Assembly (NCBI GenBank): GCA_965232515.1
Contig: CBDDPY010000002.1
Location: 6,560,001-6,624,000, forward strand
DNA length: 64,000 nucleotides
From: Alphaproteobacteria bacterium
GTDB lineage: Bacteria > Pseudomonadota > Alphaproteobacteria > GCA-2731375
Direction: 5' to 3'
How positions within the stretch are numbered: the first letter of the stretch is position 1; each line of letters begins with the position of its first letter. A program made the position numbers and the translations under genes. Below, piece by piece: positions 1-64,000 of the stretch. Below the pieces are notes generated by a model. That model did not search any database. It saw only the letters and a list, made by a program, of their open reading frames with translations, and was not told the origin of the DNA.

Positions 1-2
1 CC

Positions 3-1106
3 GAGGCGGTCGCCGATACCGATGTCACGCTGATATCCGTCGGCACGCCGAGCGCGCGCAGCGGCGCGCCCTCGCTCAATGCCATTGACGCGGTCAGCCG
101 CGATATCGGCTTGGCGTTGCGCGACAAGACCGCGCCGCACGTTGTCGTTGCCCGCAGCACCATCCCGCCGGGCACGACCGAAGATCGCATCGCCCCGGCT
201 CTGGTCGAGCACTCCGGCCGGGCGCTCGGCGACGGGCTCGACGTCTGCTTCAACCCGGCATTCCTGCGCGAGGGCCGATCGGTCCGGGACTTTCACGAGC
301 CGCCGTTCACGATCATCGGCGCAGACACCGACGCCGCCTTCGATGCCGTCGAAGCGCTCTATCGGGGTGTCGACGCGCCTGTCGTCCGCACCAGCTTTCG
401 CATCGCCGAAACGGTCAAGTATCTCTGCAACGTCTACCACGCCTTGAAGATCGCCTTTGCCAACGAAGCCGGCTCGCTGTTGAAGTCGCTCGGCATGGAC
501 GGACGCGAGGCAATGGAGATCTTCTGCCGCGACACCGAGCTGAACATCTCGCCGGCCTATCTGCGTCCCGGCTATGCCTTCGGCGGTTCCTGCCTGCCGA
601 AGGATCTGCGCGGGCTGCTTGCCTTTGCCCGCGAGGCCGAGCTGCAGTTGCCGCTGCTGGGCCAGGTGTTGGCCAGCAACGACGCCCACATCGACCGGGC
701 GTTCGACATGGTCACCCGCCGCGGGCGGCGCAAGGTGGCGCTGTTCGGTCTCGCCTTCAAGCCGGGCACCGACGACCTGCGGGAATCGCCGCTGGTGACG
801 CTGGCCGAGCGGCTGATTGGCAAGGGTTACGAGTTGGCGATTCACGATCCGCATGTCGAGACCAGCCGCCTGATGGGCGCCAACCGGGATTTCATCGACC
901 GGGAAATTCCCCACGTCGAGCGGATGCTGGTCGCCGATCCCGCAGCGGCGCTCGCCGGCGCCGGAACGATTGTTGTCGGCCATGCCGATCGGCAGGCCAT
1001 CGACGCGATTGCCGCCGACCATAACGGCCGCACGATCGTCGACCTGCAAGGCGTCAAGGATCTCGAGTCCCTGGACGGCGCCGATTACGAAGGCGTTTGC
1101 TGGTGA
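3..1106 (+). CDS. UDP-glucose/GDP-mannose 6-dehydrogenase family (AlgD-like), 5' end outside the window
   Basis: Frame is open from the window start (ISVGTPS). Motifs RSTIPPGT, KYLCNVYHALKIAFANE, catalytic FGGSCLPKD and GLAFKPGTDDLRESP. Confidence 0.92.
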   Translation, partial: EAVADTDVTLISVGTPSARSGAPSLNAIDAVSRDIGLALRDKTAPHVVVARSTIPPGTTEDRIAPALVEHSGRALGDGLDVCFNPAFLREGRSVRDFHEPPFTIIGADTDAAFDAVEALYRGVDAPVVRTSFRIAETVKYLCNVYHALKIAFANEAGSLLKSLGMDGREAMEIFCRDTELNISPAYLRPGYAFGGSCLPKDLRGLLAFAREAELQLPLLGQVLASNDAHIDRAFDMVTRRGRRKVALFGLAFKPGTDDLRESPLVTLAERLIGKGYELAIHDPHVETSRLMGANRDFIDREIPHVERMLVADPAAALAGAGTIVVGHADRQAIDAIAADHNGRTIVDLQGVKDLESLDGADYEGVCW

Positions 1107-2404
1107 CCGCACGCCCGCGGCTGCTGTTTATTTCACCGCAGTTCCTGTTTCCGACCGACGCCGGCGGCAAGATCCGCACCACCAATGTCCTGCGGGGCAT
1201 GAAGGGTGGCAGCTTCGAGATCACGCTGGCCTCGCCGGCCCAACCCGATGAGGCGGCGCGTCACGCCGACGATCTGGCGGCCGTCTGCGACCGGTTTGTC
1301 GATTGGCCGTTTCATCGCCAAGGCAAGTCGTTCGGCTTGCGGCGGCTGTCGTTCTTGTTGTCGTCCCTGCCTGTCGCGGTGGCCTGCGACCGTTCCGCCG
1401 CCGGCATGGCGGCGATCCGGGCCGAGCTGTCGCGTGGATACGATCTGGTTGTCACCGACTTCGTGCACGCGGCCGTGCTGACGCCACCCGAACTGTCGGC
1501 CGCGTCGGTACTGTTCACCCACAATGTCGAGGCCGAGATCTTCGCCCGGCATGTGGATGTTGCCGACAATCCTGTCAGCCGCGCGGTCTGGCGCGACCAG
1601 TGGCGCAAGATGAAGCGGTTCGAGCAGTCGGCGTTGCGGCGGTTCGATACCGTGATCGCGGTCTCGGAACGCGATGCCGCGCAGTTCCGGGAACACTATG
1701 GCGTGTCGTCGGTGGAGCCGATCCCGACGGCCGTGGACCTGGACTTCTTCGATTTCCGGGCGCCGCCGGACGGTCCGCCCCAGGGCGGCACCATCGTCTT
1801 CACCGGATCGATGAACTGGGCCGCCAATATCGATGGCATCGAGTTCTTCATGGACTCGATCTGGCCGGCGATTGCGCAGGCAGCACCGGCGGCGAACGTC
1901 GTCGTGGTCGGCCGCAATCCGCCGACCCATCTGGTCGAGCGGGCGAACAAGCGCGGCTTGCCCTGGACCTTCACGGGTTTCGTCGACGACATCAGGCCCT
2001 ATGTGCACGACGCGCAGGTCTATGCCATTCCGCTGCGGGTTGGTGGCGGCACCCGGATCAAGGTCTACGAAGCCATGGCCATGGGATGCCCGGTGGTCTC
2101 GACCACGATCGGCGTGGAGGGGCTGCCGCTCGATGACGGTCGGCACTACACCTGCGCCGATACGGCCGATGCCTTCGCCGCCGAAGTGCTGCGTCTGCTG
2201 GCCGACGCGGACTTGCGCCAACGCTTGGCGACGACCGCGCGGGCCTATGTCGAGGAGAACTTCAGCGCGCCCGGCGTCGCCCGCATTTTCGAGCGCATCT
2301 GCGAACAGACCATGGAGCTTCGGCGTATCAGCGCGGGTGGCGGCGCAGCAGATCTTTTAGCGCCGGGCCTAGCAGGTGCCGCGCGGCGGCAGCCAGACCT
2401 CTGA
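1103..2404 (+). CDS. GT4 glycosyltransferase
   Basis: FPTDAGGKIR N-terminus, FTGSMNWAANIDG and GGGTRIKVYEAMAMGCPVVST. GTG start overlaps the upstream TGA. Confidence 0.9.
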   Translation: MTARPRLLFISPQFLFPTDAGGKIRTTNVLRGMKGGSFEITLASPAQPDEAARHADDLAAVCDRFVDWPFHRQGKSFGLRRLSFLLSSLPVAVACDRSAAGMAAIRAELSRGYDLVVTDFVHAAVLTPPELSAASVLFTHNVEAEIFARHVDVADNPVSRAVWRDQWRKMKRFEQSALRRFDTVIAVSERDAAQFREHYGVSSVEPIPTAVDLDFFDFRAPPDGPPQGGTIVFTGSMNWAANIDGIEFFMDSIWPAIAQAAPAANVVVVGRNPPTHLVERANKRGLPWTFTGFVDDIRPYVHDAQVYAIPLRVGGGTRIKVYEAMAMGCPVVSTTIGVEGLPLDDGRHYTCADTADAFAAEVLRLLADADLRQRLATTARAYVEENFSAPGVARIFERICEQTMELRRISAGGGAADLLAPGLAGAARRQPDL

Positions 2405-3542
2405 ACCGACGGGGATTGCACGCCAGGATACCCCAGCGCTCGCGGCGCTCGGACAGCCAGTCCTGCTTGTAGCCGTCGTCGCCGCGGCCGAAATCGACTT
2501 CCGCCACGCGGTCGACCTCCAAGGCATGCCGCATCATCCGTGCCGTCAGCACAGTGCCAAGCGAAAGCCGGCGGTACCGCTCGACGTAGGCCAGCTTGAA
2601 GATGGTTGAACGACCCTCGTGGGTCAGCCAGATTTGCGCCGCCGCGGGTGCGCCGTCCAGATGGCAGATCCCCAAACGCAGCACGCCGTTGGCCGCCGCA
2701 TGTCGCGCCAAACCTGGCGTGAACTCGGGGAACGGCTCCGCCGTCTTCCAGCTCGCCGCGTAAATCGCATCGTAGCTCGCCATCGCCGTATCGAGCTCGG
2801 CCGGCGTCTGACAGATGTCGACGCGGACGTCGTGGGCTTTCGCCAGTTGCCGCTGCTTGCGCAAGATCGTGTTGCGCAGGCGCGACGGCCGCCGCGCGAG
2901 ATAGTCGTCAAAGCTCAGCTCGGCGACATCTTCGAACCAGTTACCGAAGTGGAAGTACGGCCGCGACGGCCAGCCGCGTGCGCGGATCGCCGCGACCAGC
3001 GCGTCGAAAAGCGGCGCCTCGCGGGGCAGGGTATCGAGCTGCAGGACGTCCGGCTTGCTGGCATCCGTCGTCATCGCGTCGACCAACTGACGGCACGCCC
3101 GCGCGATGTCGACGCCGGGTCGCGTCAGGGCCTCGAAGCTGCAGGAATAAAAGTTCGTCAGGCCCGAGATCGCCCGGGCGCCGGGAAACAGATTCGATGC
3201 GGTATGGCGCTTGGCCGGCAGGGCCGCAAATGTGGTCCCGTCGGCCTCCCTCGCGCTGAAGACCACAGCGTCTTCGCCGGCCGCCAGGCAGGTCTCGGAC
3301 AGGTTCCGAAACCAGTCGGGATGCGCATAGTAGGTGGGCGCGGCACACTGCGCGAAGAGCGGCGCATAGACGGATGCCAACGCCGTCAAATCATCCTGTG
3401 GCGTCGTTCCCGGCGGAGATGGCGGGTGCGGACTCGCGTTGCTGGAAATCAATTCGTCGTCGTCCGCTGCCGATTGCAATCGCGCCAGCTCGGTCAGGTA
3501 ACGCCATCGGGTGCGGCCGGCACGGCTGGCCCGGATACGCAA
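2328..3542 (-). CDS. GNAT acetyltransferase, CelD/BcsL (Acetyltransf_6)-like; start uncertain
   Basis: FDDYLARRPSRLRNTI, IFKLAY, SLGTVLT and VDFGRGDDGYKQDW motifs, typical of EPS-locus GNATs. Confidence 0.8.
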   Translation of the reverse strand: MRIRASRAGRTRWRYLTELARLQSAADDDELISSNASPHPPSPPGTTPQDDLTALASVYAPLFAQCAAPTYYAHPDWFRNLSETCLAAGEDAVVFSAREADGTTFAALPAKRHTASNLFPGARAISGLTNFYSCSFEALTRPGVDIARACRQLVDAMTTDASKPDVLQLDTLPREAPLFDALVAAIRARGWPSRPYFHFGNWFEDVAELSFDDYLARRPSRLRNTILRKQRQLAKAHDVRVDICQTPAELDTAMASYDAIYAASWKTAEPFPEFTPGLARHAAANGVLRLGICHLDGAPAAAQIWLTHEGRSTIFKLAYVERYRRLSLGTVLTARMMRHALEVDRVAEVDFGRGDDGYKQDWLSERRERWGILACNPRRFRGLAAAARHLLGPALKDLLRRHPR

Positions 3543-3708
3543 ATATCGCCTGACAAACGCGATTTAAGAGGTTAAACAATTGCTTAGTTCAAAGCACATA
3601 GGTTGCGGTGTTGGCAAGTTGCTGTTGGTCGACCGGTCACCCGATCGCTGACGCGTTGGCATCGGCATCTATTGCGCAAAACTTAATGCGACCTCGAGGT
3701 AGGGGGCG

Positions 3709-4329
3709 ATGACGAAAACTTCTTTCTTCTCTGGCCGTGGCCTGGTGCTGGCGGCGGTCGTTATGTTGGTCGCGGCCTGTTCGGGCCGGGAATTGGCGCC
3801 AACGATCACCGAAGAGCAGGCGACGCCCGATTATCTGATCGGCGCTGGCGACAACTTGAGCGTTTTCGTCTGGCGCAACCCGGAGTTGGGCATTTCGCTA
3901 CCCGTGCGGCCGGACGGAAAGATTTCCTCGCCGCTGATCGAGGACCTGCAGGCGGCCGGCAAGACGCCGACGCAGCTGGCTCGGGATATCGAGGAGGAGC
4001 TCAAGAAGTTCATCCAGGACCCGATCGTCACCGTTATCGTGACCGGCTTTGTCGGTCCCTTCGACCAGCAGGTGCGCGTCGTGGGCGAGGCGGCCCAACC
4101 GGCGGCCATTCCCTATCGGGACGACATGACCGTCCTTGACGTCATGATCTCCGTTGGCGGTCTGACCCAGTTCGCCGCCGGCAATCGGACCGTGGTCGTG
4201 CGGCAGATCGAAGGCCAGAACAAGAGCTTCCGGGTGCGGCTGGACGACCTGTTGAAGGACGGCGATGTCAGCGCGAATGTGGAAATGCTGCCCGGCGACG
4301 TGGTGATCGTGCCCCAGAGCTTTTTCTAA
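3709..4329 (+). CDS. wza: XrtA/PEP-CTERM system polysaccharide export lipoprotein
   Basis: Lipobox VAAC, YLIGAGDNLSVFVWRNPEL and VRPDGKIS, SLBB domain, G-rich RBS. Confidence 0.92.
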   Translation: MTKTSFFSGRGLVLAAVVMLVAACSGRELAPTITEEQATPDYLIGAGDNLSVFVWRNPELGISLPVRPDGKISSPLIEDLQAAGKTPTQLARDIEEELKKFIQDPIVTVIVTGFVGPFDQQVRVVGEAAQPAAIPYRDDMTVLDVMISVGGLTQFAAGNRTVVVRQIEGQNKSFRVRLDDLLKDGDVSANVEMLPGDVVIVPQSFF

Positions 4330-4383
4330 AAGCGCTTAAAGACATCATTTATGTGTGTGCGGTAGCGTGATCACTTTGTGTGA

Positions 4384-4399
4384 TGTGATTGCTGTCACA
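4384..4399. promoter_or_regulatory. CRP/FNR-family (CRP-type) binding box
   Basis: Exact TGTGA-N6-TCACA in the AT-rich wza to chain-length-gene spacer, with TATAAG at 4423-4428. Confidence 0.6.
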
Positions 4400-4477
4400 T
4401 TAATGCCTAACTGACTTTGGATTATAAGTTCCCTTTCCGGCGCCGGCCGGACCGAACCGATCCAAGGAAAGATTGAG

Positions 4478-6094
4478 ATGGGTGATCTGCGAACGCAAAT
4501 TCTGGCCATTTTGCGGGCCGTCTGGCGCCGGCGTTGGATTATCGCCGGCATTGCCTGGGGCCTGTGCCTGGTCGGCTGGTTCGTGGTCCTGCATATGCCC
4601 GACCGCTATCAGTCCCGGACACGCATCTACGTCGATACCCAGACCATGCTGGCGCCGTTGCTGCGCGGCCTGACCGTGGCGCCGAACCTGAACCAGCAGG
4701 TCGCGTTCATGAAGCGGACCCTACTCAGCCGTCCGAACATGCTGGAAATCATCCGCATGACCGATCTCGACCTGACGGTCGAGAACGATGCGGAAATGGA
4801 CGCGCTGATCAAGAGTGTGGCCGAACGGATCTCGATCAAATCCCAGGGCCGGGATCTGTTCACGATCGCGTACGAGAGCGAGGACCCGAAGCTGGCCCAG
4901 CGGGTCGTGCAGTCGTTGGTCAACATCTTCGTCGAGAACAATCTCGGCGAGAACCGATCCGACATGGAGAAGGCCCGCGCCTTCCTGGAAGCGCAGCTCG
5001 CCGTGTACGAGCGGCAGCTTCAGGAAGCGGAACGCCGTCTCGCGGACTTCAAGGCCAGCAATCTCGAATTCGGCCGCGGCGCCGGCGGCTATGTCAAAAA
5101 GCGGCAGGGCGCGAACGCGGCTTTGGAGCGCGCGGAAGCCGACTACCAGGATGCGCTTGCGTTGCGCGACCAGCTGCGTGAGCAGATCGCGACCGTCCCG
5201 CAATACCTCGAAGTCGATGCCGCGCCCCAGGTGATCTTCAACAACGGCGGGGCGGCAAATTCACCGATCGCCGAGCTGGAGCGGCGGATCAAGGATACGG
5301 AACGGCAGATCGTGCTGCTGCTCGGCAAGTATACCGAGGCGCACCCCGACGTGATCGCGTCCCGCCGCCAGATCGAGTACCTGAACGAGCAGCTGGCTCA
5401 GGAAGAGGAAAAGCTGCTGGCGGCGGCCGAGGGCGAAGGCGACGATTTCGGCGGCGAAGGCGCCAAGACGAAGGTGCCGAACGCGCTCTATGAGCATATC
5501 AAGTTGCGATTGGTCGACGCCGAGTCCCAGGTCACCACGCGCGAGCGGCAGTTGAAGCGGGCCCGCGAGGAACGCGATTACTTCGAGAAGATGGCGACGA
5601 CGGCGCCCCTGGTCGAAGCGCGCCTGGCCGGCTTGAACAGAGACTATTCCGTCATCAAGAAGAACTACGAGCAGCTCCTGTCCCGGCGCGAGTCGGCCAA
5701 GATTGCGCAAGCCGTCGACGCGGAAACCGACATCCAGTTCCGGATCGTCGATCCGCCCGAGGTGCCGACCATTCCGGTTGGGCCGAACCGGCCGTTCTTC
5801 ATGTCGATCGTTCTCGCCGCTGGTCTGGGGTCTGGCATAGCTTTTGCTTACCTGTTGTCCCAGATGGATGTTTCCTTTCACAACGCGGCCAGCCTGCGGG
5901 ACACGTTTGGATTGCCCGTACTGGGCGCGGTTTCGGCCCTCGTGTCGAACAGCAACCGCAGGCGGCAGCATGCCGGCCTTGCCGGATTCGCAGTCGCCTG
6001 CGCCTGTCTCTTATTGGTTTTTGGCGGACTGATCGTTTTTGAGACACCTTTACGCCAAAACATGTCCCAACTTGAGTTAACGCGACTGCTATGA
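4478..6094 (+). CDS. XrtA system polysaccharide chain-length determinant (Wzc membrane/periplasmic part)
   Basis: N-terminal TM, long coiled coil, YTEAHPDV, FRIVDPPEVP, C-terminal TMs and GLPVLG. Confidence 0.9.
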   Translation: MGDLRTQILAILRAVWRRRWIIAGIAWGLCLVGWFVVLHMPDRYQSRTRIYVDTQTMLAPLLRGLTVAPNLNQQVAFMKRTLLSRPNMLEIIRMTDLDLTVENDAEMDALIKSVAERISIKSQGRDLFTIAYESEDPKLAQRVVQSLVNIFVENNLGENRSDMEKARAFLEAQLAVYERQLQEAERRLADFKASNLEFGRGAGGYVKKRQGANAALERAEADYQDALALRDQLREQIATVPQYLEVDAAPQVIFNNGGAANSPIAELERRIKDTERQIVLLLGKYTEAHPDVIASRRQIEYLNEQLAQEEEKLLAAAEGEGDDFGGEGAKTKVPNALYEHIKLRLVDAESQVTTRERQLKRAREERDYFEKMATTAPLVEARLAGLNRDYSVIKKNYEQLLSRRESAKIAQAVDAETDIQFRIVDPPEVPTIPVGPNRPFFMSIVLAAGLGSGIAFAYLLSQMDVSFHNAASLRDTFGLPVLGAVSALVSNSNRRRQHAGLAGFAVACACLLLVFGGLIVFETPLRQNMSQLELTRLL

Positions 6095-7182
6095 GTTCGG
6101 AAGCCAGAGTGCCAGGCTTGATCCAGCGGGCCGCCGACCACGTTCGGTCCGGCGGCGGCGCGTCGCTGGTCGAGAAAGCGGCAAAGCGAATTGCCGCATC
6201 GGGCGGACCGCAACCCGTGACGGCCGATGCCGCGGCCGCGCCGGCGGTGCCGGCCGCGCCGCTTCCGACCGAGCCGGCCACCGTACCCCGCCCGCCCGTG
6301 GCCGAGGTATCGCCGCCGGCGAATGAGGCGCCGCAACCCGCGGCCGCGAAGCCGCGCCCGGCCGCCCCTGCCGACGAGCCGACGCCGTTCACGCCCGAGC
6401 GGACCGCGGCGGCGCCTGCGAGGGAGAGCCAGGGCGGCCGCCGGGCCGATGTGGTGCAGATCGATCAGGTACGCCTGCAGCTCGCCGGCTGCATCGTGCC
6501 GTCGGGCGAACGCACCCGCATTGTCGAAGAGTTTCGCATCGTCAAGCGGCCGCTTCTGCTCAAGGCGTTTGCGACCGGCGATCAAAGAACGCGCAACGGC
6601 AACCTGATCATGGTGACCAGCGCCCGTCCGGGCGAGGGCAAGTCGCACACGGCGGTCAATCTGGCCATGAGCATGGTCTCCGAGCGCGACCTGAACGTTC
6701 TTCTGGTCGATGCCGACATGCACAACACCAGCGAATACTCATCGATGGGCATGATGGGCGTGAACGCGGAGAAGGGCCTGCTCAATGTGGTCGCGGATCC
6801 CTCCACGGATCTTGCCGACGTCCTGCTCAGGACGGATATCCCGAACCTGACGTTGCTGCCGGCCGGGACGAACGTGATGAACCCGACCGAGCTGCTGGCC
6901 AGTAACCGTATGGGTCAGCTCGTCGAGGAGCTCGCCGAACGTTATCCGGACCGGGTCATCATTATCGACACCCCGCCGGTCCTGGCGACCAGTGAGCCGA
7001 GCGTGCTCGCCATGCATGTCGGCCAGCTTCTGTTTGTGGTCGAGGCAGAGAAGACCAGCCAGAAGGCCATCGAGTCGGCGTTGGCGCTATTGGGTGGCTG
7101 CCAAAACATCAACCTCGTGTTAAATAAAGCCAAGATGGAGGTCGGCGGCGACCGGTTCGGCGCCTATTCGTATTACTATTGA
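6091..7182 (+). CDS. XrtA-associated bacterial tyrosine kinase (CpsD/CapB, cytoplasmic Wzc domain)
   Basis: Walker A ARPGEGKS, LLVDAD, IIIDTPP, C-terminal Tyr cluster GAYSYYY and a Pro/Ala-rich N-terminal linker. Confidence 0.92.
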   Translation: MSSEARVPGLIQRAADHVRSGGGASLVEKAAKRIAASGGPQPVTADAAAAPAVPAAPLPTEPATVPRPPVAEVSPPANEAPQPAAAKPRPAAPADEPTPFTPERTAAAPARESQGGRRADVVQIDQVRLQLAGCIVPSGERTRIVEEFRIVKRPLLLKAFATGDQRTRNGNLIMVTSARPGEGKSHTAVNLAMSMVSERDLNVLLVDADMHNTSEYSSMGMMGVNAEKGLLNVVADPSTDLADVLLRTDIPNLTLLPAGTNVMNPTELLASNRMGQLVEELAERYPDRVIIIDTPPVLATSEPSVLAMHVGQLLFVVEAEKTSQKAIESALALLGGCQNINLVLNKAKMEVGGDRFGAYSYYY

Positions 7183-7199
7183 CTTCCCGCGGCCGCTGA

Positions 7200-8726
7200 G
7201 TGAAGTTGCGCGTTAATCTATCAGTCGGGTGTCATTGGACAATGCTGGGTCGTTCCGTCATTCGGCGGCAGATATTTTCATTAGTCGGCCTGGCCTTGGT
7301 TCTTTCACCGATACCTTCCGTTCATGCGGGCGATTGGCGAATTACGCCGCGCGCTCAATCCGAAACTTCCTATACCGACAATGTGCGCGGCGTCGCCGAT
7401 GGCAAGGAAGGCGACGTCTTCCATTCCGGCTCGTCCGGCGTCAGCATACGGGGCCGGGGCGCACGGCTTAATCTGAACCTCGACTACACGCTCAGTTACG
7501 AGGAATATCTCGCTGAATCCGAGCTCAGCAGCCGCACCCACCGGCTGCTCGGTTCCGGCAACACCGAGCTGATCCGCGAACATCTCTTTGTCGACGCCCA
7601 GACCTCGTTCAACCGGGTTACCGACGACCGGACCGGCGCCATATCGAGCATTGACCGGAACCTGGGCGACAATCAGACCGAGGTCTTCAACTACCGCATC
7701 AGCCCGCGCTATCTTTTCAACATCGGCGGCTTCGCGCGGTCGACCACGCGCTACACCTTCAGCGAAACCGTGTTCGATCCGCTGAACGACGATTCCGACA
7801 ACAACGACAGTCCGTCGGACACGACGACGAACCGGATTTCGCAGGTCTTCAGCAGCGGCGCAGATTTCACACAGCTGTCGTGGGCCCTGACCGCCCAATA
7901 CCGCCGGTCCTCGCGCGGCGACAGCGACGACAACTTCACCACCAAGTCGGGCGAGGCGAGCGCTGAATATGCGATAAACCGAGTGTTTTCGGTGCTCGGC
8001 AGTGCCGGTTACGAAGACCTGGCGGACAATTCGGTGACCGACGACGACGAGTTGTTCGGCGAGATCTGGACCGTCGGCGCCCGATTGCGGCCGGGACCCC
8101 GCACCAATCTCAGCTTCGAATACGGCCGCCGATACGACGACGATTTCTATCGCGGCAACGGCAGTTTCGCCATCACGCCCACCTTGCGGGCGAACGTCTC
8201 CTACAACATTACCGTCGATATCGAACAGTCCGCCGCCGACAATGCGTTTCTGTTCATCGGGCAGGACGAGGATGGCAACTTCATCGATACCCGCACCGGC
8301 TTGCCGATCGATGTCGTCGATTCCGATTTCGACCTGACGGATCAGGACACGGTCCTGCGGAACGAGTCCTTCTCCGCCTCGCTGTCGGGCAGCCGTGGCC
8401 GCAATCGTTATGGCCTGCGGCTGGCGCACACCAAGCGTACCACCGAGCCGGAAGCGCGTGAGCAGACCGTTATCAGCGGGTCCATCAATTTCAGCCGCAC
8501 GTTGCGGCCGGGCATGAACTTGGCGCTTAACGCAAGATTTACCGACGCGGAGGACGATGCCAGTGACGATACCAGCACGTTCCGCTTTAGCGCTTCGCTC
8601 GGGTATGACGTCGGCCGGACGGTTCGAGCCACGTTTCGGGTGAACCATCTGCGTCGCAACACGGACGCCAATGAATCCGACCTGACCGAGAACGTTGCTT
8701 CGGTGCGGCTGGTAAAAACCTTTTAG
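7200..8726 (+). CDS. PEP-CTERM system-associated outer-membrane beta-barrel protein
   Basis: Signal peptide, then WRITPR..ETSYTDNV, amphipathic beta strands and terminal Phe; conserved position in the locus. Confidence 0.85.
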   Translation: MKLRVNLSVGCHWTMLGRSVIRRQIFSLVGLALVLSPIPSVHAGDWRITPRAQSETSYTDNVRGVADGKEGDVFHSGSSGVSIRGRGARLNLNLDYTLSYEEYLAESELSSRTHRLLGSGNTELIREHLFVDAQTSFNRVTDDRTGAISSIDRNLGDNQTEVFNYRISPRYLFNIGGFARSTTRYTFSETVFDPLNDDSDNNDSPSDTTTNRISQVFSSGADFTQLSWALTAQYRRSSRGDSDDNFTTKSGEASAEYAINRVFSVLGSAGYEDLADNSVTDDDELFGEIWTVGARLRPGPRTNLSFEYGRRYDDDFYRGNGSFAITPTLRANVSYNITVDIEQSAADNAFLFIGQDEDGNFIDTRTGLPIDVVDSDFDLTDQDTVLRNESFSASLSGSRGRNRYGLRLAHTKRTTEPEAREQTVISGSINFSRTLRPGMNLALNARFTDAEDDASDDTSTFRFSASLGYDVGRTVRATFRVNHLRRNTDANESDLTENVASVRLVKTF

Positions 8727-8738
8727 TTTCAGCCCGCT

Positions 8739-9923
8739 ATGTATACCGAATTCTATCGGCTGCAGGCGTTGCCGTTCCAGCTAACGCCGGACCCAAGTTT
8801 TTTCTTCGCCAGCAGCGTCCATAACAGCGCCATGGCGCACCTGACCTATGGTCTGAGCCAGGGCGAGGGCTTCATCATAATCACCGGCGAGATCGGCGCC
8901 GGCAAGACCACGCTGGTCGGCCATCTGCTCGCCACGCTCGACAAGGAGCACTACCTGGCGTTGAACATCGTCAGCACGCAGCTGAACGCCGACGAGATGC
9001 TGCGGATGGTCGCTTCGGCCTTCAACATTCCGACCGAGAATGTCGACAAGGCGACACTGCTGCGGAAGATCGAGGCTTTTCTCACCAGCCTGCACGAGTC
9101 CGACAAGCGGGCCTTGCTTCTGGTCGATGAAGCTCAGAACCTCACCGCCGGCGCGCTTGAGGAATTGCGCATGCTGTCGAACTTCCAGGTCGGTTCGCGC
9201 ACGCCGCTGCAGTGTTTTCTGCTCGGCCAGCCACAGTTCCGAACCACCCTGGCGATGCCGGAACTCGAGCAGTTGCGGCAGCGCGTGACGGCGTCATACC
9301 ACCTCGGCCCGTTGTCCATGGACGAGACCCGATACTATATCGAGCACCGCCTGCACATGGCCGGCTGGAACCGGGATCCGGAGTTCGCCGACGAGGCCTT
9401 CCAGCAGATTTTCGACTACACGAAGGGCGTGCCGCGCCTGATCAACATGCTGTGTTCACGGTTGCTGCTGTATGGTTTTCTCGAAGAGCTGCACAAGATC
9501 GACGGTGTCGTTGTCGAGCGTGTCGTGACCGAGCATGCCGAGGAGACCCGTCAGGTCATGGCGCCGGAGGCCCAGAAGCCGGTGGCGACGACGGGCGCCG
9601 CGGCGGCCGCGACGACCGGCGACGCGCCGGTCGCGGTACCGACGGACGCCGCGCCCGCCGGCACGCCGGCGGGCTACGACGAGGTTATAAAACGTCTCGG
9701 CGCGGTCGAGGATCATGTGAAGCTGCACGAGCGAACCATGAACCGGGTGCTACGGGTTCTGGTGCAGCAGATGGAAGGAGCGACGGACGATGTCCCAGCC
9801 GCAGATGAAGGTGAAGGCGACGCCCGACCCCAGCGTCGGCACAGCCGCCTCGCCGCGCGCCGACGCCGGCGCCGCGGTCGCGGCCGCCGGCCATTCGCCG
9901 ATTACCAACGCGCTGACAGTTGA
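8739..9923 (+). CDS. XrtA/PEP-CTERM system-associated ExeA-like ATPase
   Basis: PFQLTPDP, Walker A GEIGAGKT, LLVDEAQ, LLGQPQ and GVPRLIN. Confidence 0.92.
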   Translation: MYTEFYRLQALPFQLTPDPSFFFASSVHNSAMAHLTYGLSQGEGFIIITGEIGAGKTTLVGHLLATLDKEHYLALNIVSTQLNADEMLRMVASAFNIPTENVDKATLLRKIEAFLTSLHESDKRALLLVDEAQNLTAGALEELRMLSNFQVGSRTPLQCFLLGQPQFRTTLAMPELEQLRQRVTASYHLGPLSMDETRYYIEHRLHMAGWNRDPEFADEAFQQIFDYTKGVPRLINMLCSRLLLYGFLEELHKIDGVVVERVVTEHAEETRQVMAPEAQKPVATTGAAAAATTGDAPVAVPTDAAPAGTPAGYDEVIKRLGAVEDHVKLHERTMNRVLRVLVQQMEGATDDVPAADEGEGDARPQRRHSRLAARRRRRRGRGRRPFADYQRADS

Positions 9924-10746
9924 CGTCGAGGACTATTTCCAGGTTCAGGCGTTTGCCGATCGCATCAGCCGCGACGATTGGGACAGCCTGGAGTGCCGGG
10001 TCGAGCGCAACACTGACAGGGTACTGCAGCTATTCGCGGATGCCGGCGCGCGGGGCACGTTCTTCACGCTGGGCTGGGTGGCCGAGCGCTATCCCGCGCT
10101 GATCGGGCGCATCGTCGCCGGCGGGCACGAGCTTGCCAGTCATGGGTATGCGCACATCCGGGCGGACTCGCAGACGCCCGATGAGTTCCGCGCCGATATC
10201 CGCCGCACCAAACAGCTGCTCGAGGATATCGGTGGCGTGCCGATCAAGGGCTATCGCGCCGCCACCTTCTCGATCGGCGGCGGCAATATGTGGGCCTACG
10301 ACGTGCTCGCCGACGAAGGCTACGTCTACAGTTCGAGCATTTATCCGGTCCGCCACGATTTCTACGGCATGCCGGACGCGCCCCGGTTCCCGTTCTATCC
10401 GTCCGGCCCGGGCGGCACTTACGAAATCCCGATGACGACCATCCGGATGTTCGGCCGCAACCTGCCCTGCAGCGGCGGCGGCTACTTTCGCCTGCTGCCC
10501 TACGGCGTATCGCGTTGGCAGATGCGGCGGGTTAACCGCGAAGACCGACAGCCCGGCATCTTCTATTTCCACCCCTGGGAGGTCGATCCCGAACAGCCGC
10601 GCCAGACCGGCATCTCGGCCAAGACCCGGGTGCGGCACTACACCGGCCTCGGGCGGATGCAGGGCCGGCTACGCCGCCTGCTGGCGGACTTCCCTTGGGG
10701 GCGCATGGACGAGGTGTACCGGATCGGCGCCGGCGAGACCGGGTGA
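9790..10746 (+). CDS. XrtA system polysaccharide deacetylase (CE4)
   Basis: NALTVDVEDYF, HELASHGYAH, GYRAATFS and YFHPWEVDP; GGAG RBS upstream of ATG 9790. Confidence 0.92.
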   Translation: MSQPQMKVKATPDPSVGTAASPRADAGAAVAAAGHSPITNALTVDVEDYFQVQAFADRISRDDWDSLECRVERNTDRVLQLFADAGARGTFFTLGWVAERYPALIGRIVAGGHELASHGYAHIRADSQTPDEFRADIRRTKQLLEDIGGVPIKGYRAATFSIGGGNMWAYDVLADEGYVYSSSIYPVRHDFYGMPDAPRFPFYPSGPGGTYEIPMTTIRMFGRNLPCSGGGYFRLLPYGVSRWQMRRVNREDRQPGIFYFHPWEVDPEQPRQTGISAKTRVRHYTGLGRMQGRLRRLLADFPWGRMDEVYRIGAGETG

Positions 10747-11795
10747 GTGCCGGCATGTCGGCCGTTACCGTACATGGGCTGAAGGATGCCGGCACATCGC
10801 GTTGGGACGCCTTCGTGGACGCCACGCCGTCCGCGACCTTTTTCCATCGCGCCGGTTGGCGGCGGGTGATCGAAGAGTCCTTCGGCCATCGCTGCTATTT
10901 CGCCTATGCGGAAAAGGACGGCGAGATTTGCGGCGTCCTGCCGCTGGTACACGTGAACAGCCGGATCTTCTCGAACGGCCTGATCTCGAACGCCTTCGGC
11001 GTCTATGGCGGACCGGCCGTCAGCGATCCTGCCGCGGCGGCCGCGCTCGACGCCTACGCCATCGATCTGATGGACAAAGTCGGCGCCGATTTCGTGGAGT
11101 ACCGCTGCCGCGAGCGCAGCCGTGCCGATTGGCAGTGTAAGGACGATCTCTACGTCACCTTCCGGCGGCCGATCGAACCGTCGTCGGAGGCCAACCTGAA
11201 GGCGATCCCGCGCAAACAGCGCGCCGTCGTGCGCAAGGCGCTGAAGGCGGGCCTGCTCAGCGACGCGCTCGACGACGATGTCGAGCGGCTCTACCGCGTC
11301 TACGCGACAAGCGTCCGCAATCTCGGCACGCCGGTTTTCTCGAAGCGCTATTTCCGCATTCTGAAAGAAGAGTTCGACCAGGACTGCGAAGTTCTGACCG
11401 TCACCGGACCGGACGGCCAACCCGTCGCGGCGGTCATGAGCTTTTTCTTCCGCGACGAGGTGCTGCCTTATTATGGCGGCGGCACGGCCGAGGCTCGCCG
11501 TTATGGCGCCAACGACTTCATGTATTGGCGGGTCATGGAACGATCGCTCGAGCGCGGCTGCCGCCTGTTCGACTTCGGCCGCAGCAAGGCCGGCACCGGG
11601 TCGTTTTCATTCAAGAAAAACTGGGGCTTTGTGCCCAAACCGCTTCACTACGAATTCAGCCTGCGGAATGGCGGCGAAGTTCCCGACGTGAACCCGCTGA
11701 ATCCCAAATACCAGCTTTTTATCGCCCTCTGGAAGCGCCTGCCGCTGCCGGTCGCGAACGCTTTCGGTCCTTTCATCGTTCGTAACTTGGGATGA
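10743..11795 (+). CDS. FemAB-related XrtA/PEP-CTERM system protein (start 10743 GTG or 10755 ATG)
   Basis: ATFFHRAGW, IPRKQRAVVRK, RNLGTPVF, FDFGRSK and FKKNWGF. Confidence 0.9.
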   Translation: MSAGMSAVTVHGLKDAGTSRWDAFVDATPSATFFHRAGWRRVIEESFGHRCYFAYAEKDGEICGVLPLVHVNSRIFSNGLISNAFGVYGGPAVSDPAAAAALDAYAIDLMDKVGADFVEYRCRERSRADWQCKDDLYVTFRRPIEPSSEANLKAIPRKQRAVVRKALKAGLLSDALDDDVERLYRVYATSVRNLGTPVFSKRYFRILKEEFDQDCEVLTVTGPDGQPVAAVMSFFFRDEVLPYYGGGTAEARRYGANDFMYWRVMERSLERGCRLFDFGRSKAGTGSFSFKKNWGFVPKPLHYEFSLRNGGEVPDVNPLNPKYQLFIALWKRLPLPVANAFGPFIVRNLG

Positions 11796-11799
11796 TGCG

Positions 11800-12996
11800 T
11801 TGCAGGACCTGGTTTTCGTCTCTCAGCGCATCCCCTATCCACCGAACAAGGGCGACAAGGTCCGCTCTTGGAACGTGTTGTCGCGTCTGGCCGAGGATTA
11901 TCGCGTGCATCTGGCGAGTTTTGTGGACGATCCCGCCGACTGGCAACACGAGCAGGTATTGCGTGACCTCTGCGCCTCCTGCCTGCTGCGGCCGCTGAGG
12001 CCGCTTCTTGCCAAGCTGCGCAGTCTTCCGGCCTTCATCGGCCGCGACCCGCTCACCCGCCGCTACTTTCACGATGGCCGTATCGCCGCATGGCTTGACG
12101 AGCTGGCCGCGCGGCAGAAGCCGGACAAAGTGTTTGTCTTTTCCTCCGGTGTCGCCGACTACGTGATGGGCCCGCGCTGGGCCGGCGCGCGGCGGGTCAT
12201 CGATATGGTCGATGTCGATTCCGACAAATGGCGCCAATATGCGGCCGCGAAGTCAGGCGTCAGCCGTTGGGTCTATGGCCGCGAAGCCCGGACATTGGCT
12301 GATTTCGAGCGGCAGGCGTCGGCGGCGTTCGATGCCACGCTGTTCGTCTCGGAGGCCGAGGCGGATCTCTTCCGCACGCTGTCGCCGGCGACGGCCGCCA
12401 AGGTGCATGCCGTGGGCAATGGCGTCGATTGCGCGTTCTTCGATCCGGCAATCGGATTTGCCGATCCGTATCCGGCTGGCGTCACGCCGCTGGTCTTCAC
12501 CGGCGCCATGGACTACTGGCCAAATGCCGATGCGGTGATCTGGTTCGCCGAGCAGGTCCTGCCCAGGGTGACGGCCAGTCTGCCGAATGCGGCGTTGTTT
12601 ATCGTCGGGGCCAATCCCGACCGGCGGGTCCAGGCCCTCGGTGCAAGGCCGGTGATCACGGTCACAGGCAGGGTCGACGACATTAGGCCATACATTGCCC
12701 ATGCCCGGGTCGTGGTCGCCCCTTTGCAAGTGGCCCGTGGCGTGCAGAATAAGGTTCTGGAAGGCATGGCGATGGCGAAGCCCGTCGTCGCCAGTCCGAT
12801 GGCGTTGGAAGGCCTGGATGCGGCCCCCGGTCGGGAGGTGTTGGTTGCAGAAAGCCCCGATGAATACGCTCAAATCGTGCTCGATGCGGTTTCCGGCGGG
12901 TACCCGGATATCGGCGGCCTGGCCCGAGACCGCGTACGCCGGTCGTACAGCTGGCAGGCGAGCTACGAAAAAGTGTTGTCTATCCTTGAGCGTTAA
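11800..12996 (+). CDS. PEP-CTERM/XrtA system GT4 sugar transferase
   Basis: RIPYPPNKGDKVRS, DMVDVDSDKW, FTGAMDYWPN and ARGVQNKVLEGMAM. Confidence 0.92.
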   Translation: MQDLVFVSQRIPYPPNKGDKVRSWNVLSRLAEDYRVHLASFVDDPADWQHEQVLRDLCASCLLRPLRPLLAKLRSLPAFIGRDPLTRRYFHDGRIAAWLDELAARQKPDKVFVFSSGVADYVMGPRWAGARRVIDMVDVDSDKWRQYAAAKSGVSRWVYGREARTLADFERQASAAFDATLFVSEAEADLFRTLSPATAAKVHAVGNGVDCAFFDPAIGFADPYPAGVTPLVFTGAMDYWPNADAVIWFAEQVLPRVTASLPNAALFIVGANPDRRVQALGARPVITVTGRVDDIRPYIAHARVVVAPLQVARGVQNKVLEGMAMAKPVVASPMALEGLDAAPGREVLVAESPDEYAQIVLDAVSGGYPDIGGLARDRVRRSYSWQASYEKVLSILER

Positions 12997-13052
12997 AGTC
13001 GCGGAAAACGTGTTTTGTTAGTGTTGCGTTCCTGTCGGGCAGGAGAACTGGT

Positions 13053-14624
13053 TTGAGTATCAAGACGGCAAACGATCCCGTGACGTCGCCGGCTTTTGGC
13101 GTTGATCCGGCGCTCCGGGCGGCCTGGTGGAAGGCCGGGGCGGCAACCGTCGTCGTGCTGATGTTTCTGCTCGGCCTCTACGCGGACGAAGTCGTCAGCG
13201 CAGTGCGGGTGTGGAATTCCTCGCCGACCTATACCCACTGCTATCTGATCCTGCCGATCACGCTCTACCTGATCTGGGAACGGCGGTCGCTGTTTTCGCG
13301 CATGTGGCCCCGGCCGACGCTGTGGCCGCTGCTCTTCCTGCCGCCGGCCGGGATGGTCGGCATGATCGCCGAGGTCGCCAGCATTCAGGAAGCGCAGCAT
13401 TTCGTGCTGCTCGGCATGATCCAGATCGTGCTTTTCAGCATGCTTGGCTGGCGCGTCTATAAGGCGCTGCTGTTCCCCTTCCTTTATCTGTTTTTCCTGG
13501 TGCCGAGCGGTGAGTTCATGGTGCCGGCGCTGCAGGACTTCACCGCCGAGTTCGCGGTGCTGGCGCTGCAGATGATCGGGATTCCGGTCTACAAGGACGG
13601 CATCTTCATTTCGATCCCGAACGGCAACTTCGTGGTTGCCGAAGCCTGCGCCGGCCTGCGCTTCCTGGTGGCCGCGCTCGCCTTCGGCTTCCTGTTCGCC
13701 AACATGACCTATCGCAGCTACGGCCGACGGGTGACGTTCGTGGCCCTGTCGATCGTCGTGCCGATCATCGCCAACGGCTTCCGGGCCTTCGGTCTGATCA
13801 TGATCGCCCATCTCAGCGACCACCAGCTCGCAGTCGGCGTCGATCATCTGGTCTATGGCTGGCTGTTCTTTTCGCTTGTGATCGTGCTGCTGATCGTCAT
13901 CGGCATGCAGTTCCGCGAGGACAAGGCCGACGACGACGATGTCGACACGCCGCCGCCGCCGGTGGCCGGGGGCCGCATCGGACGTTTCGGCGCGGTCACG
14001 ACCGCCGTGCTGATTGCCGCCGCCATCTCCATCGCGCCGGCCTATGCCGGCTATGTCCGTTCGCTGGAACCGGCCGTCGATCTCACGGCGCTGACGCCGC
14101 CGACGGCGGGCGGCGATTGGCGGATGGTCGAGACGACCGGCGACTGGCAGCCCCGGTTCCCCGGCGCCGACGCCATCATGCATCAGGTCTATCGCGGCGC
14201 CGGCGGCGAGGTCGATCTGTTCGTGGCGTTCTATGGGCGACAGCGCACCGATGCCGAGGTCGTGTCGCACGACAACCGCTTCTATGACGACGAATTCTGG
14301 AAGCGCGCGGGCCATCGGCGTGCAACCGTCGAGCTGGCAGGCGAACGGCAACGGGTGATCCTGACGCAGGTCCTGTCGCACAACCGCAAGCGCCTTGTCG
14401 TATCGCGGTACTGGATCGATGATACGTTCACCGCGAGTGGACTGGAGGCGAAGCTGCTGCAGGCGAGAGCGGAATTGCTGTCGGGTCAACGGCCGGCGGC
14501 CGTTGTCGCCGTCTCGGCCGAATACGATCTGGATGAGGCCGACGCGCTGGCCGCCATAGATTCCCTGCTGCGCGGCGTGGGCCCGTTGACGCCGATCCTG
14601 CGCGCCGCGGCGCGTTTCGACTGA
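13053..14624 (+). CDS. xrtA: Exosortase A with C-terminal EpsI domain
   Basis: Multi-TM protein with catalytic Cys (VAEACAGLR), Arg (IIANGFR) and His (DHLVYGW); EpsI-like C-terminal region (EAKLLQ). Confidence 0.93.
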   Translation: MSIKTANDPVTSPAFGVDPALRAAWWKAGAATVVVLMFLLGLYADEVVSAVRVWNSSPTYTHCYLILPITLYLIWERRSLFSRMWPRPTLWPLLFLPPAGMVGMIAEVASIQEAQHFVLLGMIQIVLFSMLGWRVYKALLFPFLYLFFLVPSGEFMVPALQDFTAEFAVLALQMIGIPVYKDGIFISIPNGNFVVAEACAGLRFLVAALAFGFLFANMTYRSYGRRVTFVALSIVVPIIANGFRAFGLIMIAHLSDHQLAVGVDHLVYGWLFFSLVIVLLIVIGMQFREDKADDDDVDTPPPPVAGGRIGRFGAVTTAVLIAAAISIAPAYAGYVRSLEPAVDLTALTPPTAGGDWRMVETTGDWQPRFPGADAIMHQVYRGAGGEVDLFVAFYGRQRTDAEVVSHDNRFYDDEFWKRAGHRRATVELAGERQRVILTQVLSHNRKRLVVSRYWIDDTFTASGLEAKLLQARAELLSGQRPAAVVAVSAEYDLDEADALAAIDSLLRGVGPLTPILRAAARFD

Positions 14625-14670
14625 CGGTCGTCGAGCCCACTGGTCCGGTCGCCTCGGGGATGATGAGCGC

Positions 14671-16617
14671 ATGTGCGGCATAAGCGGAATATTCGATACC
14701 CGCGACCGGTCCGAGATCAATCAGGCGCTGCTCCGGCGGATGACCGACAGCATTGCGCACCGGGGGCCGGACGGCGATGGGTATCATATCGGACCGGGCA
14801 TTGGCCTCGGCCACCGGCGCCTGGCGATCATCGACCTGGTTAGCGGCGATCAGCCGATCTACAACGAAGATGGCAGCGTCGCCATCGTCTACAACGGCGA
14901 AATCTACAATTTCCAGGCCTTGATGGCCGAGCTCGAGGCCTTGGGGCATAAGTTCAGCACGCGCTCCGACACTGAAACCATCGTGCATGCCTGGGAGGAG
15001 TGGGGCGAGGCCTGCGTCGAGCGCCTGCGCGGCATGTTCGCCTTCGCGCTTTGGGACGAGAAGGCGCAGACCCTGTTCCTGGCCCGCGACAGGCTGGGCA
15101 AGAAGCCGCTCTACTACGCCTTGCTGTCGAACGGCTTTCTGGTCTTTGGCTCCGAACTGAAGTCGCTGCTCGTACACGAGAACCTGCCGCGCGAACTCGA
15201 CGCGAGCGCGGTCGAGGACTACTTCGCCTACGGCTACGTTCCCGACCCCAAGGTGATCTATCGCGGGGTCCGCAAGCTGCCGCCCGCGAGCACGCTTTGC
15301 CTGCGGCGTGGCGTCGGCGCCGCGCTGCCGGCGCCGAAGTCTTACTGGCGGGTGCGCTTCGACGCATCGGCGCTGGGCGATGAAGCGGCGCTGGGCGGCG
15401 AATTGATCGACCGCCTGCGCGAAGCCGTCGATATCCGCCGGATCTCGGACGTGCCGATCGGCGCCTTTCTGTCGGGCGGCGTTGATTCCAGCGCCGTTGT
15501 GGCGCTGATGTCGGAGCTGTCGCCGGAAGCGGTCAACACGTTTTCGATTTCTTTCAAGCAGCGTGAGTTCGACGAGTCGGCCTATGCGGCCGAGCACGCC
15601 GAACGCTACGGCACACGTCATTTCGTGCGACAGGTCGACGCCGACGAGTTCGACCTGGTGGATCAACTCGCGACGATCTACGACGAACCGTTTGGCGACA
15701 GTTCGGCGATTCCGACCTATCGCGTCAGCGCTATCGCCCGCGAGGAAGTGACGGTGGCGCTGTCAGGCGACGGTGGCGACGAATTTCTTGCGGGCTATCG
15801 ACGCTATCCCTGGCATTTGGCGGAAGAACGGGTCCGCCGTGCCATGCCGGCCGGGATGCGGCGATCCCTCTTCGGCCTGCTCGGCCGGGCCTATCCCAAG
15901 CTCGACTGGGCGCCGCGGCGGCTGCGTGCGAAGTCGACGTTCCAGGAACTCGCCCTCGATACGGTCCCGGGCTACTTCGCCAGCGTCTCGAAGCTGAACG
16001 ATCAAATGCGCGAGCGGCTCTATAGCGATCGCTTCAAACGCGCGCTTGGCGGCTATCATGCCGTCGAGGTGTTGCAGGCGGAGTTCCGATCGGCCGATTC
16101 CGACGACCCGCTGCTGCAGGCGCAGCATGCCGATATCAGAACCTGGCTCGCCGGCGGGATCCTGGTCAAGGTCGACCGCGCCAGCATGGCCAATTCGTTG
16201 GAGACACGCGCGCCGATCCTCGACCATCAGTTCGTCGAATGGACGGCCACGTTGCCGCCGGCGTTGAAGTTGAACCGGCACGGTGGGAAATACCTGTTCA
16301 AGCGGGCGTTGGAACCGCATGTCAGCGCCGATATTCTCTACCGGCCGAAGATGGGTTTCTCCGTGCCGCTGGCTAAATGGTTCCGCGGCCCGTTGCGCCA
16401 GCGTCTGCGCAACGCGATATCGAGCCAGGCGCTACGCGAAACCGAGATTTTCGACATGCCGTATTTGTCGTCGCTGGCGGAGCAGCACATCGCCGGCCGC
16501 CGCGATCACAGCGCGGCATTGTGGAGCGTGCTGATGTTCGAGTCGTTTCTGCGCCAGGTGCACGGTGTTGGCGTGTCGACCCCGGACAATACGGTCAGGG
16601 CGGTGTCGGTCGGGTGA
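14671..16617 (+). CDS. asnB: XrtA/PEP-CTERM system amidotransferase (asparagine synthase family)
   Basis: MCGI N-terminus, HRGPD, NGEIYN, FLSGGVDSS, SGDGGDE and KVDRASMANSLE. Confidence 0.93.
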   Translation: MCGISGIFDTRDRSEINQALLRRMTDSIAHRGPDGDGYHIGPGIGLGHRRLAIIDLVSGDQPIYNEDGSVAIVYNGEIYNFQALMAELEALGHKFSTRSDTETIVHAWEEWGEACVERLRGMFAFALWDEKAQTLFLARDRLGKKPLYYALLSNGFLVFGSELKSLLVHENLPRELDASAVEDYFAYGYVPDPKVIYRGVRKLPPASTLCLRRGVGAALPAPKSYWRVRFDASALGDEAALGGELIDRLREAVDIRRISDVPIGAFLSGGVDSSAVVALMSELSPEAVNTFSISFKQREFDESAYAAEHAERYGTRHFVRQVDADEFDLVDQLATIYDEPFGDSSAIPTYRVSAIAREEVTVALSGDGGDEFLAGYRRYPWHLAEERVRRAMPAGMRRSLFGLLGRAYPKLDWAPRRLRAKSTFQELALDTVPGYFASVSKLNDQMRERLYSDRFKRALGGYHAVEVLQAEFRSADSDDPLLQAQHADIRTWLAGGILVKVDRASMANSLETRAPILDHQFVEWTATLPPALKLNRHGGKYLFKRALEPHVSADILYRPKMGFSVPLAKWFRGPLRQRLRNAISSQALRETEIFDMPYLSSLAEQHIAGRRDHSAALWSVLMFESFLRQVHGVGVSTPDNTVRAVSVG

Positions 16618-16925
16618 CCGGCCCCGATGCGCCGACATTGTCGCATTTACCATAAGTTGAAACTTTGGCTTGTCCGCGCCGCCGCCAACGGTCGAATCCG
16701 TCCCGACATCGTCGGGCGCGCAAAATCAAGCAAAGCTGATTCGATTGGGCTATAATCGGTCGGTCGCAGAAGCGCCAACAAACAGTCATATTGAGAACAA
16801 GCTAGCGGTTTTCTGCTACCAGTTAACGCCCCCGGACACCGTCTTACTATTTAAGGTTAACGCCATTCGCGGGCGTCGATGTCGGAGATGTCTTTGCCAG
16901 CAATAGGTAACAACAGAGACATTTG

Positions 16926-17963
16926 ATGCCAAGCGGCATTGCTTTATTCGCTCTTGTCATGGTCATCCTGCAGTTGGGTGATCTTGGCGCACGGTCGGCA
17001 CAGGCCATGCCGGTGAAGCCGCGCGCCGAGGCGGCGGCCGACATACCGGCGATGACCGACGCCGCGCCGCCGGAGGCTGAAAGCCACGAATGGCCGGCCG
17101 GCGAGCGCGCCGGACCGCTCTACCCATTTCTGCCCGAACTGGACGATCAGGCATTTCGAACGAACGGCGATCAGGCCTCATCGATGGCCTATCGGCGCTG
17201 GCTGGTGCGCCATCGTCAATGGCTACAGTCGTTTCGCGCCGGTCTGGTGCCTGTGCGGCGTTTTGGGCCGGGCCCGACAGGAGCGACCGGCGGCGATCGG
17301 GCCGACGCGAACGAGCTGGCCGCCGGCGGCATGCCCTACGCGGCCGAATTGGAGTTCGTTTTCGTCCCACTCGGCCCGGCTGCCACCAAAAGGTCATCGG
17401 ATGACGCGGGTAGCCCAGTCTATGAAACAGCATTTGTTGGCTGGCTGGCGGCGCATTTCACGGATGCCGGCGGCGTTGGCGAAGAGCCTGAGTTCATGGG
17501 TAAAGTCGGCCTGAATCTGGTCGGATCCTTCTTCGATTTATTTGCCGAGGACGATGAGCTGGCGCTGATCGAAGATCGCATCGTTAAGGTCGTTAAGGTC
17601 AGAATTCCGGTTGAGCAAAAACACTTGATTGTTGACATCGGTCACTTTCCCGACGCTCTGAATGGGCCATTCTTGCTGCCGGGAATGGACTTCGGGAAGA
17701 TTGGCTCGAATGTCCTGCACGGGCAGATTGGCAATGCGTCATCGCCGGGTCAGGCGCTTGCGGGTGCGGGCGCCGAACGGCCTCAGAAAACGAGTCCGCA
17801 GGAGGAGGAACTTGAGGAGGAACCGCGGCAGCAACGCACCCTGATCGGCTTTTTTCTCTCGATTGTTACCGATATTGCGACGGCACCGATGACCTACCTT
17901 GTGCTTGTTGTACTGCTGTGCCTGTGGCTCGTGTCGCGGCAGAGAACGGCGTCCGGACACTAG
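16926..17963 (+). CDS. Hypothetical exported protein with C-terminal TM and basic tail
   Basis: N-terminal hydrophobic signal ending near AQA; acidic linker; C-terminus APMTYLVLVVLLCLWLVSRQR. No family recognised. Confidence 0.6.
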   Translation: MPSGIALFALVMVILQLGDLGARSAQAMPVKPRAEAAADIPAMTDAAPPEAESHEWPAGERAGPLYPFLPELDDQAFRTNGDQASSMAYRRWLVRHRQWLQSFRAGLVPVRRFGPGPTGATGGDRADANELAAGGMPYAAELEFVFVPLGPAATKRSSDDAGSPVYETAFVGWLAAHFTDAGGVGEEPEFMGKVGLNLVGSFFDLFAEDDELALIEDRIVKVVKVRIPVEQKHLIVDIGHFPDALNGPFLLPGMDFGKIGSNVLHGQIGNASSPGQALAGAGAERPQKTSPQEEELEEEPRQQRTLIGFFLSIVTDIATAPMTYLVLVVLLCLWLVSRQRTASGH

Positions 17964-18107
17964 CTGCATGTGTTTGTCGAAGATCCTGAGCGGCTTTGTG
18001 TGGCCTGCCGGGGTGGCCGGTCAGCCGTTGGAGGTATTGAAACTGCGCCGCCGCATGTCCGGGACGCGTGTTTGTCGGGCCGGTCTGCCTGAGGGGGGCG
18101 GGCTCGC

Positions 18108-19529
18108 ATGATTTATCCCCGCGTCAGGATCTTTGGTCACTACATCTCGCGGGCTTCCCTGCTGCTTGGCCTGATCGAAGGCCTGATGCTGTTCGCCGTC
18201 GCGCACATCCTGTTGTCGACGCAGACCAGCGCTCAGGAAGCCGGACGCTTCAGCTTTTCCTATTTCTCGACGTTCGTTGCACTTTTTTGTGCAACGGTCT
18301 TTTTCTCGCTCGGATTATACAATCGAAACATCATCTCCAATGTACAGATAATGATCATCAGGATGTTTATTGGCCTGGTGATGGTATCGATAGCCAGCTA
18401 TCTTTTGATAAAATTCTATTTTTACGTATATCCTGTCGAGAAATACCCGCCGAGACACTATTTTTACCTGCCTGCTGGGATCGCTTTGGCGATCGTCGCA
18501 ATCCTATGCACACGAATTTTATTTATCATGATCGCCGATCTCGGCATGTTCCATCAGCGGATCATCGTGATCGGCAGTTTCGACCGCGCGTCCCAACTCA
18601 GGCAGAGCATTCTCGGTGACCAGGCCGAGGGCTTCGAGGTCGTCGGTCTGGTCGATCTGACCGGCAGGGCGGCGCATGCCATCCCCGACGTGCCCGTGCC
18701 GGTCCTGAATGCGGACCTCAACGATCTCTGGCCACTGGTCGAAGCCTACGACATTGACGAAATCGTCGTCGCGGAAGACGACCCCCAGACGCTGCCGGTG
18801 CATGCGTTGTTGAATTGCAAATTGCAGGGCGTTCGCGTGACCGGCTACCTCAGCTTTGTCGAGCGCGAGCTGGGCCGGATCGTGCTCGACGATCTCGATC
18901 CCAACTGGCTGATTTTCTCCGAAGGCTTCGACAAGAGCCTGTTCCGCGACGCCGCCAAGCGCACCTTCGACCTGATTGTCAGTCTGCTGTTGTTGATCTT
19001 CACCCTGCCGATCACGGCGGTCGCGGCGCTGCTGATCAAGCTCGACAGCCCCGGGCCGGTGTTCTACCGGCAGGAGCGGGTGGGCCGCGACGGCCGCACC
19101 TTTACGCTGACCAAGTTTCGCAGCATGCGGGTCGATGCGGAGCAGCAGGGCGGCCCGCGCTGGGCTGCCGAGAAAGACGATCGGATCACCGAGGTCGGCG
19201 CCTTTATCCGGCAGACCCGGATCGACGAGCTGCCGCAGATCATCAACGTGCTCCGCGGAGAGATGAGCATCATCGGTCCGCGGCCCGAGCGGCCGTTTTT
19301 CGTCGATACGCTCAGCGACGCGATTCCCTATTACGGCGAGCGTCATCGGGTGAAGCCGGGGATCACCGGCTGGGCGCAAATCAATTATCCCTATGGCGCC
19401 TCGATCGAAGACGCCAAGGAAAAGCTCTCCTACGACCTGTATTATGTGAAGAACACCAGCCTGTTCCTGGATGTTATTATTCTGCTGCAGACGGTTCGGG
19501 TCATCCTGTGGCCCTCCGGTGTGCGCTAA
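18108..19529 (+). CDS. XrtA/PEP-CTERM system priming sugar transferase (WcaJ/WbaP-like)
   Basis: N-terminal TMs, KRTFDL, GPVFYRQERVG, KFRSM, DELPQ, GPRPERP and KPGITGWAQ. Confidence 0.93.
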   Translation: MIYPRVRIFGHYISRASLLLGLIEGLMLFAVAHILLSTQTSAQEAGRFSFSYFSTFVALFCATVFFSLGLYNRNIISNVQIMIIRMFIGLVMVSIASYLLIKFYFYVYPVEKYPPRHYFYLPAGIALAIVAILCTRILFIMIADLGMFHQRIIVIGSFDRASQLRQSILGDQAEGFEVVGLVDLTGRAAHAIPDVPVPVLNADLNDLWPLVEAYDIDEIVVAEDDPQTLPVHALLNCKLQGVRVTGYLSFVERELGRIVLDDLDPNWLIFSEGFDKSLFRDAAKRTFDLIVSLLLLIFTLPITAVAALLIKLDSPGPVFYRQERVGRDGRTFTLTKFRSMRVDAEQQGGPRWAAEKDDRITEVGAFIRQTRIDELPQIINVLRGEMSIIGPRPERPFFVDTLSDAIPYYGERHRVKPGITGWAQINYPYGASIEDAKEKLSYDLYYVKNTSLFLDVIILLQTVRVILWPSGVR

Positions 19530-19550
19530 GATGAGCCCAGAGGCACGGCC

Positions 19551-21656
19551 ATGAGCGCAACGGTTGCGAGCCACGCGGCCGCAGTGTTTGCCTATCTGGT
19601 GCTGACCCTGCTGCTGCTGTTTTCGCGCAGTTCGACCGCGCTGGGTCGCTTGCTGCTCGTCACCTGCGGGTTGACGACGCTTTGGGCGGCGCTCGTCGTC
19701 TATCACGACCTGGTGCCTTATCGGTTCCCGCTGGCGGTCGAACTGGCCGAGATCGCCCGCACGGCCTCCTGGCTGATTTTCCTCGGCGGTTTGATCGTGC
19801 CGACGGCGGCATGGCTGGCGCCGATGTGGCGGCGGCGGTTTCTTGCGCTGTTGCTGGCCGGGCTGGTCGGCGGCTTGGCGCTGATCGAGGTTCTGGTCGA
19901 CCCGCAGATCGGATTGCTGGCCGGTGGCGCCCTCAGCCAGACCCTGCAGACGCTGCGGATCATTGGCTATCTGTCGCTCGCGGTGCTGGGGCTGGTCTGC
20001 GTCGAGAACATATTTCGCGGCGCCTCGACGGATTCGCTCTGGGCCCAGAAGTTCCTGGTGATCGGCGCCGGGCTGATCTTCGTCTACGACTTCTTCATCT
20101 ACTCCGATGCATTGCTGCTGAACCGGTTCGACGACAAGCTGTTCGACAGCCGCGGCGTCGTGAACGCCCTGGCGGTGCCGCTGATCGCGGTCGCGGCCAG
20201 CCGAAACCGGCAATGGTCGGTCGAGATCCATGTTTCACGCGGCGCCGTGTTTCACACCGCGGCAATCATCGGCAGCGGTGCCTACCTCGTCGCCATGGCC
20301 CTGGTGGGCTATTACCTGCGCACCCGGGGCGGCGCCTGGGGCGTCCTGTTCCAGACGGCGTTCCTGTCGGCGGCCTTTGTGTTCATGCTGCTGGCGCTGT
20401 TCTCGGAGGCCGTACGGGCGCGGATCCGCTTGTTCATCGCCAAGAACTTCTTTTCCTACAGCTACGACTACCGGCTTGAATGGTTGCGCTTCCTCGAAAC
20501 CATTTCGGGCGGGATCGGCAACCTGCACGACCGAGCCATCCGCGCCATGGCCGACGTGGTCGACAGCGCCTCGGGCGCGATTTGGGTCCGGGGCGTGGAT
20601 GACGAGGCCTATTATCCGGCGGCCCGTTGGAACTTCGGTGGCAAGCTGCCCTTCGTCGGCGCCGACACCCCGCTGATCGCCTTTCTGGAGCAGAATAATT
20701 GGATCGTCGATCTTAACGAATACGCGAACCGTCCCGATCTATATAAGGAACTGCAATTGCCGCGCTGGTTGCAGGAACTGTCGAAGGCATGGCTGGTTTT
20801 GCCGCTCCGGCGCCGGCAGCGTCTGGAAGGCTTTCTTGTCCTTGGCCGACCTCGGGCGTCGCGTCGCCTCGATTGGGAGGATTTCGATCTGTTGAAGACG
20901 ATGGGGCAACAGGTTGCGAGCTATCTGGCCGAGGAGGCCGCGCTGCGGGCGTTGGTCGACGCGCAGCAATTGCAGCAATTCAACCGTAGGTTTGCTTTCG
21001 TCATCCACGACATCAAGAATATCGCCAGCCAGCTTTCCCTGGTGCTGTCGAACTCCGAACGTCACGGCGACAATCCGGAATTCCAGCGCGATGCCATGCG
21101 CACCGTGCGCAACGCCGTGCAGAAGATGGGCGGGCTATTGGGGCAGTTGAAGCTGGACGAGCGCGCCGGCGCGTCCGCCGTGCGGCCGCTGGCCCTGGCG
21201 CCGGTGATCCGCGATGTTGCCCGGCCCTGGCTCAACGCCGCGCCGCCCGTGACCCTGAAGATCAACGACGAACATATCGAGGCGATGGCGGAGGAGGAGC
21301 GGTTGTCCGCGGTCATCGGCCATCTGTTGCAGAATGCAGTCGAGGCGGTGGACGCCGACGGCGTGATCACCCTGTCGCTGGACCTGGACGGCGATACGGC
21401 GGTGATTTCGGTCGCCGACAATGGGCCGGGCATGGATGCCGAGTTCATCCGCGACGAGCTGTTCCGGCCGTTGCACACCACCAAGCGCACGGGCTCGGGT
21501 CTCGGCGCCTATCAGACGCGCGAGCTGGTCCGGGAAATGGGCGGCCGGCTGGACGTGATCAGCGCGCCCGGCGCCGGCACCACGGTCAAGGTCCTGCTGT
21601 CGACGGTCAGCGAGTTTGTCGAGCCGGCCGCCGCGCAGGCCGGACGGAGAGGCTAG
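19551..21656 (+). CDS. prsK: PEP-CTERM system sensor histidine kinase
   Basis: Multi-TM N-terminus, YDYRLEWLRF, GAF-like region, H-box HDIKN, HLLQNA and DNGPG. Confidence 0.93.
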   Translation: MSATVASHAAAVFAYLVLTLLLLFSRSSTALGRLLLVTCGLTTLWAALVVYHDLVPYRFPLAVELAEIARTASWLIFLGGLIVPTAAWLAPMWRRRFLALLLAGLVGGLALIEVLVDPQIGLLAGGALSQTLQTLRIIGYLSLAVLGLVCVENIFRGASTDSLWAQKFLVIGAGLIFVYDFFIYSDALLLNRFDDKLFDSRGVVNALAVPLIAVAASRNRQWSVEIHVSRGAVFHTAAIIGSGAYLVAMALVGYYLRTRGGAWGVLFQTAFLSAAFVFMLLALFSEAVRARIRLFIAKNFFSYSYDYRLEWLRFLETISGGIGNLHDRAIRAMADVVDSASGAIWVRGVDDEAYYPAARWNFGGKLPFVGADTPLIAFLEQNNWIVDLNEYANRPDLYKELQLPRWLQELSKAWLVLPLRRRQRLEGFLVLGRPRASRRLDWEDFDLLKTMGQQVASYLAEEAALRALVDAQQLQQFNRRFAFVIHDIKNIASQLSLVLSNSERHGDNPEFQRDAMRTVRNAVQKMGGLLGQLKLDERAGASAVRPLALAPVIRDVARPWLNAAPPVTLKINDEHIEAMAEEERLSAVIGHLLQNAVEAVDADGVITLSLDLDGDTAVISVADNGPGMDAEFIRDELFRPLHTTKRTGSGLGAYQTRELVREMGGRLDVISAPGAGTTVKVLLSTVSEFVEPAAAQAGRRG

Positions 21657-21657
21657 G

Positions 21658-23031
21658 ATGGCGGTCGATCAGCTTGAGCTTCTGATCGTCGAGGACGATC
21701 CCGGACTGCAGAGCCAGCTCCGCTGGGCAATGTCGGAGCACAACGTGCATCTGACCAGCGACCGCGAGTCGGCGGTCGACGCGATGGAGCGGCACGGCCC
21801 GGCGGTGGTCGTTCTCGACCTCGGCCTGCCGCCCGACGCCAACGGCGCGACCGAAGGTCTGGCCACGCTCGATGCCCTGCTGTCGATGCGGCCGGAGACC
21901 AAGGTCATCGTCGCCAGCGGCAACGAGGAGCGCGCCAACGCCGTGCGCGCGATCAGCCTTGGCGCCTACGACTTCTGCGCCAAGCCCGTCGACATCGACA
22001 TGCTGCGGCTGATCATCGAGCGGGCCTGGCACGTCTACAAGCTGGAAGCCGAGAACCGCAAGCTGATGCAGGTCGGCGAAAGCGCGCCCTTCGGCGGCAT
22101 CATCACCGCCGACAGCGAGATGATGGCCGTCTGCCGGACCGTCGAAAAGATCGCGCCGACCGACGTCACGCTGCTCATTACCGGCGAAAGCGGCACCGGC
22201 AAGGAGCTGCTGTCGAGCGCGCTTCACGCCGCCAGCCAGCGCGCCGGCAACAGCTTCGTCGCGATCAATTGCGCGGCGATTCCCGAGAACCTTCTGGAGA
22301 GCGAGCTCTTCGGCTTCGAGAAGGGCGCCTTCACCGGAGCCGCCAAGCAGACCGTCGGCAAGATCGAGCTGGCGGACGGCGGCACGCTGTTTCTTGACGA
22401 GATCGGCGATTTGCCCGCCAGCCTTCAGGCCAAGCTGTTGCGGTTCCTGCAGGACCGCACGATCGAGCGCCTGGGCGGCCGCAAGTCGATCTCCGTCGAT
22501 GTGCGGATCGTCTGCGCCACCAATCAGAATCTGGAGGCGATGATCGAGGAGGGTACCTTCCGCGAAGACCTCTATTATCGCCTGAAGGAGATCAGCGTCG
22601 AGATCCCGCCGTTGCGGTCCCGCCGGGGCGACAGCATATTGCTGGCGAAGTTTTTCCTCGAACGCTTCAACACCCAGTACAGCAAGTCCCTTCGCGGCTT
22701 CTCCGACGACGCCATCCAGGCCGTTTCGCGTTATTCCTGGCCCGGCAACGTGCGCCAGCTCGAGAACAACGTGAAGAAGGCCGTGATCATGGCCGAGGGC
22801 AAGACGGTCACGGCCGAGGATCTCGATCTGGAAAACCTGATCCGCAATGCCAGCGACAACCGCCCGCACACGCTGAAGGAGGCGCGCGAGTATGCCGAGC
22901 GCCAGCTTGTCGAAGAAGTGCTGATCGCCACCGAGGGCAACATTTCCAAGACGGCCAAAATGCTGGGCGTCAGTCGACCGACGTTATATGACCTGATGCG
23001 TAATCTGGGGATGCGTACGGACGACGAGTAG
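21658..23031 (+). CDS. prsR: PEP-CTERM system sigma-54 response regulator
   Basis: Receiver (VEDD, LDLGLPP), [22 protein letters not shown] and Fis-type HTH (GVSRPTLY). Confidence 0.94.
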
Positions 23032-23085
23032 TCGGCGGCACAGCGATCCGCCGCAGCAACATCAATGGATTGAGAGACTGGAACT

Positions 23086-25908
23086 ATGCCCAAGCGCAAG
23101 AGATCATCTCGCAGCTTCTTTCGGAGCAAGGGATTTATCGCGCTGATCGTGCTGGTCGTGGTGATCGCGGCCGCGGCGCCATTCGTTTTTCAGCGGCTGA
23201 TGGAGCGTGGTAGCGAGTCCTACATCGCCGAGGCCAAGTCCTATGCCGAGGGCGGCGACATCGCGGCCGCCATCATTCAGCTCAAGAATGCCGTCCGGGA
23301 CGATCCGGATGACGCTAATGCGCGCCTGATGCTGGGCAAGGCCTACCTGCAGACCCGCAAATACGCCGACGCCGAGAAAGAGCTGCGCGCGGCGCTGTCG
23401 CGCGGCTCGACCGAGGCGGAGCTGGCGGCCCTGCTGGCCCGCGCCTACTACCATCAGGGCAAGTTCGACGAGATCCTGAATGATGTCGCCAGCGGCGACC
23501 GCGGCGCCGAGGTCGAGTCGCAGATCCTGAGCTATCGCGGCCACGCCTATCGCGGCAAGCGGGAGTTCGAGAAGTCCGAGGAGGCCTTCCTCAAGGCCCT
23601 TGAACTGACGCCGGGCGACACGCTGGCGAACTATGGCCTGGCGCTGCTGTTTCAGCAGCAGAACGAGCTGGAGAAGGCAGAAGCCGCGGTCGACGAGGTT
23701 CTGGCGGCCAATGCCGACTCGGTGGAAGCGATGAATCTCAAGGGCCAGCTCCGCCGCCGCGCCGGTGACGCCGATGGCGCGCTCGTTCAGTTCGACCGCG
23801 CGCTTGCCGTCAATGCCGAGAGCATGGCGGCCAACCTGGGCCGCGCCGCCATTCTGGTGGCGCGCGGCGAGGACGCCGACGCCAAGGGCAACATCGACGC
23901 CGTCCTCGCGCGGCAGCCGAAACATCCGGTGGCGAACTATCTGATCGCCGTCAAGCAGGCCCGTGACGGACTGAACCAGGAAGCCATCAACACCCTGCAG
24001 CGGTCCGGCGAATTCCTGCGCAACTATCCGGCCGGGCTCCTGCTGATGGCCTATCTCAACACCCGCGAGAACCAGCTCGAGCAGGCCGAACAGCACCTGC
24101 GCACCGCCATGGGACTGGTGCCCGACAACCCGGCGGTACGCAAGCTGCTGGCGAATGTCTATCTGCGCAAGGGAACGCCCGACAAGGCCGTCGGACTGCT
24201 GAAGCCGGTGGCCGAGCAGGGAACCCAGGATCTCCAGCTGCTGTCGTTGCTGGCGAACGCCTATCTGCGCGACCGTAAGCCGGCCGAGGCGGCGCAGCTT
24301 CTGGAGCAGATCGCCGCTGTCCAGCCCGAGAACGCGCAGCTGGCGACGCAACTCGCCCTCAGCCGGCTCCAGACCGGCCAGTCGGACGAAGCGGTCGCCG
24401 AGCTGCAGCAGATTCTCGAGACCGATCCCGACGCGACCCAGGCCGGCATCCTGCTCGTCCTGACCCACCTGCGAGAGAACCGCTTGGACGACGCCGAAAC
24501 CGCGGCGACCGATCTAAAGACGTCAATGGCCGACAGTCCGCTGCCGGACAACCTGCTGGGCGGGATCAGTCTGCGCCGCCGGGACCTGGCCGCGGCCCGA
24601 ACAAATTTCGGCGCCGCCCTTGAGGTCGACTCGCGCTTCGTGCCGGCCCACCTGAATCTGGCGCAGATCGATCTGGCGGAAGGCAAGGTCGACGACGCCA
24701 AGTCGCGCTATGAGCGGATCCTGAACATCAATGGCACGAATGTCGCCGCCATGATGGCGCTCAGCCGTCTGGCGTTTCAGGAGCAGAAGGCGGAGGAGGG
24801 CGTCAACTGGCTCGACAAAGCCATCGAGGCGCAGCCGCAGGCGGTGCAGCCGCGGCTCCGTCTCGTCGACTATCATCTTTCGGCCGATAACTCCTCGGCG
24901 GCGCTGACCGTCGCCCGCGCCATGGTGCAGGAGATGGCCGACAATCCGCTCGCCGTCGATGCGCTCGGCCGTGCGCAGTTCGCCGCCGGCCAGACGGCCA
25001 GCGCGGTGACGGCCTTCCGTCGCGTCGTTTCGCTGGCGCCCAACTCGCCGGTGGCGAGACAGCGCCTGGCGCAGGTGTTGGTGTCGGTCGAGAACTTCAA
25101 CGATGCCCGAGACACGCTGAAGCAAGCGATCGAGCTTGCCCCCCGCTACGTGCCGGCCTATCTCAACCTGATCACACTCGAGGTGAATCAGGACAATCAC
25201 GACCAGGCGATTGGCATTGTCGAGCAGCTGCGCAAGGCGATGCCGGATTCGCCCGTCGCGGATCTGGCGCTCGGCGACATCAAGGCCGAGCAGGGTGCCT
25301 ACGAGGAGGCGATCGACGCCTACAACGCCGGTCTGGCGGTGGAATCGAACAGCCGCATCGTCGCCCGCCGCTACCGCGCCCGCGTGAACATGGGACAGCG
25401 CGACGTGGGCTTCCAGGAGCTGCGCGATTGGCTGACGGCCAACCCCGAGGACGATGCCATTCGCTTCACGCTTGCCAGCGACCTTTTGGCGAACGGCGAA
25501 TCCGACGAGGCCCTGGCCGAGCATGAGAAGCTGTTGGAGCGGCAGCCCGGCAACAACATCATACTGAACAACCTGGCCTGGCTGTACGACCAGAGAGGCG
25601 ACCCGCGGGGCCTTGAGTATGCCGAGAGAGCCTATGAGGGCGCGCCGCAATCGCCGGCGATCAAGGACACGCTGGGCTGGGTTCTGCTGCGCAACGGCCA
25701 GACCGAGCGGGCATTGACCCTGCTGCGCGAAGCCGCCGAGATCCTGCCCGACAATGCGGAGATCCAGTATCACTTCGCCGCCGCGCTGGAGAAATCCGGC
25801 GACCGGGATCAGGCCAAGGAGATCCTTCAGCGCATTCTGACGGCGGACGCCAACTTCGCCGGCATGGAAGACGCGCGCCAGCTGCTGGACAGCTTGTCGG
25901 GCGGATAA
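23086..25908 (+). CDS. prsT: PEP-CTERM system TPR-repeat protein
   Basis: AIIQLKNA, TPR repeats, LNNLAW..DTLGW; follows prsKR. Confidence 0.9.
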   Translation: MPKRKRSSRSFFRSKGFIALIVLVVVIAAAAPFVFQRLMERGSESYIAEAKSYAEGGDIAAAIIQLKNAVRDDPDDANARLMLGKAYLQTRKYADAEKELRAALSRGSTEAELAALLARAYYHQGKFDEILNDVASGDRGAEVESQILSYRGHAYRGKREFEKSEEAFLKALELTPGDTLANYGLALLFQQQNELEKAEAAVDEVLAANADSVEAMNLKGQLRRRAGDADGALVQFDRALAVNAESMAANLGRAAILVARGEDADAKGNIDAVLARQPKHPVANYLIAVKQARDGLNQEAINTLQRSGEFLRNYPAGLLLMAYLNTRENQLEQAEQHLRTAMGLVPDNPAVRKLLANVYLRKGTPDKAVGLLKPVAEQGTQDLQLLSLLANAYLRDRKPAEAAQLLEQIAAVQPENAQLATQLALSRLQTGQSDEAVAELQQILETDPDATQAGILLVLTHLRENRLDDAETAATDLKTSMADSPLPDNLLGGISLRRRDLAAARTNFGAALEVDSRFVPAHLNLAQIDLAEGKVDDAKSRYERILNINGTNVAAMMALSRLAFQEQKAEEGVNWLDKAIEAQPQAVQPRLRLVDYHLSADNSSAALTVARAMVQEMADNPLAVDALGRAQFAAGQTASAVTAFRRVVSLAPNSPVARQRLAQVLVSVENFNDARDTLKQAIELAPRYVPAYLNLITLEVNQDNHDQAIGIVEQLRKAMPDSPVADLALGDIKAEQGAYEEAIDAYNAGLAVESNSRIVARRYRARVNMGQRDVGFQELRDWLTANPEDDAIRFTLASDLLANGESDEALAEHEKLLERQPGNNIILNNLAWLYDQRGDPRGLEYAERAYEGAPQSPAIKDTLGWVLLRNGQTERALTLLREAAEILPDNAEIQYHFAAALEKSGDRDQAKEILQRILTADANFAGMEDARQLLDSLSGG

Positions 25909-26049
25909 CTCCAATGGTCAGGTATCGGCCTCTACGCCCGATGGCATAAGGCTTTCGTGACGCATCATGCCGGGCCGCTCGCGGCCCGGCGATAGAAGTG
26001 CGGTTGACGGCCGACGACGGTCGGCGTTCGCTGTCCGCCCGGATCCGGG

Positions 26050-26391
26050 TTAGCTTTTGCTGCCTTTCAGCCAGGCGCCGGCCATGGTGCGGTGATCGGC
26101 ATCGGCCGAGTTGGCGTAGATGTGCGCCTGTTCGAGACAGTTTACCGGTTCGTTGCCGAGCCGCTCGACCAGGATGCGCACGAACTGGGGGAACACCTCG
26201 CAGAAGACGGTGAAGTCCCGGAAGTCGTCGCGCAGTTGGTCGTGCATCTCCTTCAGGGCGATCAGGCGGTCGGGCCAGGATAGCGCCCGCAATGGCCCCA
26301 GACACCGATTCGCCCATTCTTCGGCCAGCAATTCAGGCGGCGTGTCGCCGGTGGCGGCTGGATTGTTGGCGCCGGTTGGCTCTTTACCCAT
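26050..26391 (-). CDS. Hypothetical protein
   Basis: Globular-looking ~113 aa ORF with genome-like codon use, filling the gap after prsT. Confidence 0.55.
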   Translation of the reverse strand: MGKEPTGANNPAATGDTPPELLAEEWANRCLGPLRALSWPDRLIALKEMHDQLRDDFRDFTVFCEVFPQFVRILVERLGNEPVNCLEQAHIYANSADADHRTMAGAWLKGSKS

Positions 26392-26897
26392 TACAACCAC
26401 CTGATCCTAGGCCTCTGTCGATCCGCCTATCGGCATTGGAGAACAACTGCGGTATCCGGGACGTTCCGATCAACCTCGCGCCCCAGAAATCGTAGGCTTT
26501 TCGAACATCTGCGGCCAGTGCTTCAGCGGTCCGACAGTCTGTGATTCGATATGCGATATCCGAGTCTCGATTACGAATTCTAACACAAGCACCTGCCCAG
26601 CGGCAGACTGGCGATATCCCCAGTATTTACATCCCCGCGTTACTTCAGCATGATCTATGACAAACAGACGTTAACGCGCCACAAGCTGAATAGTCGATTG
26701 TACAAATATGAAAAACAGGTTGGTGCGGTGGGTTGAATAAGGAAAAAGTTTCGTCGCCATCTTTGCCAGCGTGACTCAAACATCCCGAATTCCCAAGCCA
26801 ACAGTCCAAAATCCGACAGAGGTATCTGCAGCGCGCGTTGTCGTAACAGAGGGGTCGACCTGAAATCGTTGTCCGTTTGACTTTCTTGGGGGGAGCT

Positions 26898-27059
26898 ATG
26901 AACGGATTAAGTGCTGTAACGCGTTTCGGGGGTAGCCAGGATCTCGATCCGCAACCGCGATCGAAAATGAGCAAACGTCGGTCGATAGGCCTCATCGGCA
27001 TGTTGTCGTTCCTCGGGTGGATCGGCATTGTCGGCGTGGTCGCCGCGCTGATCTACTGA
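26898..27059 (+). CDS. Small membrane protein (53 aa)
   Basis: GGGGAG RBS before the ATG; basic patch followed by a C-terminal hydrophobic helix. Confidence 0.55.
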   Translation: MNGLSAVTRFGGSQDLDPQPRSKMSKRRSIGLIGMLSFLGWIGIVGVVAALIY

Positions 27060-27101
27060 TCGCCGCTCTTCCCGAGCGGTTGCGCGCCGGAACATCCGGC
27101 C

Positions 27102-27626
27102 CTAGTTGGCCGTGTCCAACATCTCGTGCGCGCGCAGGAGTTGCCGATAGTTGTTCAGTGCGTCGCCAAATCCATCGAGGCCGATCTGCGTGTCGTGTGG
27201 CAACCCGTCGGGTGACGTCTGCACGCGATAGACCAGGCGGCTGCCGGCCACCATCTCATTCAGGATGCTCGTCGCGTCGGCCCCGATCCAGCGGGCAAGG
27301 CCGGCGTCGACATTTGTCTCATGCACGCTTTGACCGTCGATCCGCAGGAAAGCCGGCAGGTCCGGCACGACATCGTCGCGGACCTCGATGGCGATCTGGA
27401 ACTGCTCGGGCGCGTATTCGTGCACCAGGATGACGTTTTGGCGGGTGGTGTGGTCGAGCGATGCGCTGGGCGCGCTGAACCGGCAGCGCTTGCTGCCGTC
27501 ATCGACCACTTCCCGCCAGCAGACGATCGACCAGTCGCCATAGCTGCGGAAATAGAACACATAGGCGGCGAGGGTTTCCGTCGCCGCGGCAATCAGTACA
27601 AGTCCGGCTAGCAGAACTGCCCGCAT
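27102..27626 (-). CDS. Invasion-associated locus B (IalB)-like exported protein
   Basis: Signal peptide, YGDWSIVC..C, and the C-terminal LDGFGDA pattern. Confidence 0.65.
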   Translation of the reverse strand: MRAVLLAGLVLIAAATETLAAYVFYFRSYGDWSIVCWREVVDDGSKRCRFSAPSASLDHTTRQNVILVHEYAPEQFQIAIEVRDDVVPDLPAFLRIDGQSVHETNVDAGLARWIGADATSILNEMVAGSRLVYRVQTSPDGLPHDTQIGLDGFGDALNNYRQLLRAHEMLDTAN

Positions 27627-27683
27627 TTCAATGCTCTAGCACCGCAACCTATGCTGCGGGTGTAGCAAAATTGGGCGGTGCTG

Positions 27684-28142
27684 TCAGTTCCGCGTTTGGC
27701 CGGTGCTGTCGCTGAGGGCGAATTCGCCCTGCCAGAGGCCGCGCCGGCGCGCCTTCGAGTCGGTCTCGAACCGTTGGTATCGCGCGCTGACCGCGCGCGC
27801 CCAACCGGTATAGACCATGCCCTCGGACAGGTCGTAGCCATTCGCCCGGCAAACCGCCGTCGTCTGGCCGTGCGCGTCCTCGCCCACGGTCGTGCAGCGT
27901 ACGCGCGCGCCGGCCGTCAGGTCCAGCAGGGCCGATCGCGCGACCCGCCCGCAGGGGATGGTCTTTTGCCGGAACGCGCACTGCGCGTCGGGCGCCGGCG
28001 TCCGGATGCCATAGAGCCGCACCTCTTGGCCGGCGATGGCGATCGTGCTGGCATCGACGATCTCGAACGGGCCACTCAGTTCCGCCGCCATGGCGGTGCC
28101 CGGCAGCGCCAGACCGGCAATCAGGATCAACCGTTTCAACAT
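27684..28142 (-). CDS. Thermonuclease (SNase)-fold exported protein with degenerate active site
   Basis: Signal peptide; VRLYGI, C..CG..A, MVYTGWA and GLW scaffold. Confidence 0.8.
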   Translation of the reverse strand: MLKRLILIAGLALPGTAMAAELSGPFEIVDASTIAIAGQEVRLYGIRTPAPDAQCAFRQKTIPCGRVARSALLDLTAGARVRCTTVGEDAHGQTTAVCRANGYDLSEGMVYTGWARAVSARYQRFETDSKARRRGLWQGEFALSDSTGQTRN

Positions 28143-28353
28143 GGGCCAATGATAGCTTTTGCGTTGGCCGGCTGGCCATTCACGCTACCGCGAGATGTGT
28201 TATCAACAATTCCCCGGGGGTGCCGCCGCATGTCTGGATTTCGGCGTCCGCCGCGCTATGTCATGTTGCCGTACGCTATGATAGGGGGTGGCGATCACGC
28301 GGGGGACGCATGGTCGCGGGCCACGGGGCATAGTAGGCTGTCAGGGGAACGAC

Positions 28354-29010
28354 ATGAACGACATTGCGGGCATGGGGGTCAGCAACTTGACCGAAAGCCT
28401 GGAGAAAGAACGGACCGAAGCCATCGCTCGCCGGCCGAGCCGGGACGAGGCCGAGGAGGCCGTGCGGACGTTGATCCGTTGGGCCGGCGACGATCCGGCC
28501 CGCGAGGGACTGCTCGGGACACCGGACCGGGTCGTACGCAGCTTCGAGGAGTTTTACGCCGGCTATACCTCCGATCCGGTGGAATTGCTGCAGCGCACCT
28601 TCGAGGAGACCGACGGCTACGACGAAATGGTCGTCCTGCGCGATATCCGGTTCGAGAGCCATTGCGAGCACCACATGGTGCCGATCATCGGCGTCGCCCA
28701 TGTCGGCTATCTGCCGCGGCACCGGGTCGTCGGCATCTCCAAGCTGGCGCGTGTGGTCGAGGTCTATGCCAAGCGGCTGCAGATTCAGGAGAAGATGACC
28801 GCGCAGATCGCCAACACGATTAACGATGTCATGCAGCCCTACGGCGTCGGCGTCGTCATCGAGGCGGCGCATCAATGTATGACCACCCGCGGCGTGCACA
28901 AGCCGGGCGTCGACATGGTGACCAGCCGCATGCTCGGCGATTTCCGCGACAATCCGACGACCCGCCGCGAGTTCCTCGCGATGATCGGCCGACCCGGGCA
29001 CGTCGGCTAG
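28354..29010 (+). CDS. folE: GTP cyclohydrolase I
   Basis: [33 protein letters not shown] and HQCMTTRG. Confidence 0.96.
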
Positions 29011-29029
29011 ACCGGAAAGATTCCGCGCC

Positions 29030-29056
29030 TGTCGATTCCGTCGCCGATCGTTCGTC
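29030..29056 (+). promoter_or_regulatory. ECF42-type autoregulatory promoter
   Basis: TGTCGA-N17-CGTC upstream of the YciI/ECF pair, matching the described ECF42 -35/-10 motif. Confidence 0.65.
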
Positions 29057-29101
29057 TCTGTTCCGTTAGGGCATTGAACATCGCAACGGAGGAGCAAGGC
29101 G

Positions 29102-29452
29102 ATGCCGAAATTCATGCTGTTGTTGCACGAACGGGCCGGCGAGGAGAGTGACCTGTCGCCGGAGGAAATCCAGGGCATCATCCAGAAGTACCGCGACTGG
29201 AGCCAGCAGATGGGCGAGGCCGGCAGGCTCGTCGGCGGCGATAAGCTGACCGATGACAACGGCAAGGTCCTGCGGCCGGGCGCCGGCGGTGTCTCGGTTA
29301 CCGACGGACCCTATGCCGAGACCAAGGAGGTCATCGGCGGCTACTTCCAGATCGAGGCCAGCGACTACGCCGAAGCGGTCGAGATCTCCAAGACCTGCCC
29401 GCACCTCGCCTACGGCGGCAACATCGAGATCCGGCAGGTTGACGACGTCTGA
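29102..29452 (+). CDS. YciI/DGPF family protein
   Basis: VTDGPYAETKEVIGGY; precedes an ECF sigma factor. Confidence 0.9.
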   Translation: MPKFMLLLHERAGEESDLSPEEIQGIIQKYRDWSQQMGEAGRLVGGDKLTDDNGKVLRPGAGGVSVTDGPYAETKEVIGGYFQIEASDYAEAVEISKTCPHLAYGGNIEIRQVDDV

Positions 29453-29461
29453 CGCCTCCAT

Positions 29462-30736
29462 ATGACGACGCCCAGGACATCCCCCGGCGTCGACGGATTG
29501 GTCGACCATCTGTTCCGCCAGCAGGCGGGGCGGATGGTCGCCGTTCTCACCCGCACGCTCGGGCCGGAGAACCTGGATCTCGTCGAGGACGTGGTCCAGG
29601 AGGCGCTGACCCGGGCGCTCCGGCACTGGCCGTTCCGCGGCGTGCCGGACGATCCGGCGGCTTGGCTCTATCGCGTGGCCCGCAATCGGGCGCTGGATGT
29701 CCTGCGGCGGCGGGCGCGATTTCCCGATGCGCCGGTCGAGGTGCTGGACCTTCTGGAAGCCCGCCTCGAGAAGTCCCCCGACACCGCCTTCGCCTCGGAG
29801 ATCGCCGACGACGAGCTGCGGTTGATTTTCACTTGCTGCCACCCCGAGGTGCAGGCCGAGGCGCGCGTGGCGCTGACGCTCAAGACCGTCTGCGGGTTCG
29901 GCGTGCGCGAGATCGCGCAGGCCTTCCTGGTCGACGAGACGACGATTGCCCAGCGTCTGGTCCGGGCCAAGCGCCGGCTGCGCGACCGGCGCATCGGCTA
30001 CGCCGTGCCGGCGCCGGCCGAGCTGCCCGAGCGCCTGCGCTCGGTGCTGGACGTGGTCTATCTGTTGTTCAACAAGGGCTACGCGGCAACCGGTGGCGGC
30101 GCCCTGGTCCAGGCCGATATCTGCCGGGCGGCAATCCGCCTCGCCGAGCTGGTGGCGGCCCATCCCGTGACCGGCGGACCCGTGGCGCATGCGCTCGCCG
30201 CCCTGCTGCAGTTCCACGTCGCGCGCCTGCCGACCCGGCTCGACGACGAGGGCGAATTGCTGCTGCTCGAGGATCAGGACCGCCGCCAATGGGACCGGCA
30301 GGCAATCTCGACCGGGTTCGTTCACCTTGAGCAGGCCGGCCAGGGCGAGGATGTCAGCGATTTCCATCTTCAGGCCGGCATCGCCGCCTGCCATGCCGCG
30401 GCCGAGGACTTCGCGGCGACCGACTGGTCCGCCATCCTCGGCTACTACGACCAACTGGTCGCCCGCAACCCATCGCCCGTGCTGGCGCTGAACCGCGCGG
30501 TCGCCGTCGCCATGCTTGACGGCCCCGCCGCCGGCCTCGACGCCCTTGCCGGGCTCGAAGATCAGCCGGCGCTCGCCCGCTATTACCTGTTGCCGGCCAC
30601 ACGGGCCGAACTCCTGCGCCGCCTTGGTCGCGATGTGTCGGCAAGCGACGCTTGGCGCGCGGCCCTCGATCTCGATCCCCCGGCGCCCGTACGCCGCTTC
30701 ATCGAACGGCGGTTGGCGGCGCTGGGCACGGCCTGA
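29462..30736 (+). CDS. ECF sigma factor, group ECF42 (C-terminal TPR-like extension)
   Basis: AWLYRVARNRALD, LRLIFTCCHP, AQRLVRAK and LALNRAVA; DGPF partner upstream. Confidence 0.9.
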   Translation: MTTPRTSPGVDGLVDHLFRQQAGRMVAVLTRTLGPENLDLVEDVVQEALTRALRHWPFRGVPDDPAAWLYRVARNRALDVLRRRARFPDAPVEVLDLLEARLEKSPDTAFASEIADDELRLIFTCCHPEVQAEARVALTLKTVCGFGVREIAQAFLVDETTIAQRLVRAKRRLRDRRIGYAVPAPAELPERLRSVLDVVYLLFNKGYAATGGGALVQADICRAAIRLAELVAAHPVTGGPVAHALAALLQFHVARLPTRLDDEGELLLLEDQDRRQWDRQAISTGFVHLEQAGQGEDVSDFHLQAGIAACHAAAEDFAATDWSAILGYYDQLVARNPSPVLALNRAVAVAMLDGPAAGLDALAGLEDQPALARYYLLPATRAELLRRLGRDVSASDAWRAALDLDPPAPVRRFIERRLAALGTA

Positions 30737-30800
30737 AATAGCCGCATTTCCGTGTCGCCGGCCTTGAGTTTGCCGCCGGCTTCGCCCTTAATTCGGACCC

Positions 30801-31427
30801 ATGTCGAACAATGACTTCAGTGCCCGTCGGCACGCGCCGGCGACGGCCCGCAATCGCCAATTTATCCGCGACGTATTGCGCGACGCATTGCCGGCGCGCG
30901 GCACGGTGTTGGAGACCGCCAGCGGCAGCGGCGAGCACGCCGTCTATCTGGCCGAGCAACTGCCGGCGCTCCATTGGGCGCCTAGCGACCGCGAGGATGA
31001 GAACCTCGCCAGCATCGCCGCCTGGTCGGCGGAGGCCCGATTGCCGAACCTGTTGGCGCCGCGCCGGATTGACGTGACCGCCGACGACTGGGGCGTTGCT
31101 GACATCGCCGCCGATCTCGCGGCGGTGATGAACGCGAACATGATCCACATCGCGCCCTGGGCGGTCTGCGAGGGCCTGATGGCCGGCGCCGGCCGGCTGC
31201 TGCCATCGGGCGGTTTGCTCTACATGTACGGGCCCTATTTCCGCGATGACGTGCCGACGGCGGAAAGCAATCTCGCCTTCGATGCCTCGCTGCGGCAGCG
31301 GAACCCGGCCTGGGGCATCCGCAACCTGGCCGACGTCGGCGCCTGCGCAACGGCCAACGGCCTGCGGCTGGCCGAAGTTGTCGAGATGCCGGCCAACAAT
31401 CTGTCGGTGCTGTTCCGACGCGACTGA
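30801..31427 (+). CDS. DUF938 SAM-dependent methyltransferase-like protein
   Basis: APATARNR, LETASGSGEH, NMIHIAPW, YGPY and MPANN. Confidence 0.9.
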   Translation: MSNNDFSARRHAPATARNRQFIRDVLRDALPARGTVLETASGSGEHAVYLAEQLPALHWAPSDREDENLASIAAWSAEARLPNLLAPRRIDVTADDWGVADIAADLAAVMNANMIHIAPWAVCEGLMAGAGRLLPSGGLLYMYGPYFRDDVPTAESNLAFDASLRQRNPAWGIRNLADVGACATANGLRLAEVVEMPANNLSVLFRRD

Positions 31428-31459
31428 TTGTCCGTAACAGAAGAGTGGGGAGGAAACGC

Positions 31460-32254
31460 ATGAACGACGCCGCGACGGACGGCCGCATCACATCAGAGGC
31501 CGATGGCCGCATCCTGCGCATCGGCATCGACCGGCCGGCCAAGCTGAACGGCTTCACGCCGAAGATGCAGGCCGAACTCGCTGCCGCCTATACCGAGCTC
31601 GAGCATAACGATGACTACTGGTGCGGGCTGCTGTTCGCCCATGGCGACCATTTCACCGCCGGCCTCGACCTCGCCAAGATGGCGCCCCTGCTGGAAGCCG
31701 GCGAGCGGGAATGGTCGGCCGACCAGGTCGATCCGCTCGACCGCTACCCACCGCGCCGCAGCAAGCCCGTGGTCGCGGCCGTCAAGGGCATCACGTTTAC
31801 CATCGGCATCGAGCTGATGCTGGCCGCCGACGTCGTCGTCGCCGCCGACGATTGCCGCTTCTCTCAGCTCGAGGTCAAGCGCGGCATCATGGCCGCCGGC
31901 GGCGCCACGATCCGCATGGTCGAGCGCGCCGGCTGGGGCAACGCCATGCTCTATCTGCTGACCGGCGACGAGTTCGACGCCGCGACGGCGCTCCGCCTCG
32001 GCTTCGTGCAGCAGGTGGTGCCGGCGGGACGGGAGCTCGACCGCGCCGCCGAGATCGCCGGCAGGATCGTCGAGCAGGCGCCGCTCGCCGTGCGCGCCAC
32101 GTTGCTCAACGCGCGGCGGGCCGTGGACGAAGGCCCCGCCGCCGCCATCGCCGAGTTCGACCCGGTCAACCGCCGCCTCTTCGAAAGCAACGACACCAAG
32201 GAAGGCGTCGCCTCGTTCGTCGAGCGGCGCACGGCCAACTTTACGGGCAGCTAG
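31460..32254 (+). CDS. Crotonase/enoyl-CoA hydratase family protein
   Basis: FTAGLDL, KPVVAAV, IGIELMLAAD and EVKRGI. Confidence 0.92.
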   Translation: MNDAATDGRITSEADGRILRIGIDRPAKLNGFTPKMQAELAAAYTELEHNDDYWCGLLFAHGDHFTAGLDLAKMAPLLEAGEREWSADQVDPLDRYPPRRSKPVVAAVKGITFTIGIELMLAADVVVAADDCRFSQLEVKRGIMAAGGATIRMVERAGWGNAMLYLLTGDEFDAATALRLGFVQQVVPAGRELDRAAEIAGRIVEQAPLAVRATLLNARRAVDEGPAAAIAEFDPVNRRLFESNDTKEGVASFVERRTANFTGS

Positions 32255-32285
32255 AAAGAAAGCCGGAGGTCCACTGGGAGGATCG

Positions 32286-34136
32286 ATGTCCAAACCGCCG
32301 TTTCGCCATGTCGAGCTGATCGAGCCCACCGTCGCGCTGGAAGAGCGGCCGGACGGGTCGATGATCCTGCGCTCGGGCTATGACCTCGAGCCTTACGACG
32401 ACAACATCCTGCAATACCTCGAACGCTGGGCCGGCGCCGCGCCGGACCGTGTCTTCCTGGCCCAGCGCGGGCCGGACCGGGCCTGGCGCGAGTTGACGTA
32501 CGCGGACGCCTGGTCGCGCACCCGGGCCATCGCGCAGGCCCTGCTCGATCGCTCGTTCGGACCGGAGAAGCCGGTGATGATCCTCTCCGGCAACAGCATC
32601 GAGCACGCGCTGATGTCGTTCGGCGCGATGCTGGCGGGCGCGCCCGTGGCCCCGGTCTCGGTCGCCTATTCGCTGCTCAGCAAAGATCACGGCAAGCTTC
32701 GCCACGTCTTCTCGCTGGTCGAGCCCGCCATGATCTTCGTCCAGGCCGTCGGTCCGTTCACGCCGGCGCTGCAGGCTTTGGACGTCGACGGGGTCGAACT
32801 GGTCGCGGCGGGCGAGGCGTCGAATGCGCTGCCCTCGACGCCGCTCACCGAACTGCTGGCCGCCGAGCCCGGCGCCGATGTTGACGCCGCCTACGGCCGC
32901 CTCGGCCCCGACACGGTGGCGAAGTATCTCTTCACGTCGGGCTCGACGGGCATGCCGAAGGGCGTCATCAACACCCACCGCATGATGTGCGCCAATCAGC
33001 AGATGGCGCGGCAGGTCGCGCCGCCCGATCCCGACGTGCCGCCCGTGGTGGTGGACTGGCTGCCCTGGAACCACACCTTCGGCGGCAACATGAACGTCAA
33101 CGGCGTGATGTCGCTCGGCGGCACGCTGTATATCGACGCCGGCCGGCCGCTGCCCGGCATGTTCGAGGAGTCGCTGGCGAACCTGCGCGAGATCTCGCCG
33201 ACCTACTACGCCAACGTCCCGGCCGGCTTCGCCATGCTGGTGGCCGAGATGGAGCGCGATCCCGCGCTCGCCGAAACCTTCTTCAAGCGCCTGCAACGCC
33301 TCGGCTATGGCGGCGCCGCCCTGCCGCAGGAGCTGCACGACCGCATCCAGGACGTCGCCGTCAAGACCTGCGGCGAGCGCATCCTATTCTCCACCGGCTG
33401 GGGCGCCACGGAGACCGCGCCGACCGTGACCAGCACCTACTTCGAGACCGACCGTGTCGGTCTGCTGGGCCTGCCTTATCCCGGCGCCGAGCTGAAGCTG
33501 GTGCCCAACGGACCGAAGCTCGAGGTGCGCGTGCGCGGACCCATCGTCACACCCGGCTATCTGAAGCGTCCGGACCTGACGGCCGAGGCCTTCGACGAAG
33601 ACGGCTTCTACCGCATCGGCGACGCCGCCCGCTTCGTAGATCCGGAAGATCCGGTCAAGGGCCTGGTCTTCGACGGCCGCGTCGCCGAGGACTTCAAGCT
33701 GACGACCGGCACCTGGGTCAATGTCGGGCCTTTGCGGATCGCCGCGCTCAACGCCGCCGCGCCGCTGATTCAGGACGCGGTGGTCACCGGCCACGACCGG
33801 GAATTCATCGGTCTGCTGGCCTGGCCCAACGTCGCCGCCGCCAAGGAGATCTGCACCGATCCGGCCGGCAACGACTCGACCGAGGTGCTGCTCAATGCGC
33901 CCGAGGTCCGCGCCCATCTCAAGGCCGGGCTCGCGCAGCACAACGCCACGCATTCCGGTTCCAGCACCCGCATCGCCCGCGTCCTGTTGCTGGCCGAGCC
34001 GCCCAGCGTCGATGCCCACGAGATCACCGACAAGGGCTACATCAACCAGGCCGCCGTGCTGGCCCGCCGCGCTGACCTCGTCGACCGGCTCTATGCCGAT
34101 CCGCCGGCCGGCGACGTCATCGTCGTCGACGCCTGA
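32286..34136 (+). CDS. fcs: Feruloyl-CoA synthase-like acyl-CoA ligase (copy 1)
   Basis: [38 protein letters not shown] and [10 protein letters not shown]. Confidence 0.88.
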
Positions 34137-34146
34137 GGCCGCCGCC

Positions 34147-35988
34147 ATGACCAAACCACCCTTCGCTCCGATCGACTTCGCGACGCCGGCCGTCGATATC
34201 GCGCGCCGCGCCGACGGCAGCATGATCCTGACCAACCCGGAACCGCTCGGTGACTATCCCCGCCATACCGGCGAGCTGCTGCGGCGCTGGGCCGAGGCCG
34301 CGCCGGACCGGACCTTCCTCGCCGAGCGCGCCGGCGACGACTGGCGCCGGCTGTCCTACGCCGACGCGCTGACGCAATCTGAGGCCGTCGCCCAGGGCCT
34401 GCTCGACCTTGGCCTGGGGCCCGAGCGGCCGCTGATGATCCTCTCCGGCAACAGCATCAACCAGGCGCTGGTGACGCTCGGTGCCATGCTGGCCGGCGTG
34501 CCCGTGGCGCCGGTCTCGCCGGCCTATTCGCTGATGAGCAGTGACTACGCCAAGGTGCGCCACATCTTCGAGCTGCTCTCGCCCGGTCTGATCTATGTCG
34601 AGCGCGGGTCCATGTTCGAGAAGGTACTGGCGAGCCTGCCGCTCGACGATGTCGCGGTCGTGGCCGCGGCCGATCCGCCGGCGGGCCTCGACGTCACCGC
34701 CCTCGACGCGCTGCTGGCCGCAACGCCCGGGCGTGCGCTCGCCGCGGCCGAGGCGCGCATCGAGCCCGACGACGCGGCGAAGATCCTGTTCACCTCGGGC
34801 TCCACCGGCATGCCTAAGGGCGTCGTCAACACACACCGCATGATGTGGGCGAACCAGCAGCAGGGCGTCCAGGTTTGGCCGTTCTATCTGGAGGAGCCGC
34901 CGGTGATGGTCGACTGGCTGCCCTGGAACCACACCTTCGGCAGCAACTTTAACTTCAACCACGTGCTCTATCTCGGCGGCAGCATGTATCTCGACGCTGG
35001 CAAGCCGACGCCCGACCTGATTGCCCAGACCGTGCGCAATCTGGCCGAGATCTCGCCCACCGAATACTGCAACGTGCCGATCGGCTTCAGCATGTTGCTG
35101 GACCATCTGGAGCGTGACGCTGACCTGCGCGCCACCTTCTACAAGCGCCTGAAGCTGATCTTCTATGCCGGCTCGGCGCTGCCGCAGGACCTGTGGGAGC
35201 GGCTCGACGCCGTGGCGATCGAGGCCACCGGCAAGCGCGTGCCGATGATCTCGGCCTGGGGCTCGACCGAAACAGCGCCGCTGGCGACGGCCGTGCATTG
35301 GCAGATCGAGAGCGCCGGCGTGATCGGCCTGCCGGTCCCGGGCGTCGAGCTGAAGATGCTGCCGAACGGCGACAAGCTGGAAATGCGGGTACGCGGACCG
35401 AACGTGATGCCGGGCTATCTCAACCGGCCCGACCTCACGGCCGATGCCTTCGACGACGAGGGCTTCTACAAGATCGGCGACGCCGGCCGCTTCGTCGATC
35501 CCGACGATCCCATCAAGGGCCTGGTCTTCGACGGCCGGGTCACCGAGGACTTCAAGCTCATCACCGGGACCTGGGTGCATGTCGGCGGCATCCGCGTCGC
35601 CGCGCTCGCCGCGGCCACGCCCGTGCTGCAGGACGCCGTCGTCGCCGGCCACGACCGCGACCGCATCGGCCTGCTCGCCTGGCCCAACGTCAACGCCTGC
35701 AAGGAGATCTGCACCGATCCGGCGGCGCATGCCTCGGTCGAGGCCCTGATCCGCTCGCCCGAGGTGATCGACCACCTGCGCCAGGGCATCGCCGCCTACA
35801 ACGCCAAACATCGCGGCTCCAGCACCCGCATTGCCCGCGTCCTGCTGATGGCCGAGCCGCCCAACATCGACGCCAACGAGATCACAGACAAGGGCTACAT
35901 CAACCAGCGCGCCACGCTGGACCGCCGGGCCGCCCTGGTCGAATGCCTGTTCGCCGATCCGCCGCCCGATGACGTCATCGAGATTTGA
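34147..35988 (+). CDS. fcs: Feruloyl-CoA synthase-like acyl-CoA ligase (copy 2)
   Basis: Same motifs as copy 1; ATG 34147 follows GAGG. Confidence 0.88.
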   Translation: MTKPPFAPIDFATPAVDIARRADGSMILTNPEPLGDYPRHTGELLRRWAEAAPDRTFLAERAGDDWRRLSYADALTQSEAVAQGLLDLGLGPERPLMILSGNSINQALVTLGAMLAGVPVAPVSPAYSLMSSDYAKVRHIFELLSPGLIYVERGSMFEKVLASLPLDDVAVVAAADPPAGLDVTALDALLAATPGRALAAAEARIEPDDAAKILFTSGSTGMPKGVVNTHRMMWANQQQGVQVWPFYLEEPPVMVDWLPWNHTFGSNFNFNHVLYLGGSMYLDAGKPTPDLIAQTVRNLAEISPTEYCNVPIGFSMLLDHLERDADLRATFYKRLKLIFYAGSALPQDLWERLDAVAIEATGKRVPMISAWGSTETAPLATAVHWQIESAGVIGLPVPGVELKMLPNGDKLEMRVRGPNVMPGYLNRPDLTADAFDDEGFYKIGDAGRFVDPDDPIKGLVFDGRVTEDFKLITGTWVHVGGIRVAALAAATPVLQDAVVAGHDRDRIGLLAWPNVNACKEICTDPAAHASVEALIRSPEVIDHLRQGIAAYNAKHRGSSTRIARVLLMAEPPNIDANEITDKGYINQRATLDRRAALVECLFADPPPDDVIEI

Positions 35989-36087
35989 GCTTGATTTCAT
36001 AAATCAATGGTTGTGTAAGAAAATGTTAGCCCCCGCGCGGCAGGCTAGGGCGCTCGGTCAACGGAGCGACCGATGCGGGGGACAGGC

Positions 36088-36912
36088 ATGAATGCGGGAC
36101 CGGCAAGCGAACTGAACACGCTGGAAGGCGAGATTCTCGCCCGCGGCACCATTGTCGCGGACGATGTGCTGCGCCTGCGCCGGACCGTCTATGCCGACGA
36201 CGGCGAGATCCACGAGCCCGAAGCCGACATGCTGTTCCGGCTGCACGACGCCACGGCCGGCAACGATCCGGTCTGGGACGGCTTCTTTGTCGAGGCGCTC
36301 ACCGATTTCTTCTTCTGGAAGGAGGGCGCCGACAGCGTCCTGGACGAGGAAACGGCGGCGCTGCTGATGGATCGCGTCGGCGCCGACGGCAAGGTGCTCG
36401 AGCCGACCGAGCTCAAGCTGCTGCTGAACGTCACCTTTCGCAGCAACGGCGCACCCGACGATTTCCAGCATTTCGTCATGGAGGCGGTGCGGGCGAGCGT
36501 ACTGAACAGCAGCACGTCGCTGTTCGGCCACGGCGAACGGATCCCGGGCGCCATTGACGCCGACGACGTCGAGGCGATCCGCAAGCTGATTTACGGCACC
36601 GGTGGCGAGGCCGGCATGGCGGTCGGTCGGGCCGAGGCGAACCTGCTGTTCGATCTGAACGACGCCACGGCCGAGGCTGACAACGCGCCGGAATGGCGCG
36701 TTCTGTTCGTCAAGGCGATTGCCAAGCATCTGCTCTATGCCGGCGAGTCGCCGACCGAGGTCGACGGCGCCGAGGCGCAATGGCTGATCGAGCATATCGG
36801 CGCCGACGGCATCGACAACGCCAACATCCGCGCGCTGCTCGCCTACCTGAAGCAGGAGGCCGAGGCCATCGCCCCGGCGCTGAGCGAGGTTTGCGCGCAG
36901 GCCGGCATCTAG
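36088..36912 (+). CDS. Conserved acidic hypothetical protein with two internal repeats (TerB/EF-hand-like helical fold, tentative)
   Basis: Two copies of DDV..(L/I)R...Y......EA..LF.L.DA......W..(F/L)FV.A. Confidence 0.7.
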   Translation: MNAGPASELNTLEGEILARGTIVADDVLRLRRTVYADDGEIHEPEADMLFRLHDATAGNDPVWDGFFVEALTDFFFWKEGADSVLDEETAALLMDRVGADGKVLEPTELKLLLNVTFRSNGAPDDFQHFVMEAVRASVLNSSTSLFGHGERIPGAIDADDVEAIRKLIYGTGGEAGMAVGRAEANLLFDLNDATAEADNAPEWRVLFVKAIAKHLLYAGESPTEVDGAEAQWLIEHIGADGIDNANIRALLAYLKQEAEAIAPALSEVCAQAGI

Positions 36913-37052
36913 GCCGCGCGCGCCCGGCATCGCGCGCGGGCCGGGCAACACTATCGGTTGAGAATTTGCCGCCGTCGGGGTAGGGCCATCTTCCGGCAAC
37001 GCCGTTCGGATTTGGCCCCGCGCCCTGACCGACCGTGTGAAGGAGGGCCGTT

Positions 37053-37622
37053 ATGTTGAAGACCAAGCTTGTTTGTCTCATCGTCACCGTCGTCCTGTTC
37101 CTGTCCGTGCCGGGCATCGCGTCTGCCGCCGAAAACGACGACACCTTCAGCCAGGACGAGGTGCTGGGTGCCGCGGAACGGTTCTTCGACGGCGCCAGTG
37201 AGGGCCTGGCCGTCGTCGTCGAGAAGGTCTTCGCCGATATGGGCCAGCCGAACGCCTATATCGCCGGCGAGGAATTCAGCGGCGCCATCGGCGTCGGTCT
37301 GCGCTATGGCCGCGGCCAGCTCGTGCGCAAGCGCGGCGCCGGCCGCAAGGTCTTCTGGCAGGGCCCGTCCGTCGGCTTCGATTTCGGCGGCAACGCGTCC
37401 AAGACCTTCGTGCTCGTCTACAACCTCGACAGCACCGGCAGCCTGTTCCAGCGCTTTCCCGGCGTCGAGGGCACCTACTATTTCGTCGGCGGCGTCGGCG
37501 TGAACTACCAGCAGTCCGGCGACGTCGTGCTGGCCCCGATCCGGGTCGGCGTCGGCCTGCGCGGCGGCGTCAACATTGGCTATCTGCACTACACGCCCAA
37601 GCACTCGTGGCTGCCACTTTAG
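37053..37622 (+). CDS. eipA: DUF1134 envelope integrity protein
   Basis: Signal peptide; PNAYIAGEE, GVGLRYG, FWQGPSVGFD and PIRVGVGLR. Confidence 0.85.
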   Translation: MLKTKLVCLIVTVVLFLSVPGIASAAENDDTFSQDEVLGAAERFFDGASEGLAVVVEKVFADMGQPNAYIAGEEFSGAIGVGLRYGRGQLVRKRGAGRKVFWQGPSVGFDFGGNASKTFVLVYNLDSTGSLFQRFPGVEGTYYFVGGVGVNYQQSGDVVLAPIRVGVGLRGGVNIGYLHYTPKHSWLPL

Positions 37623-37650
37623 AACAGTTGGGCCGGTTTACCGTTCACAT

Positions 37651-37666
37651 AGTGACAAAATTCACA
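37651..37666. promoter_or_regulatory. Second CRP-like box
   Basis: AGTGA-N6-TCACA (9/10 match) in the short spacer upstream of the caspase gene. Confidence 0.4.
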
Positions 37667-37727
37667 TCGACTCATCGCGACTGTTTGCTAAGCTAACGGC
37701 CTACGCAACAGGAACGGGTCCAACGAG

Positions 37728-39638
37728 ATGTTGTGTCCCCTGGAGCGTGTGCCGGACCGCGTCGGGAAATGGGGCTGGGTCTGCGCCACGCTGATCATGG
37801 CGGCTTTGGTCGTTTTCGCGGCCAGAACCGAGGCCGCGCAGCCCGACGGCATCGATTTCGGGCGCTACCGTGCACTGGTCATCGGCATCAACGATTATGC
37901 GAACCTGCCGAAGCTGGTCACGGCGGTGAACGACGCCAGCGCCATGCACGACGTGCTGCGCACCCGCTACGGCTTCGATTCCACGCTCCTGCTGAACCCG
38001 AAACGCTACGACCTGATCCGCGCGCTCGACCAGATGCGGGCCGAGCTCACCGAGAACGACAATCTGCTCATTTATTACGCCGGCCACGGCTTCCTCGATC
38101 CCCAGACCGACGACGGTTTCTGGCTGCCGGTCGACGCCGAGGAGAGCAGCACCGCCAACTGGATCGCGGTTGCCGACGTGACCCGGGCGCTGAAGGGCAT
38201 GACCGCCAAGCATGTCCTGATCATCGCCGACTCCTGCTATTCCGGCACCTTGACGCGCGACGTGCCCATCGTGGTCAAGACCGGCAGCGAGCGCCTGGCC
38301 GAGCTGAAGCGCCTGAACGAGAAGCGGGCGCGCAAGGCCATGACCTCGGGCGGGCTCGAGCCGGTAATGGACGGCGGCGGCGACGGCCACTCGGTCTTCA
38401 CCCGGGCGCTGCTCGAGAACCTGCGCGAGAACGGCGACATCCTCGACGGCTATCAGCTCTACGCCCAGCTGCGCCGCTCGGTGGTCGTCAATGCTCAGCA
38501 GACGCCGGAATATTCCGACATCCGCTTTGCCGGCGACGAGGGCGGCGAGTTCCTGTTCGTGCCTGTCGGCCTGCCGGCGCCCGTCGCGGCGACACCGGCG
38601 GCCGGGCCGAGCCCGGCGCCGTCGACCACCACATCGGGACCGAACCAGGCGGCCATGGATCTGGCCTTCTGGCAATCGATCCAGAACAGCGACCGGCCGG
38701 CCGATTTCGAGGCCTATCTGCAGCAGTTCCCAAACGGCACCTTCGCGGCGCTGGCCCGCAACCGCATGGCGGCATTGCAGACGCCCAAGGCGGAACCGAA
38801 GCCGGAAGCGCCGCCACCGGCGCCGCAGCAGCAGGCGGCGCTGACACCGCCCACGGCGCAACCCCCGGCGCCAGCACCCGCCCCGCAGCCCGAAGCCATT
38901 GCGGTCGACATGCTCGACGACACCTATGTGACCATGAAAAACGCGAATGTCCGTGGCGGGCCCGACAGCAGCGCCGATAAGCTGACGACCCTGCCCATGG
39001 GCACCGGTGTCGAGGTCACCGGCAAGGTCAAGGGCAAGAACTGGTACCGGGTCGCGCTGGCCGACGGGCGCACCGGCTACGTCTTCGCGCCGTTGCTGAC
39101 CGAGGCCGGCAGCGGACAGCAGCAGGCCATGGTCTCGGGCAGCGGCATCCGCGCCGTACCGGGCCGCGGCCAACGGGTGTTCCGCATCCAGCCCGTGGTT
39201 TATGACGGCCGGCAGGTCCGCGTCGCCCTCGACATTCTGCGCGCCGGCCTGTCCGGCCTGCCTAACAGCTTCGTGGTCACCGGCGACCGCGGCCAGGCCA
39301 ATCCCGGTGACACCGTCGTCTCGGCGCTGATCTCGCAGCTCAACGTCACGCGCGAACCGAATCCCGAATATACCGGGGCCGCGGTGGTGCGCTCGTTGTT
39401 CGGCAAGCTCGGCCAGACCATGACCGCCAACGTGCCGCAGTTCTTCTCGGTCTACCGGGCGTCGGTCGCCGTGCGTGCGCACGACCTCGCCACCGGCACC
39501 GTCACCAACGAGACCGCCAATGCCGAGATCAAGCTCGACGCAGATTTCCCGACCCGCGACGGCATCGAACTGGCCCTGCAACAGGCGCTGACCGAAGCCA
39601 CCCAGCGCCTCACCGCCCAGATCGGCTTTCAGCGCTAG
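37728..39638 (+). CDS. Exported caspase-like peptidase C14 with SH3b domain (start uncertain)
   Basis: ALVIGINDY, His in YYAGHG, Cys in ADSCYSG; FWQSI..YLQQFPNG helical domain; NVRGGP..WYRV..GYV SH3. Confidence 0.88.
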   Translation: MLCPLERVPDRVGKWGWVCATLIMAALVVFAARTEAAQPDGIDFGRYRALVIGINDYANLPKLVTAVNDASAMHDVLRTRYGFDSTLLLNPKRYDLIRALDQMRAELTENDNLLIYYAGHGFLDPQTDDGFWLPVDAEESSTANWIAVADVTRALKGMTAKHVLIIADSCYSGTLTRDVPIVVKTGSERLAELKRLNEKRARKAMTSGGLEPVMDGGGDGHSVFTRALLENLRENGDILDGYQLYAQLRRSVVVNAQQTPEYSDIRFAGDEGGEFLFVPVGLPAPVAATPAAGPSPAPSTTTSGPNQAAMDLAFWQSIQNSDRPADFEAYLQQFPNGTFAALARNRMAALQTPKAEPKPEAPPPAPQQQAALTPPTAQPPAPAPAPQPEAIAVDMLDDTYVTMKNANVRGGPDSSADKLTTLPMGTGVEVTGKVKGKNWYRVALADGRTGYVFAPLLTEAGSGQQQAMVSGSGIRAVPGRGQRVFRIQPVVYDGRQVRVALDILRAGLSGLPNSFVVTGDRGQANPGDTVVSALISQLNVTREPNPEYTGAAVVRSLFGKLGQTMTANVPQFFSVYRASVAVRAHDLATGTVTNETANAEIKLDADFPTRDGIELALQQALTEATQRLTAQIGFQR

Positions 39639-39673
39639 GCATCGGCCATTGCGGCCAAACGGAACCTGATTGC

Positions 39674-39778
39674 CATCCTTCGAGACGCGGCGCTGCCGCT
39701 CCTCAGGATGAGGTCTGTCCTGATATCGGTTTCTTGCCTCATCCTGAGGAGGCCGCGCAGCGGCCGTCTCGAAGGATG
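39674..39778. repeat. Inverted pair of REP-like palindromic units (CCTCATCCTGAGG..TCTCGAAGGATG)
   Basis: Arms 39674-39713 and 39737-39778 are near reverse complements, each with an internal hairpin, between convergent genes. Confidence 0.85.
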
Positions 39779-39789
39779 CGCTATCGGTT

Positions 39790-40569
<780 letters not shown>

Positions 40570-40624
40570 GGCGGGGCACCCCCACATACAACGGCGGCCT
40601 TGCGACGCCGCCCGTGCGAGGCCC

Positions 40625-41755
40625 CTAAACGAAATACTGCTTCAGCGGCGCGAAGCCGTTGAAGCCGACGGACGAGTAGGTCGTGGTATAGGCTCCCGTC
40701 GCCAGAAATTCCACCTTGTCGCCGATTTCCAACGACAGCGGCATTTCATAGCCGGCGTTCTCGTACAGAATGTCGGCGCTGTCGCAGGTCGGACCGGCCA
40801 GCACCACCGGGCCCGTTGGCTCGCCGTCGCGCGGCGTCTGGACGCGGTACTTGATGGCCTCGCCCTCGGTCTCGGCCAGACCCCCGAAGCGGCCGACGTC
40901 GAGATAGACCCAGCGCCGTTCGTCGTCGTAGCTCTTCCGCGAGATCAGCACGACTTCCGACTGCAGCACGCCCGCGTCGCCCACCAGATAGCGGCCCGGC
41001 TCCACCGACATGGTCGGCAGCCGGTTGCCGAAATGCTTGGTCATGGCGTGCATGATCGCCTCGCCATAGGCGCCGATGCCGGCGACCTCGTCGCGATAGC
41101 GGGCCGGAAAGCCGCCGCCCAGATTGACGTTGCGCAAGGGCAGGCCGCGGTTCTCCAGCTCGTCCAGCAGCTCCGCCGTCATGCCGATGGCGCCGTCCCA
41201 CTGGTCCGCCCGGGTCTGCTGCGAGCCGACATGGAACGAGACGCCGTCGGGGATCAGACCCAGATCGGCGGCCTGCAGCAGCAGGTCGCGGGCCATGGTC
41301 AGGTCGCAGCCGAACTTCCGCGACAGCGGCCAGTCGGCGCCGGCATTGTCGACGAACAGCCGGCAGGTGACGCGCGAGTCGGGCGCGGCCTTGGCCAGCT
41401 TCTTCAGTTCGGCCTCGGCATCGAACGCGAACAGGTCGACGCCGGCGTCGTAGGCGTAGGCGATGTCGCGCTCTTTCTTGATCGTGCTGCCGAACGACAG
41501 CCGCGCCGGCGCCACATCCAATGACAGGCAGAGGTCGACCTCGGTCGTGCTGGCGACATCGAAGCTCGAGCCCAGATCGTTCAGCAGCCGCACGATCTCG
41601 GGCGCGGGGTTGGCCTTCACGGCATAGAAGATCTCGGCCAGCGGCAGGTGGTGGCGCAGCGCGCGATACTTTTCCGCCACCACGTCCAGGTCGACCACCA
41701 GGCACGGTGTCGGCGGCTGCTCCTCGTTTAGGAAACGGGCAATTTTCTCGGTCAT
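40625..41755 (-). CDS. Ornithine/lysine decarboxylase, fold-type III PLP
   Basis: YAVKANP, SFHVGSQ, NLGGGF, EPGR, GPTCDSAD and GAYT. Confidence 0.92.
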   Translation of the reverse strand: MTEKIARFLNEEQPPTPCLVVDLDVVAEKYRALRHHLPLAEIFYAVKANPAPEIVRLLNDLGSSFDVASTTEVDLCLSLDVAPARLSFGSTIKKERDIAYAYDAGVDLFAFDAEAELKKLAKAAPDSRVTCRLFVDNAGADWPLSRKFGCDLTMARDLLLQAADLGLIPDGVSFHVGSQQTRADQWDGAIGMTAELLDELENRGLPLRNVNLGGGFPARYRDEVAGIGAYGEAIMHAMTKHFGNRLPTMSVEPGRYLVGDAGVLQSEVVLISRKSYDDERRWVYLDVGRFGGLAETEGEAIKYRVQTPRDGEPTGPVVLAGPTCDSADILYENAGYEMPLSLEIGDKVEFLATGAYTTTYSSVGFNGFAPLKQYFV

Positions 41756-41866
41756 CTCGGGACCCTTCGTGATCTCCCCGCGGACGGCATCTTGTCGGAC
41801 AGGCCGCGGCGGGGGTGTTGACGAAAAGCGGTTGCTCCGGGCGCGGTCGGCCCGTGGCGCCGGCGT

Positions 41867-42346
41867 CTAGACGACGCCCCGCTTGTGTTCGCTCACGATC
41901 ACGCGTCCCGGCTCGAATGCCTCGCGCAGCACCGGGATCGCCCGTTCCGGCTCGGCGTCGCCGCACATGAACACGTCAAGCGCCGCGTAGCCGCGTTCCG
42001 GCCAGGTATGGATGCTGATATGAGACTCGGCCAACACGGCGACGCCGGACACGCCGCCCTCGGGACTGAACTTATGCAAATGGATATGCAACAAGGTGGC
42101 CTTGGCGGCATCGACGGCCCGCCTCAGGGCCCTTTCGATCAGCTCGACATCGTCGAGCCCGTTCGCCTGCCACAGATCGACGATGAGGTGGCTGCCGGCA
42201 TAAACAAGACCATTTCGTTCGACGAAATGGTCGCTTTGTGTGGTACTGCCGACGGAACTCGGAAACTTTACGGCTGCAACCTCTGCTCGGGCGGTCATGG
42301 CCTCCGCTTCAGCATTCACCGCGATTTGGGGATGCGTCGTTGACAT
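41867..42346 (-). CDS. speD: S-adenosylmethionine decarboxylase proenzyme (pyruvoyl)
   Basis: GVSGVAVLAESHISIHTWPE with the E-S cleavage site, and DVFMCG. Confidence 0.9.
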   Translation of the reverse strand: MSTTHPQIAVNAEAEAMTARAEVAAVKFPSSVGSTTQSDHFVERNGLVYAGSHLIVDLWQANGLDDVELIERALRRAVDAAKATLLHIHLHKFSPEGGVSGVAVLAESHISIHTWPERGYAALDVFMCGDAEPERAIPVLREAFEPGRVIVSEHKRGVV

Positions 42347-42436
42347 GGTGCAACTCCCTCAAACGCGCGTTGAACCCAAAGGGATAATCCCTCGTTGGTC
42401 TCTCTCCTGCTTCTTTCTCGGAAAGACGAAGGCGGC

Positions 42437-42464
42437 AATCTACGCATCGCGCCTCCGATTGCAA
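42437..42464 (-). promoter_or_regulatory. Putative sigma-70 promoter of speD
   Basis: Minus strand TTGCAA-N16-TAGATT, about 90 nt upstream of the start. Confidence 0.4.
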
Positions 42465-42647
42465 CGGAAAATTGGGGCGCCGAAGCAAAAATCACGCAAG
42501 CTTCATAAAACTGTCATATTCGGCGGAGAATCGGCGGAAACCGGGGCTGAAACCGCGCTCTGATCCGCCGGACGATAAGACGCGATCAATGACACCGTGA
42601 TGTCAGGGCGAACGGCGCGAATTGGTCGCCCCTGTTCGCCACGCCGT

Positions 42648-42716
42648 CGTCATGCTGGCGAAGGCCAGCATCCACAATGGCGCCTGCAATGGACTCTGGC
42701 CTGCGCCAGAGTGACG
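42648..42716. repeat. CGTC-tagged REP-like inverted pair
   Basis: CGTCAT-GCTGGC-GAAG-GCCAGC-ATCCA plus inverted CGTCAC-TCTGGC-GCAG-GCCAGA-GTCCA. Confidence 0.8.
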
Positions 42717-42774
42717 CAACAGATCACTCCTCTCTAATCGCCATGGTAGGTTGCGACTCCGTCTCATCGATCAT

Positions 42775-42828
42775 TATTTCGATATTTCTAGAAATATCGT
42801 TGACAAAACCGGCCGAGCGGGATATCTA
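42775..42828 (+). promoter_or_regulatory. arsR operator 1 and promoter
   Basis: Perfect 20-bp palindrome CGATATTTCTAGAAATATCG (42780-42799) abutting TTGACA-N17-TATCTA. Confidence 0.75.
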
Positions 42829-42834
42829 TCGTCC

Positions 42835-43179
42835 ATGGCAACAACCATGCATCTTCAGAAAGTGGCGAGCTGCCTGGAGGCGCTGGGCAACGAGACCCGG
42901 CTGTCGATCTTCCGGCTGCTCGTGCCCTACGGTCCGAGCGGTCTGTCGGTGGGCGACATCCAAAAGGAGTTGGGCGTGCCCGGGTCGACGCTCTCGCACC
43001 ATCTCTCGCGCCTGGTCTGGGAAGGACTGGTCCGGCAGGAGCGGCAGGGCCGCAGCCTGATGTGCATCGCCGACTTCGAGGCCATGGACGGCATCATCGC
43101 CTTCATGACCAGGGAATGCTGCGTGCTGGCCGATCCGGCCGATGTCGGCGCCTCGAAGAAGACCCCCGAGCCGGCCTGA
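42835..43179 (+). CDS. arsR: ArsR/SmtB repressor with C-terminal vicinal CC
   Basis: ALGNETRLSIFRLLV, STLSHHL, RQGR and FMTRECC. Confidence 0.88.
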   Translation: MATTMHLQKVASCLEALGNETRLSIFRLLVPYGPSGLSVGDIQKELGVPGSTLSHHLSRLVWEGLVRQERQGRSLMCIADFEAMDGIIAFMTRECCVLADPADVGASKKTPEPA

Positions 43180-43195
43180 AAATTTTTTGGCTTCT

Positions 43196-43220
43196 TATTT
43201 CGATAATTCTAGAAATATAG
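43196..43220. promoter_or_regulatory. arsR operator 2
   Basis: TATTTCGATAATTCTAGAAATATAG, 23/25 identical to 42775-42799. Confidence 0.7.
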
Positions 43221-43229
43221 GAATCGAAC

Positions 43230-43463
43230 GTGCTGGCCGAACTCATCAATCAAACGATCGATCTGGCCTGCCAACGCTGGGTGCGGCGGCAGCTTCGCCG
43301 CGAGCTCGAGGCGATGGACGATGCCTTGCTGGACGACATCGGCATCCGACGCAAGGACATCCCGCGTATCGTCGCGGCGACCACGCGCGACCGGCGCGCC
43401 GCGACGCCCGATCCGAACATCCACTGGCTGGATCTCTACCGACGACGAAAGGGTCTGTCATGA
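43230..43463 (+). CDS. DUF1127 (YjiS-like) small Arg-rich protein
   Basis: RRQLRRELEAMDDALLDDIGIRRKDI; stop overlaps the next ATG (ATGA). Confidence 0.8.
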   Translation: MLAELINQTIDLACQRWVRRQLRRELEAMDDALLDDIGIRRKDIPRIVAATTRDRRAATPDPNIHWLDLYRRRKGLS

Positions 43464-44503
43464 CCACGCTAGCGCTCACCCTCAATCAGGTCTCCCGTCG
43501 CGTCGCGGCGTTCGATCGCGTCTGGCTCGGCCTGGCGCTGGCGCTTTTGCTCGGCGTCGCGTTTGCGCCGGACCAGACCGAGCGCAGCCTCATCTTCCTG
43601 GCCGAGGCGCTGCTGCACATCGCGCCGTTCCTCGCCGTTTCGGTGGGCGTTGCCGCCTATGCCGGCGCCAGCGGCGCCGACAATATGATCGCGCGGGTGT
43701 TCCAGGGCGGGCAGGCGCGCATGATCCTGCTCGCCGCTGTTTTCGGCGGCCTGTCGCCGTTCTGCTCCTGCGGCGTCATTCCGCTGATCGCGGCGCTGCT
43801 CGCCATGGGCGTGCCGCTGGCGCCGGTGATGGCGTTCTGGCTGGCGTCGCCGATCATGGACCCGGAGATGTACATTCTGACCGCCGCCGCCATCGGACCC
43901 GGTTTCGCGACGGCCAAGGCCGCCGCCGCCATCGCGCTCGGCCTGTTCGGCGGCTTCGCCACTTTGGCGCTGCAACGTTTGGGCCTGTTCGCCATGCCAC
44001 TCAAGCCCGGCGTCGGCGACGGCGGTTGCGCCGCCGGTTCGGTGCACAGCGACGGCCGCGTCGCCTGGCGTTTCTGGCGGGAGCCCGAGCGCTGGGCGAA
44101 GTTCTGGCGCGACGCCCGCTGGAACGCCCTGTTCCTGGGCAAGTGGCTGGTACTCGCTTTCGTGCTGGAAAGCCTGATGGTCGCCTATGTGCCGGCCGAC
44201 GCCATCGCCACGCTGCTGGGCGGCGACAGCCCGTTCGCGGTGCCGCTCGCCGTCATCGTCGGCGTGCCGGCATACCTCAATGGCTATGCCGCGATCCCGT
44301 TGGTCGGCGGCCTGATCGATCTCGGCATGGCGCCGGCCGCCGGGCTTGCGTTCATGGTCGCCGGCGGCGTCACCAGCGTGCCGGCCGCCATCGCCGTCTT
44401 CGCGCTCGTCCGCACGCCGGTTTTCGCCACCTACATCGCGACGGCGCTCGTCGGCGCCATGCTGGTCGGCCTCACCGCGCTCGCCGTCATGGGAATGTCA
44501 TAG
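43460..44503 (+). CDS. arsP: ArsP/DUF318 permease
   Basis: SPFCSCGVIP, FWLASP, GVPAYLNG; multi-TM; downstream of arsR. Confidence 0.8.
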   Translation: MTTLALTLNQVSRRVAAFDRVWLGLALALLLGVAFAPDQTERSLIFLAEALLHIAPFLAVSVGVAAYAGASGADNMIARVFQGGQARMILLAAVFGGLSPFCSCGVIPLIAALLAMGVPLAPVMAFWLASPIMDPEMYILTAAAIGPGFATAKAAAAIALGLFGGFATLALQRLGLFAMPLKPGVGDGGCAAGSVHSDGRVAWRFWREPERWAKFWRDARWNALFLGKWLVLAFVLESLMVAYVPADAIATLLGGDSPFAVPLAVIVGVPAYLNGYAAIPLVGGLIDLGMAPAAGLAFMVAGGVTSVPAAIAVFALVRTPVFATYIATALVGAMLVGLTALAVMGMS

Positions 44504-44584
44504 ACCGCGCGTCCGACGTCACGTGACCGTCACCTGCCACCGATAAGGTTTTCGAATCGGAAGAACCAATGGGCAGGCAGGATC

Positions 44585-45460
44585 ATGTGGAAGACACTTG
44601 CTTCGATCGCGGCGGTGGCGGCCATGGCGCTGGCCGCCACCGCGGCACAGGCGGACGCTCTCAAGCTTGCCGTCACCGACGTCGAGGGCATGGAGCGGCT
44701 GCAGACCGAATGGGGACCGTTCAAGTCGGCGCTCGAAAAAGCCACCGGCATGACCTTCGAGATGTTCCCCGTCAACAGCCGCACCGCGGCGGCCGAGGCG
44801 CTGCGGGCCGAGCGCATCGACTTCGCCGTCACCGGTCCGGCCGAATATGTCGTCATCAACAAGCTGACCGATGCCAAGCCGCTGATCGGCCTGGGCCGGC
44901 CGGACTATTTTTGCGCCATCATCGTCATGGCCGATTCCGGCATCAACCGGCCCAGGGACCTCAAGGGCAAGAAGGTCGCGTTCTCCGACATCGGCTCGAC
45001 CTCGGGCCATCTCTGCCCGATGCAGCTGTTCAGCGACTACGGCGTCGACCCGACGTCTGACGTCCAGCCCATCCACACCTCGCGCAACGTCATGCACGAG
45101 GCGCTGAAGCGCGGCGACGTTGCCGCCATCGGCTACAACCACAATAGCTGGGTCTCGAAGGCGCGCGACAAGGACAGCTCTGTGCCGCCCGGCGCCTTTA
45201 AAATGATCGCGCGGTCCGGCGACCTGCCGAACGACATGATCATGGTCGGCAGCCATGTCGATCCGGCGCTGGCCGAGAAGGTCCGCGCAGGCATCATCGA
45301 CAACAAGGCGGACGTCATCGCCGGCATTCTGTCGCATGACGAGAACACCAAATACACGGGCATGGACCTGCACGCGATCGAGGACGCGGACTACGACATC
45401 GTCCGGTCCATGTACACGACCGCCGGCTTCCCTCAGTTCGACAAGTTCATCGGCGATTGA
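44585..45460 (+). CDS. phnD: PhnD/PtxB-family phosphate/phosphite/phosphonate-binding protein
   Basis: Signal peptide, GPAEYV, DLKGKKVAF..GSTSGH and LPND. Confidence 0.85.
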   Translation: MWKTLASIAAVAAMALAATAAQADALKLAVTDVEGMERLQTEWGPFKSALEKATGMTFEMFPVNSRTAAAEALRAERIDFAVTGPAEYVVINKLTDAKPLIGLGRPDYFCAIIVMADSGINRPRDLKGKKVAFSDIGSTSGHLCPMQLFSDYGVDPTSDVQPIHTSRNVMHEALKRGDVAAIGYNHNSWVSKARDKDSSVPPGAFKMIARSGDLPNDMIMVGSHVDPALAEKVRAGIIDNKADVIAGILSHDENTKYTGMDLHAIEDADYDIVRSMYTTAGFPQFDKFIGD

Positions 45461-46263
45461 TGGCGCAAGCCGCCCTCGCGGCCCGGTCGGCGGAGGCGCC
45501 GGCTGCCCGCTCGCGGCCCGCGCCGGTCGAGCTCGCGGTCGCCGGCCTCGGTAAGGCGTTCGCGGCCGACACGCCGATCTTCGGGAACGTCTCGTTCGAG
45601 GTGCGGCGGGGCGAGGCGGTGGCGTTGATCGGCGCCAATGGCGCCGGCAAGTCGACCCTGCTGCGCTGTTGCGTCCGCCTGATCGAGCCGACGGCGGGCG
45701 ACGTGCGGCTGTTCGACAGACCGGTGACGGCGGCGTCGCCGCGCCAGCTTCGCCGCCTGCGGGGGCGGATCGGCTTCGTCTTCCAGAAGCACAATCTGGT
45801 GCCGCGGCTGTCGGCGTTGTCGAACGTGCTGCATGGCGCGCTCGCCGACCGCTGGGGTCCGGCCTACTGGTCGCACGCGCTGGCGCCGTCCTCCGCGCGG
45901 GCCCGCGCCATGGCCTCTCTTGAGCGGGTCGGTCTCGCCGACATCGCCGGCCGCCGCGCCGACCGGCTGTCGGGCGGTCAGTCGCAGCGGGTCGCCATCG
46001 CCCGGGCGCTGATGCAGCAGCCCCGCATGATCATGGCCGACGAGCCGGTCGCCAGCCTCGATCCCGCGGCCGGCGAGGATGTGATGCGGCTCTTCGTCTC
46101 GCTGATCCGCGATCAGGGTCTGACCCTGGTCTTCACCTCGCATCACCTGGACCACGCGCTGACCTACGCCGACCGTGTCATTGGCCTGCGCGACGGACGT
46201 CTCGCCGTCGATGCGCCGGCGGCCGAGCTCAGCGCGGCGGCCTTGCGACACATCTATGACTGA
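45460..46263 (+). CDS. phnC: PhnC-like ABC ATPase
   Basis: GANGAGKST, HNLVPRLS, LSGGQSQRVAIAR and DEPVASLDP. Confidence 0.9.
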   Translation: MAQAALAARSAEAPAARSRPAPVELAVAGLGKAFAADTPIFGNVSFEVRRGEAVALIGANGAGKSTLLRCCVRLIEPTAGDVRLFDRPVTAASPRQLRRLRGRIGFVFQKHNLVPRLSALSNVLHGALADRWGPAYWSHALAPSSARARAMASLERVGLADIAGRRADRLSGGQSQRVAIARALMQQPRMIMADEPVASLDPAAGEDVMRLFVSLIRDQGLTLVFTSHHLDHALTYADRVIGLRDGRLAVDAPAAELSAAALRHIYD

Positions 46264-47074
46264 GCTCGCGACCGGCCGTCCGGCCGAGACGCGCGCGGCG
46301 CCGGCGCGCTACGAGCGTCCGAACGCCGTCACATTTATCTTGTACGTGGCCGTCGTCGCCTTCCTCGTCTGGTCCTTCGAGGGCGCCGGCTGGTCCTTTT
46401 CTCAGCTCGGCAGCGGCCTGCCGGCGCTCGGCGATTTTCTGGACCGCGCCTGGCCGCCCAGCCTCGATCGCTTCGACCGCATCGGCGGCGCCGTGCTCGA
46501 AACCTTCCAGATGGCGCTGGTCGGCACGGTCGTCGGCGTCGCGCTCAGCCTGCCGCTCGGCATCCTGGCGGCGCGCGGGCTCGCCGGCCGCTGGGTCAAC
46601 GCCGCGACGCGCGGCTTGATTGCGCTGTTCCGCACCGTGCCCGACCTGGTCTGGGCGCTGATCTTCGTCATCACCGTCGGTCTCGGGCCGTTCGCCGGCA
46701 CGCTCGCCATCGTCGTCGACACCATCGGCTTCTGCGGCCGCTTCTTCGCCGAGGCCATGGAAGACGTCGACAAGGGACCGCAGGAGGCGCTGACAGCCGT
46801 CGGCGCCTCGCGCGTCGACACCATTTTCTGCACGGTCGTCCCCGCGGCGATGCCGGCCTTCGTCACCACGGCGCTGTTCGCGCTCGAGAAATCGACCCGT
46901 TCGTCCGTCGTCCTCGGCCTGGTCGGCGCCGGCGGCATTGGGCTCGAGCTGAAAGTGGCCATGGACCTGTTCGACTATCCGACGGCGATGACCATCATTC
47001 TCTTGATCTTCGCGCTGGTGCTGACGGTCGAGCGCTTTGGCGCGACGTTGCGGCAGCGTATTCTGGCTAACTAA
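46256..47074 (+). CDS. phnE: PhnE-like ABC permease
   Basis: RTVPDLVWALIF, FFAEAME and VLGLVGAGGIG. Confidence 0.9.
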   Translation: MTELATGRPAETRAAPARYERPNAVTFILYVAVVAFLVWSFEGAGWSFSQLGSGLPALGDFLDRAWPPSLDRFDRIGGAVLETFQMALVGTVVGVALSLPLGILAARGLAGRWVNAATRGLIALFRTVPDLVWALIFVITVGLGPFAGTLAIVVDTIGFCGRFFAEAMEDVDKGPQEALTAVGASRVDTIFCTVVPAAMPAFVTTALFALEKSTRSSVVLGLVGAGGIGLELKVAMDLFDYPTAMTIILLIFALVLTVERFGATLRQRILAN

Positions 47075-47090
47075 AGGGGAGGGGACGGTA

Positions 47091-47753
47091 ATGAACGAGA
47101 CGGCAACCGCGCACCGCGCTTGGAACGACCGCTGGCGGACCGCCGAGGGGCGGGCCGACTGGCTCACGCCCGAGGCCGACGTGCTCGACGGCGCCAGGCT
47201 GGTCTGGGACCGCGGTGGCCGGCGGGCGCTCGATCTCGGCTGCGGCGTCGGCCGCCATGCGCTCGCCCTCGCCAGCCTCGGCTTCGAGACATCCGCGCTC
47301 GACGGCAGCGAGGCCGGTATTGCCGAGCTGCGTGCCCAGGCCGAGGCCGCCGATCTCGCCATCGAAACCGGCGTCGGCTTCATGACCGACCTGCCCTATG
47401 CGGACGCCGCCTTCGACTACGTGCTGTCGTTCAACGTGATCTATCACGGCGACGGCGAGATCGTCCGCCGCGCCATCGCCGAGATCCGCCGCGTGCTGAA
47501 GCCGGGCGGCATCTACCAGGGCACTATGCTGTCGAAACGCAACGCCAACCATGGCGTCGGCACCGAGGTCGCGCCCCACACCTTCGTCCGCGACGGCGAT
47601 GGCGACAAGGACCACCCCCACTTCTACTGCAACGCCGCCGAGCTGGTCGCCCTTTTCGCCGATTTCGAGCTGCTCTCCCTCATCGATCGCGAGCACAGCA
47701 AACCCGGCTCCTGGCACTGGCACCTCCTCGCCGAACACAAACAATTCCGGTGA
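47091..47753 (+). CDS. Class I SAM-dependent methyltransferase
   Basis: LDLGCGVGRH, FDYVLSFNVIYH and RVLKPGG; strong GGGGAGGGG RBS. Confidence 0.9.
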   Translation: MNETATAHRAWNDRWRTAEGRADWLTPEADVLDGARLVWDRGGRRALDLGCGVGRHALALASLGFETSALDGSEAGIAELRAQAEAADLAIETGVGFMTDLPYADAAFDYVLSFNVIYHGDGEIVRRAIAEIRRVLKPGGIYQGTMLSKRNANHGVGTEVAPHTFVRDGDGDKDHPHFYCNAAELVALFADFELLSLIDREHSKPGSWHWHLLAEHKQFR

Positions 47754-47767
47754 CAGTAACCATAACT
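47743..47767 (+). repeat. 25-nt imperfect palindromic repeat AATTCCGGTGACAGTAACCATAACT
   Basis: Same unit recurs three times at 54019-54130. Confidence 0.75.
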
Positions 47768-47804
47768 CTGTTGCCTGAAGCCGAAGGTCACGACAGGTCG
47801 GTTT

Positions 47805-47927
47805 TCACCTCGAAGACACAAAGACACCAAGAGTCAAAACATCCAGCAGCCGTGCCGCTGGTCATCGCGCGACACGGGCTTGGCGTCTCGCCCGCGTGAT
47901 CTTGGTGTCTTCGCGCCTTTGTGGTGA
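47805..47927. repeat. Inverted repeat built from 8-nt AAGACACN periods
   Basis: Arms 47805-47832 and 47900-47927 are near reverse complements. Confidence 0.75.
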
Positions 47928-48008
47928 TCCTTCCCCGCGTTCGCGGATGCCAATGAACGCGCCGGTGAAATACGCTAGTCTGCCGGCGTGACAGGCGGAG
48001 GTTCTCGG

Positions 48009-48500
48009 ATGACAGTCACGGTACGGCCGGCCACGGTCGACGACTTGGCCGCGTTGATCGAAATGGCGCGTGCGCTGATCGTCCAGCACGGCAAGTCGAC
48101 CGAATACCTGACCGCCGAGGCGCTGCGCCGCGACGCCTTTGGGCCCGACGCCGACGTGCAGATCGTCATCGCCGAGCTTGACGGCGCCGCCGCCGGTTTC
48201 GCGCTCTATCACGACGCCTACGAGTCGGACTATGCCGCCCGCGGCGTCTATGTCTGCGATATTTTTGTTGCGGAAGCCGCGCGCCGGCATGGGCTCGGCC
48301 GCGCCCTGATGGCCGCCGTCGCCCGCGACGCCAAATCCCGCGGCCGCACCTTCCTCTGGTGGGCGTCACAGCCCTGGAACAAAGACGCCGTCGCCTTCTA
48401 CGACAGCATCGGCGCCATTACCGAGCCGGTGAACGCGCACGCGCTCACCTTCGAGCATTTCGAGACGCTGGCCCGGGAAGCGGATCAGTCCGACGTGTAG
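48009..48500 (+). CDS. GNAT N-acetyltransferase (diamine acetyltransferase-like)
   Basis: DIFVAEAARRHGLGRALM and N..AVAFY..IG. Confidence 0.88.
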   Translation: MTVTVRPATVDDLAALIEMARALIVQHGKSTEYLTAEALRRDAFGPDADVQIVIAELDGAAAGFALYHDAYESDYAARGVYVCDIFVAEAARRHGLGRALMAAVARDAKSRGRTFLWWASQPWNKDAVAFYDSIGAITEPVNAHALTFEHFETLAREADQSDV

Positions 48501-49261
48501 TCGATGTCGTCGGCGGGCAGGTGGCGCCAGCTTGTGCCCTGCGCGCGTTCCTCCAGGTAATGGGCGGCAAGGCTGACCGAGCGCGGCGTGATCAGAAAGG
48601 CGCGGGCGGCCTGCCAGGGAAAACCGAGGTCGAGGATAACAGCGGCGATGACGCCATCAAGATTCATCGGGACCGCCCGGCCCGCTGCCGTTTCGACCGC
48701 CCGCTCGATCAACCGCGCGAGGCGGCAGTAACGGCCGAACACGCCCTCGGCCGCGGCGATCTCCAGCAGCTTCGGCGCCCGCGGGTCGGCGCCGTGCAGC
48801 GGGATGCCGAAGCCCGGCACGCGGTCGCCGGCCGCCCGCGCGTCGGCGACAACCGCCCGCGCCGCCGCTTCCAGGCCATCGTCCGTCTCGTCCGCCGGCA
48901 TCGCGTCCGTCAGCAGCTTCGCGAACTGCTCGCCGGCGCCGCCCATGACGTCGCCGAAGGCGAGGATGCCGCCGGCCATCGCCGCCTGGATCGTCGTGCC
49001 GTAGGAGGCGAAGCAGCGCGCGATCATCGACGGCGGCGCAATGCCGTGCTCCATGGAGGCCACCAGCAGCGCGTCCAGCGTCCGCGCCTGCGCCGGGTCC
49101 GGCCGCCGCCCGCTCAACAGCAGAAACATCATCTCCGCGAAAGAGACGTTGCCGACGAGGTCGCTCAGCCGCTCGCCTCGCACCACCACCTCTTCGGCGG
49201 CCACGTCGCTGACCACCCGCGCGATGCCGGTCCGCCAATGCCGCATGTCATCGCCGCTCAT
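48485..49261 (-). CDS. Citryl-CoA lyase / citrate synthase-like protein
   Basis: WRTGI, EHG..PS, VPGFG..H..DPR and MNLDG; GGAGG RBS. Confidence 0.8.
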   Translation of the reverse strand: MSGDDMRHWRTGIARVVSDVAAEEVVVRGERLSDLVGNVSFAEMMFLLLSGRRPDPAQARTLDALLVASMEHGIAPPSMIARCFASYGTTIQAAMAGGILAFGDVMGGAGEQFAKLLTDAMPADETDDGLEAAARAVVADARAAGDRVPGFGIPLHGADPRAPKLLEIAAAEGVFGRYCRLARLIERAVETAAGRAVPMNLDGVIAAVILDLGFPWQAARAFLITPRSVSLAAHYLEERAQGTSWRHLPADDIDYTSD

Positions 49262-49295
49262 CCTTCGCCTCCCGTTAGACAGACCCATCCCCTAC

Positions 49296-49374
49296 CGTCA
49301 TGCCCGGACTTGATCCGGGCATCCAGACAGACGGAACGACCATGCTGGATTGCCGGATCAAGTCCGGCAATGAC
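49296..49374. repeat. CGTC-tagged REP-like inverted pair
   Basis: CGTCAT-GCCCGGA-CTTGA-TCCGGGC-ATCCAG plus inverted GTCAT-TGCCGGA-CTTGA-TCCGGCA-ATCCAG. Confidence 0.85.
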
Positions 49375-49403
49375 CAATAAGCGGGACTTGGGCGCAGGCC
49401 AGC

Positions 49404-50615
49404 CTAATCCGCCATCTTTAGGTAGCCGTCGTCGTATACCACCCGGTCGGCGGCGGTGAAGCGGCGCATGCGTTCCAGCTCGGCGGCGATGCCGTCCTTG
49501 CGGCCGCGCGACTGCCGCACCTTGGGTTCCAGCCACAGGCCCTTCACCCGCAGCACGCCCGACTGCCGCTCGTGCTTCATGTCGACGCGGCCGATCAGCC
49601 GGTCGCCCTCCAGCAGCGGGAAGACGTAATAGCCGTAGCGCCGCTTGGCCTCGGGCACGAACACTTCGATCCGATAATCGAAGCCGAACAGCCGCTGCGC
49701 CCGGTTCCGGTCGCGCAGCAGCGGGTCGAACGGGCTGAGCGTGCGGATGCGCGCCGGCGGCTCGGGCACGTCGTCCAACCGGTCCGACAGGTCCGGCCAG
49801 GCATAGGCGGCGCGCGGCTTGCCGCCGTCGGCCGGTGCTACCAGCACCTCGATGATCTCGCCGGCCTCGAATTTATCGCGGCACCACCGCTTGGCCTCGT
49901 CCGGCGTCACCAGCGCCCAGAAGGCCGCGAGCTCGCCCGAGGTCGCGAAGCCCAGCCGGTCGAGGGCGCTGCGGCAGGCCCAGTCGACATATTCCGCCGT
50001 ATGCGGCAGATGCGTCCGGTGCGCCTCGGGAATCACCCGCTCGGTCAGGTCGTAGACCTTCTGGAAGCCCTCGCGCCGGGCCACGGCCAGCGCGCCGGTG
50101 CGCCAGTGATATTCCAAGGCCGTCTTCGACGGATGCCAGTCCCACCAGCCGCCGGCGTTCTTCTTCTCGCCGTTGCCCAGATCGCGAGCCATCACCGGGC
50201 CGTCGTCGGTGATCTGGCGCAGCACCTGATCCAGAACTTCCTCGAAGCCGTCGCGCCGCCACTTGCGCCAGCGTTCGCGCAGTCGCGCCGCCTCGCGCGC
50301 GAACTTCGGCCGCCAATAGGGGTAGAACGCCGTCGGGATGATCGACGCGTCGTGGGTCCAGTTCTCGAACACCGCGGCGTCGCGTTCGTGCAGCCGCGCC
50401 AGCTGCTTCTGCCGGTAGGTCTGGTTGCGCGAGAACAGGATCTGGTGGTGCGCCCGCTCGACCGTGTTGATGCTGTCGACCTGCACGAATCCGATCTGAT
50501 CGATCAGGTCCAGCAGGCCCTCCTGGCTCAGCTTCCGGTGCGGGGCGCGCGCCAGGCCCTGCCGCGCCAGAAACAGCCGGCGGGCGATCGTGTTGGGAAT
50601 GAGAGGTGGGGACAT
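49404..50615 (-). CDS. ycaQ: YcaQ/AlkZ (HTH_42) crosslink-repair DNA glycosylase
   Basis: QVD catalytic motif, WTHDAS, LSPFDPL, YRIEVFVP and RRYGYY. Confidence 0.9.
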   Translation of the reverse strand: MSPPLIPNTIARRLFLARQGLARAPHRKLSQEGLLDLIDQIGFVQVDSINTVERAHHQILFSRNQTYRQKQLARLHERDAAVFENWTHDASIIPTAFYPYWRPKFAREAARLRERWRKWRRDGFEEVLDQVLRQITDDGPVMARDLGNGEKKNAGGWWDWHPSKTALEYHWRTGALAVARREGFQKVYDLTERVIPEAHRTHLPHTAEYVDWACRSALDRLGFATSGELAAFWALVTPDEAKRWCRDKFEAGEIIEVLVAPADGGKPRAAYAWPDLSDRLDDVPEPPARIRTLSPFDPLLRDRNRAQRLFGFDYRIEVFVPEAKRRYGYYVFPLLEGDRLIGRVDMKHERQSGVLRVKGLWLEPKVRQSRGRKDGIAAELERMRRFTAADRVVYDDGYLKMAD

Positions 50616-50817
50616 GGGCAATGAATACGGACGGTTAGACAGCGCTGTTGATTCCCGGAACCATCAGTATATCCCGATTGCCGCGTCGGTTTCTGTCAGC
50701 AGCGATGGCAAATGACCTCGAAACGTATCGTTTATGTATCGATTGCGTTTTCGAGCATAAATACCTGAAAATTAATATGTTTTGACGTATGCACACTGGT
50801 CCGCGCATAGTAGGGCC

Positions 50818-51699
50818 ATGAAGGAATTCGAAGTCAGGCCCGATCCCGACGACCCGCGTCTGTCGGAACGCGTGTCGGGCGTCGACCATGCCGGCAAGCC
50901 GGTCGACGTCTCGGTCGTGGTCGAGCGCCCGTTGACGCTGTTCCTGAACGGCCAGGAGATCGTCACTATGATGACGATCGGCGACTACCCGGACTATCTC
51001 GCCGTCGGCTATCTCCTGAACCAGAACATGCTGCGGCCCGACGACGCGATCGTCGGCATCGACCATGACGATGAACTCGACGTCGTTGTCGTGCGTACCG
51101 AGCGCGAGACCGACTACGAGGAAAAGCTGAAGAAGAAGACGCTGACCTCGGGCTGCGCCCAGGGCACGGTGTTCGGCGACGTCATGGAGAAGTTCGAGAG
51201 CACGGAACTGCCGACCGACGCCGTGCTGAAGACCTCCTGGCTCTACGCGCTCACCAAAAAGATCAACACCAGCCCCAGCCTCTATCTCGCCGCCGGCGCC
51301 ATCCATGGCTGCGTGCTCTGCGAGGCCGACCGGCCGTTGGTCTACATGGAGGACGTCGGCCGCCACAACGCCATCGACAAGATCGCCGGCTGGATGTTCC
51401 TAAACGGCGTTGGCCCCGCCGACAAGATCTTCTACACGACCGGCCGGCTGACCTCCGAGATGGTCATCAAAACCGTGCAGATGTCCTTGCCGATCCTGAT
51501 TTCCCGCTCCGGCTTCACCGCCTGGGGCGTCGAGCTCGCCCGCCAGGCCGGCCTGACCCTCATCGGCCGTGCCAAGGGCAAGCGCTTCTACTGCCTCTCG
51601 GGCGAGCAGCGCCTGGTCTACGACGCCGACCCCGACGCCGTGCCGGAGGAAAGCAAACGCCTCGCCCGCAAGGCCAGCGTGGCGGATGACGCGGCGTAA
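50818..51699 (+). CDS. fdhD: Formate dehydrogenase accessory sulfurtransferase
   Basis: ERPLTL, TSGCAQG, GAIHG, EDVGRHNAIDK and TGRLTSEMV. Confidence 0.94.
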   Translation: MKEFEVRPDPDDPRLSERVSGVDHAGKPVDVSVVVERPLTLFLNGQEIVTMMTIGDYPDYLAVGYLLNQNMLRPDDAIVGIDHDDELDVVVVRTERETDYEEKLKKKTLTSGCAQGTVFGDVMEKFESTELPTDAVLKTSWLYALTKKINTSPSLYLAAGAIHGCVLCEADRPLVYMEDVGRHNAIDKIAGWMFLNGVGPADKIFYTTGRLTSEMVIKTVQMSLPILISRSGFTAWGVELARQAGLTLIGRAKGKRFYCLSGEQRLVYDADPDAVPEESKRLARKASVADDAA

Positions 51700-51735
51700 G
51701 CCTCTGAAGAATGTACGTCAGTCAACGTCAGCGAG

Positions 51736-51834
51736 CTCTCACCCAACCCTCTCCCGCAAGCGGGAGAGGGCTATTACGGGCGGCGCAGCAGCGCTCTCCC
51801 CTCTCCCGCTTGCGGGAGGGGGATAGGGTGAGGG
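51736..51834. repeat. CCCTCTCCCGC-AA-GCGGGAGAGGG palindromic inverted pair
   Basis: Units 51736-51770 and 51798-51834 in inverted orientation between fdhD and mobA. Confidence 0.85.
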
Positions 51835-51895
51835 AAACTGGATTGGACGCCAGCACCTGGTCGTCCAGAACCCACCTCATCCCACATCTCCCCAC

Positions 51896-52510
51896 ATGCC
51901 CCCCACCACCGGCGTGATCGGCATCCTCCTCGCCGGCGGGCAGGCCCGGCGCATGGGCGGCGGCGACAAATGCCTGCGCCAGCTCGCCGGCCGCACGCTT
52001 TTGGCCCGCATCATCGAGCGCGCCCGGCCGCAGGTCGACGCGCTGGTCCTGAACGCCAACGGCGACCCCGCCCGCTTCGCCGCCTACGGCCTGCCGGTCG
52101 CCCCTGACGTTATCGCAGGCTTCGCCGGTCCGCTCGCCGGCGTGCTGACCGGCATGGACTGGGCCGCCGAAAACGCAGCGCAAGCGCGTTGGATTGCCAC
52201 GTTCCCCACCGACGCCCCGTTCCTGCCGGAAGACATGGTCGCGCGCCTGCTCGCGGCCGTCGCCGACGATGCCGCCGACCTCGCCTGCGCCGCGTCCGCC
52301 GGCCGCGCGCATCCCGTCGCCGGTCTCTGGCCGGTGGCGTTGCGTACCGACCTGCGCCGCGCCATGCAAGACGAGGACATGCGCAAGATCGACGCCTGGA
52401 CCGCACGCTACCGTCTCGCCCAGGTCGATTGGCCCGCCGAACCCGTCGACCCCTTCTTCAACGCCAACCGGCCGGAAGACCTTGCCGAGGCCGAACGTCT
52501 GCTAGGCTAG
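51896..52510 (+). CDS. mobA: Molybdenum cofactor guanylyltransferase
   Basis: [27 protein letters not shown] and FFNANRPED. Confidence 0.95.
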
Positions 52511-52540
52511 GCGACGCGACAACGTAGCGGGGAGCCGGTC

Positions 52541-53323
52541 ATGTATCGCGAGAACCATCTGAAGGCCAAGCTGACGCGGGGCGAGAAGGGGATCGGCTGC
52601 TGGCTGCTCTCGAGCGATGCGGTCGTCGCCGAGGTGCTGTCGCAGGCCGGTTTCGATGCCTTCATCATCTGCCACGAGCATGCCTGGGGCGATGCCGGCA
52701 CGCTGCTGACGCAGCTCCACGGCGCTCAGGCGAGCCCGACCACCTGCCTCGTGCGCGTGCCGTCGAACGACAAGGTCTACATCAAGCGCGTGCTCGATGT
52801 GGGCGTCGAGGGCATCGTCATTCCGACCGTCGAGACGGCCGACGAGGCGCGCGCCGCCGTCGCCGCCTGCCGCTATCCACCCGAGGGTGCGCGTGGCGTC
52901 GGCTATCCGTTTTCGCGCGCCGCCGACTACGGCCTGCGCGAAAAACAATATCCGCTGGAAGCGCACGAGCAGATCATGGTGATCCCGATCATCGAGTCGT
53001 TGCCGGGATTCGAGAACCTGGCCGAAATCGTCGCCGTGTCGGGCGTCGACATGGTGATCCTCGGCCCCGGCGATCTCGGCGCCAGCCTCGGCCGCTACGA
53101 TTTCTGGGAGGATCCGGAAATCCTGCGCGTGATCGCCGAGGGCGAAAAGATCGTGCGCGATTCCGACTGCTGGATGGCCGGCGTCGCCCGCAACGCCGCC
53201 GGCGCGGCCGAGCTGTTCGAACGCGGCTACGACTTCTGCACCAGCGCAATCGACGTCTGGCTGCTGCGCGACGGCGCCAAGGCGGCGATCGAACCGCTAC
53301 GCGGCGGGGAGGCGAAGCGATGA
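52541..53323 (+). CDS. HpcH/HpaI class II aldolase
   Basis: EH, VRVP, LDVG, YPPEGARG, IES and GPGDL. Confidence 0.9.
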   Translation: MYRENHLKAKLTRGEKGIGCWLLSSDAVVAEVLSQAGFDAFIICHEHAWGDAGTLLTQLHGAQASPTTCLVRVPSNDKVYIKRVLDVGVEGIVIPTVETADEARAAVAACRYPPEGARGVGYPFSRAADYGLREKQYPLEAHEQIMVIPIIESLPGFENLAEIVAVSGVDMVILGPGDLGASLGRYDFWEDPEILRVIAEGEKIVRDSDCWMAGVARNAAGAAELFERGYDFCTSAIDVWLLRDGAKAAIEPLRGGEAKR

Positions 53324-54021
53324 CCGACCGCGTCGCGCTCGTCGCCGGCGTTGGCCGCGGCACCGGCGGCGCCGTCGCCCGGCGCTTCGCCGCCGGCGGT
53401 TACCGGGTCGCGCTCGTCGCCCGCTCCGAGGCCCGGCTGAAGGAGTTCGAGGCCGAGCTGCCGGGCAGCCTGGCGCTGCCCTGCGACATCACCGACCCGG
53501 CTGATCTCGACGCCATGCTGGCCTGCTGCCGGGCCGAGCTCGGCGAACCTGACGTGGTGATCCACAACGCCGCGCGCGGTTCATGGGGCAGCTTCCTCGA
53601 CATCGATCCGGCCGATATCGAGCAGAATTTCCAGGTCAACACCATGAGCCTCCTGCATCTCGCCCGCGCCGTGGCGCCCGCGATGATCGACCGGGGCGAG
53701 GGCGCCATCATCGTCACCGGCAACACGTCGGCCTGGCGCGGCAAGCCGGATTTTTCCGGCTTCGCGCCGACCAAGGCGGCCCAGCGCATCCTGGCCGAAG
53801 CCATGGCCCGCGAGCTCGGACCACAAGGCATCCATGTCGCCTACGTGGTGATCGACGCCATCATCGACCTGCGCTGGACCCGCCGCCGGAATCCGGACCT
53901 GCCCGACGAGCGCTACGCCAAACCGGACGACATCGCCGAAACCGTCTACCAGACCGCCCACCAGCCCCGCAGCGCCTGGTCCTTCAACGTCGAGCTCCGC
54001 CCCTTTACCGAACCCTGGTAA
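53320..54021 (+). CDS. Short-chain dehydrogenase/reductase (FxxxK subgroup)
   Basis: AGVGRGTG, HNA, FAPTK and GIHVAYVVID. Confidence 0.9.
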   Translation: MTDRVALVAGVGRGTGGAVARRFAAGGYRVALVARSEARLKEFEAELPGSLALPCDITDPADLDAMLACCRAELGEPDVVIHNAARGSWGSFLDIDPADIEQNFQVNTMSLLHLARAVAPAMIDRGEGAIIVTGNTSAWRGKPDFSGFAPTKAAQRILAEAMARELGPQGIHVAYVVIDAIIDLRWTRRRNPDLPDERYAKPDDIAETVYQTAHQPRSAWSFNVELRPFTEPW

Positions 54022-54130
54022 TTCCGGTGACAGTAACCGTAATTCACGTCGCGGAGATGAAGCAGTTCCGGTGACAGTAAACATAACTTGTTCGCCGCAA
54101 TCATAATTAAGGTTACTGTCCCCGGAATTA
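54019..54130. repeat. Cluster of three 25-nt TTCCGG(T/G)GACAGTAA units (two direct, one inverted)
   Basis: Units at about 54020-54044, 54064-54088 and, inverted, 54105-54129. Confidence 0.8.
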
Positions 54131-54254
54131 TTCAGGCCGCGACTGCGGTCCGCCGGTCGTCCGGCCCGTCCTCCGTAGCAGCGCTGCCGCTGCGAAGGGT
54201 GGACGCGCCCGCGCAGGCGCGGGCCGTCAGGCCCGCTACCGTGAGTGCAGATAT

Positions 54255-55202
54255 CTAACCTTTGACGGCGCCGGCGGCGAGGCCCTGGACGACGAACTTC
54301 TGCAACAGCAGCACCAGCACCACGGTCGGCAGCAGGGCCAGCAGCGCCAATGCCATCATCACGTTGAACAGGATGTTGGTGTCGCTGATCAGGCTCGACA
54401 GCACCATCGGCAGAGTCATGAATTCCAGCTTCGAGTTCAGCACCAGCGGGATCAGCAGCTCGTGCCAGGAGACGATGAAGACGATGACGCCGCAGGCGGC
54501 CAGGCCCGGCGTCGACAGTGGCAGCACGATGCGCAGGAAGGCGCCGAAGCGGGTGCAGCCGTCGACCCGCGCCGCGTCCTCGAGCTCCGGCGGCAGGCTC
54601 TGGAAGTAGGGCGCCAGGATCAGGATCGCATAAGGCAGCAGGAACCCGGTCTCGGCGATGATCACGCCCGTCAGCGAGTTCAGCAGGCCGGTCGCCCGGC
54701 CGAGCACGAACAGCGGGATCATCAGCACGATGATCGGCACGAAGCGCGCCAGCAGGTTCGCCTGCAGGAACCATACGGTCCAGCGGTAGCGCAGCCGCGC
54801 GATGGTATAGGCCGACAACGTGCCGAAGCCGAGCGTCAGCACGGTCACCGAAACGGCGATGATCGTGCTGTTGGCGAAGGCGCTGTAGAAGGCGCGGATA
54901 TTGTCCGGCATGTAGGTCGCGGTGATGCCGATATCGGCGTTTTCGCGATGCTCGCCCCGGGTCAGGATCAGCAGGAAATTGTCAAACGTCACCGCGGGCG
55001 GCACCACGGCGTGGATGTCGGCGTGCAGGGTCTTCTCCGACATCAGCGAGCCCTGCACCACCGCCAGCACCGGGAACAGGATGAACAGGATCGCGAGCAC
55101 GTTCGCGGCATAGAGCGCGAACCGCTCCCACGGCGGCCGCTTCGGCCCCGACGACCAGCGCCGCGCCCAACCGTTCGTCCCGCCGTTGTCGCGCGCCGCC
55201 AT
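54255..55202 (-). CDS. Carbohydrate (CUT1) ABC permease, MalG-like
   Basis: EAA loop LEDAARVDGCT, PLSTPG and terminal GLAAGAVKG. Confidence 0.9.
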   Translation of the reverse strand: MAARDNGGTNGWARRWSSGPKRPPWERFALYAANVLAILFILFPVLAVVQGSLMSEKTLHADIHAVVPPAVTFDNFLLILTRGEHRENADIGITATYMPDNIRAFYSAFANSTIIAVSVTVLTLGFGTLSAYTIARLRYRWTVWFLQANLLARFVPIIVLMIPLFVLGRATGLLNSLTGVIIAETGFLLPYAILILAPYFQSLPPELEDAARVDGCTRFGAFLRIVLPLSTPGLAACGVIVFIVSWHELLIPLVLNSKLEFMTLPMVLSSLISDTNILFNVMMALALLALLPTVVLVLLLQKFVVQGLAAGAVKG

Positions 55203-55204
55203 GC

Positions 55205-56158
55205 CTAGTCCGTCCGCTTGTAAAGGAACTTGATGTAGAGGATCGCCAGCACCGCGATCAGCACGGCCAGCACATAGGCCGACGCCGCGCCCATGCCGAT
55301 ATTGAACGGTGGCGCGAACGATTTCTTGTAGCTGAACCAGGACGCGACCCAGGTGGCGTCGCCCGGCCCCCCTTGTGTGATCGCCAGCACCTCGTCGAAG
55401 ACCAGGAACGCGAACGACGTTCGCAAGATCACCACGACGGCGATGATCGGCCGCATCAGCGGCAGGGTGATGTGCCAGAACCGGTACCAGGCATTGGCGC
55501 CGTCGACCTTGGCGGCCTCGAACAGTTCCTGCGGCAGGCCCTGCAGGGCGGCGTGGAACAGCAGGATCGCGAACGGCAGCGTGCGCCAGATATAGGGCAC
55601 GGTCAGCGAATAGAGCGCCGTCTCCGGCACGCCGGTCCAGTCGATGTTCTGCTCGATCAGGCCGAGCTGGAACAGCACCCGGTTCAGGAACCCCAGCTTG
55701 AAGTTGTAGATGTAAACCCAGATCAGGCCGTTGGCGATCGGCGGAATGGCATAGGGCAGCAGGATCAAGAACCGCGTTACCCGCGACAGCACGATGCCCT
55801 GCTGGTTGATCAGCAGCGCGATCGCCAGGCCCAGGATGACCTCGACCGTCACCACGATGACGGTGAAGACGAACGTGTTCTGCAGCGACAGCAGGAACAG
55901 CCCGTCCTCGAACAGTCGGGAATAGTTCTCCAGGCCATAGAACGGAAACGGAAAGCCGCGCCGCAACTCGCCGATGCGCACCCGCGACACCGACAGGTAG
56001 GCGGCGTAGCAGAGCGGGAACAGCAACACCGTGGCGAAGATCAGCAGCGACGGCAGGTTCATGACGAACGCCAGCCGCCCCGCCGTCAGCTCGCCGCCCC
56101 ACCACCGCCGCCGCGCCGACGCGGCCTCGGTGGCGGGCAGGGCGTTCACCCGGCTCAC
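55205..56158 (-). CDS. Carbohydrate (CUT1) ABC permease, MalF-like (start 56149, 56158 or 56191)
   Basis: GLENY, EAAKVDGA, ITLPLMRP and TQGGP. Confidence 0.9.
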   Translation of the reverse strand: MSRVNALPATEAASARRRWWGGELTAGRLAFVMNLPSLLIFATVLLFPLCYAAYLSVSRVRIGELRRGFPFPFYGLENYSRLFEDGLFLLSLQNTFVFTVIVVTVEVILGLAIALLINQQGIVLSRVTRFLILLPYAIPPIANGLIWVYIYNFKLGFLNRVLFQLGLIEQNIDWTGVPETALYSLTVPYIWRTLPFAILLFHAALQGLPQELFEAAKVDGANAWYRFWHITLPLMRPIIAVVVILRTSFAFLVFDEVLAITQGGPGDATWVASWFSYKKSFAPPFNIGMGAASAYVLAVLIAVLAILYIKFLYKRTD

Positions 56159-56164
56159 GACGGC

Positions 56165-56253
56165 CTGGATGGCCGGGTCGAGCCCGGCCATGACGATGCT
56201 GATGGTGTCGTCACCACAAAGTCGTCATCACCGGGCTCGACCCGGTGATCCAG
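56165..56253. repeat. CGTC-tagged REP-like pair in divergent orientation
   Basis: Inverted CGTCAT-GGCCGGG-CTCGA-CCCGGCC-ATCCAG and direct CGTCAT-CACCGGG-CTCGA-CCCGGTG-ATCCAG. Confidence 0.85.
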
Positions 56254-56274
56254 CACACCTCCAACCACAACCGA

Positions 56275-57633
56275 TCACAACGACCGCTTCGCCGTCTTGA
56301 TCCCGGCGATGATGGCGTCGACTGCCTCGTCCGGCGACTTCTGCCCGGTCAGCGACTTCTGCAGCTCGATGTTGATGATGTCGTTCCACGGCGTGTGCCA
56401 GGGCTCGACCATCGAGGTCACCACATCGCCCAGGAACGTCGCCTTCTCCCAGGCGCCGAGGATCGTCGGCACGTCACCCCATTTCGACCAGGTCGCCGAC
56501 AGCTCGTCGCTGTCCATCACCGACTGATAGCCGCTGCCCAGCATGGCGTCGCGGGCCAGCAGCTTGGCCTGGGTGTATTCGCCGTCCTTGGTCCGGCCGC
56601 CCAGATACTGCATCAACTTCCAGGCCCATTCCTTGTCGCCATAGGCCGTGCTCATGAAATAGATGCCGCCGTTGGCGATGGTGCGGCCGTCGCCCGGCAT
56701 CGGATGCACCTTCACCTTGCCGGCGATCGGCGACTGGCTCGGATCGTTGATCAGGTTCAGGCCGTAATGGTGGTTCGGGCCGCGGTACAGGTTCTTGCCG
56801 GCCATGAAGGCCTTTGACGAGCTGGTGAACTGCACCTTCAACGATTCCGGATCGGCGATGTCGAGCTTGGTGAAGGTGTCGGTCCACCATTTCAGGGTCT
56901 CGCGCGCCACCGAGCCCGGACCGAGCTGGTGGTTGCCCTGCTTGTCGAAGAAATCGCCGCCCTGGTTCCAGGTCATGCTGTACCAGGTGCCGGGCAGCTG
57001 CTCCGGCCCGACGCCCGCGACCCACAGGATCGGGTATTCGGAGACGCCGTCCTTTTTGGCCTTCACCGCCTGCTCGATCAGCTCCTCGTAGGACTCGAAC
57101 GGCTTGTCGATGCCGGCCTTCTCCAGCATGTCCTCGTAGTAGTTCCAGACCCAGACGGTGGAGAAATAGGGCAGGGCCCAGACGCTGCCGTCGAACGTGG
57201 AAATCTGCTTCTGGGCGCTCGTGAAGTCGTCGACATAGGCCTCCAGGCCCGGCAGGCCGTCGAGCGGCTCGACGATGCCCTGCTCGGCCCAGGTCCGCAG
57301 CTCGGCCGCGAAGCCCATGCCGACATCGACCTGCGCGCCGCCGGCGAACGTCGTCGTGAACTTCTGGAAGTACTCGTTGAAGCCCGAGAGGTTCTGGTTG
57401 AAGCTGACGCCCCAGTCGGCCTCGAACTGCTTCGAGATCTTGGCGTAGATCTCGCCGTACTGCCAGCCGACGAAACTCACTTCGTTGACCCGGCTCGACG
57501 GATTCTCGGCCCACGGCCCGGGCGGTCCGGCCTGCGCAACGCCCGGCAGCAGGCCCAGGCCCGCCAGCGCCGTCGCGCCCTTCAGCACGTCGCGGCGGGA
57601 TTTTCTTGTTAAAGCCGTCTTCGAAACCGACAT
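56275..57633 (-). CDS. Tat-exported CUT1 ABC solute-binding protein
   Basis: SRRDVLK twin-Arg signal, DGSVWALPY, MLEKAGI and AWKLMQYL. Confidence 0.88.
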   Translation of the reverse strand: MSVSKTALTRKSRRDVLKGATALAGLGLLPGVAQAGPPGPWAENPSSRVNEVSFVGWQYGEIYAKISKQFEADWGVSFNQNLSGFNEYFQKFTTTFAGGAQVDVGMGFAAELRTWAEQGIVEPLDGLPGLEAYVDDFTSAQKQISTFDGSVWALPYFSTVWVWNYYEDMLEKAGIDKPFESYEELIEQAVKAKKDGVSEYPILWVAGVGPEQLPGTWYSMTWNQGGDFFDKQGNHQLGPGSVARETLKWWTDTFTKLDIADPESLKVQFTSSSKAFMAGKNLYRGPNHHYGLNLINDPSQSPIAGKVKVHPMPGDGRTIANGGIYFMSTAYGDKEWAWKLMQYLGGRTKDGEYTQAKLLARDAMLGSGYQSVMDSDELSATWSKWGDVPTILGAWEKATFLGDVVTSMVEPWHTPWNDIINIELQKSLTGQKSPDEAVDAIIAGIKTAKRSL

Positions 57634-57834
57634 CGCAGGCGTCCTCCCCTATCAGGTGCTGGCGTGGCCTGCGTCGCTGATCTCTTACGGGTCAACGCGG
57701 CGGCAATCCGGCCACGAACCAGTCGATGAACGGCATGCCGCCGATCGACGCTTACGCAATGGACAAATCAGTCGTCTCTAATCCTACCCACTCGTTACCC
57801 GACGCGCCAACCATTGCCGGCCGCCGGTATGCCG

Positions 57835-59091
57835 TTAATGCATCAGCGTCCGGCCCTGGGCCGCGACCTTGCGGCCGCCAACCAGCACGTGGCGCATGTT
57901 GCCGGCAACCTCCAGGTTCTCGACAGAATTGACCACGTCGCCCTCGACAACGATCACGTCGGCGAGCTTGCCGGGCGCCAGGCTGCCAACCTGTTCCTCG
58001 ACCATCAGCAGCCGCGCCGTCTGCTGCGTCGCGATCTGGATCGCCTGCAGCGGCGTCAGCCCGCAGTTGACGAACTGTACGACCTCGCGCCCGGCCGAAC
58101 CGTGCGGCGTCAAGAGCGAGCCGGCATCCGTGCCGCAGGCGAGCGGCGCGCCGACGTCGAAGGCGTATTTGACATACTCGTGGTGCTGCGTCGTGCGCTG
58201 GCGCACGTTCTCGATCATGTAGTCGACCAGGCCGGCCTGCGCGCCGTGCTTCATGATCCGATCCATCACGGTCAGCGTGGGCACCAGATGCGTCTCGGTG
58301 CCGCGGGCGGCGTCGGCGCATTCCTCATCGAAATGCATGCCGTGCTCGACCGAGCGTACGCCGGCCTCGATGCAGCGCAGGATCGCCGTCTGGTTATGCG
58401 CATGCACGGCCACTGGTATACCCATCATCGTCGCCGTCTCGATCGCGGCGCCGAACTCGTCGGGCGCGAACTCCTCGGCGTCGATGCGGCCGTGCGGATC
58501 GACCACGCCGCCGGTCTGGAACACCTTGATCCAGTTGGCGCCGGCGCGCGCCTGCCGGCGGATCGCGCCGCGGATTGCGTCGACGCCGTCCACGACCTCG
58601 CTGATGTCGCCGTGCGATTGGCACAGCCAGCAGGGCATGATGTCGCCGTGGCCGCCCGTGGTAGTCAGGCCCTTGCCGCAGGGATGCACGCGCGGGCCGA
58701 CCATCTTGCCGGCGTTGATGGCGTCGCGGGCGGCGATGTCGAGATGCGCGAGATCGCTCACCGTGCGGATCGTCGTCACGCCGCCGGCCACTGTGTCGGC
58801 CAGGTTGCGCGACACCTCGAAGGCGACTTCGCCGACGGGCCGCGCTACCAGCTCCTGCACCAGGTCGCTCGGCGCCGACAGCGAGATATGCACATGCACG
58901 TCCATCAGGCCCGGCAGCACCGAGGCGCCGTCCGCCTCGATGATCTCGGCGTCCACCGGCACGCTGTGCGGGTCGAGCGGGCCGGCATAGATGATCGTGT
59001 CGTCCTCGATCAGCACCAGGCCGTTCGGCACCGGATCGGCGCCGGTGCCGTCGATCACCTGGCCGCCGACGATGGCCGTCTTGCCGGGCAT
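57835..59091 (-). CDS. Metal-dependent amidohydrolase (prolidase-like subgroup)
   Basis: PGLMDVHVH, WIKV, VAVHAH, SVEHG, GTDAG and GKLAD. Confidence 0.9.
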   Translation of the reverse strand: MPGKTAIVGGQVIDGTGADPVPNGLVLIEDDTIIYAGPLDPHSVPVDAEIIEADGASVLPGLMDVHVHISLSAPSDLVQELVARPVGEVAFEVSRNLADTVAGGVTTIRTVSDLAHLDIAARDAINAGKMVGPRVHPCGKGLTTTGGHGDIMPCWLCQSHGDISEVVDGVDAIRGAIRRQARAGANWIKVFQTGGVVDPHGRIDAEEFAPDEFGAAIETATMMGIPVAVHAHNQTAILRCIEAGVRSVEHGMHFDEECADAARGTETHLVPTLTVMDRIMKHGAQAGLVDYMIENVRQRTTQHHEYVKYAFDVGAPLACGTDAGSLLTPHGSAGREVVQFVNCGLTPLQAIQIATQQTARLLMVEEQVGSLAPGKLADVIVVEGDVVNSVENLEVAGNMRHVLVGGRKVAAQGRTLMH

Positions 59092-59092
59092 G

Positions 59093-60073
59093 TCAGACCT
59101 CCCGCGGGTCGAGGCCGATATGGATCAGCGTCTCGCCGTTCGCCATCACCGGTCCCGGATGGATCGCCAGCACGACGCCGGCATGCGGGCTTTTCGCTTC
59201 GCCGTCCGGCGCGCCGTAGAGGTCGTAGTACTGGCCCAGCACGGTGCCTTCCTCGATCCGGTCGCCGCATTTCACCTGCCGCTGGAACAGACCACCCCGC
59301 GTCGACATCACCCAGGCGAAGTTCGAGAAGTAGGTCAGCGGGCCATGGTCGGTGACATCGCCTGGCAGCATGCCGAGATGCCGCATCACGTTGCGCAGCC
59401 GCTCGCTGCCGTCCAGGACCAGTTCCGGATCGAAGGCCGGCCCCTTGCCGCCGGCCTCGACGATATAGCCGGGGATGCCGTCGCGGGCCGCCGTCATCAT
59501 CGCCGAGCCGCCGAGAATATCCATCGGCGCCGGCAGCGTGCTGTTGAAGCCGAAGGCCCGGGCGATGCCCTCGGCCTTGTCGCCGACCGCGCCGTCGGCG
59601 TTGGCATAGAGCGCCCAGCGCACATCCGTCGTCATCGCCGTGTGGAAATCGATCAGATAGTCGGCATGCTGCTTCAGCTCCGAATAGATCGCGTGCGCCA
59701 TCTGCTCGGTCAGCGAGCCGTCCGGCTTGCCCGGGAAGCAGCGGTTCAGGTCGCCGCCGCCATAGCCCTCGAACGGGCTCATGCGCTGCTTCCGCCGGAA
59801 CGCCGTCAGGTTCAGGATCGGCAGTGCCACCACGGTGCCGGTCAGTTCGCCGGCGTCCAGGTTGCGGAACATCTCCTGAATGATGAAGGTGCCGCAATAC
59901 TCGTTGCCGTGCACGCAGCCGTGCAGCCACAGCGTCGGCCCATCTTTGGGGCCGCGGCCGATCAGCACCGGGATTTCCACCGGCCGTCCGTCGGGCAGGT
60001 CGCCGACTTTCAGGTGGCCCTTGGCGATACCGGCGGTCTTCGATACGGCCGTTCCAATCTTGATCTCTTGCAT
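59093..60073 (-). CDS. Succinylglutamate desuccinylase/aspartoacylase (M14) paralogue 2
   Basis: HGNE, DLNRCFPG, IDFHT and VEAGG; C-terminal biotinyl-like domain. Confidence 0.88.
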   Translation of the reverse strand: MQEIKIGTAVSKTAGIAKGHLKVGDLPDGRPVEIPVLIGRGPKDGPTLWLHGCVHGNEYCGTFIIQEMFRNLDAGELTGTVVALPILNLTAFRRKQRMSPFEGYGGGDLNRCFPGKPDGSLTEQMAHAIYSELKQHADYLIDFHTAMTTDVRWALYANADGAVGDKAEGIARAFGFNSTLPAPMDILGGSAMMTAARDGIPGYIVEAGGKGPAFDPELVLDGSERLRNVMRHLGMLPGDVTDHGPLTYFSNFAWVMSTRGGLFQRQVKCGDRIEEGTVLGQYYDLYGAPDGEAKSPHAGVVLAIHPGPVMANGETLIHIGLDPREV

Positions 60074-60099
60074 GACTGTTCGTTCCTTCCTGGCCGGTA

Positions 60100-61080
60100 T
60101 CAGATGTCGCGCGGGTTGAGGCCGAGATGCATCAGGATGTCGCCCGTCGGCATCAGCGGCCCGCAATTGATCGCCAGCACGATGCCGGCATGCGGACTGC
60201 GCGGTTCCTCGACGACATCGCCGAAGACGTCGAAATAGCGGCCCAGCACCGTGCCTTCCTCGATCCGCTGGCCGCAGGCGACGGCCGGTTGGAACAGGCC
60301 GCCGCGCGTGGCGTTGATCCAGGCGAAGGTCGAGAAGTCGTATTGCGGCCCGTAGTCGGTCACGTCGCCCGCCAGCATGCCGAGATGCCGCATGACGTTG
60401 CGCAGCCGCTCGGCCGCGTCCGTCACGGTCTCGCGGTCGAAGGCCTGGCCGATGCCGCCGGCCTCGATGATGAAGCTCGGGATGCCGTCCTTCGCCGCCG
60501 TCATCAGCGCCGAGCCGCCGAGGATGTCCATCGGCGCCGGCAGTGTGCTCTTGTAGCCGAAGGCGCGCGCGATGCCGGCGCCCTTGTCGCCGACCTCGCC
60601 CTCGGCATTGGCGTAGAGCGCCCAGCGCACGTCCACCGTCAGCGCCGTGTGGATGTCGATCAGATAATCGGCGTGCTGCTTCATGTGGCCGTAAACGATG
60701 TGGGCCATCTGCTCGGTCAGCGAGCCGTCCGGCTTGCCCGGGAAACAGCGGTTCATGTCGCCGTAGCCGAAGGCCTCGAACGGGCTCACGCGCTGGTTGC
60801 GCTGAAAGCCGGTCAGGTTCAGCACCGGCAGCGCGATGATGGTGCCGTCGAGCGCGTCCGCGTCGACGGTGCGCAGCACCTCGTGCAGGATAAAGGTGCC
60901 GCAATACTCGTCGCCATGCACGCAGGCCTCCATCCACAAGGTGGGGCCGTCGCCCTTGCCGCGCAGGATCACGACGGGAATGTTGATCGGCGCGCCGTCC
61001 GGCATGTCGGCGACATGCAGGTCGCCCTTGGCGATGCCGGTGGAAGTTGAGACCGCGGTCCCGATCCTGATGTCGTCCAT
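60100..61080 (-). CDS. Succinylglutamate desuccinylase/aspartoacylase (M14) paralogue 1
   Basis: HGDE, DMNRCFPG, IDIHT and IEAGG. Confidence 0.88.
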   Translation of the reverse strand: MDDIRIGTAVSTSTGIAKGDLHVADMPDGAPINIPVVILRGKGDGPTLWMEACVHGDEYCGTFILHEVLRTVDADALDGTIIALPVLNLTGFQRNQRVSPFEAFGYGDMNRCFPGKPDGSLTEQMAHIVYGHMKQHADYLIDIHTALTVDVRWALYANAEGEVGDKGAGIARAFGYKSTLPAPMDILGGSALMTAAKDGIPSFIIEAGGIGQAFDRETVTDAAERLRNVMRHLGMLAGDVTDYGPQYDFSTFAWINATRGGLFQPAVACGQRIEEGTVLGRYFDVFGDVVEEPRSPHAGIVLAINCGPLMPTGDILMHLGLNPRDI

Positions 61081-61130
61081 GCTGTTTTTCCCTACCGTTG
61101 CCTGTTGCTGTTGATGGTTTTGTCGGACGT

Positions 61131-61895
61131 TCACACCCGCATGATCTTGCGCAAGCCGACCAGACGCTCGACGATCAGGCCGAGCGCGATGATCAGCAGG
61201 ATCTGCACCGTGGTAATGGCGGCTACTACCGGCGTGCTTTCCCACTGCATGTACGAGAAGATCTCGATCGGCAGCGTCGTGCGCCCCGGCCCGGACAGGA
61301 ACAGCGCGATATAGACGTCGCCGAACGAGACGATGAAGGCGAAGATCAGCGCCGACAGCAGGCCGGGCGCGATCAGCGGAATGACCACCTCCCACAGCGT
61401 GCGCAGGCGCGAGGCGCCGAGCGTCATCGCCGCCAGCTCCAACTGTGCGTCGACGCCTTCCAGGCTGGCGATGATGCCGGCAATGGTGAACGGCAGGCAG
61501 ATCACGATATGACCGACGATCAGCCCGCCCAGTTCCGGGAACGGCACGATAGTCAGCGCCAGCAGCAGCGAGATGCTGATCAATATGTGCGGAATCATGA
61601 TCGGCAGCAGGGCCAGCGACTGTCCGGCCTCGCGCCGACGGCCGAGGAAACGCACGATGCCATAGGCCGTCAGGAACCCGATCACGGTGGCGCCGACGGC
61701 AGCGATGGCGCCCAGCCATAGGCTGAACTTGAAGGCGTCGACGAAGCCGCCGCTCTCCATGAACTTGGCGTACCAGCGCAGCGAAAACCCGGTCGGCGGG
61801 AAAGAGTTGGATTCGGTCGGGTTGAACGAGGTGAAGATGATGATCACGACAGGCGCCAGCAGGAACACGTAGATCACCGTCACCAGCGCGCCCAT
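61131..61895 (-). CDS. PotC-like ABC permease (start may extend to GTG 61994)
   Basis: GFSLRWY, LELAAMTLGA, SFGD and TLPIEIF. Confidence 0.88.
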   Translation of the reverse strand: MGALVTVIYVFLLAPVVIIIFTSFNPTESNSFPPTGFSLRWYAKFMESGGFVDAFKFSLWLGAIAAVGATVIGFLTAYGIVRFLGRRREAGQSLALLPIMIPHILISISLLLALTIVPFPELGGLIVGHIVICLPFTIAGIIASLEGVDAQLELAAMTLGASRLRTLWEVVIPLIAPGLLSALIFAFIVSFGDVYIALFLSGPGRTTLPIEIFSYMQWESTPVVAAITTVQILLIIALGLIVERLVGLRKIMRV

Positions 61896-61983
61896 GGCAT
61901 AGCGGCCGGCGGCGGGCGTGGCGAACCGCAACGGTCGGCCGTGCAGGCCGACTCCGGGCGCCGCCGACAGACCGGCTGTGCGG

Positions 61984-62832
61984 TCAGCCGGCACGGCGAC
62001 GGCCTCCACGGAAGTACAGGAAGATGATGCTGAACTGGCACAGCACCAGGATCGAGGCGACGGCCGACGCGAACGGCCAGTTCAGCGTCGACAGCACCAG
62101 GTCGTAGATCGTCTGGCCCAGCATCTGCACGTTCTTGCCGCCCAGCAGGGCCGGCGTGACCACGGCGCCGGCGGTCAGCGTGAAGACCAGCGCCGAGCCC
62201 ATCAGGATGCCTGACCGGCTGAGCGGCAGCGTCACCTCGAAGAAGGTGCGCCAACGGCCGGCGCCGAGCGTCGCCGCCGCTTTCTCGACATTCGGGTCCT
62301 GGCCCGCCAGTGACGAGAACAGCGGGAACACCATGTAGGGCATCAGGATATGGACCAGCGCGATCAGCACCGCCAGCTCGGTCTCCAGGATCTTCACCGG
62401 CCGGTCGACCAGGCCTAGCCACAACAGCGTCGTGTTGACCGTGCCCTGCGCGCCCAGCAGCACGATCCAGCCATAGGTGCGCACGATGACGCCGGTCATC
62501 AGCGGCGCGATCACCAGGAACATCAGCACGCCGCGCCAGACGCTGCGCGTGCGGGCCAGGAAATAGGCCAGCGGATAGCCCAGCAGCAGGCTGAACAACG
62601 CGGTCAGCCCGGCGATCTTCAGCGTCCGCAAAATGATGGCGCGGTAATAGTCCTCGCCCAGCAGGCGGGCGAAGTTCTCGCCCGTCACCATCGGCTCGTA
62701 GAGCTCCATGGGCGAATAGCGAAACACGCTCATCATCAGGAAGAAGCTGATCGGCGCCAGCAGGAACAGCAGATAAAGCACCGTGATCGGCGCGAACAGC
62801 GCCCGACCGAAATTGCCGATCCGCTCCTGCAC
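61984..62832 (-). CDS. PotB-like ABC permease
   Basis: GYPLAY, VRTYGW, EKAAATLGA, PALLGG and NWPFASA. Confidence 0.9.
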   Translation of the reverse strand: MQERIGNFGRALFAPITVLYLLFLLAPISFFLMMSVFRYSPMELYEPMVTGENFARLLGEDYYRAIILRTLKIAGLTALFSLLLGYPLAYFLARTRSVWRGVLMFLVIAPLMTGVIVRTYGWIVLLGAQGTVNTTLLWLGLVDRPVKILETELAVLIALVHILMPYMVFPLFSSLAGQDPNVEKAAATLGAGRWRTFFEVTLPLSRSGILMGSALVFTLTAGAVVTPALLGGKNVQMLGQTIYDLVLSTLNWPFASAVASILVLCQFSIIFLYFRGGRRRAG

Positions 62833-62833
62833 C

Positions 62834-63934
62834 TCAGGCCTCCTTCGGCAGGACCCGGCAGTCCTGCAGATCGACCCAGACCGCCGCGTCGGGACCGATG
62901 TCGCGGTAGCGCGCGACGCTCGGCTTCGACGCGACCAGCTCATGGCCGTTCTCGGTGCGCAGCGTGAAGGCCAGCAGATCGCCCGAGAACACGCGCTTGG
63001 TCACGGTCGCCGGCACCGCGCCGTTGCCGGGCGGCGCCGTCGCCACGTCGACCCGCTCGGGCCGCACCATCAGATAGACCTTGTCGCCGCTGCGCGCGCC
63101 GCCGCCCGGCATGCGCGCCGGATAGCGGCCGCCGACCGCGGCGTCGACCACGGCCTCGCCGTCGGTCACGTCGGCGACGACGCCCTCGATCAGGTTGGCT
63201 TCGCCGATGAACTCGGCGGCAAACCGCGTGGCCGGGCTGTCATAGAGTTCTTCCGGACTGGCGACCTGCTCGATCCGGCCCTGGTTCATCAGGATCACCC
63301 GGTCCGACATCTCGAAGGCCTCGTCCTGATCGTGCGTGACGAAGACCGTGGCGATGCCGAGCCGTTGCTGGATCTCGCGCAGGTCCAGGCGCATGCGCTT
63401 GCGCAGCACCGCGTCCAGATTCGACAACGGCTCGTCCAGCAGCAAGAGCGTCGGCTCGATCACCAGCGCCCGGGCCAGCGCCACCCGCTGCCGCTGGCCG
63501 CCGCTCAACTGGTCCGGATAGCGCTGTTCGACGCCGGGCAGGCCGACCACGTCCAGCATGCGCCCGACCCGGTCCCTGATCTCGTCCTTGGGCAGCCTGC
63601 GCATGCGCAGCCCGAAACCGACATTGTCGAAAACGGACTTGTGCGGAAACAGCGCATAGTTCTGGAACACCAGACCCATGTCGCGGTGCTGCGGATCGAG
63701 ACGGGTGATGTCGCGTTCGCCGAACCGCAGCGTGCCCTCGTCGGGAAACAAGAGGCCGGCGATGATATGCAGCGTCGTCGTCTTGCCGCAGCCCGACGGG
63801 CCGAGGAGGGTGAGCAGCTCACCCTCCATCACGTCGATATCGACGGGACCGACGCCGAGCGCGCTGCCATAGCGCTTCAGTACGCCGCGCAGCTCGAGCG
63901 TCGCGTTCGGCATCGTCGCCCCCGTCACCGTCAT
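62834..63934 (-). CDS. PotA-like ABC ATPase with TOBE domain
   Basis: GPSGCGKTT, FQNYALFPH, LSGGQRQR, DEPLSNLD and RPE. Confidence 0.92.
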   Translation of the reverse strand: MTVTGATMPNATLELRGVLKRYGSALGVGPVDIDVMEGELLTLLGPSGCGKTTTLHIIAGLLFPDEGTLRFGERDITRLDPQHRDMGLVFQNYALFPHKSVFDNVGFGLRMRRLPKDEIRDRVGRMLDVVGLPGVEQRYPDQLSGGQRQRVALARALVIEPTLLLLDEPLSNLDAVLRKRMRLDLREIQQRLGIATVFVTHDQDEAFEMSDRVILMNQGRIEQVASPEELYDSPATRFAAEFIGEANLIEGVVADVTDGEAVVDAAVGGRYPARMPGGGARSGDKVYLMVRPERVDVATAPPGNGAVPATVTKRVFSGDLLAFTLRTENGHELVASKPSVARYRDIGPDAAVWVDLQDCRVLPKEA

Positions 63935-63941
63935 CGGCCGT

Positions 63942-64000
63942 TCAGCCCGCGACCACCTCCTTGTCCCAGCGCGACTTGATCTGGTCGCGATAGGCGAACA
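63942..64000 (-). CDS. C-terminal end of a probable PotD-like solute-binding protein (partial)
   Basis: Reads ..FAYRDQIKSRWDKEVVAG* immediately upstream of the ATPase. Confidence 0.55.
   Translation of the reverse strand, partial: FAYRDQIKSRWDKEVVAG

Follow-up and report, generated by a model that had tools for sequence, protein, structure and literature searches.

Two older units, an ArsR-operator unit with a putative arsenical permease and a phnDCE-methyltransferase cassette, may meet in one alphaproteobacterial locus

We analyzed 64,000 nucleotides (64 kb) of an alphaproteobacterial contig, which we refer to as the window. Seven ORFs, all on the + strand, lie at 42835-47753. The first, arsR (42835-43179), encodes 114 amino acids and scores 61.4 bits against NF033788 (cut-off 55). 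After a gap of 50 nt comes a DUF1127 gene (43230-43463) with a GTG start and a product of 77 amino acids (PF06568, 38.9 versus a cut-off of 23.3, E 7.2e-10). It overlaps the next gene by 4 nt, as its stop codon and the ATG of that gene share the letters ATGA. This third gene (arsP; 43460-44503) encodes a permease of 347 amino acids from the PF03773/ArsP_1 family (106.4 versus 32.3). Beyond an 81-nt gap are genes for a phnD-family binding protein (44585-45460; 291 amino acids; TIGR01098, 129.7 versus 112), a phnC-type ABC ATPase (45457-46263; TIGR02315, 257.1 bits, slightly below the cut-off of 266.1), and a phnE-type ABC permease (about 46256-47074; TIGR01097, 265.9 bits versus 216.7). These three overlap by 4 nt (phnD/phnC) and 8 nt (phnC/phnE). 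The last gene, 16 nt further on, encodes a class I SAM methyltransferase of 220 amino acids, identified by profile matches (47091-47753). GC3 is 0.87-0.90 in six of the seven genes and 0.78 in the DUF1127 gene; with such uniform values, composition gives no sign that parts of the locus have separate origins.

The original prediction described seven co-oriented, mostly overlapping or tightly packed genes behind operators, and the ORFs, the profile matches, and a repeat search bear this out. It was also correct that families for arsC, acr3/arsB, arsH, arsM, C-P lyase, and ptxD are absent: a Pfam scan found none among 67 ORFs of the window (those outside the locus being of at least 100 amino acids). 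The operators are two copies of a 24-nt repeat. The first copy, O1 (42774-42797), has the palindromic core CGATATTTCTAGAAATATCG and abuts a TTGACA hexamer at 42800, which we read by eye as part of a putative promoter. The second, O2 (43195-43218), ends 11 nt before the DUF1127 start. The two copies are identical at 23 of 24 bases, and the pattern occurs exactly twice in the 64 kb, versus 0.00 times expected from 100 shuffles. No copy lies before phnD.

ArsR has a vicinal pair, Cys95-Cys96, near its C-terminus and no cysteine after it. Among solved structures, it is closest to AfArsR of Acidithiobacillus ferrooxidans (PDB 6j05, E 1.2e-15), which responds to As(III) and shares the aligned pair. 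The window protein differs in that it does not have a third, downstream cysteine. AfArsR uses Cys95, Cys96, and Cys102, and a Shewanella ArsR with two cysteines responds selectively to methylarsenite. We infer that ArsR represses both its own promoter and a promoter for the DUF1127 and permease genes, via the two operators, and that a trivalent arsenical bound at Cys95-Cys96 would release it. The permease would then export the same trivalent arsenical.

It is possible that these three genes have nothing to do with arsenic, and that arsenic is just the family name: ArsR might respond to some other signal, thiophilic or redox, and the permease might carry a different substrate. ArsR does match sulfite and other sensors, if weakly. 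None of the sources that we consulted uses the name ArsP for any of the 120 permease relatives listed; these are labeled as permease or YraQ/UPF0718. In NCBIfam, the permease comes closest to Cu/Zn efflux SO_0444 and to SaoE, but at 65 bits it falls far short of both cut-offs, and its identity to a PF03773 permease encoded in a true ars operon, from Klebsiella, is just 26%. Given the naming and the low identity, the case for an arsenic effector rests on family resemblance and on the contexts of relatives. As for the family, ArsP of Campylobacter jejuni is reported to be a methylarsenite efflux permease (PMC6205960); it belongs to PF03773 as well and is also paired with arsR, a likeness at the level of the family rather than established orthology. 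In the window's permease, the motifs PFCSCG (C102, C104) and GDGGC (C190) are invariant, including all three cysteines.

As for contexts, we compared permease neighborhoods on plasmids. Thirteen records reach at least 80% coverage, and we used 8 of these together with H20 and H23. The seven closest plasmid permeases are 52-60% identical to the window's; two of these (H6 and H7, both at 52%) lack annotation and were left out, and the other five are 55-60% identical. All five follow an arsR whose product has the same ..ECC.. C-terminus as the window's ArsR. In three of the five (L082-L084), an operator-like element, AATTCYGGARATWTAG, related to the window's operators, sits just before the permease start, and none of the five has a DUF1127 gene between arsR and the permease. 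The closest annotated relative, on Cereibacter azotoformans pORIO3, lies within an ars/arx island; like the window, such pairs have an operator-like element before arsR and before the permease start. Among more distant relatives, one is in an aio island and others are in ars operons. On the other hand, two of the plasmid loci (L084 and L085) have no arsenic genes nearby. Given the As(III)-responsive relative of ArsR, the invariant cysteines of the permease, and the arsenic islands around its relatives, we think that a role apart from arsenic is improbable. From these comparisons, O1-arsR-O2-permease appears to be an older unit of Rhodobacterales plasmids, where it occurs without DUF1127. The partners of the plasmid pairs are pst genes or an ArsK-like MFS transporter, while the window's pair is next to phnDCE-methyltransferase. 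pstSCAB adjoins two of the five pairs: on pORIO3, pstSCAB-phoU-phoB is directly upstream of arsR-permease, and in Pseudosulfitobacter, pstSCAB is divergent from the pair.

The other four genes have a distribution of their own. Among 205 relatives of PhnD, we analyzed the best 80 loci. phnC follows phnD in 76 of these 80 and phnE in 75; the methyltransferase comes after phnE in 68 of the 72 that extend at least 750 nt beyond phnE; and 47 of 66 have phnM after the methyltransferase. Markers of C-P lyase clusters are present in 70 of these best 80 of 205 loci, and in 16 an ArsK-like MFS gene follows the cassette, after phnM. The four genes also stand by themselves in loci with unrelated surroundings (L061 and L071, both from Mesorhizobium, as well as L014 and L016), and on plasmid pSMR1-5 they are flanked by IS5. 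We built a Pho-box matrix from the phnD upstream regions of loci outside the window's lineage. By this matrix, 70 of 77 phnD upstream regions outscore 95% of the coding controls, and 46 outscore all of them. Thus phnD-phnC-phnE-methyltransferase is a widespread four-gene cassette that looks independent of the arsR unit. An island with the same gene order has been drawn, namely fGIphn-A of HIMB59, where phnDCE and the methyltransferase appear as auxiliary genes of a phosphonate island (PMC10734472); the available part of that paper gives the methyltransferase no function. As compared to this type of marine C-P lyase island, the window has the first four genes only, without the phnM paralogue, the MFS gene, or the TIM-barrel gene, and its 64 kb contain no C-P lyase.

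The window's PhnD has a signal peptide and is of the periplasmic type. Its similarity to PtxB (E 8.5e-21), GpxB (2.5e-10), and E. coli PhnD (1.4e-08) is low, but it shares the fold family of PtxB, HtxB, PhnD, and GpxB (the PhnT family; PMC5700983, PMC12718374). With residue roles as given in PMC5700983, the residues that hold the phosphorus-oxyanion head, a hinge Tyr (Tyr108) and Ser138-Thr139-Ser140, are kept and are invariant across relatives. An invariant Arg167 replaces the His of PtxB, and the capping Tyr, which is described as conferring phosphite specificity on PtxB (PMC5700983), is absent. We suspect that the cassette imports an organophosphorus oxyanion, not phosphite.

Another suggestion in the original prediction was a route of import, methylation, and export for an organoarsenical or some other metalloid oxyanion. 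The compound, for which we considered arsenate, methylarsonate, selenate, and tellurite, would enter through PhnDCE and be methylated by the methyltransferase, and the permease would export the product. The predicted structure of the methyltransferase (pLDDT 94) most resembles 2p8j (TM 0.81/0.86), and it shares a small-molecule class I methyltransferase fold with E. coli TehB (2xva, TM 0.65/0.73). Part of it matches TehB in Pfam (E 7.7e-12), some sources label its relatives as tellurite methyltransferase, the binding protein has weak matches to a putative selenate-binding model (59 bits versus a cut-off of 250) and to ArrX (E 2.2e-08), and the ArsK-like MFS genes beyond the cassette would also fit. 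However, the TehB match ends at residue 141, and the invariant, family-specific set of the methyltransferase (H175, H177, C180, H209, and W210, with H211 nearly invariant; HxH..C..HWH) lies outside it. The enzyme scores 22-38 bits against ArsM models, with cut-offs of 240-575, and 45-47 against TehB models, with cut-offs of 218-303. It has just one invariant cysteine outside of motif I. Also, the binding protein keeps its phosphorus-oxyanion residues, and the C-P lyase markers and Pho-box-like sites around the cassette point to nutrition rather than detoxification. So this is the weaker reading, and we consider it very unlikely.

The original prediction took all seven genes for one candidate undescribed module and proposed checking whether the neighborhood is conserved. 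The cassette is, but the seven-gene order is not: among the best 80 of 205 loci, 72 have at least 1300 nt upstream, and arsR-DUF1127-arsP adjoins the cassette in one of these 72, L001, whose PhnD is 93% identical to the window's. No arsenic-island plasmid is among the 10 plasmid records that match the window's PhnD.

As for the DUF1127 gene, only two other full-length representatives of its arginine-rich product were found among 1.84 billion proteins. The L001 protein is 72% identical to the window's, with 14 codons that have only synonymous changes and 22 that change the residue. We propose that this gene was inserted later, between O2 and the permease gene, and that it is translationally coupled to the permease. 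In A. tumefaciens, small DUF1127 proteins are reported to bind PhoR and to damp phosphate uptake genes, as is YjiS in E. coli (PMC12501420). By analogy, the window's protein may tune the phosphate response. It shares the domain with those proteins, but it has a C-terminal extension and its gene is behind an ArsR operator and coupled to a permease (compare PMC12501420). Also, unlike the PhoR-linked systems, the 64-kb window does not encode PhoR.

Are the two units just neighbors? The cassette might be driven only by PhoB and the arsR unit only by ArsR, so that their adjacency has no selective meaning. This would account for an adjacency in 1 of 72 loci, for a cassette that turns up in many unrelated contexts, and for the missing operator copy before phnD. 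There are also two Pho-box-like sites before phnD (44485-44537, + strand), GTCATGGGAATGTCAT at -99 and GTCACGTGACCGTCAC at -67 from the phnD ATG. They score 10.4 and 7.3 bits, as compared to 5.0 (95th percentile) and 13.4 (maximum) for coding controls. The -99 site overlaps the arsP stop. Both are kept in L001, and their spacing from phnD is the one usually seen in relatives. The original prediction named separate transcription of the cassette under PhoB only, together with an arsP adjacency unique to this genome, as what would speak against it; in silico we find about half of this, in the 1 of 72 loci and in these sites.

Three observations argue that the units are more than neighbors. First, the 81-nt gap between arsP and phnD contains no terminator-like site or strong hairpin, so transcription may read through from arsP. 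Second, three consecutive 11-nt Pho-box-like repeats (AATCACGCAAG CTTCATAAAA CTGTCATATTC; 42490-42521, + strand) are oriented towards arsR, whose ATG lies 314 nt downstream. They score 18.3 bits at 42501 and 10.6 at 42490, and no site on either strand of the window scores higher; across 30 random sequences, the expected number of sites of at least 18 bits was 0.0. L001 has 31 of the 32 bases. Third, arsenic-type exporters recur beside phosphorus-uptake genes, as in the two plasmid loci with pstSCAB and the 16 loci with an ArsK-like MFS gene. We take coincidental adjacency seriously, but we think it rather unlikely.

We lean, without great confidence, towards a junction, specific to this lineage, between two older transcription units that would work together like a miniature arsenic island. 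One would be O1-arsR-O2-DUF1127-permease (42774-44503). The other would run from the Pho boxes through phnD-phnC-phnE-methyltransferase (44485-47753) and appears to be a phosphorus-starvation cassette of marine and soil Alphaproteobacteria that is normally found in C-P lyase islands. Because of the strong Pho-box-like site upstream of arsR and because there is no terminator-like site between arsP and phnD, we expect that phosphorus starvation and arsenic stress probably induce both units together. Points against dividing the locus in two are that both Pho-like sites before phnD score less than the best coding control, and that the strongest Pho-like site, being upstream of arsR, would fit a single integrated, Pho-driven array equally well.

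If so, the nearest known system is in A. tumefaciens 5A, where ArsR1 is reported to control an As(III)-induced pst/pho/phn1 locus, with importer genes that are constitutive in an arsR1 mutant (PMC7965956). As in the window, an arsenic unit (ars1) is directly beside a phosphate/phosphonate ABC importer. Arsenic islands more broadly are described as carrying pst1 and phn1 operons (PMC3834237). Relative to these systems (PMC7965956, PMC3834237), the window lacks aio, arsC, acr3, and arsH; it has a PF03773 permease as exporter and, as importer, the marine-type phnDCE-methyltransferase cassette, which no ArsR operator precedes; and it has a DUF1127 gene under an operator. The published rationale for arsenic islands is selective uptake of phosphorus under arsenic stress (PMC7965956, PMC3834237). 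The original prediction was partly supported as a whole, and its arsenic-coupled import of phosphorus is plausible for this locus, given the lack of a terminator between arsP and phnD. But the coupling of phosphorus uptake to arsenic has been described before (PMC3834237, PMC7965956), and this alphaproteobacterium may have arrived at it by joining two older units.

All seven open reading frames on the + strand at 42835-47753 fall into the families that the original prediction gave them. The first, arsR, scores above the cut-offs of NF033788 (61.4 bits versus 55) and PF01022 (33.5 versus 22). It is followed by a gene for a 77-amino-acid DUF1127 protein (PF06568, residues 13-44, 38.9 bits versus 23.3) and by a permease (43460-44503; PF03773 or ArsP_1, 106.4 bits versus 32.3). 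Then come a PhnD-family binding protein (TIGR01098, 129.7 bits versus 112.05), a phnC-type ATPase whose TIGR02315 score of 257.1 bits is slightly below the cut-off of 266.1 and far ahead of its other matches, phnE (TIGR01097, 265.9 bits versus 216.7), and, last of the seven, a class I SAM methyltransferase (47091-47753). From first to last, the gene boundaries are a gap of 50 nt, an overlap of 4 nt, a gap of 81 nt, overlaps of 4 nt and 8 nt, and a gap of 16 nt. The genes' composition does not hint at separate origins, since GC3 lies at 0.87-0.90 in six of them and at 0.78 in the DUF1127 gene. As was also predicted, ArsC, Acr3/ArsB, ArsH, ArsM, C-P lyase, and PtxD are absent from the 67 open reading frames of the window that we scanned with Pfam.

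That these seven genes form a conserved array was not upheld. We scanned one genome per species with an alignment of 19 members of the binding-protein subfamily; relatives are encoded in 205 stretches, and we analyzed the best 80 of these 205 loci. After phnD, phnC is present in 76 of the 80 and phnE in 75. If there is at least 750 nt beyond phnE (72 loci), then the methyltransferase gene usually follows directly (68 loci); in the four exceptions (L021, L023, L049, and L056), phnM does. These counts imply that the four-gene cassette is ancient and widespread; relatives above our thresholds number 1949 for PhnD and 2337 for the methyltransferase. Upstream, 72 loci extend for 1300 nt or more, and in just one of them do the arsR, DUF1127, and permease genes lie beside the cassette. 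This locus (L001) is a 3.3-kb contig from an alphaproteobacterial MAG, and its PhnD is 93% identical to that of the window. Among the loci examined, the junction with the ars-type genes is limited to the window's own lineage.

The cassette has recurring companions. Where there is enough sequence, the methyltransferase gene is directly followed by one for a PhnM-type amidohydrolase in 47 of 66 loci (NF011987, 357.6 bits versus 253). Several loci have a second PhnM beside PhnI and PhnJ, so the cassette copy is a paralogue. An MFS gene follows phnM in 16 loci (L025, L029, L035, L036, L040, L044-L046, L059, L060, L066, L072, L076, L077, L079, and L080) and also on plasmid pSMR1-5 (L092, 13845-15083). 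Among NCBIfam models, these MFS proteins strongly match only ArsK, an arsenite exporter (291.6 bits, short of the cut-off of 400). Here, independently of the window's junction, an arsenic-type exporter family is paired a second time with the phnDCE importer. Also, 23 loci have a TIM-barrel (AP_endonuc_2) gene, and 70 of the 80 contain at least one marker of C-P lyase clusters (PhnI, PhnJ, PhnM, the GntR/UTRA regulator, the TIGR03308 hexapeptide transferase, or canonical phnCDEE). Elsewhere the four genes sit amid unrelated genes (Mesorhizobium L061 and L071; also L014 and L016). On pSMR1-5, a mobilizable plasmid of Pseudosulfitobacter (NZ_CP022420.1), phnDCE-methyltransferase-phnM-MFS-isomerase lies between IS5-family transposase genes (8510-16591) and adjoins a cluster of ptx-like phnCDE, an oxidoreductase, and a LysR gene; this block of seven genes seems to be mobile as a whole. 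A published drawing of a C-P lyase island in the HIMB59 clade includes phnDCE and a methyltransferase as auxiliary genes, and the paper assigns them no function (PMC10734472).

The GNAT gene at 47988-48500 might have been an ArsN-like member of the unit, but it scores only 29.8 bits against ArsN1 (cut-off 170) and has relatives in 0 of the 80 loci. The methyltransferase and GNAT genes are 234 nt apart, and between them lie a 28-nt inverted repeat (47805-47832/47900-47927, 82% complementary, with a 67-nt spacer) and, on the - strand, a terminator-like hairpin (47861-47843). Farther away in the window, a large exosortase-type (EpsH) locus for exopolysaccharide occupies 111-25908 and includes glycosyltransferases, Wzz/GNVR, Poly_export, a polysaccharide deacetylase with DUF3473, asparagine synthase, a GAF histidine kinase, a sigma-54 activator, and a 940-aa TPR protein. 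Also, 37728-39638 encodes a protein of 636 aa that has a caspase-like Peptidase_C14 domain at its N-terminus as well as a proline-rich linker and a bacterial SH3 domain.

What might the cassette import? The binding protein has both features of the PhnT family, namely the TIGR01098 score and a hinge Tyr with Ser-Thr-Ser head-group residues, and these residues (Y108, S138, T139, and S140) are invariant in the 19 sequences. If it were a PtxB-type protein, then the ligand would be phosphite. In the alignment with PtxB of Pseudomonas stutzeri (E 8.5e-21), both the hinge Tyr and Ser-Thr-Ser are retained (Y108 and 138-140), but PtxB's His155 is replaced by the invariant Arg167, and PtxB's SGEYPQYP aligns with SGDLPNDM, so the capping Tyr, a barrier to larger ligands, is missing. 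(The roles of the PtxB residues, including the P-H...pi contact of the capping Tyr and the His ligand, are from PMC5700983.) As both the capping Tyr and the His are missing and there is no ptxD in the window, we reject a PtxB-type phosphite binder. An E. coli-type PhnD, linked to C-P lyase, is rejected as well (TIGR03431, 97.4 bits versus a cut-off of 261.1). According to PMC12718374, the Tyr barrier is lost as the tail of the ligand grows, as in PhnD and the glycerol-phosphate binder GpxB. From these residues we infer that the ligand is probably an organophosphorus compound with a tail rather than phosphite. Among the papers listed by our literature search, we found no link between methylarsonate and phosphonate transporters.

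The predicted structure of the methyltransferase (pLDDT 94) is most similar to an uncharacterised Clostridium enzyme, 2p8j (TM 0.81/0.86), followed by TehB and others (TM 0.65-0.73). In the phn-linked family (the window and 68 related loci), H175, H177, C180, H209, and W210 are invariant and H211 is nearly so, and this His/Cys cluster lies on two adjacent C-terminal strands. In contrast, 2p8j, the closest solved fold, does not have the His/Cys set. The cluster may be a metal or oxyanion site. An ArsM would fit the idea that an arsenical is methylated, but the scores against four ArsM models (NF040539, NF041537, NF041536, and NF008823) are 21-38 bits versus cut-offs of 240-575, and C180 is the only invariant Cys outside motif I. 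Similarly, TehB is rejected at 45-47 bits versus cut-offs of 218-303, with the match restricted to residues 29-141. A search of the ESM Atlas gave generic class I methyltransferase clusters and nothing else, and the literature search found no described function for the phn-linked methyltransferase beyond the HIMB59 island drawing.

Turning to the ars-type genes, the predicted operators are borne out: the 24-nt repeat occurs exactly twice in the window, versus 0.00 expected. The two candidate operators, which we call O1 (42774-42797, before arsR) and O2 (43195-43218, before the DUF1127 gene), are identical at 23 of 24 bases and share the palindromic core CGATATTTCTAGAAATATCG. A palindromic repeat at the arsR promoter and before the putative regulated genes is as would be expected for autoregulation by ArsR. 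A pattern search of the window found no operator copy before phnD. ArsR itself belongs to the ArsR/SmtB metalloregulators, as its winged-helix HTH domain scores above the family cut-off. Its closest solved structure is the As(III)-responsive AfArsR from Acidithiobacillus (6j05, E 1.2e-15), and Cys95-Cys96 align with the CC pair of that protein. The C-terminal site of the AfArsR type comprises a vicinal Cys pair and a third Cys a few residues on, which AfArsR uses. The window's ArsR shares the pair but lacks the third: there is no Cys in residues 97-114. A two-Cys ArsR from Shewanella prefers methylarsenite, and binding of methylarsenite is conceivable at a two-Cys site.

The permease has the PF03773 domain that an ArsP must have. 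Across 29 sequences of its family, PFCSCG (C102 and C104) and GDGGC (C190) are invariant, and this CxC and third Cys would be compatible with an ArsP role. On the other hand, no source uses the name ArsP for any of the 120 relatives listed out of 6517 hits to the family, and the PF03773 permease from an ars operon of Klebsiella is only 26% identical to the window's. A literature search on ArsP with a vicinal cysteine gave no match.

The permease neighborhoods that we examined are all on plasmids (8 of the 13 plasmid records with at least 80% coverage of the permease). The five closest examined plasmid permeases (55-60% identity) each lie behind an arsR that ends in ..ECC.., and none of the five loci has a DUF1127 gene. 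In three of these plasmid loci, an element related to O2 (AATTCYGGARATWTAG) directly precedes the permease start. These pairs, with an O2-like element and without DUF1127, point to O1-arsR-O2-permease as the putative ancestral unit. In two of the five, pstSCAB adjoins the pair. For example, pORIO3 of Cereibacter azotoformans has the gene order pstSCAB-phoU-phoB-arsR-permease within an island that includes arsRDA-acr3-arsC and an arx-type oxidoreductase cluster. A more distant permease (38.6% identity) is inside an aio island. Also, in two of the five closest loci the permease is followed by an ArsK-like MFS gene (207-212 bits). We do not consider this MFS to be an orthologue of the one in phn loci: they are 31-35% identical and share the broad family only.

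The stop codon of the DUF1127 gene overlaps the ATG of the permease. Between the window and L001, this gene is 72% identical (14 codons differ only synonymously and 22 change the residue), versus 90-93% for the three other genes that we compared. In a search of 1.84 billion proteins, we found just two full-length representatives of the 77-aa protein elsewhere (81% and 58% identity); the remaining matches are multi-repeat DUF1127 proteins. Comparison with the plasmid loci suggests that the gene was inserted between O2 and the permease in the window's lineage. On a plasmid of Agrobacterium salinitolerans (L086, NZ_CP074400.1, 5917-7130), a PF03773 permease that is paired with LysR and is 39.5% identical to the window's overlaps the gene behind it, which encodes a DUF1127 protein of 65 aa, so the pairing of permease and DUF1127 is recurrent, although the order is opposite to the window's.

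Is the phosphate regulon involved? A Pho box is a pair of 11-nt units that each contain a conserved 7-mer (e.g., CTGTCAT in E. coli), and PhoB-dependent promoters have at least two such direct repeats upstream of the -10 element, as described in PMC4415409. Relatives of the cassette have direct repeats of this type, with an 11-nt period, upstream of phnD. The pattern GTCA-N6/7-GTCA matches in only 10 of 81 upstream regions, while [GT]TCA[CT]-N6-[GT]TCA[CT] matches in 23 of 81, at -100 to -56, versus 0 of 81 coding controls and a mean of 0.17 in shuffles. We also trained a matrix without the window's lineage: by its scores, 70 of 77 upstream regions are above the 95th percentile of the coding controls, and 46 of them are above the control maximum. 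The window has two sites before phnD, GTCATGGGAATGTCAT at -99 (44485, 10.4 bits, overlapping the stop codon of the permease gene) and GTCACGTGACCGTCAC at -67 (44517, 7.3 bits). Both are kept in L001 and both are at the usual distance in relatives; their scores are above the 95th percentile of controls (5.0) and below the control maximum (13.4). Scanning both strands of the whole window gave six sites of at least 10 bits, versus 2.8 expected, and three of these are in this locus. The top site, CTTCATAAAACTGTCATATTC at 42501 (18.3 bits, 0.0 expected), faces arsR, 314 nt before its ATG, and is preceded by a further repeat at 42490 (10.6 bits); this array of repeats (42490-42521) is identical at 31 of 32 bases in L001. 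By eye, we spotted a GAGAAT hexamer 8 nt past it. Given this strong site upstream of arsR, the ars-type genes may also see PhoB.

The flanking noncoding DNA has other features. The first 199 nt (42347-42545) of the 488-nt speD-arsR intergenic region, which contains the strong Pho-like repeat, are 91% identical to L001 (181/199, positions 74-270), or about as conserved as coding genes, with no Rfam match and an ordinary fold (z-score -0.67 for the speD-side leader). The leader of the divergent AdoMet decarboxylase/ornithine decarboxylase operon may lie in this segment too. The remaining ~230 nt before O1 cannot be aligned with L001, which is ~115 nt shorter there; an inverted repeat between the Pho-like site and O1 (TGACACCGTGATGTCA, 42590-42605) is kept in L001 with one change. 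Also, in 27 of 81 loci there is a palindrome, TCATYCGRAYGA (core TTCATTCGAATGAA), ~28 nt before the phnD start and just before the ribosome-binding site. These loci are all of the Rhodobacterales type (among L025-L080; e.g., L025, L043, and L070), and the palindrome might act as a site for a repressor or as a hairpin in the leader. Its counterpart in the window is weak (TTTTCGAATCGGAA). No Rfam family reaches the gathering level anywhere in the window; at E up to 1, 42250-42900 has only a chance-level match to Xoo5 (E 0.54) and 44400-44700 has none. A sigma-70 scan of 42300-48600 returned 0 promoters, and the promoter hexamers that we cite were picked by eye.

How might the two halves of the locus be coupled? 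The 81-nt gap between the permease gene and phnD contains no terminator-like site or strong hairpin, and its fold is ordinary (z-score -1.11), so read-through from the predicted O2 promoter into phnD is possible. There is precedent for such coupling: among arsenic islands, 10 of 21 contain pst1 and 6 of 21 contain phn1 (PMC3834237), and As(III) induces the pst/pho/phn1 genes next to ars1 in A. tumefaciens 5A, where they become constitutive if ArsR1 is missing (PMC7965956). By the description of arsenic islands in PMC3834237, as ars genes adjoining a pst or phn operon, the window has one, with arsR and the permease directly upstream of phnDCE. It differs from those islands in that aio and the classical ars genes are absent, the exporter and the importer are different, and a DUF1127 gene has been added. 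Given the gap without a terminator, the known islands with pst1 or phn1, and the ArsR1 precedent, we view the window as a variant of a known arrangement; it looks like a small, recently assembled one. So the original prediction of an undescribed module was not borne out, as this kind of arsenic/phosphorus arrangement is known and the order of the seven genes is not conserved.

A more speculative coupling involves the DUF1127 protein. Small DUF1127 proteins of Agrobacterium and E. coli bind PhoR and damp phosphate uptake genes, according to a 2025 report (PMC12501420); an older study describes RNA binding (PMC8034643). There is no PhoR gene within the window. If an arsenical freed O2 from ArsR, then the 77-aa protein would be produced along with the exporter. 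It would then bind PhoR, as the small Agrobacterium proteins do, and would lower PhoB-driven importers, including the neighboring phnDCE, so that uptake of arsenical look-alikes would halt as export begins. By analogy, then, the ArsR-gated DUF1127 protein would relay arsenic sensing to the phosphate regulon, which we consider quite improbable. Nevertheless, the gene lies where the recent work on PhoR binding would predict a cross-talk element, and if the relay exists, it would be the first known small protein to join metalloid sensing to phosphate signalling.

Phosphorus transporters admit arsenate and organoarsenicals into cells, so the way in which bacteria couple arsenic defence with phosphorus scavenging matters for growth in waters and soils that are low in phosphate and contain arsenic. 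With one repressor, two operators, an exporter, an importer, and Pho-like boxes on both sides, this locus is a compact test bed for such coupling. More broadly, the widespread phnDCE-methyltransferase cassette, often with a phnM paralogue, an ArsK-like MFS, and a TIM-barrel gene, is unstudied and represents a gap in the marine phosphonate cycle.
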